Source: an uncultured Planctomycetota bacterium
Lineage (GTDB): Bacteria; Planctomycetota; Brocadiia; Brocadiales; Brocadiaceae
Direction of reading: 5' to 3'
Length of the DNA: 32,000 bases
NCBI GenBank assembly: GCA_963709355.1
Contig: CAVPVY010000005.1
Coordinates: 1,193,722 to 1,225,721, forward strand
Positions 1 through 32,000 of this stretch are shown here, piece by piece (the first letter of the stretch is position 1; the number at the start of each line of letters is the position of its first letter). The translations under genes and the position numbers were made by a program. The notes under the pieces are model-generated. The model searched no databases. It saw nothing but the letters and a program-made list of their open reading frames with translations, and was not told the origin of the DNA.

Positions 1-807
1 GCGGTGCTTGATTGCATCTTTTACCTGATTAGCGTGGATTACGTAATGAGGAGCGGATGTTGAACTAATTATTATATCTGCTTTTGTAAGGTATTCGCTC
101 AGTAATTCATACTTAATTGCCTGACCATGATATTCATTGGCAAGCTCTTGCGCACGTTCAAAGGTACGGTTTGCAACTATAAATGTACGAGACCCTTCTT
201 CATAAAGATGCTTTAAAAGAAGTTCGCACATCTCACCTGCACCAACAACAAGTACAATTTTACCTGTAAAATCCTGAAAAATCTTTTCTGCAAATTCTAC
301 CGCTACTGAACTTATAGATACCTTGCCCTTTCCTATGGAAGTAGAGGTGTGAACAATTTTAGCTACATTAAGCGCCTGCTGGAATAACAGGTTCATGACC
401 TTACCTGTAGCTTCTTGCATTGAAGCCGTCACATATGCTTCTTTAACCTGAGAGAGGATTTGCGATTCACCTAATACCATTGAATCCAGGCTAGAGGTTA
501 CGAAAAAAAGGTGGACTACAGCGCGATCATCCTTGTAGTGATACATATACTGGGAGAGGTAGTTTTGTTCTATCTTATGAAAATCGGCAAGGAATGAAAG
601 GATGTCCTCGACCTTTATTGAATCTTCTAATGAAGATATATATATTTCAACCCGATTACATGTTGATAAGATAACAGCCTCTGCATCTTGATGTTTTTGT
701 AAAAACATTGATAAAGCGGTAGAAATGCTATTTGTATCAAATGCCAGTTTTTCTCTGATTTCTACAGGGGCTGATTTATGATTTAATCCTACAACCAATA
801 TGCTCAT
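1..807 (-). CDS. hemA: Glutamyl-tRNA reductase, N-terminal 269 codons (3' end runs off the left window edge)
   Basis: Absent from the ORF track because it is open at the window edge. I translated the reverse strand from the ATG at 807-805 and checked every in-frame triplet down to base 1; there is no stop. The product starts MSILVVGLNHKSAPVEIREKLAF and contains STCNRVEIY, LGESQILSQVKEAY and the VVGAGEM dinucleotide loop, all typical of HemA. Confidence 0.85.
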   Translation of the reverse strand, partial: MSILVVGLNHKSAPVEIREKLAFDTNSISTALSMFLQKHQDAEAVILSTCNRVEIYISSLEDSIKVEDILSFLADFHKIEQNYLSQYMYHYKDDRAVVHLFFVTSSLDSMVLGESQILSQVKEAYVTASMQEATGKVMNLLFQQALNVAKIVHTSTSIGKGKVSISSVAVEFAEKIFQDFTGKIVLVVGAGEMCELLLKHLYEEGSRTFIVANRTFERAQELANEYHGQAIKYELLSEYLTKADIIISSTSAPHYVIHANQVKDAIKHR

Positions 808-834
808 TTTAATCTTTAGTCTTAAAAATAATCT

Positions 835-1704
835 CTATTGTACGTTTAAGATTTTAGTGTTTGTTTGTTCGCTAACATTCTGAAAGGCATGTTTAGAACC
901 CATAAAGAATGTTCCAATAAAGGTAAAAAGTACTAAACAAAAGCCGGCGATAGTTAAACATGCGATCTTGGTGCCATGGAAAGATGCTATAAGACGCATA
1001 TGTAGCAATGCAGCATATACAAGCCATGTAGCTAAACCAAGAATAACCTTGTAATCAAGATACCACACCTCACCCAGAATGTTTTGAGTTTTAACCCAGA
1101 AAGCGCCAAATACAAGACCTATTGATAGTAATGGGAAGCCAAGTGAAATAGTCTTCCAAATAAGGTTATCAATTCTTTCTAATGACGGCAATTTATTGAA
1201 AAGTGAACCAAACAATTTAAGCTTTAACTGCCTCTGCTGTGTCAGGTACATAACGCTCAAGCTGAATGATATTGTGAATGCGGCATATCCTATAAATATG
1301 GGGATAATATGCGCTATGAGCCAGAAATTTCCAAGGCTTATTGTTATTAATAAATTGTTTCCGTCAAATGTCAACGCCCAGATAGAAAGCGCTGTAATTA
1401 GTGGTATCAGGAAAGTGTCCAGAGAGGGTATTTTGTAAAGATAGTCAAGGTTAATATAAACAAATAAAACACACCATAAAAGTGATACAAAAGATTCATA
1501 AACATTTGTTATTGGAATGTTACCTGATTCTAAGCCAAGAAATATCAGGAAACCGCTGTGGACAAAGAAGCCCATCATCATGACCCACTTGGCTATTATT
1601 TTATTAAAAAACGAAGGTTTTATAATATATCCAATAGACAAGACAGAGGATACAAAATACAAGATTATAGAAATTATAAATGGAATATGAGGTAGAGTTA
1701 TCAT
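835..1704 (-). CDS. Polytopic membrane protein of the cytochrome c assembly (CcsA/HemX) family
   Basis: 289-aa ORF with about 8 hydrophobic helices. It has a degenerate Trp-rich heme-handling-like segment (GAFWVKTQNILGEVWYLDYKV) followed by LLHMRL. It lies 27 nt upstream of hemA on the same strand, an arrangement known for HemX-type CcsA homologues. Confidence 0.6.
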   Translation of the reverse strand: MITLPHIPFIISIILYFVSSVLSIGYIIKPSFFNKIIAKWVMMMGFFVHSGFLIFLGLESGNIPITNVYESFVSLLWCVLFVYINLDYLYKIPSLDTFLIPLITALSIWALTFDGNNLLITISLGNFWLIAHIIPIFIGYAAFTISFSLSVMYLTQQRQLKLKLFGSLFNKLPSLERIDNLIWKTISLGFPLLSIGLVFGAFWVKTQNILGEVWYLDYKVILGLATWLVYAALLHMRLIASFHGTKIACLTIAGFCLVLFTFIGTFFMGSKHAFQNVSEQTNTKILNVQ

Positions 1705-1925
1705 ATATAAGTGTTAATTTAAATGATAAACATATATTAATCAAATGAAATATTCGGTAGGCAATTTGACTTGTTTCCTTTTTTTTAATTGACAAAAATT
1801 TACTTCTTCGATACCTTTAAATGTAATATGTTATTGGGCGTTGTCTTTTATATAGGGTGTGAGGCAATCCAAAGTGGTTGTTTATGTATTTTTATTAATT
1901 TATATTTAATTGAGGATTTTAAACA

Positions 1926-2144
1926 ATGACAGAAGAATTCAAAATAACTAAAAAAACAAGTATTGGGGAGGTAATTAAAAGGTACCCCGAAGCTGAACCT
2001 GTAATAAAAAAGTATTTTGGGGCAGGATGCTTTACATGCCCTGGTTCAAAAACAGAAGACATTGCCTTTGGGGCAGTAATGCACAATGTTTCACCAGATG
2101 TAATAATCAAAGAACTTAATGAGGTTATTTCTAAAAAGACTTAG
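1926..2144 (+). CDS. DUF1858 / hybrid-cluster-protein-associated redox disulfide domain protein
   Basis: 72 aa. The pattern IGEVIKRYPEAEPVIKKYFGAGCFTCPGSKTEDIAFGAVMHNV matches the remembered DUF1858 signature: IGEVL..YPE, then a CxxC, then a MHGI-type segment. Confidence 0.7.
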   Translation: MTEEFKITKKTSIGEVIKRYPEAEPVIKKYFGAGCFTCPGSKTEDIAFGAVMHNVSPDVIIKELNEVISKKT

Positions 2145-2207
2145 CCTTTAAGGTATAATTAAATCTAAGGTAACTAAATTGTAAACAATTAAGATAAGGA
2201 GATATGA

Positions 2208-2426
2208 ATGAGAGAAGAGGTAGAAAATGCACTTAAACATATAAGACCTGCCTTACAGGCAGACGGCGGAGATATTGAACTTATAGACGTACAGGACGGT
2301 GTTGTGAAGGTGCGCCTCAAAGGCGCCTGTGGTTCATGTCCGAGTGCTTTAATGACTTTAAAATATGGTGTGGAAGAGCGTCTTAAAGAACAGATTCCAG
2401 GGATAAAGTCTGTTGAACTCGCCTAA
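2208..2426 (+). CDS. NifU C-terminal-domain (Nfu-type) Fe-S cluster carrier
   Basis: 72 aa. Contains IRPALQADGGDIELIDVQDGVVKVRLKGACGSCPSALMTLK with the CxxC motif diagnostic of the Nfu/NifU C-terminal domain. GGAG RBS upstream. Confidence 0.85.
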   Translation: MREEVENALKHIRPALQADGGDIELIDVQDGVVKVRLKGACGSCPSALMTLKYGVEERLKEQIPGIKSVELA

Positions 2427-2522
2427 AGAATTTGTTGCTTGTTATCGTGATTCATGATTTATATTATTTTTTAAATTAAAAACAACACCTTTGTAGTTTA
2501 TTTTTTTCTTAGGAGTATTTGA

Positions 2523-3200
2523 TTGAGTCTCGTTTTAGGCCCAATTCATTATTGGATGTTTGGGAAAATAAAAACAACGGAAGCACGTGAATCAACAATA
2601 GTTTCTGTGTTTAGAACAAACTATGGCGCAGAAGCAGATAAAATTATTGAAAACGTGTACAAGAAATATCCAAAATATGATACTAACAAACCACTTGATG
2701 AATTATTGGGAAACAAGTCCATTCATCAGGGGATTCAAAGTGTAATAATAGATGTTGAGACACGTGAGGCTGCAATAATAGCAGCCTTCTGTGCCAAATA
2801 TCCTGATGCACCAAAAGTGGCTGCTGAGGCAGCTCGTAAGCACGGTGTTTCCTGTGGCAAGGAAGCCGTTAAAAGCAAAGGATTGTCTTCGGCGGATTGT
2901 AGCAACACTACGAGGGTATTTGAAGTAATGGGGGATTTCCACTGTGATGGTATGCCATGTGACCGTGGAGCACAAGTAGTTTCAGAGTCTGAGAAGCGTA
3001 CATCATGGGACCACGAAAGCTGTATTCATGAACAATATTGGAAGGATGCAGGGGCTGATTTCTTGGTGATGTGCAATATTGTCAATGAATGGATTGCAGG
3101 GTTTGGTGAAGGAATAAATCAGAAGATATGCTACAAGAGAGAGAATGCAATTGCCGCAGGAGATAAAACATGTCTAAGTAGTTATGAATTTAAAAACTGA
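2523..3200 (+). CDS. Cys-rich hypothetical protein (C-terminal half weakly reminiscent of the ATC-hydrolase-like family)
   Basis: 225-aa ORF with a TTG start after AGGAG. It ends 2 nt before the ThiF-type gene. The C-terminal half carries spaced Cys residues (HCDGMPCDRG, ESCIHEQYW, VMCNIVNEW, AAGDKTCLSSYEF). The family assignment is from memory only. Confidence 0.5.
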   Translation: MSLVLGPIHYWMFGKIKTTEARESTIVSVFRTNYGAEADKIIENVYKKYPKYDTNKPLDELLGNKSIHQGIQSVIIDVETREAAIIAAFCAKYPDAPKVAAEAARKHGVSCGKEAVKSKGLSSADCSNTTRVFEVMGDFHCDGMPCDRGAQVVSESEKRTSWDHESCIHEQYWKDAGADFLVMCNIVNEWIAGFGEGINQKICYKRENAIAAGDKTCLSSYEFKN

Positions 3201-3202
3201 GC

Positions 3203-4228
3203 ATGTCAAATCGCTATGCAAGACAAATTTTGTTTTACGGGATAGGAGAAACTGGTCAAAAAACTTTAAGAGAAAAGTCGGCTGCAATTGTTGGTTGTGG
3301 TGCACTTGGCTGTACTTCAGCAAATCTTCTTGTACGTAGCGGTTTGGGATATTTAAACATTATAGACCGCGATTTTATTGAGGAAAGTAATTTACAACGT
3401 CAGTCCTTATTTGATGAAGAAGATATTATTAAAAACCTGCCAAAGGCTATAGCCGCACAAAACAAACTAGAGAAAATAAATCCCCACGTTAAGATTAAGT
3501 CATTTGTAACAGACCTTAATCCATCAAATATTAATAATACCCTCAGAGATGCCGATGTTATTATAGATGGTACCGATAACTTTGAAACCCGTTTCCTTAT
3601 AAACGATTTTTGTGTGAAGAATTGCATACCATGGATTTATGGAGCCTGTATAGGAAGTATTGGTATGACAATGAATATAATATCATCGAAAACGCCGTGT
3701 TTGCGATGTGTTTTAGAGGATATGCCTCCGTTTGGTACTACCGAAACTTGTGATACAGAAGGGATTATTGCACCAATTGCCTGTTTGATAGCCTCTGTTC
3801 AGGTGGCTGAAGCACTAAAAATCTTGACAGGTAACTTTGATTCCTTAAGCAAAGGTTTACTGAAAGTTGATCTATGGCGCAATGAAATTAAAAGGCTGCA
3901 TATCAAAGATATTTGTGAGAAATCAGATTGCGTAACGTGCAAAAAACACCTCTATGAATTTCTGTCTAAAGACAGGTATTCTATGACAACCGCATTGTGC
4001 GGCAGGAATGCTGTACAAATTTTACATCACAAAGGTTCTAAATTAGATTTGACTAAAGTTGCAGCACGGTTAGAAAAAGTAGGGGATATAGTTTGTAATA
4101 AGTTTTTGTTACGATTTAAAAAGGACAAATATGAGTTAACTGTATTTCCTGATGGGCGTTCGATTGTTTCCGGTACAAATGATGTATCTGTAGCAAAGGG
4201 ACTTTACGCAAAATATATAGGGATGTAA
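3203..4228 (+). CDS. ThiF/MoeB-family E1-like adenylyltransferase, long (Bacillus ThiF-like) form
   Basis: RYARQILF..IG..GQ, a GCGALGC nucleotide loop, DRDFIEESNLQRQ, and zinc motifs CLRC and CVTC. The C-terminal domain ends TVFPDGRSIVSGTNDVSVAKGLYAKYIGM. This parallels the B. subtilis ThiF C-terminus as I remember it (FRDGRALIHGTND...YHRWIG). Confidence 0.8.
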   Translation: MSNRYARQILFYGIGETGQKTLREKSAAIVGCGALGCTSANLLVRSGLGYLNIIDRDFIEESNLQRQSLFDEEDIIKNLPKAIAAQNKLEKINPHVKIKSFVTDLNPSNINNTLRDADVIIDGTDNFETRFLINDFCVKNCIPWIYGACIGSIGMTMNIISSKTPCLRCVLEDMPPFGTTETCDTEGIIAPIACLIASVQVAEALKILTGNFDSLSKGLLKVDLWRNEIKRLHIKDICEKSDCVTCKKHLYEFLSKDRYSMTTALCGRNAVQILHHKGSKLDLTKVAARLEKVGDIVCNKFLLRFKKDKYELTVFPDGRSIVSGTNDVSVAKGLYAKYIGM

Positions 4229-4236
4229 TCAAAGGT

Positions 4237-5385
4237 ATGATTTATTTAGATAATGCAGCAACAACGTTTCCAAAACCAGAAATTGTATACAAAACAATGG
4301 ACACCTTTTACCGTACATTTGGTGCAAATCCTGGTCGTTCAGGACATAAGATGGCGGTAGCAGCTGAAAATGAAATTGAAGATACTCGTTCGATTGCTGC
4401 AAAATTATTCGGTATCAAAGATACTAAACGATTCATCTTTGCATTTAACGCAACCGATGCCATTAATATGGGGATTAAAGGGCTGCTCAAACCTGGAGAC
4501 CACGTCATTACTACTTTCTTAGAACACAATGCCGTATCCCGTGCCCTCAATGGCTTGGAACAAAAGAAGAGCATTAACGTTACTAAGGTGGAAAATTCTC
4601 ATGATGGTTTCATTGACCCAGATGATATCAGGGATGCCATCAAACGCCAAACCCGGTTAATTGTCATGGTACAGGCTTCTAACGTTCTCGGTACGATCCA
4701 ACAGATTCAGGAAATTGGAAGGATTGCACGGGATAATGATATAATCTTTATGGTAGATGCCGCTCAAACGGCAGGGGTCTACGAAATTGATGTTGATAAG
4801 CAATTCATCGACATGCTCACCTTTACCGGACATAAAGGCCCGCTTGGACCAACGGGAACAGGGGGGCTTTATATAGGGGAACGTGTAAGCATAGAACCAT
4901 GGAGAGAAGGGGGGACGGGTTTTGAGCCGGCCTCGCTATCTCAGCCGGAAGGGTTGCCTTTCAAAATGGAGAGCGGTACGCCAAATACTGTTGGTATTGC
5001 AGGTCTCAGGGCAGGAATCGAATTCGTTTTATCAGAAGGTATCCAGAAAATCAGAAATCATGAATTAAATCTTACCAACAAAATCATTCAATCTTTAAAA
5101 GACGATAAGCGATTTGTCGTCTACGGGACGACGGATATATCAAAGAAAGTGGGCATCCTTTCCATAAATGTTAAGGGATTTAGGCCTGCTGAGGTTGGTG
5201 CGATTCTCGATCAATCATTTGACATAGCAGTGCGGCCTGGACTACACTGTGCCCCTTTTGCTCATCAAATGCTTGGTACGTTTCCAGATGGTACTGTTAG
5301 AATAAGCCCAGGATTATTTAATACGGAAGACGATATAAATCATTTGACAAATGCGTTAGATAAAATCGCCAGCGAAAAGATATAA
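4237..5385 (+). CDS. Class-V aminotransferase-fold cysteine desulfurase family protein
   Basis: IYLDNAATT N-terminus, a PLP-lysine motif FTGHKGPLGPTG, and a catalytic-Cys loop RPGLHCAP. Confidence 0.85.
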   Translation: MIYLDNAATTFPKPEIVYKTMDTFYRTFGANPGRSGHKMAVAAENEIEDTRSIAAKLFGIKDTKRFIFAFNATDAINMGIKGLLKPGDHVITTFLEHNAVSRALNGLEQKKSINVTKVENSHDGFIDPDDIRDAIKRQTRLIVMVQASNVLGTIQQIQEIGRIARDNDIIFMVDAAQTAGVYEIDVDKQFIDMLTFTGHKGPLGPTGTGGLYIGERVSIEPWREGGTGFEPASLSQPEGLPFKMESGTPNTVGIAGLRAGIEFVLSEGIQKIRNHELNLTNKIIQSLKDDKRFVVYGTTDISKKVGILSINVKGFRPAEVGAILDQSFDIAVRPGLHCAPFAHQMLGTFPDGTVRISPGLFNTEDDINHLTNALDKIASEKI

Positions 5386-5402
5386 TTTTGAGACGATTAA
5401 TT

Positions 5403-5567
5403 ATGTATTGCAGATACGAAAATAAAGGTTATTGCGAATTGAATAGGAAGAAATGTGTACCCACATCAAAGGGATGTATTATAAACAATGCTGACAATGT
5501 AAATTTAATTAGTAAGATCCAGGGGTCTTCAGATAAGGATAAAAATACAATTAGACATAAGGAATAG
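5403..5567 (+). CDS. Possible 54-aa Cys-rich micro-protein (MYCRYENKGYCELNRKKCVPTSKGCII...)
   Basis: Below the ORF-track size cutoff; found by hand translation. It has four Cys at a 7-8 residue spacing in the first 25 aa. The RBS is weak and the 3' end overlaps the convergent queC by 17 nt. Confidence 0.3.
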   Translation: MYCRYENKGYCELNRKKCVPTSKGCIINNADNVNLISKIQGSSDKDKNTIRHKE

Positions 5568-6234
5568 AATCAATAACGTCAGCCTCTTTAAAAGCTTTTA
5601 AACGCAGAAAACAACTGTGACACATACCACAAGCCTTATCCGTATTTTTATAACATGACCAACTTATATGCAATGGTGCATCCAGAGAGACACCTATTCT
5701 TACAATTTCTGATTTCTTTTTATTTATAAGCGGCGTTTCCACTTCAATACAAGTTGCTGGTTTTGTTCCTAATTTTATTAATTTATTGAAGGCATCATAA
5801 TAAGCTGGCTTACAATCAGGATAGCCAGGGCCATCTTGTTCAACAGCACCAATAAATATCGTCTTTGCCTCTATTACCTCTCCCCATGAAACAGCAATGG
5901 CCAAAAAAAGCGTATTTCTAAAGGGAACATAGGAGGCAGGAATTACCTTGCTATGCAACTGTGCGTTCTGTACGTTTATGCTCAAGTCTGTTAGGCTCGA
6001 GCCGCCAATCTTGCTCAGATAATCAATATTAGATATGAGAATTCTGTCTTCGGGAATACTATAGAACGATGCAATGTCATGAAATGCCTTAAGTTCTCTA
6101 GATTCTGTACGCTGACCGTAATTTATATGGAGGAGTGCAAGCTGGTGGTGTGCGTTTGCTATGGCCGTTGTTACACAGCTATCCATACCGCCGCTTACAA
6201 GCACGATAGCAATATCTTTCATTTTGTTATACAC
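5551..6234 (-). CDS. queC: 7-cyano-7-deazaguanine synthase
   Basis: LVSGGMDSCV PP-loop and a C-terminal Zn-binding CYKNTDKACGMCHSCFLR motif. It overlaps queE by 8 nt. Confidence 0.9.
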   Translation of the reverse strand: MYNKMKDIAIVLVSGGMDSCVTTAIANAHHQLALLHINYGQRTESRELKAFHDIASFYSIPEDRILISNIDYLSKIGGSSLTDLSINVQNAQLHSKVIPASYVPFRNTLFLAIAVSWGEVIEAKTIFIGAVEQDGPGYPDCKPAYYDAFNKLIKLGTKPATCIEVETPLINKKKSEIVRIGVSLDAPLHISWSCYKNTDKACGMCHSCFLRLKAFKEADVIDSIPYV

Positions 6235-6862
6235 CCTTAGTGCCAGGTTCCCAGATATATTTATGTAGCTGGAGTTGGAATCTTACATTAAGATCGTCTT
6301 CCAGAATCCATTTAACTACATTCTTTGGATAGGTTTTACCAAATACAGTTCCTATCAAGACGTTTGTGATTTCAGATAAACTATATTTCTTTATTATATC
6401 TTTTGCCCAGTCATAATCTTTTCTTGAATTTAATACAAATTTTACTTCATCAATTTTTGAAAGGTACTCAATGTTTTTCCAGTTCATTAGGTTTGTCATG
6501 TAACTGTCTGGGCATTTTATATCCATTATTTTAATAGCTTCTTTTGAAATTATGCTGATATCGTAACTCCCATTTGTCTCAACCATAACTGTATGTTTTT
6601 TACTTAAAAGTTCAGTAACTAAATAGGGCGTTTCAATGTTAAATAAGGGCTCACCGCCAGTTACACAAACTAATTTTGACTTTAGCCTGTCAACACTTTC
6701 AATAATTGAATTAATTGACATTTCTTTCCCATCTTCAAAGGCATAAGTAGTGTCACAGTAACTACAGCGTAAGTTACAGCCAGTTATACGAATAAAAATG
6801 CATGGTAAGCCCGCATATGAAGTTTCACCCTGAATACTCTTAAAGATTTCATTAATTTTCAT
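6227..6862 (-). CDS. queE: 7-carboxy-7-deazaguanine synthase (radical SAM)
   Basis: IFKSIQGE N-terminus, a CNLRCSYCDT cluster motif and VCVTGGEPL. Confidence 0.9.
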   Translation of the reverse strand: MKINEIFKSIQGETSYAGLPCIFIRITGCNLRCSYCDTTYAFEDGKEMSINSIIESVDRLKSKLVCVTGGEPLFNIETPYLVTELLSKKHTVMVETNGSYDISIISKEAIKIMDIKCPDSYMTNLMNWKNIEYLSKIDEVKFVLNSRKDYDWAKDIIKKYSLSEITNVLIGTVFGKTYPKNVVKWILEDDLNVRFQLQLHKYIWEPGTKGV

Positions 6863-7087
6863 GGGATGTATAAAATAATTAATTAATTTTAAATCGTAAA
6901 TATTAATATTTTAATTTACTGTTTTATTATACTATAAATACAATTTATTTAATTAATTATTTCATAACATTTATACTTAAATTAAGTTGAAATAGAATTT
7001 CAAATAGCTTATATTCATTCACGAATTCAATGTTAAAGAATTATTAATTACACAAATTTATTGTTTATGTTTTTAAGGAGGATAATT

Positions 7088-7690
7088 ATGTCAACAATTA
7101 TAAAAGATGATATTTTGCAAAAAAAGAGCAAGGAAACAGGTGGTAATGAAAAAGTTAATAAAATAATGGATACAATTGTTAAATCATCATTGCATCCGAC
7201 TATTGTTAAAAATGAAAAACCAGCATCATATGGACCTGCCAAACCCTCAAAAATAATTGCTAAAAAAGATATTTTCAGCGGTGTGGTATTAATAGAGGGA
7301 GAAAACGCTGAAGAAATTAATGATATAAAAGGAAAGCTTCTAAATGAGCTAAAGCCTTCGAATGAGATAGAGTCAATAATAGTAGACCGTATTATTACTA
7401 ATATATGGAGATTAAAGAGATGTTTAAATATTGAGAGTCGGGTTCTTGAGTATGAAACATCTTGTATTCAGGAATACAAACAAGGACTCTTTAAAGTCAG
7501 AAAAAGGACAGAAAAGGAATTGAATCAATTAAAAGCCTTAAAGATTGCTGAAAACAGGGAAAAGATTAGGGAATTAATAAATTATGAAACAATATTAGAA
7601 GATCAAACATTTAAGGCTCTAAACGAGTTAAACAAAATCAGGAATCAAGATTCGGAACAGGAAAAGAAGGGGAAGAAAATAAAGAAATAA
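7088..7690 (+). CDS. Hypothetical Lys/Glu-rich coiled-coil protein
   Basis: The ORF-track ORF starts at 7061. The ATG at 7088 is the one preceded by AAGGAGG at the correct spacing. I recognise no family motif. Confidence 0.5.
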   Translation: MSTIIKDDILQKKSKETGGNEKVNKIMDTIVKSSLHPTIVKNEKPASYGPAKPSKIIAKKDIFSGVVLIEGENAEEINDIKGKLLNELKPSNEIESIIVDRIITNIWRLKRCLNIESRVLEYETSCIQEYKQGLFKVRKRTEKELNQLKALKIAENREKIRELINYETILEDQTFKALNELNKIRNQDSEQEKKGKKIKK

Positions 7691-7893
7691 TCTTTAATAT
7701 AGTAAATATAATAAATATCTTTGGATAAAAGTTGATTATTGCAACATAATATATATTATCGGACGTTGTAAATTTTGTATGCAATCTTATATTATTTTAT
7801 TAAAGACATCCTATACTCCCCTTTTATTTGTTCGTTGTTTTGTTTATAGATAAATTTTCTTTATAAATACGTAATTCTGAATGAAAATTGTTA

Positions 7894-7922
7894 TTGACAA
7901 TATAAAATATGTCTGCTAATAT
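7894..7922 (+). promoter_or_regulatory. Sigma-70-type promoter of the ACP-led operon
   Basis: TTGACA (7894-7899), a 17-nt spacer, then TAATAT (7917-7922). It sits about 75 nt upstream of the ACP start. Confidence 0.5.
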
Positions 7923-7998
7923 CTGCAACTTATGATATAAATGAGATTATTTAAGTATTCATTTTCTGAATTTTGCAAGTTATAAAAAGGAGGCAAAT

Positions 7999-8268
7999 TT
8001 GAACGCAGAAGATGTTGAAAAAGGTGTCACAGCAATTGTTGCAGAAGTAACTGAGTTAGATGAAAAAGAAATCTGGGAGAAGCGGGATGCAAATTTCTTT
8101 AAAGACCTTGAGATAGATTCACTTTTAGCACTAGAGATCCTAGCACTTATTGAAAAGAAATTTAAAGTACAAATACCTGAAGAAAAACTTATTGATATTA
8201 CATCTTTAAGCGCTACAATTGGTTTGACAAAGACTGTTCTAGCCGAGAGTGGTAAGCTCACATCCTGA
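7999..8268 (+). CDS. Acyl carrier protein (dedicated, divergent)
   Basis: 89 aa with a DLEIDSL phosphopantetheine-attachment motif. TTG start 5 nt after AGGAGG (7988-7993). Confidence 0.85.
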   Translation: MNAEDVEKGVTAIVAEVTELDEKEIWEKRDANFFKDLEIDSLLALEILALIEKKFKVQIPEEKLIDITSLSATIGLTKTVLAESGKLTS

Positions 8269-8306
8269 TTTTAGTTATATTTAATTTAGATTTAGCATGT
8301 CATACG

Positions 8307-8373
8307 ATTTTACCCCCCCACTTTATATCCTTATACATTAATAACGGAGATAAATGGGGGTAAAACTTTTTTA
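8307..8373 (+). terminator. Terminator/attenuator-like hairpin between the ACP and fabZ genes
   Basis: TTTTACCCCC (8307-8316) pairs with GGGGGTAAAA (8355-8364) and is followed by CTTTTTTAT. The loop is unusually large at 38 nt. Confidence 0.35.
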
Positions 8374-8423
8374 TAGAAAAAGAAGAATTAAATCTCATTA
8401 ATTATAAATAGAGTAAGAAATCT

Positions 8424-8873
8424 ATGATACTTTTTGAAGAAATTCGAAGCCTACTACCTCAAAAATATCCTTTTTTGTTTATTGATAGGGTTGTTGAGTT
8501 TGAAGAAGGAAAAAAAATTGTTTGTGTGAAGAATGTCTCTGGAAACGAACCTGTTTTTGTTGGCCACTTTCCTGATTTTGCAATCATGCCGGGTGTTTTA
8601 ATAATAGAAGCAATGGCACAGGCATCAATAATATTATTTAAAAAGAGCCTTACTATTAAACATGGTGGGGACACGGTTTTTTTGCTAGCTTCTGTTAGTA
8701 ATGCAAGATTTATGAAACCAGTTTTTCCTGGCGATCAGCTTTTAATTGAAATTATTGCTGAAAAGATTGTTTCAAAAGGAGCTATAATTCACGCGACAGT
8801 GAATGTTGGCGAGAAAATAGTTGCAAAAGCTAATTTAACTTTCGGCATTGCTGAAAAAGGTACATTAATATAG
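8424..8873 (+). CDS. fabZ: 3-hydroxyacyl-ACP dehydratase, FabZ family
   Basis: [14 protein letters not shown] and the catalytic His motif [20 protein letters not shown]. Confidence 0.85.
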
Positions 8874-8877
8874 TTCT

Positions 8878-10098
8878 ATGAATAGGCGCGTAGTAATAAC
8901 GGGTGTGGGGATGATAACCCCTATAGGTTCTGGTAAAGATGTATTCTGGAAATCGCTTATAGCCGGAGAATCTGGGGTTGATAATGTAACGTGTATTGAT
9001 ACCTCTGAATATAAAGTTCATAAGGGATGTGAGGTTAAGAACTTTAATTATTCAGATTATATCAAGAACGGTGTGCTTAAGAAGATTGGTAAAGGATCAC
9101 AGTTTGCAATAGCAGCTACAAAGCTTGCTCTGGATGATGCTAAAATTGATTTTAATAAGATAGAGTTGGAGAGAATTGGGGTTTCTATTGGAACAACTGC
9201 AGGTGAAATACAAATCCTTGAAAAAGTAAACTATATACGCCATAAAGAAGGAGAAGATAATGTAGACCCTGATTTATTTTTAATGCATCCGTGTAATAAC
9301 ATTCCTGCCAACATTGCAATTGAATTTGGTTTTAAGGGGCCTAATACCATTATTCCTACTGCATGTGCAGCTGGAAATTATGCGATTGGATATGCTTATG
9401 ATCTTATCAAATTTGGCAGAGTGGACATGATGGTTGCTGGCGGCTCAGATCCGTTCTCTAAAGTTGCATACACGGGTTTTGCAAGGTTAGGAGCAATCGC
9501 GCCAGAAATATGCCAGCCGTTCGATAAGAATAGAAAAGGTATGATGGTTGGTGAAGGATCTGGGATGCTTCTTCTTGAATCACTTGAACATGCACAAAAA
9601 AGAAGTGCTAATATTTATGCAGAAATTATAGGTTATGGTCTTAGTTGTGATGCATATCATATTACCATTCCGCATCCGGATGGAGAGGGGGTGGTTTCCG
9701 CGATGAAGAAAGCACTTCAAAGTGCAAACTTAGAACCTGAAGATGCTCAGTATATTAGCGCCCATGGTACAGGAACTCCGGCAAATGATAAGGCAGAAAC
9801 AATTTCAATAAAAAAAGTATTTGGTGAAAAACCAAAGAATCTTGCCATCAGTTCAATAAAATCTATGATTGGGCATACTATGGGTGCGGCTAGCGCAATT
9901 GAGGCTATTACATGCGCGTTAGCTGTACAGAATGATATAATACCACCAACAATTAACTATGAGGTGCCAGATCCTGAGTGTGACTTGGACTATGTTCCCA
10001 ATGTAATGCGGAGACAGAAGGTAAATATCGCACTAAACAATGCACATGCATTTGGTGGAAACAATAGTTGTTTGGTTGTGAGAAAATTTACAATCTAA
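8878..10098 (+). CDS. Beta-ketoacyl-ACP synthase (KAS II/FabF-like), catalytically intact
   Basis: The Cys-His-His triad is present: [25 protein letters not shown] and GHTMGAAS. C-terminal [14 protein letters not shown]. Confidence 0.85.
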
Positions 10099-10125
10099 GA
10101 ATTTTACTGCTAGTCAAAGTGCATT

Positions 10126-11367
10126 ATGGAAAATACAAGAATTGTTGTTACAGGTATTTCAGTCATCTCCCCTGTTGGGACAGGGAAAGATGAATTTTGG
10201 AAAAATTTGACAAATGGTGTATCAGGTATAAAGCCTGTTACTCTGTTTGATGTGAGTAAATTTAACAGTAAACAAGCCGGTGAGATAACTGATTTTGATG
10301 CAAAAGTGTATTTAGGACCGAAGGGCATTCGCCACATTGACAGGACTTCCCTGCTTGTATCTTCAGGGACTGTGCTTACTTTCAGAGACGCAGACATTAA
10401 AAGTAATACTTATAGCGAAGATGAATTAGGAATTGTTGTTGGCTCAACTTATGGGAGCATCGATAGTATTAGTTCGTTTGATTTTCAATCTTTGCGTGAA
10501 GGTCCCAATTATGTTAATCCAATGGATTTTCCCAATACAGTGTTGAATGCTCCTGCTAGCCGCGCATCAATTTTCTGTAAAGCCAAAGGTCTTAACACTA
10601 CGATTTCAAATGGTGTAACAAGCAGCGTTGACGCTATTATTTATGCATCAGATTTTTTACGTATGGGTCGTGTAAGGGCTGTAGTTGCGGGTGGAGTACA
10701 TGGATTAACCCATGATATATTCTGGGGTGCGCATAATTCAAAAATTTTAGCAGGAAGCAGGAATGGAACGCTAGAAATTAGCGCGCCTTTTGATAAAAGA
10801 AGAAACGGAATGATTATTGGTGAGGCTTCAGCACTTATTTTCCTTGAGACATTGGAAGATGCACTTAAAAGAAATGCTCATATATATGCAGAGGTTAAAG
10901 GTTACGGAACTGCATTTGACCCAAAGATGTCTACAGCAAAAGATTATCAGATTGAAGGCAACAGGCGTGCTATTATAGATGCAATAAAGAATGCCAATTT
11001 AACAGTACATGATGTTTCCTGCATTTTTGCAAATGCTTATTCAGGCGTCTATGGCGATAATATGGAAACGCTGGCTATTAATGATGCATTTGGTATGAAA
11101 TCAAAACTAATACCTATAACAGCTATTAAGTCAATGACTGGGGAGTGTTTTGATGCATCCGGAGCTTTACAAACAATAGCCGCCATCATGTCAATTAGAA
11201 CAAATACCATTCCACCAACAATTAACTATAAGGAACCTGACCCCGAGTGTGATTTAGATTATGTACCTAATAATAGCAGGGTTGTTCCTGTTAAGAATGT
11301 ACTCATAAATTCATTTTCACGCCTTGGCAACAGTTCTGCCTTAATAATTTCAAAATACAAACAATAG
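10126..11367 (+). CDS. KS-like paralogue lacking the Cys-His-His triad (chain-length-factor-like partner)
   Basis: It has the same fold motifs as the upstream KS. By manual alignment, Val replaces the active-site Cys, Asn replaces the first His and Glu replaces the second His. Confidence 0.8.
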   Translation: MENTRIVVTGISVISPVGTGKDEFWKNLTNGVSGIKPVTLFDVSKFNSKQAGEITDFDAKVYLGPKGIRHIDRTSLLVSSGTVLTFRDADIKSNTYSEDELGIVVGSTYGSIDSISSFDFQSLREGPNYVNPMDFPNTVLNAPASRASIFCKAKGLNTTISNGVTSSVDAIIYASDFLRMGRVRAVVAGGVHGLTHDIFWGAHNSKILAGSRNGTLEISAPFDKRRNGMIIGEASALIFLETLEDALKRNAHIYAEVKGYGTAFDPKMSTAKDYQIEGNRRAIIDAIKNANLTVHDVSCIFANAYSGVYGDNMETLAINDAFGMKSKLIPITAIKSMTGECFDASGALQTIAAIMSIRTNTIPPTINYKEPDPECDLDYVPNNSRVVPVKNVLINSFSRLGNSSALIISKYKQ

Positions 11368-11370
11368 TAC

Positions 11371-12825
11371 ATGTTATCAGCAGAAGTAGGCATACAATCC
11401 ACAAAGAGAAATAAAATATACTCACATTACGATGTTATTATAATTGGCGCAGGTATAGCAGGTCTTGTTTGTGGTGCATTTCTCGCCAAAAGTGGAAAGA
11501 AAGTACTCATAGTTGAACAACATTTTATTCCAGGTGGTTACTGCACATCTTTCAAAAGGAAGGGATTCAACTTTGATGCGGCAGTTCATCATATAGGAGG
11601 TTGCGGCAAGTGGAGTATTATTGGTCGTTGTTTTAAGACACTCGGAATTGAGATGGATTTTTATCACCTCGATCCCATGGATAATTTAATTTTTCCAAGC
11701 TTTAATATAGAAATCCCCGCTGATTTAGAGAAATACATATTACAGTTACAAAATCGCTATCCTTATGAAAAAGAAAGTCTTAAGAGTTTTTTTCAGGATT
11801 ACGTTAAGTTATATCGGGCTACGTTTAACACTGAAAAGAGTCAAATCATTGAGAAATACAAAGACCAGACATATGCTGGGATGTTAAATAGTTTTTTTGG
11901 GAATGAAGAACTGAAGATGGTGCTTTCTGGTCAGTGGGGTTATATAGGTCTCCCCCCTACTCAAGCGTCTGCCATTGGTATGTGTCAAATGATGATTAAT
12001 TATTTAAAGGACGGTGCATTTTTTCCGGCTGGCGGCACTCAAGAGTTTACGAATGTAATTTTTAAGAAATTTATTGATTTAGGTGGACATGTCATGTTAT
12101 CATCAGAAGCAAAAGAAATTCTTTTAGATAATAAAAGTGTAAAAGGTGTTAAATTACACAACGGTAAAGAAATACCTGCTAGTACAGTTGTTTCAAATAT
12201 AGATGCATATCAAACTTATTTTTGCTTACTTGATGGTAATATAGATGCAACCTTCCTTGAAAAAATTGAAAAAATGAAGGAAAGTTGTTCTTTTTCCCTT
12301 CTGTATCTTGGTTTAGGAGGAGAACTGGATTTAAGTAAATTAATTAGGGGTTTTTATCATACAGCCATAGATACAGATGATATGGATAAAGAGTGGATGT
12401 ATATTTCCGTACCAACAAAGATTTATCCAGAGTTGGCTCCAAAAAACAAACAAATAATATCAGTAGTTGTTTATTACAAAGATGAATTATATAATAATGT
12501 AAATAATTGGAAATCTTTTAAAGAAGAAATGATGACGAGAACTATTAGTCGTCTCGAATCATATGTTCCGAATATAAAAAACTATATCGAGGTTAAAGAA
12601 GCTGCTACGCCAAAAACTCTTGAACGATATACTTTAAATAAGAATGGTGCCGCATATGGTTGGGCAGTTAGTGTTAATCAAATATGGGAAAACAGGTTAC
12701 CCCAGAAAACACCAATTAATAATTTATATTTAACAGGCCACTGGACAAGACCAGGTCCTGGAATTTGCGCCGTTGTCTCTTCTGGCTGGGGTGTCTCAAA
12801 TTTAATAATAGAGAATTGGAGGTAA
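11371..12825 (+). CDS. FAD-dependent oxidoreductase of the phytoene desaturase (CrtI)/amine oxidase family
   Basis: DVIIIGAGIAGLVCGAFLAKSGKKVLIVEQHFIPGGYCTSF dinucleotide-binding N-terminus. The approximately 480-aa length and the C-terminal LYLTGHWTRPGPG motif are typical of the CrtI family. Confidence 0.8.
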   Translation: MLSAEVGIQSTKRNKIYSHYDVIIIGAGIAGLVCGAFLAKSGKKVLIVEQHFIPGGYCTSFKRKGFNFDAAVHHIGGCGKWSIIGRCFKTLGIEMDFYHLDPMDNLIFPSFNIEIPADLEKYILQLQNRYPYEKESLKSFFQDYVKLYRATFNTEKSQIIEKYKDQTYAGMLNSFFGNEELKMVLSGQWGYIGLPPTQASAIGMCQMMINYLKDGAFFPAGGTQEFTNVIFKKFIDLGGHVMLSSEAKEILLDNKSVKGVKLHNGKEIPASTVVSNIDAYQTYFCLLDGNIDATFLEKIEKMKESCSFSLLYLGLGGELDLSKLIRGFYHTAIDTDDMDKEWMYISVPTKIYPELAPKNKQIISVVVYYKDELYNNVNNWKSFKEEMMTRTISRLESYVPNIKNYIEVKEAATPKTLERYTLNKNGAAYGWAVSVNQIWENRLPQKTPINNLYLTGHWTRPGPGICAVVSSGWGVSNLIIENWR

Positions 12826-12834
12826 ATAATAACT

Positions 12835-14295
12835 ATGAAAAGAAAAATGATGTTAATTAACCCGCATAACCCTGGTAGATGCGGGGAAGAGAGTATTACG
12901 GTAATTGTACAGATGCCTCTGAATCTTGCTTATATTGCTGCCCTTACACCCGGTGATTGGGAATTTGATGTCATTGACGAAAACGTTGATCTCGCAATGG
13001 ATAATAATGGTGAAATTACCTTTGCTCCTGTTGATCTAGTATGTATTACTGCAGTTACTTATCAATCTCCTAGGGCATATAAAATTGCCACTGCATGCAG
13101 AAAGAGGGGTATGCCTGTAATTATGGGTGGTATACATGCCTCTGTAATGGCAGAGGAGGCTGTAAATTACGCCGATGCAATTTTTGTAGGCGAGGCAGAG
13201 GAGGTATGGCCGCGGGTAATTAGGGACTTTGAAGCAGGTAAACTGGAAAAGGTTTACAATGGTGGTTTACCCCCCCTATCCTTGATGAAAAAAGTATATC
13301 CTAATCGTGAACTCATGAAAAGGAAATACAATTATAAATTCTCGTCCATCGTTACAACTAAAGGATGTCCAAATTACTGTGACTTCTGCAGCGTTCCAAC
13401 ATTCCAAGGTAGAAAATTCAGGGAGAGACCATATGAAGACGTGCTTGACGAAATGGTCGCGACGGATTACAAGGGACTGATGCTTGCAGAAGATAATTTC
13501 TACGGACACGGAAAAAAATCAAACGAAAGGGCAAGAAATCTTTTTAAAGGAATGGTGGAAAAAGATATTAAAAAAGATTGGCTGGGATTCACAGCCCTGA
13601 ACATATCTCAGGATAAAGAAACTTTAGATTATATGGCTAAAAGTGGTTGTTTTGGAATGCTTATAGGTATTGAATCAACCAATGAGACTGTCTTACAGAA
13701 AATGAATAAACGTGTAAATTTGAAATTGGGTACAGATAGTTATTTTGATTGCATCCAAAAGATCCACGATGCAGGATTAGTTGTTTGGGGCTCTGTAGTA
13801 TTTGGCGCCGATGGTGATGATAAAGATTCCTTTAAGAGGATGACAGACTTTATAATTGAAAATAATATTGATATTTTAACATTTGGAATAAATTGCCCCT
13901 TCCCAAAGACACAATTATATGCAAGATTGGATTCTGAGAAGAGGATCTTCAGGAAGAATTATCCTGAGGATTGGCAATACTACGATACAGCGCATGTCGT
14001 TCACAGATTTGTTGACATGACACTCGAAAATTTCATTGACGGTATGCAGTATGTATACAATCATATTTACGCAGACAATAACTTAAGGACCCGTTTCAGG
14101 AACTCAATCAAGACTACAAACAACCCAAGAAATTCCATGTTTGCATTCAGGGTAGGCTCTGATTGGAAACAGGTATTTGAGCAGGTATTGCAGAACTTAA
14201 AAGAATTATACGATTCTGGTGATTATTATGTTGATTGCTATAAGTCAAAGGCTGTAACAGTTGAAAAACCAATTTTGGAAACTGCCACATCATAG
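12835..14295 (+). CDS. Cobalamin-binding-domain radical SAM enzyme (class B)
   Basis: An N-terminal B12-binding-like Rossmann region (DLVCITAVTYQSPRAYKIATACRKRGMPVIMGGIHAS) is followed by a CPNYCDFCSV CxxxCxxC motif. Confidence 0.85.
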   Translation: MKRKMMLINPHNPGRCGEESITVIVQMPLNLAYIAALTPGDWEFDVIDENVDLAMDNNGEITFAPVDLVCITAVTYQSPRAYKIATACRKRGMPVIMGGIHASVMAEEAVNYADAIFVGEAEEVWPRVIRDFEAGKLEKVYNGGLPPLSLMKKVYPNRELMKRKYNYKFSSIVTTKGCPNYCDFCSVPTFQGRKFRERPYEDVLDEMVATDYKGLMLAEDNFYGHGKKSNERARNLFKGMVEKDIKKDWLGFTALNISQDKETLDYMAKSGCFGMLIGIESTNETVLQKMNKRVNLKLGTDSYFDCIQKIHDAGLVVWGSVVFGADGDDKDSFKRMTDFIIENNIDILTFGINCPFPKTQLYARLDSEKRIFRKNYPEDWQYYDTAHVVHRFVDMTLENFIDGMQYVYNHIYADNNLRTRFRNSIKTTNNPRNSMFAFRVGSDWKQVFEQVLQNLKELYDSGDYYVDCYKSKAVTVEKPILETATS

Positions 14296-14327
14296 TATGT
14301 TGATACATAAATAAAGTAATACAATAT

Positions 14328-14370
14328 AAAGGCACGTCAACAGTTTAATTGATGTGCCTTTCTGTATTCT
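14328..14370 (+). terminator. Rho-independent terminator closing the ACP-rSAM operon
   Basis: AAAGGCAC (14328-14335) pairs with GTGCCTTT (14354-14361), followed by a T-rich stretch CTGTATTCT. Confidence 0.55.
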
Positions 14371-14461
14371 GATTATATTATGAGTGATTCCTAAGGTATT
14401 TAGAAACAAGACTTGTTAACTTAAGTAAAATATTCAAAATTATGGAAAAGGAGGCTAAGTA

Positions 14462-14590
14462 ATGATTGGCAAATTATTATCTTTTTCAATGGAGAAATCA
14501 ATTATTCCTGACATCAGCCCAAAGGCAATCTTGATTATTACAATTGCACTTATTTTTGTAATATTGTTCACCTGGAAAAAGGAGGGATAA
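14462..14590 (+). CDS. 42-aa single-pass membrane micro-protein translationally coupled to lpdA
   Basis: Found by hand translation: MIGKLLSFSMEKSIIPDISPKAILIITIALIFVILFTWKKEG. A strong AAGGAGG RBS precedes the ATG. Its TAA is immediately followed by the lpdA TTG start, and its last codons (AAGGAGGGA) form the lpdA RBS. Confidence 0.45.
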   Translation: MIGKLLSFSMEKSIIPDISPKAILIITIALIFVILFTWKKEG

Positions 14591-16030
14591 TTGCCTGATA
14601 GGAACTCAACCTTTGACCTTGCTATCATTGGTGGAGGTCCAGGTGGTTATGTAGCTGCAATAAAAGCTGCCCAATCAGGATTAAAAACTGCTCTTGTTGA
14701 AAAGAATAAAGTCGGCGGTACATGTTTACATCAGGGTTGTATTCCAACAAAGGCACTTCTTTACTCCGCGGATCTTTATAAAAAGTTCCAACGGGCAAAT
14801 GAATATGGAATTACAACTGATAAATTAACTTTTAATTATTCACAGTTTCATCGTCGTAAAGAAACCGTTGTTAAGCGCTTATTTCAAGGGGTTCAATTTT
14901 TACTTAAAAAAAACGGTGTCGAGGTTTTAGAAGGTGAAGGATATATCACATCGCCAAATAACATCTCTATACGAAAAAACAAAACGGAAATTGGCAAGAT
15001 AAATGCTAAATATATTATACTTGCAACCGGGTCTATTCCTCTCATACCTATTTCAATTCCATACGATAAGAAATATATACTTACAAGCGATGATATTTTA
15101 GTACTTGAAGAAATACCGAAGTCCATCATAATTGCAGGCGGTGGTGCCTTAGGGATAGAATTTGCCCATCTATTTAATATACTCGGGTCAAAAGTTACAA
15201 TCATAGAACTTCTAGACGATATCCTCCCGTTTGAAGAAAAAGAAATCAGTAACACGTTGAGAAAGATATTTATTAAAAGAGGTATAGATGTTTTCACCAG
15301 TACCTCTCTTGAAAAAGTTGAAATTAATAATTGTGCTAATGTTACTATAAAGAGAAAAACATCTCAACCCCCTATTGGCACTGAGAATCCTGCTTATCAA
15401 AATGAACTTTTAAAGGCAGATTGCTTGCTTCTCGCATTAGGCAGAATACCCGCATTAAGTAATATGGGCTTAGAAAGTTTATATTTGAATTCTAAAGGAA
15501 AATCTCTTAAAACCAATGAAGTAATGGAAACAAGCCAAAAAGCAATTTTTGCAATCGGAGACATTACAGGCAATCCTCTTCTTGCCCATAAAGCCTCAAA
15601 ACAAGGCTTAATTGCTGTAGATTATATTACAGGAAAGAAACCGAGTCAGTTAAATTATCAGAATATCCCTAGGGTAACTTACTGTTCTCCACAAGTTGCC
15701 AGTATTGGGATTACTCAGGAAGAGGCAGACAAAAAAGGATACAAAATAAAAACTGGAAAATTCCCTTTTGCAGCTAATAGTAAGGCAATTATAGATGGGG
15801 ATTTTGAAGATGGGTTTATGAAAATTATCGCTGATGAAAAATACGGTGAGATTTTAGGACTTCATGCAATAGGACCAAAAGTTAGTGAGTTCATATGGGG
15901 TATATCCCTTACTACTATACTTGATGGAACAGCTTATGAACTATCAAATAATATATTTCCCCACCCTACTCTGTCTGAAGCTATTTTAGAAGCAGCCCTT
16001 GCTGTGATTGGTAAACCAATCCATAATTAG
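14591..16030 (+). CDS. lpdA: Dihydrolipoyl dehydrogenase
   Basis: IIGGGPGGYVAA FAD motif, the redox-active disulfide GGTCLHQGCIPTK, and C-terminal HPTLSEA. TTG start. Confidence 0.9.
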   Translation: MPDRNSTFDLAIIGGGPGGYVAAIKAAQSGLKTALVEKNKVGGTCLHQGCIPTKALLYSADLYKKFQRANEYGITTDKLTFNYSQFHRRKETVVKRLFQGVQFLLKKNGVEVLEGEGYITSPNNISIRKNKTEIGKINAKYIILATGSIPLIPISIPYDKKYILTSDDILVLEEIPKSIIIAGGGALGIEFAHLFNILGSKVTIIELLDDILPFEEKEISNTLRKIFIKRGIDVFTSTSLEKVEINNCANVTIKRKTSQPPIGTENPAYQNELLKADCLLLALGRIPALSNMGLESLYLNSKGKSLKTNEVMETSQKAIFAIGDITGNPLLAHKASKQGLIAVDYITGKKPSQLNYQNIPRVTYCSPQVASIGITQEEADKKGYKIKTGKFPFAANSKAIIDGDFEDGFMKIIADEKYGEILGLHAIGPKVSEFIWGISLTTILDGTAYELSNNIFPHPTLSEAILEAALAVIGKPIHN

Positions 16031-16043
16031 TCTGTCTAACTAT
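16025..16043 (+). repeat. attL core (AATTAGTCTGTCTAACTAT)
   Basis: Identical 19-mer to 24571-24589. It contains the final AAT codon and TAG stop of lpdA. Confidence 0.75.
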
Positions 16044-16121
16044 TGTGTTTTGTATTACACTACCTCAAATCCCTTGTAAATACAGATAATTCACGGATTT
16101 TATAGTTTAACATCATAAACC

Positions 16122-16142
16122 TAAGTCGTACCTGAGTCGTAC
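16122..16142 (+). repeat. Inner direct repeat TAAGTCGTACCTGAGTCGTAC (candidate integrase arm-type site, attL side)
   Basis: Perfect 21-mer also found at 24427-24447. It contains GTCGTAC twice, 10 nt apart, and sits 8 nt from the integrase stop codon. Confidence 0.6.
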
Positions 16143-16150
16143 CCTTTCTA

Positions 16151-17320
16151 TTATGCTATGGCTAAATTAACCTTCTTGCTCATAGTTAACACATGGTCTG
16201 TTAACTTTTGAATAGCCATTTTCTTGCTATCTAATCCACCATGAGAATAACGCACCGTCATATCTAAGGTAGAATGCCCTAACATCTCTTTAGTAATTAT
16301 TGCACCAGTTCCCAAATCTGCTTGTAATGATGCGAAGGTATGTCTGAGATTGTGGAAGGTGAAATTCTGAATGCCTAAACTCTTAAACAGATTACTAAAA
16401 TAAGTGCTAAATTCCCTTACTAAGAGAACGTTTCTTTTCTCATTGCCAAAAATCATACCCCCCGTTTTATCTCTATACCCTTGCAGTTTCTCAGCTAAAT
16501 AGCTTGAAAGTGGAATTATGACCGCCTTCCCTGTCTTGTTTTGTGTGAACGTTATCAAGCCTTTAACGAAGTCTATATCCTGCCATTGAAGGCTTAACAC
16601 TTCACCAAGACGCATTCCGGCAAAAAGTCCCATCGCTACCATAAGTCTATCTTTCCCTTGCAGTCTATCAAGCAGTAATGCTATTTCTGGCTGTGATAAT
16701 ATCCTGTCTCTGGTCTGTGTTATTTTAAATGGCTTAACGTCTTTACATGGATTTCTTTCAATAATACCCGCCTTTATTGCAGTCACAAACACATTTGACA
16801 AGATAGAAACATCAAGGTTAATACTGCTATCCTTGACCTTATTCTTTTCTTTACGTTCAATTCTATACTTTTCAATAATAAATGGCGTTATCTTATTCAG
16901 TGGATAATCACCTAAAACGGCTACCAATGCTCTTATTGCCCGCTTTTTCATTGCAAGCGTGTTTTCTTTCGCTCCCCCGTTTGATTCCATGTATGTTTTT
17001 GAATACTCCTTTAATGTGGGAATCGTCTTTTTACATGGTAGATTAAACTTACCCCTGAGTATATCCGTTTTGATGATTGAAAGGAAATGCTCAGCTTCAG
17101 TCTTTGTCTTGATTTCTGGATATACCTTTGAAACCCACCGTCCGTCTGGATGCCTGAAATCTATTGCCCAAGTCCCACATTGAGACGGTACACCTTCAGG
17201 ACAAACCCTTGACCGCTTGCCTTCACATTCAACGCCTTTTATAATGACCCTGCCGTGTTTATCCCCTTCGGTTCTCTTACCCTTGCATTGTGGGAAATAT
17301 TTCCTAAATCTTACTGCCAT
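16151..17320 (-). CDS. Tyrosine recombinase / phage-type integrase
   Basis: C-terminal catalytic motifs GMRLGEVLSLQW, FHNLRHTFAS and LGHSTLDMTVRYSH. There is an N-terminal Cys/Lys-rich arm-binding-like extension. Confidence 0.9.
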   Translation of the reverse strand: MAVRFRKYFPQCKGKRTEGDKHGRVIIKGVECEGKRSRVCPEGVPSQCGTWAIDFRHPDGRWVSKVYPEIKTKTEAEHFLSIIKTDILRGKFNLPCKKTIPTLKEYSKTYMESNGGAKENTLAMKKRAIRALVAVLGDYPLNKITPFIIEKYRIERKEKNKVKDSSINLDVSILSNVFVTAIKAGIIERNPCKDVKPFKITQTRDRILSQPEIALLLDRLQGKDRLMVAMGLFAGMRLGEVLSLQWQDIDFVKGLITFTQNKTGKAVIIPLSSYLAEKLQGYRDKTGGMIFGNEKRNVLLVREFSTYFSNLFKSLGIQNFTFHNLRHTFASLQADLGTGAIITKEMLGHSTLDMTVRYSHGGLDSKKMAIQKLTDHVLTMSKKVNLAIA

Positions 17321-17561
17321 TATTCACCGTCCTTTCTTCTCTATCAATCCATTCCCTGATTTCTTTTGGCAGGTACATATTTCCACCTAGTGGATTGTTA
17401 GTTATATACCTGCCCTTTTCACGCAATGCAAACAGTGCCGCTTCTTCTACCGATGCACCAGCATAAGCTCTGGAATATCCACCGCCAAAATGCCCTGTTA
17501 CATCACAATAATAATTATCACCCCTTTTATACACTATGATACTACTTGGTCTTTTTTCCAT
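17304..17561 (-). CDS. Hypothetical 85-aa protein, overlaps the integrase start by 17 nt
   Basis: ORF with a purine-rich RBS (GGAAAGGGAAAGG) directly upstream. No recognisable motif. Confidence 0.45.
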   Translation of the reverse strand: MEKRPSSIIVYKRGDNYYCDVTGHFGGGYSRAYAGASVEEAALFALREKGRYITNNPLGGNMYLPKEIREWIDREERTVNNGSKI

Positions 17562-17576
17562 GCCTTTCCCTTTCCT

Positions 17577-17629
17577 GAAATAAAAAAGGCAGTTAAACTA
17601 AGTGTAGGACGGTACACCTAGCCACTGCC
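17577..17629 (-). terminator. Terminator-like hairpin immediately upstream of the 85-aa/integrase gene pair
   Basis: On the minus strand, GGCAGT...ACTGCC (17629-17588) has internal AGGTGTA/TACACTT pairing and is followed by TTTTTTATTTC. Confidence 0.45.
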
Positions 17630-17756
17630 TCTTATTGCCTGAATAAACAGGCATGTATTGTTTGCATCCCGTCCAATGCCTTATCCTACGTACGTTTAAC
17701 GTACCTTTAGAGTATTGTCAAGTCTTTTTATGTATTCTTATCATTTCTTTTTTATA

Positions 17757-17785
17757 TTGACGTATTATCATAAGCTTGTTAATAT
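17757..17785 (+). promoter_or_regulatory. Promoter predicting a leaderless transcript for the plus-strand module
   Basis: TTGACG (17757-17762), a 17-nt spacer, then TAATAT (17780-17785). The ATG at 17792 lies 7 nt after the -10 element, and no SD sequence is present. Confidence 0.45.
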
Positions 17786-17791
17786 TCTTAT

Positions 17792-18088
17792 ATGAGTGTA
17801 TATGAACAAGTGAAACAAGCATTACAGGATATCGTAGCCCCTGAGTTAAAATCAATCCAAGTGGAGCTACGGCGTCTTGATAACAGGATTGATTCCGTAG
17901 ATAAAAGGATTGATTCTGTAAAATCAGAAATCACCTCCGAAATTGATTCTTTAAAAACGGTCTTAACAGCAGAAATCAAGCGTTTAGACTCCAAAATAGA
18001 CTCCCTTGATGATAAGATAGATACCGCCATTCAAATAAGAGAACGCCTCGCAACACTAGAAGCAAAACTTGCCGCTATGGGAAATTAA
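17792..18088 (+). CDS. 98-aa coiled-coil repeat protein (RIDSVDKRIDSVK / KRLDSKIDSLDDKID repeats)
   Basis: Heptad-like charged repeats with an ATG start. The antisense 80-aa ORF is Ser/Ile/Leu-rich, which is the typical shadow of a Glu/Lys/Asp-rich frame. Confidence 0.55.
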   Translation: MSVYEQVKQALQDIVAPELKSIQVELRRLDNRIDSVDKRIDSVKSEITSEIDSLKTVLTAEIKRLDSKIDSLDDKIDTAIQIRERLATLEAKLAAMGN

Positions 18089-18090
18089 AC

Positions 18091-18195
18091 ATGAGTAACC
18101 TTGCTATACTTTTTGCCATTATTTGTGTAATTGGATTAATTGGTATTTTCTGGACACGTTACAGCCAGAAGCGTCATACTAAACAACCCCATTGA
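18091..18195 (+). CDS. 34-aa single-TM micro-protein (MSNLAILFAIICVIGLIGIFWTRYSQKRHTKQPH)
   Basis: Found by hand translation. It starts 2 nt after the coiled-coil gene stop, has a hydrophobic helix plus a basic tail, and overlaps the convergent dam 3' end by 17 nt. Confidence 0.35.
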   Translation: MSNLAILFAIICVIGLIGIFWTRYSQKRHTKQPH

Positions 18196-19060
18196 ATAAC
18201 TGTGTTTTAGTTTCAAAATTGCAGGAAAGGACTTCAACTGTCTTTGGTTTTTCAGTTCCCGGCACTGCTTTATGACTACCCTTGAAAGATTCATAAACAT
18301 ATTTATTCCAGCCTTGATATAATTCATCATATAAGTCATTCTGGTAATGTGTAACCATTGCCCTACCCTTTACGTTATGAAGCAATCCTGCAAGCCTGTA
18401 ATGGTCTTGCTCTGTGAAGGTATCTAAGTAATAAGTTTCATGCTTAAAGTATGGTGGATCAACATAAAATAACGTTTGTGGACTGTCATAACGACTGATA
18501 CATTCCGGATAGTCAAGGTTCTCAATACAAACGTTCCTGAGACGCTCTGCAATAATATTAAGGTCTTTTATAACGTTCCTGAAGCTCTGGACTGGATTCC
18601 TGCCTGTGGTAGAAGGTACAGCAAAACCACCCCGCTTCTGGTCTCCTGCAAAGGTAGTTCTATTGAGATAATACCACTGTGAGACACGCTCAATTTCGTT
18701 CTCAGGTATATCCCCAGCCTTCCAGTTCTTTCGTATCTCTTGCCATAATTGACGTGAGTAAGGCATGTAGTTAATGCATTCAATCAACGTTTGTCGGGTT
18801 TCAGGCTGTTGGATTACCCTAAAGAAGGATATCAAATGACCGTCTATATCATTTAAAATTTCCACAGGTGAATGCTCTTTTGCAAAGAATAAATGACAAG
18901 CTCCGCAAAACGGTTCAACGTAACAGGTATGCTCAGGGATATGTTGAGTTAACCGGCTTACAAGGTAATATTTCCCGCCTATGCGACTAACAGGGCTTTT
19001 AAGCACGACACCCATCAGTGTTTCTCGACTCCTGAATGCGTGCTTGAATCCACTGGTCAA
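18179..19060 (-). CDS. DNA N6-adenine methyltransferase, Dam (D12) class, orphan
   Basis: SRIGGKYYL, EPFCGACHLFF (SAM-binding FxGxG-like) and FYVDPPYF (DPPY catalytic motif). The true start may be the internal Met at 19015. Confidence 0.85.
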   Translation of the reverse strand: MTSGFKHAFRSRETLMGVVLKSPVSRIGGKYYLVSRLTQHIPEHTCYVEPFCGACHLFFAKEHSPVEILNDIDGHLISFFRVIQQPETRQTLIECINYMPYSRQLWQEIRKNWKAGDIPENEIERVSQWYYLNRTTFAGDQKRGGFAVPSTTGRNPVQSFRNVIKDLNIIAERLRNVCIENLDYPECISRYDSPQTLFYVDPPYFKHETYYLDTFTEQDHYRLAGLLHNVKGRAMVTHYQNDLYDELYQGWNKYVYESFKGSHKAVPGTEKPKTVEVLSCNFETKTQLFNGVV

Positions 19061-19223
19061 GGTCTGACTTTCGGAATCTGTTCAGCTTGCCGATTTTACA
19101 AAAGGGTATCTGACGCCTCATACACATACTGTAAATTGTGCTTAATTTTATCCCCAAATAATCTGCCGCTTGTTGCGGTGTTAAAAGCCCCCCGCCACCT
19201 TCTATGACCTTCAATTCAGGCAT
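18999..19223 (-). CDS. Excisionase/AlpA-family helix-turn-helix DNA-binding protein
   Basis: LLTPQQAADYLGIKLSTIYSMCMRRQIPFCKIGKLNRFRKSDLDQWI matches the excisionase-family HTH pattern. Confidence 0.75.
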   Translation of the reverse strand: MPELKVIEGGGGLLTPQQAADYLGIKLSTIYSMCMRRQIPFCKIGKLNRFRKSDLDQWIQARIQESRNTDGCRA

Positions 19224-19229
19224 AATTTA

Positions 19230-19436
19230 TTACACTCCAGAAATTGGTATCGTTTCTACTGGTCCCACTTTGGTACCAGTAGAAATAAGGTTATTTTTAA
19301 TAAGATTCCCACTTTCTAAATTCTCAATATGCTTCTTAATTTCAATAGCATCTCGTAAGAATGCTTTGACTTTGTTCATTTCGTGAATGTACTTCAGATA
19401 AAAATATTCGATTTCTTCAAATTGTGTTTTTTTCAT
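19230..19436 (-). CDS. Hypothetical 68-aa protein
   Basis: ORF in the leftward operon. No motif recognised. Confidence 0.4.
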   Translation of the reverse strand: MKKTQFEEIEYFYLKYIHEMNKVKAFLRDAIEIKKHIENLESGNLIKNNLISTGTKVGPVETIPISGV

Positions 19437-19569
19437 TTGTCACCCCTTCCAAATCCCCAGCAATAGTTTCAAGACATTGCCTGATTTCATTGTCTAAAAT
19501 CTCATTGACTTTTTTTGGGTCTCGCTCAGCCGCTATAATAGGACTTATCCTGTTTGGTATGTTTAGTAA

Positions 19570-19896
19570 CTAATCTCTCAATAGACGTCCCTTCGCAAAA
19601 GCGGCTTCCCGCACGTCCTTTGCTAGAATTAGCTCCCCACTTCGTTCTTTGTATTCCAACTCAGCCAGCAACGCCTTGAAGTGTTCTTTAACGGCTCGTG
19701 ATTTCGCTAAATCTTGATTTTCAGAATGTTTTAAAAACTTTGCCTCGTGCCATTTAATAACTCTTGGCAATTCAAATTCATGTTCTTTACCATTAAATTT
19801 GGAAGGACATCCGCTGTTACACCAATTTTCAATAGTGGTTCGTGATACTTTGAAAGCCTGTGCAAGCTTACTTTTTCCTGTAATTTTCATTGACAA
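19570..19896 (-). CDS. Nu1-type HTH / small-terminase-like protein, truncated by an in-frame TAG (see findings)
   Basis: The N-terminal KSKLAQAFKVSRTTIENWCNSGCP...FELPRVIKWH resembles the phage Nu1/TerS HTH. The same frame stays open for 50 more codons after the TAG. Confidence 0.6.
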   Translation of the reverse strand: MSMKITGKSKLAQAFKVSRTTIENWCNSGCPSKFNGKEHEFELPRVIKWHEAKFLKHSENQDLAKSRAVKEHFKALLAELEYKERSGELILAKDVREAAFAKGRLLRD

Positions 19897-19977
19897 TAAC
19901 CCTTAAAAATTTCCCTCTAACTGGTTAAATCCTGCGGTCGTTTCGTCCCTGCACGTAAAGGATTGTTGGAAGTACCT

Positions 19978-20445
19978 TTAGGACACACCGCAAACCTTTG
20001 TCCTGCCTGATTCAACCGCCTTCAAATATGCTAAATAGCTGTTGAAATTATTCATAAATTCAGCCCGGAGTGTAGCATTGGTTTTCCATTTTTCTTCAGG
20101 AGTCATCGGCTTCGGTTCCGGTGTTGTTCTTTGTGGTACGGTCGGAATTGACGCCCTTATTCCAGCGTCTTTTAGCATATTAAATAAATTCAAAGCGGCT
20201 TCAGCCCTTGCTCGCATTTCTTGAGTAACTTTGATTTCTTGTTTAGGTTCAGGTATTTTGTCAAGAAATTTGTAGGTATGTCCTGCTAGGGTTTCAAACA
20301 CCCGCTCTGACACTTTCTTTAGCCTATCGAAGCATTTAATATTTTTTCGCTCTCCCATAAATACCATCCGCCCCACAGAGTTTCGCACCATAACGAAATC
20401 ACTCTCGACAATTTTTTCATTTCCATCAGCAAATGTTTTTTCCAT
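19978..20445 (-). CDS. Hypothetical 155-aa protein
   Basis: ORF with a GGGAG RBS. It has a Pro-rich linker and a C-terminal amphipathic region (EEKWKTNATLRAEFMNNFNSYLAYLKAVESGR). Confidence 0.5.
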   Translation of the reverse strand: MEKTFADGNEKIVESDFVMVRNSVGRMVFMGERKNIKCFDRLKKVSERVFETLAGHTYKFLDKIPEPKQEIKVTQEMRARAEAALNLFNMLKDAGIRASIPTVPQRTTPEPKPMTPEEKWKTNATLRAEFMNNFNSYLAYLKAVESGRTKVCGVS

Positions 20446-20481
20446 ATTTAAAGCTCCCTATTAAAAAGTTTATAAAAGTGA

Positions 20482-20514
20482 GGCAGGCAGGAAAATGAGG
20501 AAATCCTGCCCGCC
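20482..20514 (-). terminator. Intra-element hairpin (terminator-like) between two unknown genes
   Basis: On the minus strand GGCGGGCAGGA pairs with TCCTGCCTGCC (10 of 11 positions) and is followed by CACTTTTATAAACTTTTT. An adjacent CCACC-GGCG-GGTGG mini-hairpin lies at 20513-20526. Confidence 0.4.
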
Positions 20515-20529
20515 ACCCGCCGGTGGACG

Positions 20530-20928
20530 CTATTTAATTCTAAATGGTGTTGCATCGTCCCGTCGCTTGAAACATACCAATCCGTAATTATCAAAATCCG
20601 GCTGCACGTACTTAAAAACACCAATTTCGTGTCCTTTTCCTATAAGGTTAAATGAATTTAAGCCGTCACAAAACACGGCAGCGCCTGGTTTTGCCTTACG
20701 TACATTTGAAATTTTTACGAGAACACCGCCTCTGGTAATGACTAACACCCGCCCCCCCTCAATTCCCGTCCTGTCAATAAACCCCAAAAAGCCGTCGTGC
20801 TCTCCCGTAATAGGGACCGCCTTGCCGTAACTCAACCCCACCGGGTGACCTTTTTCTAAACCTTTTCCGCCTGAAAAAACTCCCGATTTCCTCTTTACAC
20901 TGGTATCAAACGCCCGTGCTATTTCCAT
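20530..20928 (-). CDS. Hypothetical beta-rich protein (about 132 aa)
   Basis: I chose the start at the Met preceded by AGGAGG (MEIARAFD...), not the ORF-track start at 20964. Gly/Val-rich; weak resemblance to small phage capsid-associated (DUF2190-like) proteins, from memory only. Confidence 0.45.
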   Translation of the reverse strand: MEIARAFDTSVKRKSGVFSGGKGLEKGHPVGLSYGKAVPITGEHDGFLGFIDRTGIEGGRVLVITRGGVLVKISNVRKAKPGAAVFCDGLNSFNLIGKGHEIGVFKYVQPDFDNYGLVCFKRRDDATPFRIK

Positions 20929-20947
20929 TTTTACACCTCCTAAAAAG

Positions 20948-21331
20948 TTAAGAATTAATTTCACTGTTCTTAAACAATTTTAAAAATTCCAAATGAATAT
21001 ACCACCAGTCGTTGCATGTTTTCTGAAATTCCGTAAAATCGTTTCCCCAAAAACTGTTTATTCTATCTTCCAACCGTAAACTTTCTTGAAAACGTTCAGG
21101 ATGTTTCCCCCTTGCATAGTCTAGAACGCCGGAAGGGTAATTCTGATTGATTTTTTTAGTGGTATCCATGAAGTAACATTCAAATTTATCCATAGGCATA
21201 ATCTTGCCTGCTTCGATTAATTGACTTGCTGATTGTTCAGATAGTTTTACAATTTGCCCCTTTTTTATCTCTTTCGTTCCCTCTGGAGTTTTTGCAGAAA
21301 AATCTTCAATTACCTCATAGCGTAATGTCAT
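20948..21331 (-). CDS. Hypothetical 127-aa protein, ATGA-coupled to the primase-helicase gene
   Basis: Its start codon overlaps the stop codon of the upstream gene (GCATGACA). No motif recognised. Confidence 0.5.
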   Translation of the reverse strand: MTLRYEVIEDFSAKTPEGTKEIKKGQIVKLSEQSASQLIEAGKIMPMDKFECYFMDTTKKINQNYPSGVLDYARGKHPERFQESLRLEDRINSFWGNDFTEFQKTCNDWWYIHLEFLKLFKNSEINS

Positions 21332-23298
21332 GCTTCCACCTCTATGCTTTCGACCGCAAAAGGTACGTCTAAAGCCAGTTTTTTTTGTTCGTTTTTACCC
21401 TCATTTTTCTTGTTCCCGACACCTGCGAAATCTTCGGTACGAGAATCGTTTTTTGTGAAATTGTCGGTACGAGAATCCGGCTTACAGCCGTGTGGGTTTC
21501 CAGCCATTTTCTTATTCTCGTATTCTTGTTTTACGTATAGGTCTGGTACGAGAATACGAGAATACAAAAACGGGTCTCCGCGGCTACCTTTCCCATCTCT
21601 TTTGACTCCCCCCGCTGATACCAGTTCTCTTATTGCTTTACGTTTTAGTGCGGTGTTGCCTTCTGTTTCTTTTACAATTAGCGGCTCTGTGACTGGCGCG
21701 GTTTGTGTTAATAGAAACGCAATTATTGCCTTTTTCATCATGTTTACGTCTTGCTCTTGCCTTGTCCCCCCAATAGTGACAGTTCTTGTTTCTCTGTCAA
21801 AATTCAGTATTGTTTCTTCCAAATCATCTCCGTACCTTTGAATGGTTTGCAAGGTTCGATAGTGTTCGTGTCTTTTCATCACCATTAAGGTATCCACTGT
21901 GCCGAAAATTGCCGTGCTACCTAACACAGAATCGCCGCCGTCACGCTGTCCTTTAGATGAATGATGAACACAAAGAACATGAACTCCACTGTCCCTTGCC
22001 AACCTGAGTAAAGGATCGAGAGCATTTGTAACTTGTATATAATCATTTCCGTCTTTCACTTTCGTTAACCTGAATAGTGGATCTATTATAATTAAGACAG
22101 GGTTTAGACGTTCGGTAGCCTCTCGAATTTGTTTTATAGCATCAACTGGAGTGCCTCCGGTGTAAATATGGAGTTCCTCATCACCGTTAGCACCCATATC
22201 CAGGAAATGTTTTTTAACTTCTGCCCTTTTTTCTTCTAGCGCAAGGTATATTACAGCACCCTGTGTAACGCCACTATTGAGAAAAGATTCGCCTTTAGCA
22301 ACATGTAAACCCAGCGTTCTTGCAAAGGTAGATTTGCCCACCTTAGGCTTTGCAACACAAATAGAAAATCCACCAGAAGGCAATATTCCATCAACCAGCC
22401 ACGTCGTCGTTTCGGCAGGTTCTTTTAAAAGCGCACTAAGTTTCGTAAGTGTAATACCCGCTTTTTGCTCTTTGGTGTGTATCCATTCAGAAGCATTCTT
22501 TACAATTTCAATCAGTTTTGATTTATCATTACCGGCTATCTTTGACCAATCAAGAACGTCCTCAGCTTCAGAGAGTCCAAGAAGTTCGACAACTTTTAGT
22601 TCTTTAACTTTGCTATGCAATGCATTAGCAAGCTTGTAAGCGTAATTCCCGCCCGATGTGTCATTGTCTGGCAGGACAATTACTTTTTGCATGCTTCTAA
22701 AAATTTTAATATATTCGTCTTTTATAGGTGAATTTGCCCCAGAATCAAGACAGGTAGCAACCAAACCCCAAGAGTTTAATAAGTCTGCTTTTGCTTCACC
22801 CTCTACAATAAAGCAGTATTTCGACTTGACAAGCTCTGGCAAGTTATAAAGGACAGGATCGCATCCACGCCCTAAAACGCACTTGTTACCTTCTAGGTGT
22901 TTAAATATAAATTCTTTTAAACGCCCATTACGTCCCGGTTCCAGCCTTTCCTTGATATAAAGCAAACTGCCTGTAGCATCTTTATACTCGAATTTTGCCA
23001 CAACTTTTGGCTTTATATCCGACTCGACAGCCCCAGCAATTTTCCCTATTTCTTTTAGCGCCGTTGGGAAATCGGTGTCCTGAAACCGCTTGTAAAAATC
23101 GAAAACATCGCCCTTCGCATCGCATGAAAAACAGTGGAAAAGCCCCGTTTCTACATTTACGGATAAGCTTGGATGGTCGTCATCATGGAAGCAGCAAAGT
23201 CCGGTAGCTTCCTGCTTGTCGTTGACTTTCAGAGACGGGACATGATCTCTGTAAAATTTTACCATGTCCAGCCGATTAAGAATTTCCTGCTTATCCAT
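21328..23298 (-). CDS. Primase-helicase fusion (CHC2 zinc finger, Toprim, RecA-like/AAA_25 ATPase)
   Basis: CCFHDDDHPSLSV...FHCFSCDAKGD zinc finger; Toprim IVEGEAKADLL and VLPDNDTSGGNYA; Walker A AKPKVGKST; Walker B LIIIDPL. The start was moved to the ATG at 23298, which is preceded by GGAAGGATGGGG. Confidence 0.85.
   Translation of the reverse strand: MDKQEILNRLDMVKFYRDHVPSLKVNDKQEATGLCCFHDDDHPSLSVNVETGLFHCFSCDAKGDVFDFYKRFQDTDFPTALKEIGKIAGAVESDIKPKVVAKFEYKDATGSLLYIKERLEPGRNGRLKEFIFKHLEGNKCVLGRGCDPVLYNLPELVKSKYCFIVEGEAKADLLNSWGLVATCLDSGANSPIKDEYIKIFRSMQKVIVLPDNDTSGGNYAYKLANALHSKVKELKVVELLGLSEAEDVLDWSKIAGNDKSKLIEIVKNASEWIHTKEQKAGITLTKLSALLKEPAETTTWLVDGILPSGGFSICVAKPKVGKSTFARTLGLHVAKGESFLNSGVTQGAVIYLALEEKRAEVKKHFLDMGANGDEELHIYTGGTPVDAIKQIREATERLNPVLIIIDPLFRLTKVKDGNDYIQVTNALDPLLRLARDSGVHVLCVHHSSKGQRDGGDSVLGSTAIFGTVDTLMVMKRHEHYRTLQTIQRYGDDLEETILNFDRETRTVTIGGTRQEQDVNMMKKAIIAFLLTQTAPVTEPLIVKETEGNTALKRKAIRELVSAGGVKRDGKGSRGDPFLYSRILVPDLYVKQEYENKKMAGNPHGCKPDSRTDNFTKNDSRTEDFAGVGNKKNEGKNEQKKLALDVPFAVESIEVEA
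21434..21565. repeat. Iteron-like cluster of TACGAGAAT repeats (candidate replication origin)
   Basis: TCGGTACGAGAATC occurs at 21434-21447 and 21464-21477 (30-bp phasing). An inverted ATTCTCGTA lies at 21514-21522. GGTACGAGAAT plus a tandem ACGAGAAT lie at 21545-21563. Confidence 0.6.
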
Positions 23299-23394
23299 TA
23301 CCCCATCCTTCCTTTTCAACAACCGCTAAAATTTCAGGCTTTTTGAATACAGTCACATGTTGCATGTTAGTGTTACCCACATTGACAAATTTTT

Positions 23395-24099
23395 TTAGAT
23401 GATTTTTGCCAGCAAATCAAGAAAAGAAACTGCTCTTTCATAATCCTTTTTTGAAATATTTTCTTTCACTGTCCTAATAATTCCCAATATTGCAGCTTTC
23501 TGCGTGCTCCAAAGAATGGTATTTCCAACAATATCTTCGGGAACATACCGCTTGAGAATCAACAAATAATGGATCAAAAGTGCCAAATTTGCATCCTTTC
23601 GATCCTTAAGAAAAGAAAACATTGCCGTCGTAATTTCCTTCAGTAAGACGGGATGATATTGTAAAAAATCTTTAAAAAGCTCTGGTTTGAATTCTGCAAG
23701 ATTTTCAATAAATAAAACAATAAAATCACGGTAATGATTTCCAATAGCGTTCAAAAAGAATTTTTCCGTTCTCCACTTCCTCAGTAGCCCATGACCTACA
23801 TTGACCGCTTTGGCAATGTCCTCGCCCTTCATATTTTTCAAATGGAATAGTGTCGCTTTATATTTTGGATAAAGAAACCCTATCTGCTCACCTTTCGGAG
23901 TTCCTTTCCGGGACGGCTCGATATATTTATCCAATCGTTCGTTTATAAATTTTTCTAACAAGGTTTTGTTTTTTATTGTGTAGTCTCCTAAATAAAATCT
24001 AATCACGGTAACATTATATACACCATTGTTCCTTATGTCAATATAAAAATAAGAATTTTTTAAATTCCTTGTAACTACAGGTAAATTTTTGGTGTGCAT
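23395..24099 (-). CDS. Hypothetical 234-aa protein with a possible internal HTH (first gene of the leftward operon)
   Basis: GEDIAKAVNVGHGLLRKWRTEK resembles a helix-turn-helix. Its position next to attR suggests a regulator. Confidence 0.5.
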   Translation of the reverse strand: MHTKNLPVVTRNLKNSYFYIDIRNNGVYNVTVIRFYLGDYTIKNKTLLEKFINERLDKYIEPSRKGTPKGEQIGFLYPKYKATLFHLKNMKGEDIAKAVNVGHGLLRKWRTEKFFLNAIGNHYRDFIVLFIENLAEFKPELFKDFLQYHPVLLKEITTAMFSFLKDRKDANLALLIHYLLILKRYVPEDIVGNTILWSTQKAAILGIIRTVKENISKKDYERAVSFLDLLAKII

Positions 24100-24329
24100 T
24101 GTTACCCCCTTCAGTAATTACCCCTTGAAAAGAAATTAAGGGAAGCCCGTCAAGGGAACGGGTTGTCGGTAGCAAGCCTATCCCTTAATTAAATTCTATG
24201 CTGGAAAACCCTATCTAAACAAGCATTTTAGACACTCAGATTGGTTTCATTGACCTAAACCACGTTAAAGACTTCTCAATGCGCTTAATCGCTAATTTTG
24301 CCGTATCCTTTGGACTTAAAGAAAACAAA

Positions 24330-24358
24330 ATCACTGGTACCGATTTGGTACCAGTGAT
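24330..24358 (-). terminator. Perfect 12-bp inverted repeat hairpin (ATCACTGGTACC-GATTT-GGTACCAGTGAT)
   Basis: On the minus strand it is followed by TTTTGTTTTCTTT, so it could block read-in transcription from attR. It could alternatively be a palindromic operator. Confidence 0.4.
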
Positions 24359-24426
24359 CCAGTCCTTAACCGGCTATTAAGAAACATAAAATAATTATGC
24401 CAGTTACATAACCATTACATAAAACT

Positions 24427-24447
24427 TAAGTCGTACCTGAGTCGTAC
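24427..24447 (+). repeat. Inner direct repeat TAAGTCGTACCTGAGTCGTAC (candidate integrase arm-type site, attR side)
   Basis: Perfect copy of 16122-16142, with extended imperfect similarity upstream (CAT.A.ATAAA). Confidence 0.6.
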
Positions 24448-24570
24448 TCTAAATAAGAAAACACCAAAACAAACTAAAACACATCAAAACAGGAATACCT
24501 GAAATCCCTTGAATATTCAAGTAAAATCAAGTAGAATAGAAAAGACTAAAACAGGTAAAAAATGCCTTAG

Positions 24571-24589
24571 AATTAGTCTGTCTAACTAT
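24571..24589 (+). repeat. attR core (AATTAGTCTGTCTAACTAT)
   Basis: Identical 19-mer to 16025-16043, in direct orientation. Confidence 0.75.
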
Positions 24590-24649
24590 GAACGTTTCTC
24601 AGAAATATACAACCCTTATAGAATCAATTAATAAATAATCCAATTAAAA

Positions 24650-26347
24650 ATGAACAACAAGGCGAAAATTGCGTATTTTTCAATGGAAATTGGTCTCTCG
24701 AACAATATGCCAACTTACAGTGGTGGTTTGGGAGTCCTTGCAGGAGATACTATAAGATCAAGCGCTGACCTTAAAATCCCTCTGATTGCCGTTACATTAA
24801 TTTATAAAAAAGGCTTTTTCCGTCAAGATATTGACCCTGAAGGAAGACAGATTGAATATCCCGCGAATTGGGACCCTTCCAAATATTTGATACATTTAAC
24901 TAAAAAGGTTGATGTCCAAATTGAAGGTCGTAAAGTTTATATTACTGCGTGGAGTTACAAAGTACGAAGTGTTACAGGCGGGGAAGTTGAAATTATATAT
25001 TTAGATACTGACAACAAAGAGAATATAATAGAGGATAGAGAAATTACTGCCAATTTATATGGCGGTGATAATTGTTATAGACTTAAACAAGAGATTGTGC
25101 TTGGTATTGGTGGTGTGCGAATGCTCCATGCACTTGGATTTAATATAAATAAATATCATATGAACGAAGGCCACGCCAGTTTCCTTACGCTTGAATTGCT
25201 GTTAATGACCAAGAGAGATGTTGAAAGCGTCTGGGATGAAAGGTGGATATGGGATTTAGACGCTGTTAAAGAGTTGTGCGTTTTTACTACTCATACCCCG
25301 GTTGAAGCTGGTCATGACAAATATACTTATGATTTAGTAAAAATAGTTCTCGGCGAAGCAGTACCAATTGAGATACTTAAAACACTCGCCGGTGAAAATC
25401 AACTTAACATGACATTGCTTGCACTAAATTTGAGCAAATATGTTAACGGTGTAGCAAGAAAACACGGTGAAGTTTCTAAAGGTTTATTTCCTGGCTATGA
25501 AATTAATGCAATTACAAATGGTGTCCATTCTTTCACATGGACATGTGCAAGTTTTGTGAAATTATACGATAAATATATTCAAGGATGGGCAAACGAACCA
25601 GAGTTATTTGTCCGCTCAGAAATCATACCTGATGAAGAATTATGGGAAGCCCATAGTAAAGCCAAAGATGAATTATTATCTTTTGTAAAGCATACCAATG
25701 GTATCGAACTAAATAAAGAATCATTAACCATTGGATTTGCAAGAAGATTTACTTCATACAAGAGGGCTGATTTAATTTTCAGAAATCTGGAAAGGCTGTT
25801 AAACATTGGTGAGAAATGGAATATACAGATTATCTACGCTGGGAAAGCACATCCAAAAGATACTCCAGGAAAGAATATAATAAAAAGGATTAATGAAATT
25901 GAAAAAACACTCAGGGACAAAATCAGAGTAGTCTTTTTGAAGGATTACAATATTGATATGGCATTAAAACTGATTTCTGGTGTTGACGTTTGGTTAAATA
26001 CCCCACTGCGTCCATTAGAGGCATCGGGCACTAGCGGTATGAAAGCTGCCCATAACGGCGTAATAAATTTCAGCATTTTGGATGGCTGGTGGATCGAAGG
26101 ACATATTGAAGGCGTTACAGGATGGTCTATAGGTCCAAAACCATCTGAATCTTCACTTATCAGCACCATTGATGCAGCTGATGTGGAAGATTTATATAAT
26201 AAATTAGAAAATACAATTGCGCAGATATATTATAATGATAAAGAACAATGGATAAAAATCATGAAGAACTCTATAAGTAAAATTGCCTACTATTTTAACA
26301 GTCACCGTATGATGCGCCGGTATGTAACTGAGGCATATTTAAGATAA
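24650..26347 (+). CDS. glgP: Alpha-glucan phosphorylase (GT35, short GlgP type)
   Basis: AYFSMEIGL...YSGGLGVLAGD N-terminus and the PLP-Lys motif EASGTSGMKAAHNG. Confidence 0.85.
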   Translation: MNNKAKIAYFSMEIGLSNNMPTYSGGLGVLAGDTIRSSADLKIPLIAVTLIYKKGFFRQDIDPEGRQIEYPANWDPSKYLIHLTKKVDVQIEGRKVYITAWSYKVRSVTGGEVEIIYLDTDNKENIIEDREITANLYGGDNCYRLKQEIVLGIGGVRMLHALGFNINKYHMNEGHASFLTLELLLMTKRDVESVWDERWIWDLDAVKELCVFTTHTPVEAGHDKYTYDLVKIVLGEAVPIEILKTLAGENQLNMTLLALNLSKYVNGVARKHGEVSKGLFPGYEINAITNGVHSFTWTCASFVKLYDKYIQGWANEPELFVRSEIIPDEELWEAHSKAKDELLSFVKHTNGIELNKESLTIGFARRFTSYKRADLIFRNLERLLNIGEKWNIQIIYAGKAHPKDTPGKNIIKRINEIEKTLRDKIRVVFLKDYNIDMALKLISGVDVWLNTPLRPLEASGTSGMKAAHNGVINFSILDGWWIEGHIEGVTGWSIGPKPSESSLISTIDAADVEDLYNKLENTIAQIYYNDKEQWIKIMKNSISKIAYYFNSHRMMRRYVTEAYLR

Positions 26348-26349
26348 GC

Positions 26350-27045
26350 ATGCATAAATTCCTCATAAATGTTAAGGCTTTTATTTTTGACCTTGACGAC
26401 ACCCTTTATGATTGTAGTGGTACTCTTGTATTAAATGGATGGAAAAAGGTTGCAAGCAAGATAGCAAATTTAATTAATTGTTCAGAAGAAGAGGCATATT
26501 TTCTCCAATTAAAAATAGATGAAGAATACAGTGCAAAAGTAAATATTTACGAAAAGATTGTACAACTCTACAATCTTCCAGACAAATATGCCGAGGAATT
26601 ACTTGAAAATTTTGTAAATGTAAAAATAGAGGGTATAACGCTGTTCCCTGACGTAATTGATACATTGATAAGACTCAGGTCATATGGTTACAAACTTATA
26701 CTTGTGACAACAGGACTAAATAAGATTCAAAGAAAAAAGATTGATTTACTGGGCTTGAATAATGATTATTTTGACTATACGCTGATAACAGATAGAAAAA
26801 AAACAGTTGCAAAGAGAGACTGTTTTAAAGATATATTGCAAAAGCTCGGTTTAAATCCAGAAGAAATTGCATGTGTGGGAGACAAGATAGATGATGAATT
26901 AACCGCCGCAAAAACCCTTGGAATGATTACAATCTTGTTTGAACATGGAAGGCATTATAAATCGTATTTCAAGGAAAAGGATAAATATTCTAAGCCCGAT
27001 TTTTCAATTAGACAAAACAAAGAAATCTTACAGTATTTACTATAG
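26350..27045 (+). CDS. HAD-superfamily hydrolase
   Basis: Motif I FIFDLDDTLYD, motif II LVTTG, and motif IV VGDKIDDEL. It starts 2 nt after glgP. Confidence 0.8.
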   Translation: MHKFLINVKAFIFDLDDTLYDCSGTLVLNGWKKVASKIANLINCSEEEAYFLQLKIDEEYSAKVNIYEKIVQLYNLPDKYAEELLENFVNVKIEGITLFPDVIDTLIRLRSYGYKLILVTTGLNKIQRKKIDLLGLNNDYFDYTLITDRKKTVAKRDCFKDILQKLGLNPEEIACVGDKIDDELTAAKTLGMITILFEHGRHYKSYFKEKDKYSKPDFSIRQNKEILQYLL

Positions 27046-27135
27046 AATTTCTTTTATTGTAACCATTATAATGTTCTTTAGAAATTAATTCTACAATTAC
27101 GCCAAGGTATTATTAATATTTAAGAAGGTGATTTA

Positions 27136-27771
27136 ATGCACATCCCTGATGGGTTTCTGGATACCAAGATATGGATAGGAATGGGCTGTATTTCTGCGGC
27201 TTTTATTGTTATAGCAACAAGAAAGGCAAATAAAACAATTTCAGATAAGCATATCCCATTATTTGGAGTAATGGCAGCCTTTGTATTTGCAGCACAAATG
27301 TTTAACTTTCCAGTTGGCGGTGGAACAAGTGGACACTTTATGGGTGGTGCCCTTATTTCCATTTTGCTAGGTCCGTGGGCATCTATTCTCATCATGACAA
27401 CCGTATTAATAATACAATCACTTGTCTTTCAGGATGGAGGTGTTACAGCACTCGGGGCAAATATCTTCAATATAGGTATTGTTGGAGGTTTTCTGGGCTA
27501 TTATATAAATTTATTTATTCATATGTTTACAAAAGGTAAGAAAAGTCTTCTTATAGGTAGTTTCATAGCGGGATGGAGTTCTATTGTTCTCTCGGCAATT
27601 TGCTGTTCTATAGAGTTAGGTGCCTCAGGTATAATGCCGTTAAAAATTGTTTTTCCTGCAATGACGGCAATTCATGCCCTTATTGGCGTTGGTGAAGGAT
27701 TTATAACTGTTGTAGTATTGAGTTTGCTTACAAGAGTAAGGCCAGATTTGCTACAATTACAAAAAATATAA
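27136..27771 (+). CDS. cbiM: CbiM/NikM-type metal (Co/Ni) ECF transporter substrate-capture component
   Basis: The invariant N-terminus MHIPDGFL and about 6 TM helices. Confidence 0.8.
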   Translation: MHIPDGFLDTKIWIGMGCISAAFIVIATRKANKTISDKHIPLFGVMAAFVFAAQMFNFPVGGGTSGHFMGGALISILLGPWASILIMTTVLIIQSLVFQDGGVTALGANIFNIGIVGGFLGYYINLFIHMFTKGKKSLLIGSFIAGWSSIVLSAICCSIELGASGIMPLKIVFPAMTAIHALIGVGEGFITVVVLSLLTRVRPDLLQLQKI

Positions 27772-27858
27772 ATCCTATATAAATGTTCTTAAGCGCAAGG
27801 AATAATATTTGTGATAAATTTAAAATAATTATATTATCATATAAATGAGTATCGTGAT

Positions 27859-28188
27859 ATGAATACACCGAGAATGAAAAATAAGGCGTTGTTTATAGCG
27901 TTTGGTTTATCTGCTGTAATAGGATTAGTTATTTTAATATTACCAATTGTGTCTGAAAAGCCAGATGGATTGGAAAAAGTCTCTGAACATACTATAAGCT
28001 TTGTTAAAAAAGACGATTTCAAGCATACAACAAAAGCTCCAATGCCAGATTATAAAATACCAGGATTAAAGCAAAAATTTGATACGAGACAACTCGCTGG
28101 TATCATAGGAGTGTTTGCTGTATTTGGAATATCAGTCTTTATAGGTTATTTATTAAAGAGAAAACGTAGAAATTCAAGAATCAATTAA
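27859..28188 (+). CDS. PDGLE-domain membrane protein (CbiN-like accessory)
   Basis: The literal PDGLE motif (SEKPDGLEKV) lies between N- and C-terminal TM helices. Confidence 0.7.
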   Translation: MNTPRMKNKALFIAFGLSAVIGLVILILPIVSEKPDGLEKVSEHTISFVKKDDFKHTTKAPMPDYKIPGLKQKFDTRQLAGIIGVFAVFGISVFIGYLLKRKRRNSRIN

Positions 28189-28249
28189 TTTAAAATCTAA
28201 TAAATACAAAATAAATGTTTTGGAAACACAATAAATGTTAAATACTCGT

Positions 28250-29197
28250 TCAACAAGTTAACATAATAAATTTTAAATATGGTTCAGTGATATGTATACC
28301 AGCAACTGGGAAGTCTATACCCTGTGAGGAGACTTCTATAAGCTTGTATTTCTTTGAAGTAAAGTTAGCAACGTGCGCTAACAATTGGAATAATTTTGAA
28401 AAACTCATTTTCGCAAGATTCGTTGAAAAAACTAAAGCTCCACCCTCACGCAGAATATTGAGCCCATGCCCTATTAGTTCTGGAAAGTTCTTCTCAACTG
28501 TAAATACATTTGATTTGCTTGTGGAAAAACTTGGAGGATCAATAATAACTATGTCAAATTCCCGCCCTTTCTTTTGGAATATCCTTAACCAATCCCATGC
28601 ATTTCCAACGATAAATTCATGGATACTTACATCGAGTTGGTTTAATAAAAAATTATTCTTGCTCCATTCTATTGCTTTTTTGGATAAATCAATATTTACT
28701 GTCTTAACCGCTCCTCCAAGTCCAGCGTAAACTGAAAAAGAGGCTGTATAACAAAAGAGATTTAATACCTCTTTATTTTTTGCCAGATATTGTATTTTCT
28801 TCCTATTTTCTCTCTGGTCTAGAAATAGACCCGTCCCGCCACCCTCCTGAAATGAGACGTTGAATTTTATACCATTCTCAAGGACTGTAAAGTCTTTTGG
28901 GATTTCATGACCAATAATTAAATATGTTTTTACCTCTTTGCCCTTGAAGCGTATCTTTTCAGTAATGGTATCTGGAGCTAATATCTCTTTGATGGCTGTA
29001 TAAATAGACTCTTTCTCTTTCTTTTCGAAAGGTTTGAAGTACTGTAAAAGGATGTTTTTATTATAAACGTCAATGGTAGCCTCTGGAAAATCATCGCCGT
29101 AGGAGTTTACTAAACGATAGACATTGGTAAATTTATGATTAATATATTTTTGCCTCAAGGCAAGTGATTTGGAAATAATTTCGTAATAGTTATTCAT
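28250..29197 (-). CDS. Class I SAM-dependent methyltransferase, RlmI/YwbD-like (no PUA domain)
   Basis: GLFLDQRENR, VLNLFCYTASFSVYA (SAM motif I region) and IIDPPSF. Confidence 0.7.
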   Translation of the reverse strand: MNNYYEIISKSLALRQKYINHKFTNVYRLVNSYGDDFPEATIDVYNKNILLQYFKPFEKKEKESIYTAIKEILAPDTITEKIRFKGKEVKTYLIIGHEIPKDFTVLENGIKFNVSFQEGGGTGLFLDQRENRKKIQYLAKNKEVLNLFCYTASFSVYAGLGGAVKTVNIDLSKKAIEWSKNNFLLNQLDVSIHEFIVGNAWDWLRIFQKKGREFDIVIIDPPSFSTSKSNVFTVEKNFPELIGHGLNILREGGALVFSTNLAKMSFSKLFQLLAHVANFTSKKYKLIEVSSQGIDFPVAGIHITEPYLKFIMLTC

Positions 29198-29352
29198 AAT
29201 CTATTATAATTACATAAATTAATAACACAGTTTAGTTTCTATCATATTTTTGACTTTGAATATTGCCGATTATATGGCATTGGTATTGAATGATTATAGA
29301 CAATATATGTATTTAACGGATAGTTCAAAATAATAAATAATTATTAACATAG

Positions 29353-29809
29353 AATGCAACCTTCCGCATCGACAGGGCTATTGAATTACAGACTGGCCAT
29401 ACAAAGGCTTTTATTAACAAGGGAGAACTACTTGCGCAATTTCAACGATATGATGACGCAATAAAGGCATTAGATGTAGCGATTGACATTAATCCTAATA
29501 TGTTTGAACCATGGTACAATAAAGGACTTGCACAGTACTTTTCCAACAAATACTATGGCTAAGTTAAGAGACTCGACAACGTGCGTATACAAAGACCAGA
29601 ATTCTATGAAATATTCAATATTAAAGGTATCGCATTAACGAAACTCTGTAAGTATGAAGATGCTGTAAAAGTCTTAAAATTGCCTTTTGGTGAATCCCCT
29701 ATTCTATAACGCATTATATAACTTGGTTTGTACTTATGCATCCATGAATAATAAAGAGCAATTTTTCAAAACAGCATTTCCAAGACTCATCCAGCTTAAC
29801 GTCTTGTAA
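29353..29809 (+). pseudogene. Degraded TPR-repeat gene (three fragments in three frames)
   Basis: Three fragments carry TPR-like sequence in different frames. 29353-29562: AFINKGELLAQFQRYDDAIKALDVAIDINPNMFEPWYNKGLAQYF. 29568-29709: EIFNIKGIALTKLCKYEDAVKVLKL. 29711-29809: ALYNLVCTYASMNNKEQFFK. There is no start codon, and no ORF of 60 aa or more in the region. Confidence 0.65.
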
Positions 29810-29957
29810 AAAGCAAGAATATTACAAAAGCCACATTTCAAAGATTACGCTATCCATTACAAATAAACATTCATAAATTAACCTTCCTTTTGAAAATTCT
29901 GGCTGTATAATGTCAAAAAAACATTATAAACACTATTATCTCTTTAGGAGAAATGTA

Positions 29958-31277
29958 ATGACATATTCCATGATAAAATGTTTAAACAAGAAAATGTCAT
30001 ATGTAACCTTAATAACCATTTTTGCTGGATTATATTTAATTATTGGATGCACTGCGCAAAAGAAAATACCAAATCAAAACAAACAGAATGAACAAGTTGT
30101 ATCTGTCAAAGAAAAAGGGATTACAGAAGAATCTTTAAATTGCATTACCTGCCATGAGCAACGAGGCATAACTCATGGTTGGATAGCAGATTGGCAGGGA
30201 AGCATGCATGCAAGAAAAGGCATAGGATGTGAGGTGTGTCACGTCGGCCATGCGGAGGAATCGGGATTAAAGGAAGCAATGAAACTTGAATACCTTATTA
30301 CAGATGAATGTAATTGTGATGACAAAAGGGTCAGACGACATGTTATTGCAGGGAAATGCGGTAAATGCCATATAAAACAGTACAACGAATTTATGAAGAG
30401 CCGCCACTCTATAAGCTGGAAAAGGATGCTTGCCAGCAGTCAGTACATGGCAATTACAAAGGATGTGCGAACAGAGAAATGTGAACAATGTCACAATATT
30501 CAATTTAAATGTGACTCTTGTCATACACGCCATACATTTGATACATTTGAGGCAAAAACTCCTGAGGCATGCAGAACATGCCACATGGGACCAGATAATC
30601 CACATTATGAAATATATATCTCATCAAAACACGGTGCTGTTTATACTGCAAGTCAATCAAATATATTAAGAGAATCTCAATCTATTAGTTCCCTACGTTC
30701 TCCTGTTTGTGTAACATGTCATATGCCACTTGGAAATCATGATATTGGTTCTGGAATTGCTCACGGACCAGTAGGAAATGCATTATCGTATATTGACAGA
30801 AACGGTCTAACAGTTAATGAAGTTGAATTATTGAAGAGACGCAATGACATGCTGACTGTATGCAATGAGTGTCATTCCCCCTATTTCGCTAAAAATACGC
30901 TGGTAACTGCTGACTCGATTCATGCGCAGGTTAACTCAATTGTAACAGAGGTAAAAATGGTTGTTTCAGGCATTGAAAAAAGCGGTCTTGTACACTCTTT
31001 TATAGATAAATTACAGAAAACCACACTCCCCTATCATGTCCTTATGCTCAAGAATTCACAAACGCAAGAGATTAAATCAAGGATAGAACGTTCATTTTAC
31101 AAATTAATATGCGATGCCAGTGTTACATGGAAAGGCGCATATCACATGAACCCTAATTACACTAATTTACATGGATGGACGGAACTTCAGAAGGACTTAA
31201 ATGAAATAAAAGAAGAATCTGAAAAGCTGCGTGAGCGTGCAGAGATTAGAAGGAAATTGGAAACCAAATTGAGATGA
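29958..31277 (+). CDS. Octaheme c-type cytochrome, hydroxylamine oxidoreductase (HAO)-like, predicted lipoprotein
   Basis: Eight CxxCH motifs: CITCH, CEVCH, CGKCH, CEQCH, CDSCH, CRTCH, CVTCH and CNECH. HAO-family-like strings CDSCHTRHTF and CRTCHMGPDNPHYEIYISSKHG. The start was set at the ATG preceded by AGGAG. The signal peptide ends in the lipobox IIGC. Confidence 0.75.
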   Translation: MTYSMIKCLNKKMSYVTLITIFAGLYLIIGCTAQKKIPNQNKQNEQVVSVKEKGITEESLNCITCHEQRGITHGWIADWQGSMHARKGIGCEVCHVGHAEESGLKEAMKLEYLITDECNCDDKRVRRHVIAGKCGKCHIKQYNEFMKSRHSISWKRMLASSQYMAITKDVRTEKCEQCHNIQFKCDSCHTRHTFDTFEAKTPEACRTCHMGPDNPHYEIYISSKHGAVYTASQSNILRESQSISSLRSPVCVTCHMPLGNHDIGSGIAHGPVGNALSYIDRNGLTVNEVELLKRRNDMLTVCNECHSPYFAKNTLVTADSIHAQVNSIVTEVKMVVSGIEKSGLVHSFIDKLQKTTLPYHVLMLKNSQTQEIKSRIERSFYKLICDASVTWKGAYHMNPNYTNLHGWTELQKDLNEIKEESEKLRERAEIRRKLETKLR

Positions 31278-31294
31278 TTTATACTACCTAAAAA

Positions 31295-31378
31295 TGCCGA
31301 AGCAGGGACTTGAACCCTGACCCCGTTACCGGGACTAGACCCTGAATCTAGCGCGTCTGCCAATTCCGCCACTTCGGC
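31295..31378 (-). tRNA. tRNA-Leu (anticodon CAG)
   Basis: Hand-folded 84 nt: acceptor GCCGAAG/CTTCGGC, anticodon stem CTAGA/TCTAG with loop TTCAGGG, a long variable arm CCCG-GTAA-CGGG, and T arm CAGGG-TTCAAGT-CCCTG. No encoded CCA. Confidence 0.9.
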
Positions 31379-31562
31379 TACTACGAAATTTTAAAGAAAT
31401 TAGATATTCAAGTCAATTGAATTCATTACTCTGTTACAAATGTGTTAAGATGAGATTTTATGGTCAGTCGCAGTGCAATGGCATATCATCATAATCAGCA
31501 TTTTCTTCGGCATAAAGCCCGCTACTTTTTGTTGTCAGCCCCATCGGCTTTTTAGGCTTTAT

Positions 31563-32000
31563 TTATATTAGATTGTAATCCTCTCCGCCCCTGAATCCCT
31601 TCACACAAAGTTTTAACGCCTTTCTGGCTTCTTTGTCTACGAACGAAAAGATACGATGAATAGAATCGTGAGAACAAAAACGAACATGTCCTGCCACCTT
31701 AATAACCTCAAATCCCAGTGTATCATGTAACTCGTAAAACTTACGATAGAGACAGGCATTCTTTAATATACGATTCGTTCCTTTACTACAAAATCCGTTC
31801 ATTTCCAATTGAGATCTTCTTCGCTGTAGTCCTGTCACACACTGAGAATCGGAATATACATCCAGTGTTCCGAACTTTGAACCTGAGAATTCTTTTTGGA
31901 AATCTTCAAGAGCCCACAAAAGGGTTTGAACTTCAAGTTTTGTTGATGAGGTGACTTCAAATCTTCGTAGTCTTATCTGCTTCAACGAATTCAGACCGAA
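31563..32000 (-). CDS. RNase H-like domain protein, N-terminus probably beyond the right window edge
   Basis: RNase HI-like acidic motifs are spaced as in the family (TKLEVQTLLWAL, VYSDSQCV, VAGHV, FVDKEARKAL). The frame is open from 31985 to base 32000. Confidence 0.5.
   Translation of the reverse strand, partial: FGLNSLKQIRLRRFEVTSSTKLEVQTLLWALEDFQKEFSGSKFGTLDVYSDSQCVTGLQRRRSQLEMNGFCSKGTNRILKNACLYRKFYELHDTLGFEVIKVAGHVRFCSHDSIHRIFSFVDKEARKALKLCVKGFRGGEDYNLI

Follow-up and report, generated by a model that had tools for sequence, protein, structure and literature searches.

A Cluster I-type acyl carrier protein operon in a Brocadiaceae genome and collinear cassettes on high-GC contigs

Introduction

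The closest described system to the locus studied here is the anammox "Cluster I", which has been described in Kuenenia stuttgartiensis, Brocadia fulgida and Scalindua brodae and has been proposed as a candidate for the synthesis of their ladder-shaped membrane lipids, the ladderanes. In Brocadiales this cluster is reported to be highly conserved and highly expressed (PMC10139942), and anammox genomes contain canonical fab genes apart from it (PMC10139942, PMC2649909). The dehydratase of the cluster, amxFabZ, has Ile69 as its hallmark residue. In vitro it dehydrates 3-hydroxyacyl-amxACP with a strong preference for C6 over C8 chains and little activity at C10 and above, and it does not accept canonical ACP (PMC10139942). 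The active ketosynthase (KS) and its inactive partner form a heterodimer of the KS/CLF kind, which primes synthesis by decarboxylating malonyl-ACP and in this resembles type II systems. Crosslinking points to a preference of this pair for C6-C8 chains, which, as the authors caution, may not mirror elongation (bioRxiv 10.64898/2026.05.19.726425). The flavoenzyme of the Kuenenia cluster, kuste3607, showed no CrtI activity and did not replace CrtI, and E. coli in which the candidate genes were expressed yielded no ladderanes (PMC4790861). The authors themselves state that no protein of the cluster has been directly tied to ladderane making (PMC10139942; bioRxiv 10.64898/2026.05.19.726425).

Results

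The analysed stretch of DNA, 32,000 nucleotides in length and called the window below, contains six open reading frames on the plus strand between positions 7999 and 14295, with intergenic gaps of 155, 4, 27, 3 and 9 nt (Table 1). The ORF scan reproduced exactly the same-strand layout and the gap sizes given in an earlier note on this DNA. Domain calls matched the gene set claimed there, namely an ACP, a FabZ, a KS pair, a CrtI-family enzyme and a B12 radical SAM enzyme (rSAM). This confirms the observation of a six-gene operon. No FabD, FabH, FabG or FabI was found in the operon by ORF and domain calls. The locus encodes a carrier-protein module that is self-contained and has its relatives among the type II fatty-acid and polyketide synthases.

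Table 1. Features of the six-gene operon and its transcription signals
Feature	Position	Strand	Evidence
Sigma-70-type promoter: TTGACA, 17 nt, TAATAT, extended TG	7894..7922	+	scan and footprint
Ribosome-binding site AAGGAGG, 5 nt upstream of ACP TTG start	7987..7993	+	sequence
amxACP-type acyl carrier protein, 89 aa, TTG start	7999..8268	+	PF00550, 52.6 bits
Internal GC-rich hairpin with T-run, ACP-FabZ gap	about 8307..8372	+	folding
amxFabZ-type 3-hydroxyacyl-ACP dehydratase	8424..8873	+	NF000582, 150 bits (cutoff 113)
KS1, amxFabF2-type active ketosynthase	8878..10098	+	PDB 9s5h_B, E 4e-251
KS2, amxFabFmut-type inactive chain-length-factor-like partner	10126..11367	+	PDB 9s5h_C, E 5.7e-228
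CrtI/CRTISO-family FAD flavoenzyme (PDH), GAGIAG at residues 26-31	11371..12825	+	PF01593, PF13450
B12-binding-domain radical SAM enzyme, CxxxCxxC at Cys178/182/185	12835..14295	+	PF04055, PF02310
Terminator-like hairpin, 13-bp stem, operon end	14328..14361	+	scan, folding, conservation

The locus is almost certainly an ortholog of the published Cluster I, and for this reason it is already known and not new. The Kuenenia cluster that the earlier note named as a proposal from comparative genomics is kuste3603-3608, i.e., Cluster I itself (PMC2649909; bioRxiv 10.64898/2026.05.19.726425). The gene order, Ile69 and the Val/Asn/Glu residues of KS2 are identical in Cluster I and its B. fulgida and S. 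brodae orthologs, and only species-level differences were seen. The anammox host suggested earlier could be narrowed to the Brocadiaceae: the window comes from a low-GC (36%) member of this family, and its DNA is 91-93% identical to the nearest contig, L090. The six proteins share 69-92% identity with those of Brocadia-, Jettenia- and Kuenenia-type loci. About 19 anammox-type loci carry the complete collinear cassette, and homologs of the rSAM and PDH are labelled Brocadia, Jettenia, Kuenenia, Scalindua, Anammoxibacter and Tripitaka. The sub-lineage of the window is distinguished by the 155-nt ACP-FabZ spacer with its terminator-like hairpin.

Four of the six proteins have orthologs with a solved crystal structure. 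The ACP matches PDB 7auf over residues 1-87 (E 2.5e-45, about 92% identity) and scores 47 bits against TIGR00517, the cutoff of which is 70. Its phosphopantetheine site is Asp40-Ser41, and both residues are invariant among the cassettes. The FabZ shares about 80% identity with PDB 8ayd (E 5.8e-72), and His48, Glu62 and Ile69 are present in the alignment. Both ketosynthases are FabF-like by domain calls. KS1 is about 90% identical to 9s5h_B and retains Cys163/His296/Lys328/His333. KS2 is about 85% identical to 9s5h_C, with Val164/Asn303/Glu340 in place of Cys/His/His.

The flavoenzyme shares just 72-76% identity with its homologs from named anammox genera. It stays below the family cutoffs, with 160 bits for crtI_fam (238) and 167 bits for the carotenoid isomerase model (587), and matches PDB 4dgk with E 6e-23. 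The three cysteines of the rSAM motif are invariant in the alignments. In an AlphaFold model of this enzyme (pLDDT 83), the nearest structures are AprD4, MgmA, TsrM, TokK and OxsB at 12-17% identity. The best structural match, AprD4, is a cobalamin non-user, and the predicted fold does not reveal the chemistry of the enzyme. Among 1.84 billion representatives the rSAM family forms a discrete island at 686 bits, the next score being 426 bits and those after it 351 bits or less. Membership in the NCBIfam family TIGR04072 "rSAM_ladder_B12" was rejected, with 87 bits against a cutoff of 360.

In the AT-rich window 44 promoter-like sites were found against 35 ± 6 expected, and the site upstream of the ACP gene is not significant by count. 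Its -35 TTGACA, the spacer core GTCTGCTA and the TA..AT of the -10 element are invariant in eight related anammox loci, all of Brocadiaceae type, whose flanking DNA is unalignable. In this alignment the promoter stands out clearly as a phylogenetic footprint. Conservation across the eight Brocadiaceae-type loci extends to the ribosome-binding site and to the TTG codon at which the ACP starts. The stem of the end hairpin, AAAGGCAC(A/G)TCAA...TTGATGTGCCTTT, is kept in the same eight loci as the promoter, while the loops vary; in the window its folding energy is -23.7 kcal/mol (z = -4.3). Transcription would thus, as conservation suggests, run from this promoter to the end hairpin. A further hairpin, TTTTACCCCC...GGGGGTAAAA, lies in the ACP-FabZ gap (MFE -33.3 kcal/mol, z -3.85) and escaped the terminator scan because its loop exceeds 8 nt. 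Its stem and T-run are conserved in four loci (the window, L090, L091 and L093) and missing from loci with a short gap, and no match was obtained in Rfam. This element is probably an attenuator or a partial terminator, and in this sub-lineage it probably lifts the level of ACP mRNA above that of the enzyme mRNA. The single operon with one terminator described in the earlier note is upheld by the conserved promoter and end hairpin, but the second hairpin speaks against a single termination signal.

Collinear ACP-DH-KS-dead KS-flavoenzyme-rSAM cassettes were also found on contigs with 54-70% GC (L001/L145, L171, L172, L155, L086, L169 and L087). These are MAGs and soil contigs, labelled, where labels are present, as Acidobacteriota, Myxococcota or Planctomycetota; every carrier is an uncultured organism, and a MAG may be mislabelled. 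The cassettes encode an amxACP-like ACP with the DSxLALE motif, a dehydratase (DH) with His48/Glu62 and Ile or Leu at position 69 (Ala in L171), a KS1 with CHH and a KS2 that has lost the triad. Identity to the window is 55-59% for the rSAM and 49-58% for KS1. The DH also matches the ApeI-like and ApeP-like Pfam models. Wherever the contig continues, an SDR ketoreductase gene lies 3′ of the rSAM gene, either directly or past added genes (L001, L172, L086, L169 and L087). Several cassettes contain further genes, encoding FabH-like proteins, a polyketide-cyclase-like protein, an RND transporter and second rSAM and KS/dead-KS pairs, a second rSAM-KS-KS′ set being present in L086, L169 and L087. 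An enoyl reductase is absent from every version of the cassette, in the window and on the high-GC contigs.

Trees of the rSAM, KS1 and PDH proteins, from which L171, L172 and L169 were left out, are congruent. Bootstrap values are 100/92/95 for the core anammox clade and 100/100/100 for the clade formed by the high-GC loci L001, L155 and L086, which L085 joins in the rSAM tree only. In all three trees the high-GC loci form a separate sister group to the anammox versions. The congruence suggests that the cassette was inherited as a unit. Its presence in soil, non-anammox bacteria contradicts the published exclusivity to ladderane producers. The non-anammox cassettes are the new element of this study and question the uniqueness of the cluster to ladderane makers. 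According to the earlier note, its proposal would be refuted if the same cassette were common in organisms without ladderanes; this is in part what was found, the carriers being bacteria not known as ladderane makers.

Discussion

We propose that the dedicated amxACP serves as the chain carrier, as shown for its orthologs. The KS/dead-KS heterodimer would prime synthesis through decarboxylation of malonyl-amxACP, also shown for orthologs, and may extend short chains, for which just the C6-C8 preference has been observed. The 3-keto group would be reduced by a ketoreductase encoded elsewhere, a step to which the SDR gene 3′ of the rSAM gene in the high-GC cassettes points, and amxFabZ would dehydrate the 3-hydroxyacyl-amxACP, as its orthologs do. 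We consider it highly probable that the carrier, priming and dehydration steps apply at the window locus. The statement in the earlier note that no step had been reconstituted is outdated, since the orthologs have now been used in vitro both for the dehydration by FabZ and for the decarboxylation of malonyl-ACP by the KS/CLF pair. The flavoenzyme may act on short enoyl- or dienoyl-ACP through desaturation, isomerisation or saturation. The B12-type rSAM may activate a C-H bond by radical chemistry, so that a C-C bond is formed or a methyl group transferred. For a ladderane, as precursor or as part of the chain, to be the end product in anammox bacteria we see slightly better than an even chance; this weakest link sets our confidence in the whole proposal. 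The suggestion that the missing reductase favours a polyunsaturated intermediate is weak: polyunsaturated fatty acids went undetected in anammox bacteria, the results of isotope labelling disagree with such a route (PMC10139942), and the Kuenenia flavoenzyme did not replace CrtI (PMC4790861). [quoted passage not shown]

It is possible, if rather doubtful, that the operon is a general module shared with soil phyla, which makes a non-ladderane acyl product such as a conjugated polyene of short length, or a chain with branches or a single ring. The anammox ladder would then be built by kuste2802-2805, kuste3335-3352 or unsuspected enzymes. MAGs labelled Acidobacteriota, Myxococcota or Planctomycetota and soil contigs carry cassettes with matching gene order and signature residues, which argues for this, as do the high-GC add-on genes, which resemble secondary-metabolite clusters. 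Related deltaproteobacterial clusters, furthermore, accompany polyunsaturated hydrocarbons and not ladderanes, as in Desulfotalea psychrophila (PMC2649909). However, the conservation and expression of the cluster in Brocadiales (PMC10139942) weigh on the other side, the non-anammox carriers could themselves make ladderane-like lipids, and their labels may be mistaken. The anammox versions fall into a clade of their own and lack the add-on genes, so their product may have diverged. We regard it as unlikely that the operon is a dedicated short-chain synthase for the linear C6-C8 part, with the flavoenzyme as a saturase and the rSAM joining a separate ladder. Such a saturase would be the equivalent of an enoyl reductase, as RetSat is for retinol. 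The chain preferences of amxFabZ and KS/CLF (PMC10139942; bioRxiv 10.64898/2026.05.19.726425) and the lack of any cassette with an enoyl reductase are in line with this, and saturases as well as isomerases belong to the CrtI superfamily, the flavoenzyme scoring under all curated subfamily cutoffs. The saturase activity is, however, only conjectured, the crosslinking preferences may not reflect elongation, and no known set of genes would make the ladder separately.

It is very improbable that the operon is a pigment or lipid locus of the aryl-polyene or PUFA-synthase type wrongly labelled as ladderane-related. Like aryl-polyene clusters, it combines an ACP and a DH with a KS/dead-KS pair and has no enoyl reductase, the high-GC DH matches the Ape-type models, and antiSMASH "ladderane" calls are frequent across many phyla (PMC9902471, PMC7298704). 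The window, however, contains no aryl-activating adenylation enzyme, second ACP, thioesterase, acyl/glycosyltransferase or LolA/MMPL export genes, its FabZ gave no match to the ApeI and ApeP Pfam models at E <= 0.01, and PfaA-type multidomain synthase models reach only 149 bits (cutoff 1010). Aryl-polyene and PUFA loci are not known to include a B12-rSAM and a CrtI-like enzyme among their core genes. The ACP, FabZ and FabF-like proteins do match fab family models. An ordinary housekeeping fab operon is nevertheless refuted, as the earlier note had concluded, by the missing FabD/FabH/FabG/FabI, the ACP score under the TIGR00517 cutoff and the dead KS; the rejection of canonical ACP by amxFabZ and the separate canonical fab set of anammox bacteria (PMC10139942, PMC2649909) also argue against it.

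The operon can be compared with four known systems. In type II polyketide KS/CLF pairs, including the highly reducing ishigamide pair Iga11/Iga12, an active KS likewise adjoins an inactive homolog and forms a heterodimer with it. KS1 matches the ketosynthase of PDB 6kxd, which we take to be Iga11, with E 5e-99. Aromatic CLFs typically carry Gln at the active-site position, whereas KS2 of the window has Val. KS1 resembles FabF enzymes more closely than polyketide ketosynthases, and the window is free of cyclases and aromatases. The kuste2802-2805-type set of anammox bacteria (AcpS, B12-rSAM, KS, dead KS; L007 and L008) has a paralogous rSAM with 51-54% identity. After it come an active KS (47%) and a dead KS in which Phe/Asn/Lys/Glu occupy the active-site positions (PMC2649909). 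It lacks the ACP, FabZ and flavoenzyme, and its rSAM forms a separate clade in the tree. The FASII-like clusters of D. psychrophila and Geobacter combine an rSAM with a phytoene-dehydrogenase-like enzyme and FabF paralogs (PMC2649909), and the Geobacter loci L016 and L019 contain an rSAM, a KS and a FabZ. Their rSAM is only 34-39% identical to that of the window, and the gene order is not collinear. The radical SAM cyclopropanase Jaw5/C10P of the iterative jawsamycin PKS places small rings onto the enoyl thioester during extension (PMC13459092). The methylene that Jaw5 adds comes from SAM, whereas ladderane rings would need chain carbons. By its chemistry alone, it offers a possible working analogy, the "type c" ladderane proposal (PMC13459092).

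Identity of the operon and its host

The six genes of the operon lie on one strand in the order ACP-FabZ-FabF2-FabFmut-PDH-B12 rSAM, where PDH denotes the CrtI-family flavoenzyme. This is the gene order that defines Cluster I, the anammox gene set represented by kuste3603-3608 of Kuenenia, and a metagenome profile scan with an amxACP alignment, whose locus counts are lower bounds, recovered it in at least about 19 anammox-type loci. The recomputed coordinates of the six open reading frames, with gaps of 155, 4, 27, 3 and 9 nt, are identical to those of the earlier note. With TIGR00517, the model of canonical ACPs (cutoff 70), the ACP scores just 47 bits; it is predicted to be of the amxACP type, not a canonical AcpP. 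The FabZ contains Ile69, the hallmark of amxFabZ at a position occupied by Gly in canonical FabZ, together with the catalytic residues His48 and Glu62 (PMC10139942). The dead ketosynthases of Cluster I have lost the Cys-His-His triad, with Val in most genera and with Asn, Glu or Cys where His would stand. KS2 displays the same Val/Asn/Glu substitutions as Kuste3606 (Val163/Asn298/Glu333; PMC2649909). The PDB entries matched by ACP, FabZ, KS1 and KS2 are structures of anammox-specific enzymes: 7auf is amxACP, 8ayd is amxFabZ, and 9s5h is the amxFabF2/amxFabFmut heterodimer.

The locus in the window is almost certainly an ortholog of Cluster I, a system that is already known. The genes kuste3603-3608 were first put forward as a ladderane candidate by Rattray et al. 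2009 (PMC2649909) and were later studied by the Barends group (PMC10139942; bioRxiv 10.64898/2026.05.19.726425). Because the structure matches, the residue hallmarks and the host all fit Cluster I, the earlier note, which had read the operon as a candidate pathway for a ladderane-type lipid, correctly recognized this system. Its reading was largely right, and outdated in places.

The nearest named homologs of the proteins in the window come from Brocadia sp. AMX2, Kuenenia and Jettenia. For the radical SAM enzyme, identity is 89% to the 'Brocadia sp. AMX2' protein and 85% to the Kuenenia one; for the flavoenzyme it is only 72-76% to those of the named genera. The DNA is 91-93% identical to the metagenome contig L090 and syntenic with Brocadiaceae-type contigs, and its GC content is 36%. 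The host is assigned by these comparisons to a low-GC member of the Brocadiaceae, an anammox (Brocadiales) bacterium. The anammox host proposed earlier is thus supported by the nearest named homologs, the synteny and the HAO-like multiheme cytochrome gene; hydrazine synthase is absent from the 32,000-nt window.

Features of the window
Feature	Position	Strand	Evidence or remark
orf209	7061-7690		209 aa, Lys/Glu-rich
Promoter-like site	7894-7922
Near-palindrome	7894-7918		GACA-N10-TGTC
Acyl carrier protein (ACP)	7999-8268	+	Pfam/NCBIfam; PDB 7auf, E 2.5e-45, about 92% identity over 87 residues
Internal hairpin, then T-run	~8307-8372		-33.3 kcal/mol, z = -3.85
FabZ-type dehydratase	8424-8873	+	NF000582, 150 bits (cutoff 113); PDB 8ayd, E 5.8e-72
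KS1, FabF-like ketosynthase	8878-10098	+	Pfam/NCBIfam; PDB 9s5h chain B, E 4e-251; Cys163/His296/Lys328/His333 kept
KS2, FabF-like ketosynthase	10126-11367	+	Pfam/NCBIfam; PDB 9s5h chain C, E 5.7e-228; Val164/Asn303/Glu340 at triad positions
CrtI/amine-oxidase-family flavoenzyme	11371-12825	+	Under all curated subfamily cutoffs
Radical SAM enzyme with B12-binding domain	12835-14295	+	Pfam/NCBIfam
LpdA-like (dihydrolipoyl-dehydrogenase-like) flavoprotein	14591-16030
Direct repeat, left copy	16025-16043		19 bp
Integrative element	16044-24570		8.5 kb
Tyrosine integrase	16151-17320	-	In integrative element
D12 adenine methyltransferase	18179-19060		In integrative element
Primase/AAA protein	21328-23322		In integrative element
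Direct repeat, right copy	24571-24589		19 bp
CbiM cobalt-uptake gene	27136-27771
HAO-like multiheme cytochrome	29910-31277		PDB 6t5e, E 1e-29
tRNA-Leu(CAG)	region 29910-31378	-	After HAO-like gene

Gene and domain calls found no FabD, FabH, FabG or FabI inside the operon, as had been noted before, or beside it, and ORF and Pfam calls showed that these genes with a canonical AcpP are absent from the operon and its flanks. A housekeeping FASII (fab) operon was rejected on this basis. An aryl-polyene cluster would be marked by an aryl-activating adenylation enzyme, two ACPs, ApeI/ApeP dehydratases, a ketoreductase, a thioesterase and export genes; it was also rejected, as the window offers just a single ACP, a single FabZ and the KS pair, with no Pfam match to ApeI/ApeP at E <= 0.01. 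A PUFA synthase was likewise rejected.

Transcription signals and neighboring genes

The window contains 44 promoter-like sites of the kind found upstream of the ACP gene, versus 35 ± 6 expected, a number that does not allow this promoter to be assessed. For eight Brocadiaceae-type loci, the 200 nt in front of the ACP gene were aligned. Invariant or conserved are a TTATTGACA block, the spacer core GTCTGCTA, a -10 element TA..AT, the AAGGAGG site and an unusual TTG start, and the DNA around the conserved promoter block does not align among the eight loci. It is this alignment, not the site count, that supports the promoter proposed in the earlier note. The -35 hexamer and spacer of the footprint are spanned by an A/T-rich near-palindrome, which could be a candidate operator for some regulator.

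The same eight loci keep the stem of the terminator, AAAGGCAC(A/G)TCAA...TTGATGTGCCTTT, with variable loops, and in the window the hairpin folds with z = -4.3. The hairpin terminator proposed for the end of the operon is thereby borne out. The description as a single operon with one terminator has to be extended, since the 155-nt ACP-FabZ spacer contains a GC-rich hairpin with a T-run behind it. This hairpin is kept in the window and in the related contigs L090, L091 and L093 and is missing where the spacer is short; no Rfam family matches it or the other non-coding parts of the operon. It is probably an attenuator raising ACP relative to the enzymes, so that the operon may give more ACP than enzyme transcript.

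Directly upstream of the cluster, orf209 is found in all Brocadiaceae-type loci (48-89% identity). It has no Pfam match and does not lie next to the cluster in Scalindua-type loci or in the high-GC cassettes, the collinear non-anammox sets of 54-70% GC. The LpdA-like gene follows the terminator and occurs in ten Brocadiaceae-type loci (63-89% identity). Both genes were left out of the system, because their synteny holds within Brocadiaceae-type loci only. The integrative element lies between the LpdA-like and glycogen-phosphorylase-like genes, is bounded by a perfect direct repeat, AATTAGTCTGTCTAACTAT, and has no counterpart in contig L090, which is collinear in other respects. The CbiM and HAO-like genes fit an anammox host and cobalamin use, and are not linked to the operon.

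Enzymes of the operon

The amxFabZ dehydrates (3R)-3-hydroxyacyl-amxACP, the C6 substrate more than 10-fold faster than C8 with little activity on C10 to C12, and does not accept canonical ACP (PMC10139942). The KS/dead-KS orthologs form a KS/CLF-like heterodimer that decarboxylates malonyl-ACP, and their crosslinking favors C6-C8 chains (bioRxiv 10.64898/2026.05.19.726425). With dehydration by FabZ and decarboxylation by the KS pair shown for orthologs, the earlier statement that no step had been reconstituted is out of date. As in the KS/CLF of type II PKS, the KS genes of the window are adjacent, with one triad intact and one lost. Their products are predicted to be a KS/CLF-type pair, the heterodimer and decarboxylation being shown only for the orthologs, at 85-90% identity. 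The first steps in the window would then proceed as for these orthologs, which we consider very likely.

The flavoenzyme scores 160.6 bits against crtI_fam (cutoff 238.1) and falls far under the cutoffs of all equivalog models. With these scores and the failure of its Kuenenia ortholog kuste3607 to complement crtI (PMC4790861), a CrtI phytoene desaturase was rejected, and the predicted protein is placed in the CrtI superfamily only. The radical SAM enzyme combines an N-terminal B12-binding domain (PF02310, 40.6 bits, cutoff 32.1) with a CxxxCxxC core (PF04055, 53.4 bits; Cys178/182/185 invariant), the architecture of Class B. Membership in TIGR04072 (rSAM_ladder_B12) was rejected at 87.3 bits against a cutoff of 360; the enzyme belongs to a different family. 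Its AlphaFold model (pLDDT 83) shows the fold of a B12-domain radical SAM enzyme. The nearest structures, at 12-17% identity, are AprD4, a dehydratase working without cobalamin, the methylases MgmA, TsrM, TokK and CysS, and the ring-contracting OxsB; the fold search does not separate these three chemistries. Cobalamin dependence is a prediction only, because AprD4, the best structural match, has the domain without cobalamin use.

The radical SAM enzyme has 599 database relatives at E <= 1e-10. When 1.84 billion representatives were searched exhaustively, its family formed a discrete island, with scores of 686 bits, then 426, then at most 351; a contig profile scan with the rSAM alignment, which is not a census, gave at least four loci above 50% identity. 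Its tree has five groups: the core anammox group with the window, one paralogous clade comprising the rSAM-KS-dead-KS loci L007 and L008 of the kuste2803-2805 type, and three intermediate clades at 55-64% identity. A further clade, which includes L088 (58-59% identity), carries the labels Brocadiales, Tripitaka and Hypogeohydataceae. Its gene is solitary, without the cassette; in L088 (3080-4516) cbb3-type oxidase genes are located a few kb away.

Cassettes outside anammox bacteria

The cassette appears not to be exclusive to anammox bacteria. In the genomic context of the intermediate rSAM clades, collinear, signature-bearing cassettes are found on contigs of 54-70% GC labeled Acidobacteria, Terriglobales, Myxococcota and Planctomycetota; a partial PDH labeled Vicinamibacteria adds a further Acidobacteriota label. 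All carriers are uncultured MAGs or metagenome contigs whose labels can be wrong, and the counts from the collection scans are lower bounds. The earlier note had named a common presence of the cassette in organisms making no ladderanes as evidence against its reading. This has come about in part: the collinear high-GC sets carry the labels of groups not known to make ladderanes.

Cassettes on non-anammox contigs
Locus	Label or source	GC	Extent	Further genes or remark
L001/L002/L003/L145	'Acidobacteria bacterium 13_1_40CM_2_60_7', soil	60%		SDR, FabH-like; glycoside hydrolases flanking
L171	'Terriglobales bacterium'	58%		Contig stops after rSAM
L172	ENA contig, unlabeled	68%		SDR, RND transporter
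L086	'Planctomycetota bacterium'	57%	5338-15838	Second rSAM, KS/dead-KS pair, SDR
L169	'Myxococcota bacterium'	70%	4182-14720	Second rSAM, KS/dead-KS pair, SDR
L087	JGI contig, unlabeled	66%	4101-21437	Many more type II PKS-like genes
L155	Soil contig	54%		Full collinear cassette

The signature residues were checked in all of these loci except L155. Each checked locus keeps the ACP Asp-Ser site with an amxACP-like DSxLALE motif, His48 and Glu62 of the dehydratase, the Cys-His-His triad of KS1, the rSAM cysteines and the flavoenzyme GxGxxG, and has lost the triad in KS2; dehydratase position 69 is Ile or Leu, and Ala in L171. At least six independent high-GC cassettes keep the diagnostic residues; with the unchecked L155 the number would be seven. 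Wherever the contig of a non-anammox cassette continues beyond the rSAM gene, an SDR lies downstream of it, either immediately or past additional genes. No version of the cassette contains an enoyl reductase. ACP, KS/CLF, KR, DH, flavoenzyme and rSAM can thus be regarded as the conserved minimal set.

In L086, L169 and L087 a second B12-rSAM, a second KS/dead-KS pair and an SDR are fused to the cassette. L087 additionally contains FGE-sulfatase-like, Polyketide_cyc2, muconolactone-isomerase-like, ferredoxin, enoyl-CoA hydratase and FabH/CHS-like genes and a third KS pair. In the orthology comparison of the second rSAM-KS-KS' sets with kuste2803-2805, part of another anammox gene set, the differences amount to just a few percent. 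The 50% GC soil contig L106 carries a full cassette of intermediate similarity (10001-16307; identities ACP 71%, KS1 68%, rSAM 60%, PDH 46%) and is basal to the anammox-type clade; the genes flanking it assign the host neither to anammox nor to non-anammox bacteria.

The L001 PDH was used as query for the flavoenzyme family, since the search with the PDH of the window was saturated by anammox sequences. It gave about 36 clusters of relatives at 57-100% identity, labeled Acidobacteria, Vicinamibacteria and Planctomycetota, and identity falls to at most 47% for Brocadiales. This gap independently supports the anammox/non-anammox split seen with the rSAM. In neighbor-joining trees of rSAM, KS1 and PDH, the core anammox clade has bootstrap values of 100/92/95 and the clade of L001, L155 and L086 has 100/100/100, with L085 added in the rSAM tree only. 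The congruence of the three trees with high bootstrap implies that the cassette was inherited as a unit.

Possible products and relation to known systems

How ladderanes are made has long been an open problem, and to our knowledge no enzyme is known to make fused cyclobutanes. A short enoyl- or dienoyl-ACP would be tailored by the flavoenzyme and the rSAM, a proposal that fits the minimal gene set. A ladderane end product of Cluster I in anammox bacteria is the leading idea, and we favor it slightly. The literature holds no experimental link from Cluster I to ladderane lipids (PMC10139942; PMC4790861; bioRxiv 10.64898/2026.05.19.726425), and expression of the candidate genes in E. coli gave no ladderanes (PMC4790861). 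Polyunsaturated and cyclopropyl fatty acids were not found in anammox bacteria, and isotope labeling disagrees with routes through them (PMC10139942).

We think it fairly probable that Cluster I belongs, as one branch, to a wider and apparently undescribed ACP-DH-KS/CLF-flavoenzyme-B12 rSAM family, also present in non-anammox soil Acidobacteriota, Myxococcota and Planctomycetota. Either those bacteria then make overlooked cyclobutane or ladderane-like lipids, or the cassette has another product and the anammox ladder is built elsewhere. The non-exclusivity weakens the phyletic argument, which is the main support for the link between Cluster I and ladderanes. The main rival, which we regard as rather unlikely, is a different product of the cassette in every host, with the ladder built elsewhere. 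In a lesser rival, the flavoenzyme would be a saturase and the module would supply only the linear C6-C8 part. The chain-length preferences of the orthologs lie in this range, and we still judge a saturase improbable. The ladderane end product is kept as the preferred reading.

The window itself adds just one more ortholog of an accepted candidate cluster, and the useful result is the comparative one. Anammox bacteria grow slowly and cannot be genetically manipulated. The non-exclusivity provides fresh material for solving the pathway: the high-GC cassettes carry the missing ketoreductase alongside, which defines a minimal set of ACP, DH, KS/CLF, KR, flavoenzyme and rSAM for reconstitution, and their distribution names new source organisms and soils for a product search. 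If the wider family is real, it offers non-anammox sources of the flavoenzyme and rSAM, perhaps easier to express or cultivate, and either reading of it overturns the assumption of a cluster unique to ladderane producers.

Cluster I has been stated to be exclusive or unique to ladderane producers (PMC10139942; bioRxiv 10.64898/2026.05.19.726425), and we found no report in the literature of collinear orthologs outside Brocadiales. Generic antiSMASH 'ladderane' calls in many phyla are based chiefly on KS matches and have never been dissected (PMC9902471, PMC7298704, PMC11968836). The deltaproteobacterial clusters of Rattray et al. match hits of at most 39% identity and their gene order is not collinear; in this they differ from the high-GC cassettes, which are collinear with Cluster I.

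Follow-up and report, generated by a model that had tools for sequence, protein, structure and literature searches.

The window, the whole 32,000-nucleotide stretch of planctomycete DNA analyzed here, carries an integrated mobile element of 8,546 bp at the stop codon of lpdA. Its integrated state is strongly supported by empty sites in relatives, by arm-type repeats inside both ends and by related elements with direct repeats of their own. On balance, we read it as a member of a family of PICI-like phage satellites. Because it encodes integration, replication and packaging genes of its own and no virus-particle genes, it probably travels in the capsids of a helper phage. In the literature library searched, no paper connects anammox bacteria or Planctomycetes with phage satellites.

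The ends of the insertion are marked by AATTAGTCTGTCTAACTAT, a perfect 19-bp direct repeat with two copies and a chance expectation of none in 100 shuffles, 2 mismatches allowed. The initial annotation had proposed an approximately 8.5-kb insertion between these repeats, with the left copy restoring the end of lpdA (14591-16030); both copies proved exact, and the left one does supply the last codon and the stop. A tyrosine integrase recombined the element into a 19-bp site overlapping this stop, and the gene end was regenerated. The empty junction that had been suggested as a check was found in two sequences, a species-level MAG and a 68-kb metagenome contig (L001 and L031; 92-94% nucleotide identity, in L031 over 4.3 and 4.8 kb), where lpdA is directly followed by glgP, a single 19-mer is present and the flanks are colinear. 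The LpdA of L001 is 89% identical to that of the window, and the 19-mer of both sites matches the window copy, with TAA there versus TAG in the window. Among genomes, the closest is 'Planctomycetes bacterium RIFCSPLOWO2_12_38_17'. These empty sites contradict the notion of a conserved core block without flanking repeats. The circular attP junction, also proposed as a check, was not found in one metagenome scan. The exact 20-mer AAGTCGTACCTGAGTCGTAC, absent from the initial annotation, occurs solely at the two inner ends of the element (0 expected); its left copy is a probable integrase arm-binding site. In L015, a Kuenenia-type element, each end bears a related motif, AGGTACGACTT.

Profile searches reproduced the integrase, methylase, Nu1-type gene and primase-helicase of the initial annotation (Table 1). 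Its broader description was also borne out: seven ORFs lack an assignable function, all genes except orf98 lie on the minus strand, and no capsid, portal, tail, large-terminase or lysis family, nor any holin, was matched in Pfam or PHROGs. The element is richer in G+C than the flanks (39.3% vs 35.4%), a difference that is real but modest because the top 2-kb flank window reaches 40.6%.

Table 1. Features of the integrated element, in window coordinates.
Feature	Coordinates	Strand	Evidence and remarks
attL core	16025..16043	.	19-bp repeat = last codon AAT + TAG stop of lpdA
Arm-type repeat AAGTCGTACCTGAGTCGTAC	16123..16142	+	P' arm; two AGTCGTAC units 11 bp apart
Tyrosine integrase, 389 aa	16151..17320	-	PF00589 2.2e-25; phrog_1 1.2e-69; last gene of leftward string
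orf85	17304..17561	-	17-nt overlap with integrase start; no family match
orf98, coiled-coil protein	17792..18088	+	only low-scoring coiled-coil matches
Orphan D12-class (Dam family) N6-adenine DNA methyltransferase	18179..19060	-	PF02086 2e-29; phrog_56 1e-67
Excisionase-family HTH (HTH_17, MerR-like)	18999..19223	-	PF12728 9e-17; TIGR01764; phrog_66
orf68	19230..19436	-	conserved partner downstream of Nu1-like gene
Nu1-type small terminase (TerS) homologue	19417..19896	-	phrog_57 3.8e-16; 159 codons including in-frame TAG
orf155	19978..20445	-	conserved upstream neighbour of Nu1-like gene; no family matches
orf144, ORFan	20530..20964	-	only itself among 5.8 billion clusters
orf127	20948..21331	-	first 44 aa 84% identical to ORF after primase-helicase in L011
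Replicase: CHC2 zinc-finger primase + Toprim + AAA_25 helicase fusion	21328..23322	-	PF13481 6.9e-31; PF01807 1.2e-16
Iteron cluster, ATTCTCGTA x5 (four direct, one inverted)	21438..21563	.	inside 3' end of replicase gene
orf234, HTH protein of large uncharacterised family	23395..24099	-	676 cluster representatives at E<=1e-3
Sigma-70 consensus promoter, perfect (TTGACA-17-TATAAT)	24013..24041	-	within annotated orf234 N-terminus; consensus match only
int-alpA RNA motif (Rfam RF02996)	24122..24188	-	ends 22 nt upstream of orf234 first ATG
Terminator-like hairpin, 14-bp stem + T run	24328..24360	-	strong; between attR and int-alpA RNA
Arm-type repeat AAGTCGTACCTGAGTCGTAC	24428..24447	+	P arm
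attR core	24571..24589	.	second 19-bp copy; rightward = lpdA-glgP spacer known from empty sites

The integrase and methylase are 52-58% and 48-67% identical, respectively, to their counterparts in L008, L015, L017-18 and L019-21, and the methylase range includes L011. The methylase passes TIGR00571 (119.5 bits vs a cut-off of 114.85), and comparison with homologues places its true start probably at Met16 (19015); no nuclease or endonuclease partner was detected. The small HTH protein, initially labelled excisionase/AlpA-type, retains the first half of that label (TIGR01764, 54.5 bits vs a cut-off of 28.8; PF12728), but Pfam Phage_AlpA was not matched; it is a probable recombination directionality factor or regulator filling the AlpA role. 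Among the minor ORFs, orf98 contains a 21-nt tandem repeat at 17879-17920. The orf155 protein shares 32% identity (7e-10) with a 142-aa ORF at the same position in L022, where orf68 also has a positional counterpart (51 aa, 43% identity); the orf68 slot holds 48-55-aa ORFs in L019-21 and L033-35. The N-terminal match of orf127 to L011 marks a mosaic junction. For orf144, a sub-threshold Pfam match to XM1 gp53 minor capsid was obtained (2.7e-3; 18 bits vs a cut-off of 27), and its AlphaFold model is unusable because the pLDDT is 29.

The Nu1-like gene carries a TAG at 19570-19572 (codon 109), leaving an uninterrupted ORF of 108 aa (19570-19896), a feature not in the initial annotation. Its product matches the lambda gpNu1 DNA-binding domain (1j9i), TerS (6hn7_B) and RppC (6hlk) in the PDB; the Phage_Nu1 and DUF1441 Pfam scores are below threshold. 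Genes of cultured phages annotated as 'terminase small subunit' match it over 89% of its length, and the similarity is not limited to the HTH but takes in the coiled coil and the C-terminal region as well. In homologues of 149-177 aa the TAG column is mostly Gln, and all other homologues are full length. The 50 codons after the TAG are in frame, conserved and without decay, which points to a very recent mutation and not to a truncated form under selection. With an amber at codon 109, probably only the DNA-binding and coiled-coil part is made, and packaging by the window copy is therefore probably impaired. Close homologues (52-78% identity) were recovered in four contexts (the window, L019-21, L022 and L033-35), all of them small integrase elements that lack a large terminase; this lineage was found only in such elements. 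In the phage contigs L004, L023 and L025, by contrast, more distant relatives immediately precede the genes for a GpA large terminase of lambda type and a portal of the lambda family.

The replicase has further matches to Toprim (5e-4) and phrog_239 (8.5e-41), and by domain match its AAA_25 part is a RepA/DnaB-like RecA-fold helicase. A total of 836 homologues was retrieved at E<=1e-10, and some homologous primase-helicases carry the names of Ca. Brocadia MAGs; in phage and plasmid collections, no relative exceeded 29% identity. The iterons noted initially at this gene were recovered as five copies of a 9-mer, ATTCTCGTA, all within the cluster, against 0.28 expected in the whole window, and form a probable origin of replication. 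The start of orf234 is uncertain because its homologues begin at about residue 42. Of 47 members of its family, 19 match the small-terminase family phrog_7344 and 12 match PF10668; the window protein itself has no family match at all, and orf234 was not found in sister elements.

The leader of the gene string contains an int-alpA RNA motif, again missing from the initial annotation, which scores 45.6 bits over the full model length (gathering score 35.8). The motif recurs at the same place in L008, L015, L017, L018 and L020 (38.4-40.1 bits), falls just below threshold in L022 (34.5 bits), and displays compensatory changes in four pairs among 6 sequences. In the window and five relatives, 19-23 nt separate its end from a variable first ORF. 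Its score exceeds the curated gathering score and, as expected for RF02996, it sits in an integrase-bearing mobile element, but here it precedes the variable first ORF instead of alpA. Because the motif lies at the integrase-distal end when integrated, only excision and circularisation bring it next to int; in the circle the hairpin would also stand downstream of int. To our knowledge, no function of the int-alpA RNA is known in any system.

Elements of 6-10 kb that form one modular family with that of the window were recovered from Ca. Kuenenia MAGs, a Planctomycetes MAG, and groundwater and other metagenome contigs. The same backbone was found between pyrBI and hom in L015, L017 and L018 (own 19-bp direct repeats), at the 3' end of a tRNA in L012 and L013 (own direct repeats), and in L008, L011 and L019-22. 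The slot of the Nu1-like gene is occupied in L012-14 by a non-homologous small terminase (PF03592, Terminase_2; phrog_51 5e-13), and no recognisable small terminase was detected in L008, L011, L015, L017 and L009. Decay is visible in some copies, with an IS630 inserted in L022 and the AAA_25 gene of L033 truncated. Close relatives of the element are absent from IMG/VR viral contigs, where the relatives are at most 45% identical, mostly over the helicase domain alone.

For the satellite-type layout proposed initially, four of the five PICI core components and the Nu1-like lineage stand in favour; against it stand the amber in TerS, the family members without a recognisable small terminase and the fact that no helper phage, cos/pac site, capsid-size-redirecting gene or particle-associated sequence was identified. 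Two unrelated small-terminase families in one slot are hard to explain unless a packaging function is selected. We hypothesize that, upon induction, the integrase and the HTH protein would excise the element, which would replicate from the iteron origin with its own primase-helicase. The satellite-lineage small terminase would bind the element's own packaging site and recruit a helper's lambda-type (GpA) large terminase and capsids, while the methylase may protect the transferred DNA. The int-alpA RNA could be a cis regulator, perhaps a terminator or attenuator. In the window copy, the small terminase would be reduced to its DNA-binding and coiled-coil part.

A less probable, though serious, alternative is an integrative, self-replicating plasmid-like element ('hitcher') that excises and replicates alone and moves, if at all, in vesicles, by transformation or by conjugative mobilisation from an oriT that escaped recognition. 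On this view, the HTH proteins (Nu1-like and orf234) would be regulators or origin/partition binders derived from terminase DNA-binding domains, consistent with the Nu1 DNA-binding fold being a MerR-like winged HTH with further matches to RacA, BldC, excisionases and MerR regulators. The conserved backbone, limited to integrase, HTH, methylase and replicase, the members without a small terminase, the distant relatives of the replicase in plasmids and phages alike, and the lack of close IMG/VR relatives all fit this explanation. However, no relaxase, T4SS or partition gene was matched, the similarity to phage TerS extends beyond the HTH to the C-terminal region, and the two terminase families sharing one slot also argue against it.

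We consider it improbable that the element is a decaying or domesticated island kept for anti-phage or host benefit, in which the truncated Nu1-like protein would be a decoy poisoning lambda-type phage terminase and the orphan methylase or other ORFs could be extra cargo. Such a decoy has a precedent in Rpp proteins, whose Nu1-like DNA-binding domain lets them heterodimerise with TerS and so stop the packaging of the helper (PMC6739421); the residues lost by truncation are only the 50 conserved ones at the C-terminus, and several family copies carry toxin-antitoxin genes or disruptions. Yet no known defence system besides the methylase was detected in the element, the undecayed codons after the TAG imply a very recent mutation, the other homologues are full length, and the att sites, arm repeats, integrase and replicase look intact. 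Least plausible, to the point of being very unlikely, is a prophage remnant with its structural and lysis modules deleted. The integrase, excisionase, methylase, primase-helicase and small terminase do have phage homologues, but the element is delimited precisely by att repeats, each with an arm site next to it, the same compact arrangement of 6-10 kb is seen in many independent lineages, inserted at different sites, the coding density is high, and no pseudogenised structural genes occur in the non-coding stretches.

Considered as a satellite, the element did not sustain the P4-like comparison made initially, as it has no psu, sid, delta or epsilon homologues and its replicase is DnaG-type, not P4 alpha. 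P4 itself has no small terminase and uses the P2 cos site directly. Shared with P4-like satellites are an integrase, an HTH regulator and a primase-helicase in about 10 kb; reliance on a cos-type helper is plausible for the element, and the sister elements L019-21 carry another replicase, a P4-alpha-type Prim-Pol with D5 helicase.

[quoted passage not shown] Like the element, they are very small, with an integrase, AlpA-type excision factor and primase core and no capsid-remodelling genes, and they have a small ORF running into the integrase start (iolg in PICMIs, orf85 in the element), an analogy of layout only (PMC10803314). In contrast, PICMIs belong to a different host phylum, integrate beside fis, lack a terminase gene and rely on virulent helper phages, which package them as concatemers.

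With PICIs, as defined by their core components (PMC10085698), the element shares its size (8.5 kb vs a median of 9.5 kb), an integrase, a MerR/AlpA-class HTH, a primase-replicase and a small-terminase-type packaging-specificity gene, and the absence of tail, holin, portal and capsid genes. It differs in having no recognisable capsid-morphogenesis gene, in its DnaG-type CHC2/Toprim/AAA_25 replicase, in its gene string, which is co-directional apart from orf98, has the excisionase in mid-string and ends with the integrase, and in the family-wide Dam-family methylase and int-alpA RNA. Its host phylum is Planctomycetota, whereas >99.9% of PICIs detected by SatelliteFinder are in Proteobacteria or Firmicutes. 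The closest PICIs are the Gram-negative cos-type ones, such as EcCICFT073 with Rpp; the packaging gene of the element has a Nu1-like winged-HTH domain, as do lambda TerS and Rpp (PMC10085698; PMC6739421).

The window contains exactly two copies of the 19-mer AATTAGTCTGTCTAACTAT, at 16025-16043 and 24571-24589, and one repeat unit spans 8,546 bp; no chance copy is expected, even with two mismatches. On the left, lpdA, a dihydrolipoyl-dehydrogenase-type gene (14591-16030, 479 aa), takes its final sense codon and its TAG stop from the repeat; beyond the right copy come a 60-bp spacer and glgP, a gene of glycogen-phosphorylase type (24650-26347). The initial annotation had proposed an insertion, for which related genomes should keep an empty lpdA-glgP junction with one 19-mer, and two such sites were recovered. 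A scan of a genome collection with LpdA returned MHYY01000153.1 (locus L001), from the MAG 'Planctomycetes bacterium RIFCSPLOWO2_12_38_17', whose LpdA is 89% identical; its lpdA ends in ...CAT AAT TAA, the 19-mer is present once with TAA replacing TAG, and the same spacer and glgP follow directly. The second, a 68-kb contig (L031), came from a metagenome scan for the 19-mer; it matches the flanks at 94% identity over 4.3 kb on the left and 92% over 4.8 kb on the right, joined at a single 19-mer. The remaining matches in that one scan were five unrelated chance occurrences, with no circular attP junction among them. Insertion was site-specific and regenerated the end of lpdA, and the status of the region as an integrated element is well supported. 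Its G+C content is 39.3% against 35.4% outside; this excess is genuine but slight, since G+C climbs to 40.6% in the richest 2-kb window of the flanks.

An exact 20-bp repeat, AAGTCGTACCTGAGTCGTAC, lies inside both element ends, at 16123 and 24428, with none expected by chance; it is built of two AGTCGTAC units 11 bp apart. Repeats inside both ends are the usual attP arrangement of arm-type sites in lambda-type integrase biology, and we infer that these copies are putative integrase arm-type sites. The element is also present in the same strain in Logan run ERR12037370. This independent assembly breaks twice within it, at about window positions 18019 and 22424, and its two flanking contigs lack the part that runs from orf98 to the primase-helicase, possibly through strain heterogeneity or a coverage difference of an accessory module.

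Outside the element, a ketoacyl synthase, an amine-oxidase/phytoene-desaturase-like flavoprotein and a B12-binding radical SAM enzyme are encoded directly upstream of lpdA (10126-14295, plus strand), a combination which we take to resemble the clusters proposed for ladderane lipid synthesis in anammox bacteria. A tRNA-Leu(CAG) gene at 31295-31378 (minus strand) lies 6.7 kb from the element and is not its attachment site.

Features of the element and of related loci recovered from genome and metagenome collections (L-numbers)
Locus	Feature	Position	Strand	Matches or remarks
Window	Tyrosine integrase	16151-17320	-	PF00589 2.2e-25; phrog_1 1.2e-69
Window	orf85	17304-17561	-	17-nt overlap with integrase start; no family match
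Window	orf98, coiled coil	17792-18088	+	weak coiled-coil matches only
Window	Orphan D12/Dam-family methylase	18179-19060	-	PF02086 2e-29; TIGR00571 above cut-off
Window	Excisionase-family HTH (MerR-like)	18999-19223	-	HTH_17; TIGR01764 54.5 bits, cut-off 28.8
Window	orf68	19230-19436	-	
Window	Nu1-type small-terminase homologue	19570-19896	-	phrog_57 3.8e-16
Window	orf155	19978-20445	-	
Window	orf144	20530-20964	-	
Window	orf127	20948-21331	-	
Window	CHC2/Toprim/AAA_25 primase-helicase	21328-23322	-	PF13481 7e-31; PF01807 1e-16; phrog_239 8.5e-41
Window	orf234	23395-24099	-	
Window	Consensus sigma-70 promoter	24041-24013	-	TTGACA-17-TATAAT
Window	int-alpA RNA (RF02996)	24122-24188	-	45.6 bits, gathering score 35.8
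Window	Terminator-like hairpin	24360-24328		strong
L008	int-alpA motif	67-135		
L015	int-alpA motif	8392-8456		
L017	int-alpA motif	8524-8591		
L018	int-alpA motif	2523-2590		
L020	int-alpA motif	1127-1195		
L022	int-alpA motif	696-763		34.5 bits, just below threshold
L015	19-bp direct repeat	8053/15943		
L017	19-bp direct repeat	8305/16185		
L018	19-bp direct repeat	2304/10211		
L012	Terminase_2-type small terminase	7293-7796		
L013	Terminase_2-type small terminase	7387-7890		
L014	Terminase_2-type small terminase	4379-4882		
L019-21	Gene order			Prim-Pol + D5 helicase, orf189, orf116, Nu1-like, orf48, HTH_17, methylase, integrase
L022	Gene order			AAA_25 helicase, orf183, orf142, Nu1-like, orf51, then IS630 insertion
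L033-35	Gene order			orf120, Nu1-like, orf55, HTH_17, integrase

All genes of the element except orf98 lie on the minus strand, and family searches reproduced every gene assignment of the initial annotation. They also bear out the absence that it had noted of capsid, portal, tail, large-terminase and lysis genes: capsid, portal, protease, tail, head-tail connector, holin/lysis and large-terminase families had no Pfam or PHROG match in any element ORF. Relaxase, T4SS/coupling and secretion families were likewise unmatched among the element ORFs in both collections, on which ground an ICE/IME was rejected; the 'Relaxase_C' score of orf98 (22 bits, cut-off 30) is coiled-coil noise. The element has no means to build a particle or a conjugation channel; an oriT may still be present. 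A capsid-related role for orf144 was considered on a Pfam match to XM1 gp53 and discarded, as the match is sub-threshold (18 bits, cut-off 27), the protein has no homologue but itself, and its single-sequence AlphaFold model is unusable (pLDDT 29). Defence-system cargo was also rejected: PADLOC returned methyltransferase models only, and the MADS-like scores of the HTH protein and the helicase are below cut-off.

The HTH protein matched HTH_17 and TIGR01764, with no match to Pfam Phage_AlpA. Together with the integrase and the arm sites it makes up a self-contained recombination module. The replication module, of iterons and primase-helicase, is self-contained too: the 9-mer ATTCTCGTA has five copies, all within 21438-21563 in the 3' end of the replicase gene, against 0.28 expected per whole window, and the cluster is, as predicted from its sequence, a typical iteron origin. 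GATC is about 3-fold under-represented both inside the element, with 8 sites against 29 expected, and in the flanks, with 25 sites against 76 expected; being depleted equally in both, it was set aside as uninformative on methylase specificity.

At the integrase-distal end, Rfam detected a full-length match to the int-alpA RNA, which stops 22 nt short of the first ATG of orf234. The motif stands at the same place in five sister elements (L008, L015, L017, L018 and L020; 38.4-40.1 bits), and the gap between its end and the first ORF is 19-23 nt throughout. Compensatory changes affect four base pairs among six sequences; the thermodynamic fold of the RNA region alone is no better than shuffles (z = 0.1). 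The evidence for the RNA lies in its covariance-model match and in covariation. The first ORFs of the seven elements do not align, and an HMM of the orf234 family found nothing in the sister loci, so that a common first gene behind the motif was not seen. With a U-rich run after its closing stem, the RNA is a putative cis-acting leader, possibly a terminator or attenuator. The perfect consensus promoter lies within the annotated N-terminus of orf234. Homologues of this protein start near residue 42; at that point the window reads AGGAG and, 8 nt on, an ATA codon, so that orf234 either starts at an uncertain position or has lost its start codon. The orf234 family comprises 676 cluster representatives, and its HTH matches small-terminase PHROGs in 19 of 47 members, the window protein not among them.

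Homologues of the primase-helicase are numerous (836 at E<=1e-10), and loci with 50-72% identical replicases (L008, L011, L015-18, L012-14, L009/10) have the same backbone. The L015-18 elements, from Ca. Kuenenia MAGs and related samples, occupy a site between pyrBI and the homoserine dehydrogenase gene hom and are bounded by a 19-bp direct repeat of their own, AACATTACAAGTATTAATT; the arm-type motif AGGTACGACTT, found at both ends of L015, is common to the window element. Elements L012-14, from Hainich groundwater, are bounded by a 55-65-bp repeat of a tRNA 3' end, and L009/10 have a resolvase and no methylase. By tblastn, the primase-helicase is common to all these loci and the integrase and HTH to most or all, divergent in L009/10 and L012-14, while the methylase is common only to L008, L011, L015, L017-18 and L019-21. 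Some family copies are decaying: L022 has an IS630 transposase (5588-6565) inserted after the Nu1-like module, L008 a duplicated C-terminal methylase fragment (5443-5727), and L033 an AAA_25 gene of only 213 aa (4149-4790). Among viral contigs in IMG/VR, single-protein scans and a replicase profile scan gave no relative closer than 45% identity.

The Nu1-like protein has 21 homologues (149-177 aa, identity up to 78%). The family profile matches the DNA-binding domain of lambda gpNu1 (1j9i, 5e-5) and the TerS chains 7lw0, 7lwr and 6hn7_B, and more weakly the PICI protein RppC (6hlk, 1.9e-3), and the AlphaFold model (pLDDT 79) has 7lwr, 7lw0 and 6hn7_B as top Foldseek matches in the PDB, together predicting a gpNu1-type N-terminal winged-HTH DNA-binding domain. 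In BFVD, entries named 'DNA packaging protein' and 'Terminase small subunit' are among the matches of the model. The reconstructed 159-aa protein matches, over 89% of its length, genes annotated as small terminases in cultured phages, for example in Enterobacter phage Arya. Neither Phage_Nu1 nor DUF1441 reaches its Pfam threshold, and the fold is also found in excisionases and MerR-type regulators. In phage contigs L004, L023 and L025, relatives of the gene immediately precede a GpA large terminase and a lambda-family portal. These relatives are distant; for the close homologues (52-78% identity), every recovered context is a small integrase element, and no large terminase is present in the window element or in any of those contexts. 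Such an arrangement is expected of a satellite-borne TerS. Judged by homology, the gene is a real small-terminase homologue, of a lineage resident in such small elements.

The terminase slot varies within the family. Window orf155 and orf68 are homologous to the ORFs that flank the Nu1-like gene in L022, and in L012-14 the equivalent slot holds a non-homologous small terminase (PF03592 Terminase_2, phrog_51 5e-13). By tblastn, the Nu1-like block is an exchangeable module. A terminase gene could not be recognised in L008, L011, L015 or L017.

In the window, the Nu1-like ORF ends ...GRLLRD at a TAG (19570-19572, minus strand) in a column that is mostly Gln in the 21 homologues. Fifty further codons, reading LLNIPNRISPIIAAERDPKKVNEILDNEIRQCLETIAGDL..., are still in frame, with homologue similarity equal to that of the upstream part. 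TAG serves as an ordinary stop in the host, for example in lpdA, which leaves three explanations for this codon: one very recent nonsense mutation (CAG to TAG), a misassembly, or read-through. The annotated product keeps the DNA-binding domain and coiled coil and loses the conserved C-terminal region, and the copy with the amber codon is probably impaired for packaging. The mostly-Gln column and the intact frame behind the TAG also gave rise to a bolder idea, to which we attach very little weight: a Planctomycetota- and groundwater-specific satellite family with its own Nu1-type lineage, in which the TAG would be a gate and not a defect, full-length TerS being made only upon infection by a helper that recodes TAG as Gln or brings an amber-suppressor tRNA. 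The capacity for packaging would then depend on the helper being there.

We lean, with little more than even confidence, towards a PICI-like satellite, whose small terminase would retarget a helper's lambda-type terminase and capsids to element DNA. Four of the five components that de Sousa et al. (PMC10085698) list as the PICI core are represented: an integrase and a primase-replicase with adjacent iterons and, as candidates, an excisionase-family HTH for the regulation module homologous to alpA, merR or stl and, for the packaging-redirecting small terminase, a homologue that is amber-interrupted in this copy; the size fits, and the forbidden components (tail, holin, portal, head-tail connector) are absent from all element ORFs by Pfam and PHROG. 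A capsid morphogenesis gene had no match; it is frequent in proteobacterial PICIs, and Type B PICIs lack one core component (PMC10085698). Against the satellite reading, our searches returned no helper phage, cos site, capsid-remodelling gene or attP junction, and viral contigs yielded no close relative; the only phage contigs with related small terminases (L004, L023, L025) are distant and high in G+C, and none is a candidate from the host lineage.

A non-satellite integrative replicon is possible but on the whole unlikely. It would suit the family members with no recognisable terminase, yet, to judge by the PICMIs, such members too could be satellites (PMC10803314), and the fact that one slot has received two small-terminase families independently speaks for selection of a packaging function. 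A decaying or domesticated island, its truncated TerS acting as an Rpp-like decoy, is improbable. As for a prophage remnant, the small-terminase homologue is there, the genes that define a defective prophage are absent, and we consider this origin most unlikely.

The nearest genome in the LpdA scan is an unclassified Planctomycetes MAG; relatives of the element are found in MAGs of Ca. Kuenenia, and homologous replicases bear names from Ca. Brocadia MAGs, with a more distant protein, homologous in its N-terminal part only, from Ca. Wunengus. To our knowledge, the phage satellites characterised so far come almost exclusively from Proteobacteria and Firmicutes, with a few from Actinobacteria. 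More than 99.9% of the PICIs detected by SatelliteFinder belong to Proteobacteria or Firmicutes (PMC10085698), and our literature search found no link between phage satellites and anammox or Planctomycetes. This is plausibly the first satellite family for the phylum. If so, the satellite lifestyle would extend to Planctomycetota, a phylum of biogeochemical and wastewater-treatment importance that includes Ca. Kuenenia; lambda-type helper phages would be implied for these slow-growing, largely uncultured bacteria; and the orphan int-alpA RNA motif would gain a genomic role as leader of the main gene string. Should the elements not be satellites, they would still form a widespread, uncharacterised family of small integrative replicons. 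The Kuenenia copies lie in an organism kept in enrichment culture, where excision and packaging could be assayed directly.

Compared with known systems, the element was rejected as P4-like, as Pfam and PHROGs found neither a psu-delta-sid operon nor epsilon and its replicase is DnaG-type, not alpha-type; the P4 alpha-type primase (Prim-Pol + D5/SF3) occurs only in the sister elements L019-21. It was rejected as a cfPICI, having no capsid, portal, protease, head-tail adaptor/connector or TerL of its own. In PICMI satellites, the int-overlapping gene iolg is needed for excision (PMC10803314). The overlap of orf85 with the integrase start corresponds to the position of iolg, a likeness of position only. 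In its presumed working the element most resembles a cos-type PICI. Set beside that system, it has the integrase last and its genes co-directional, and it differs in replicase type, in the family-wide methylase, in the int-alpA leader and in host phylum.
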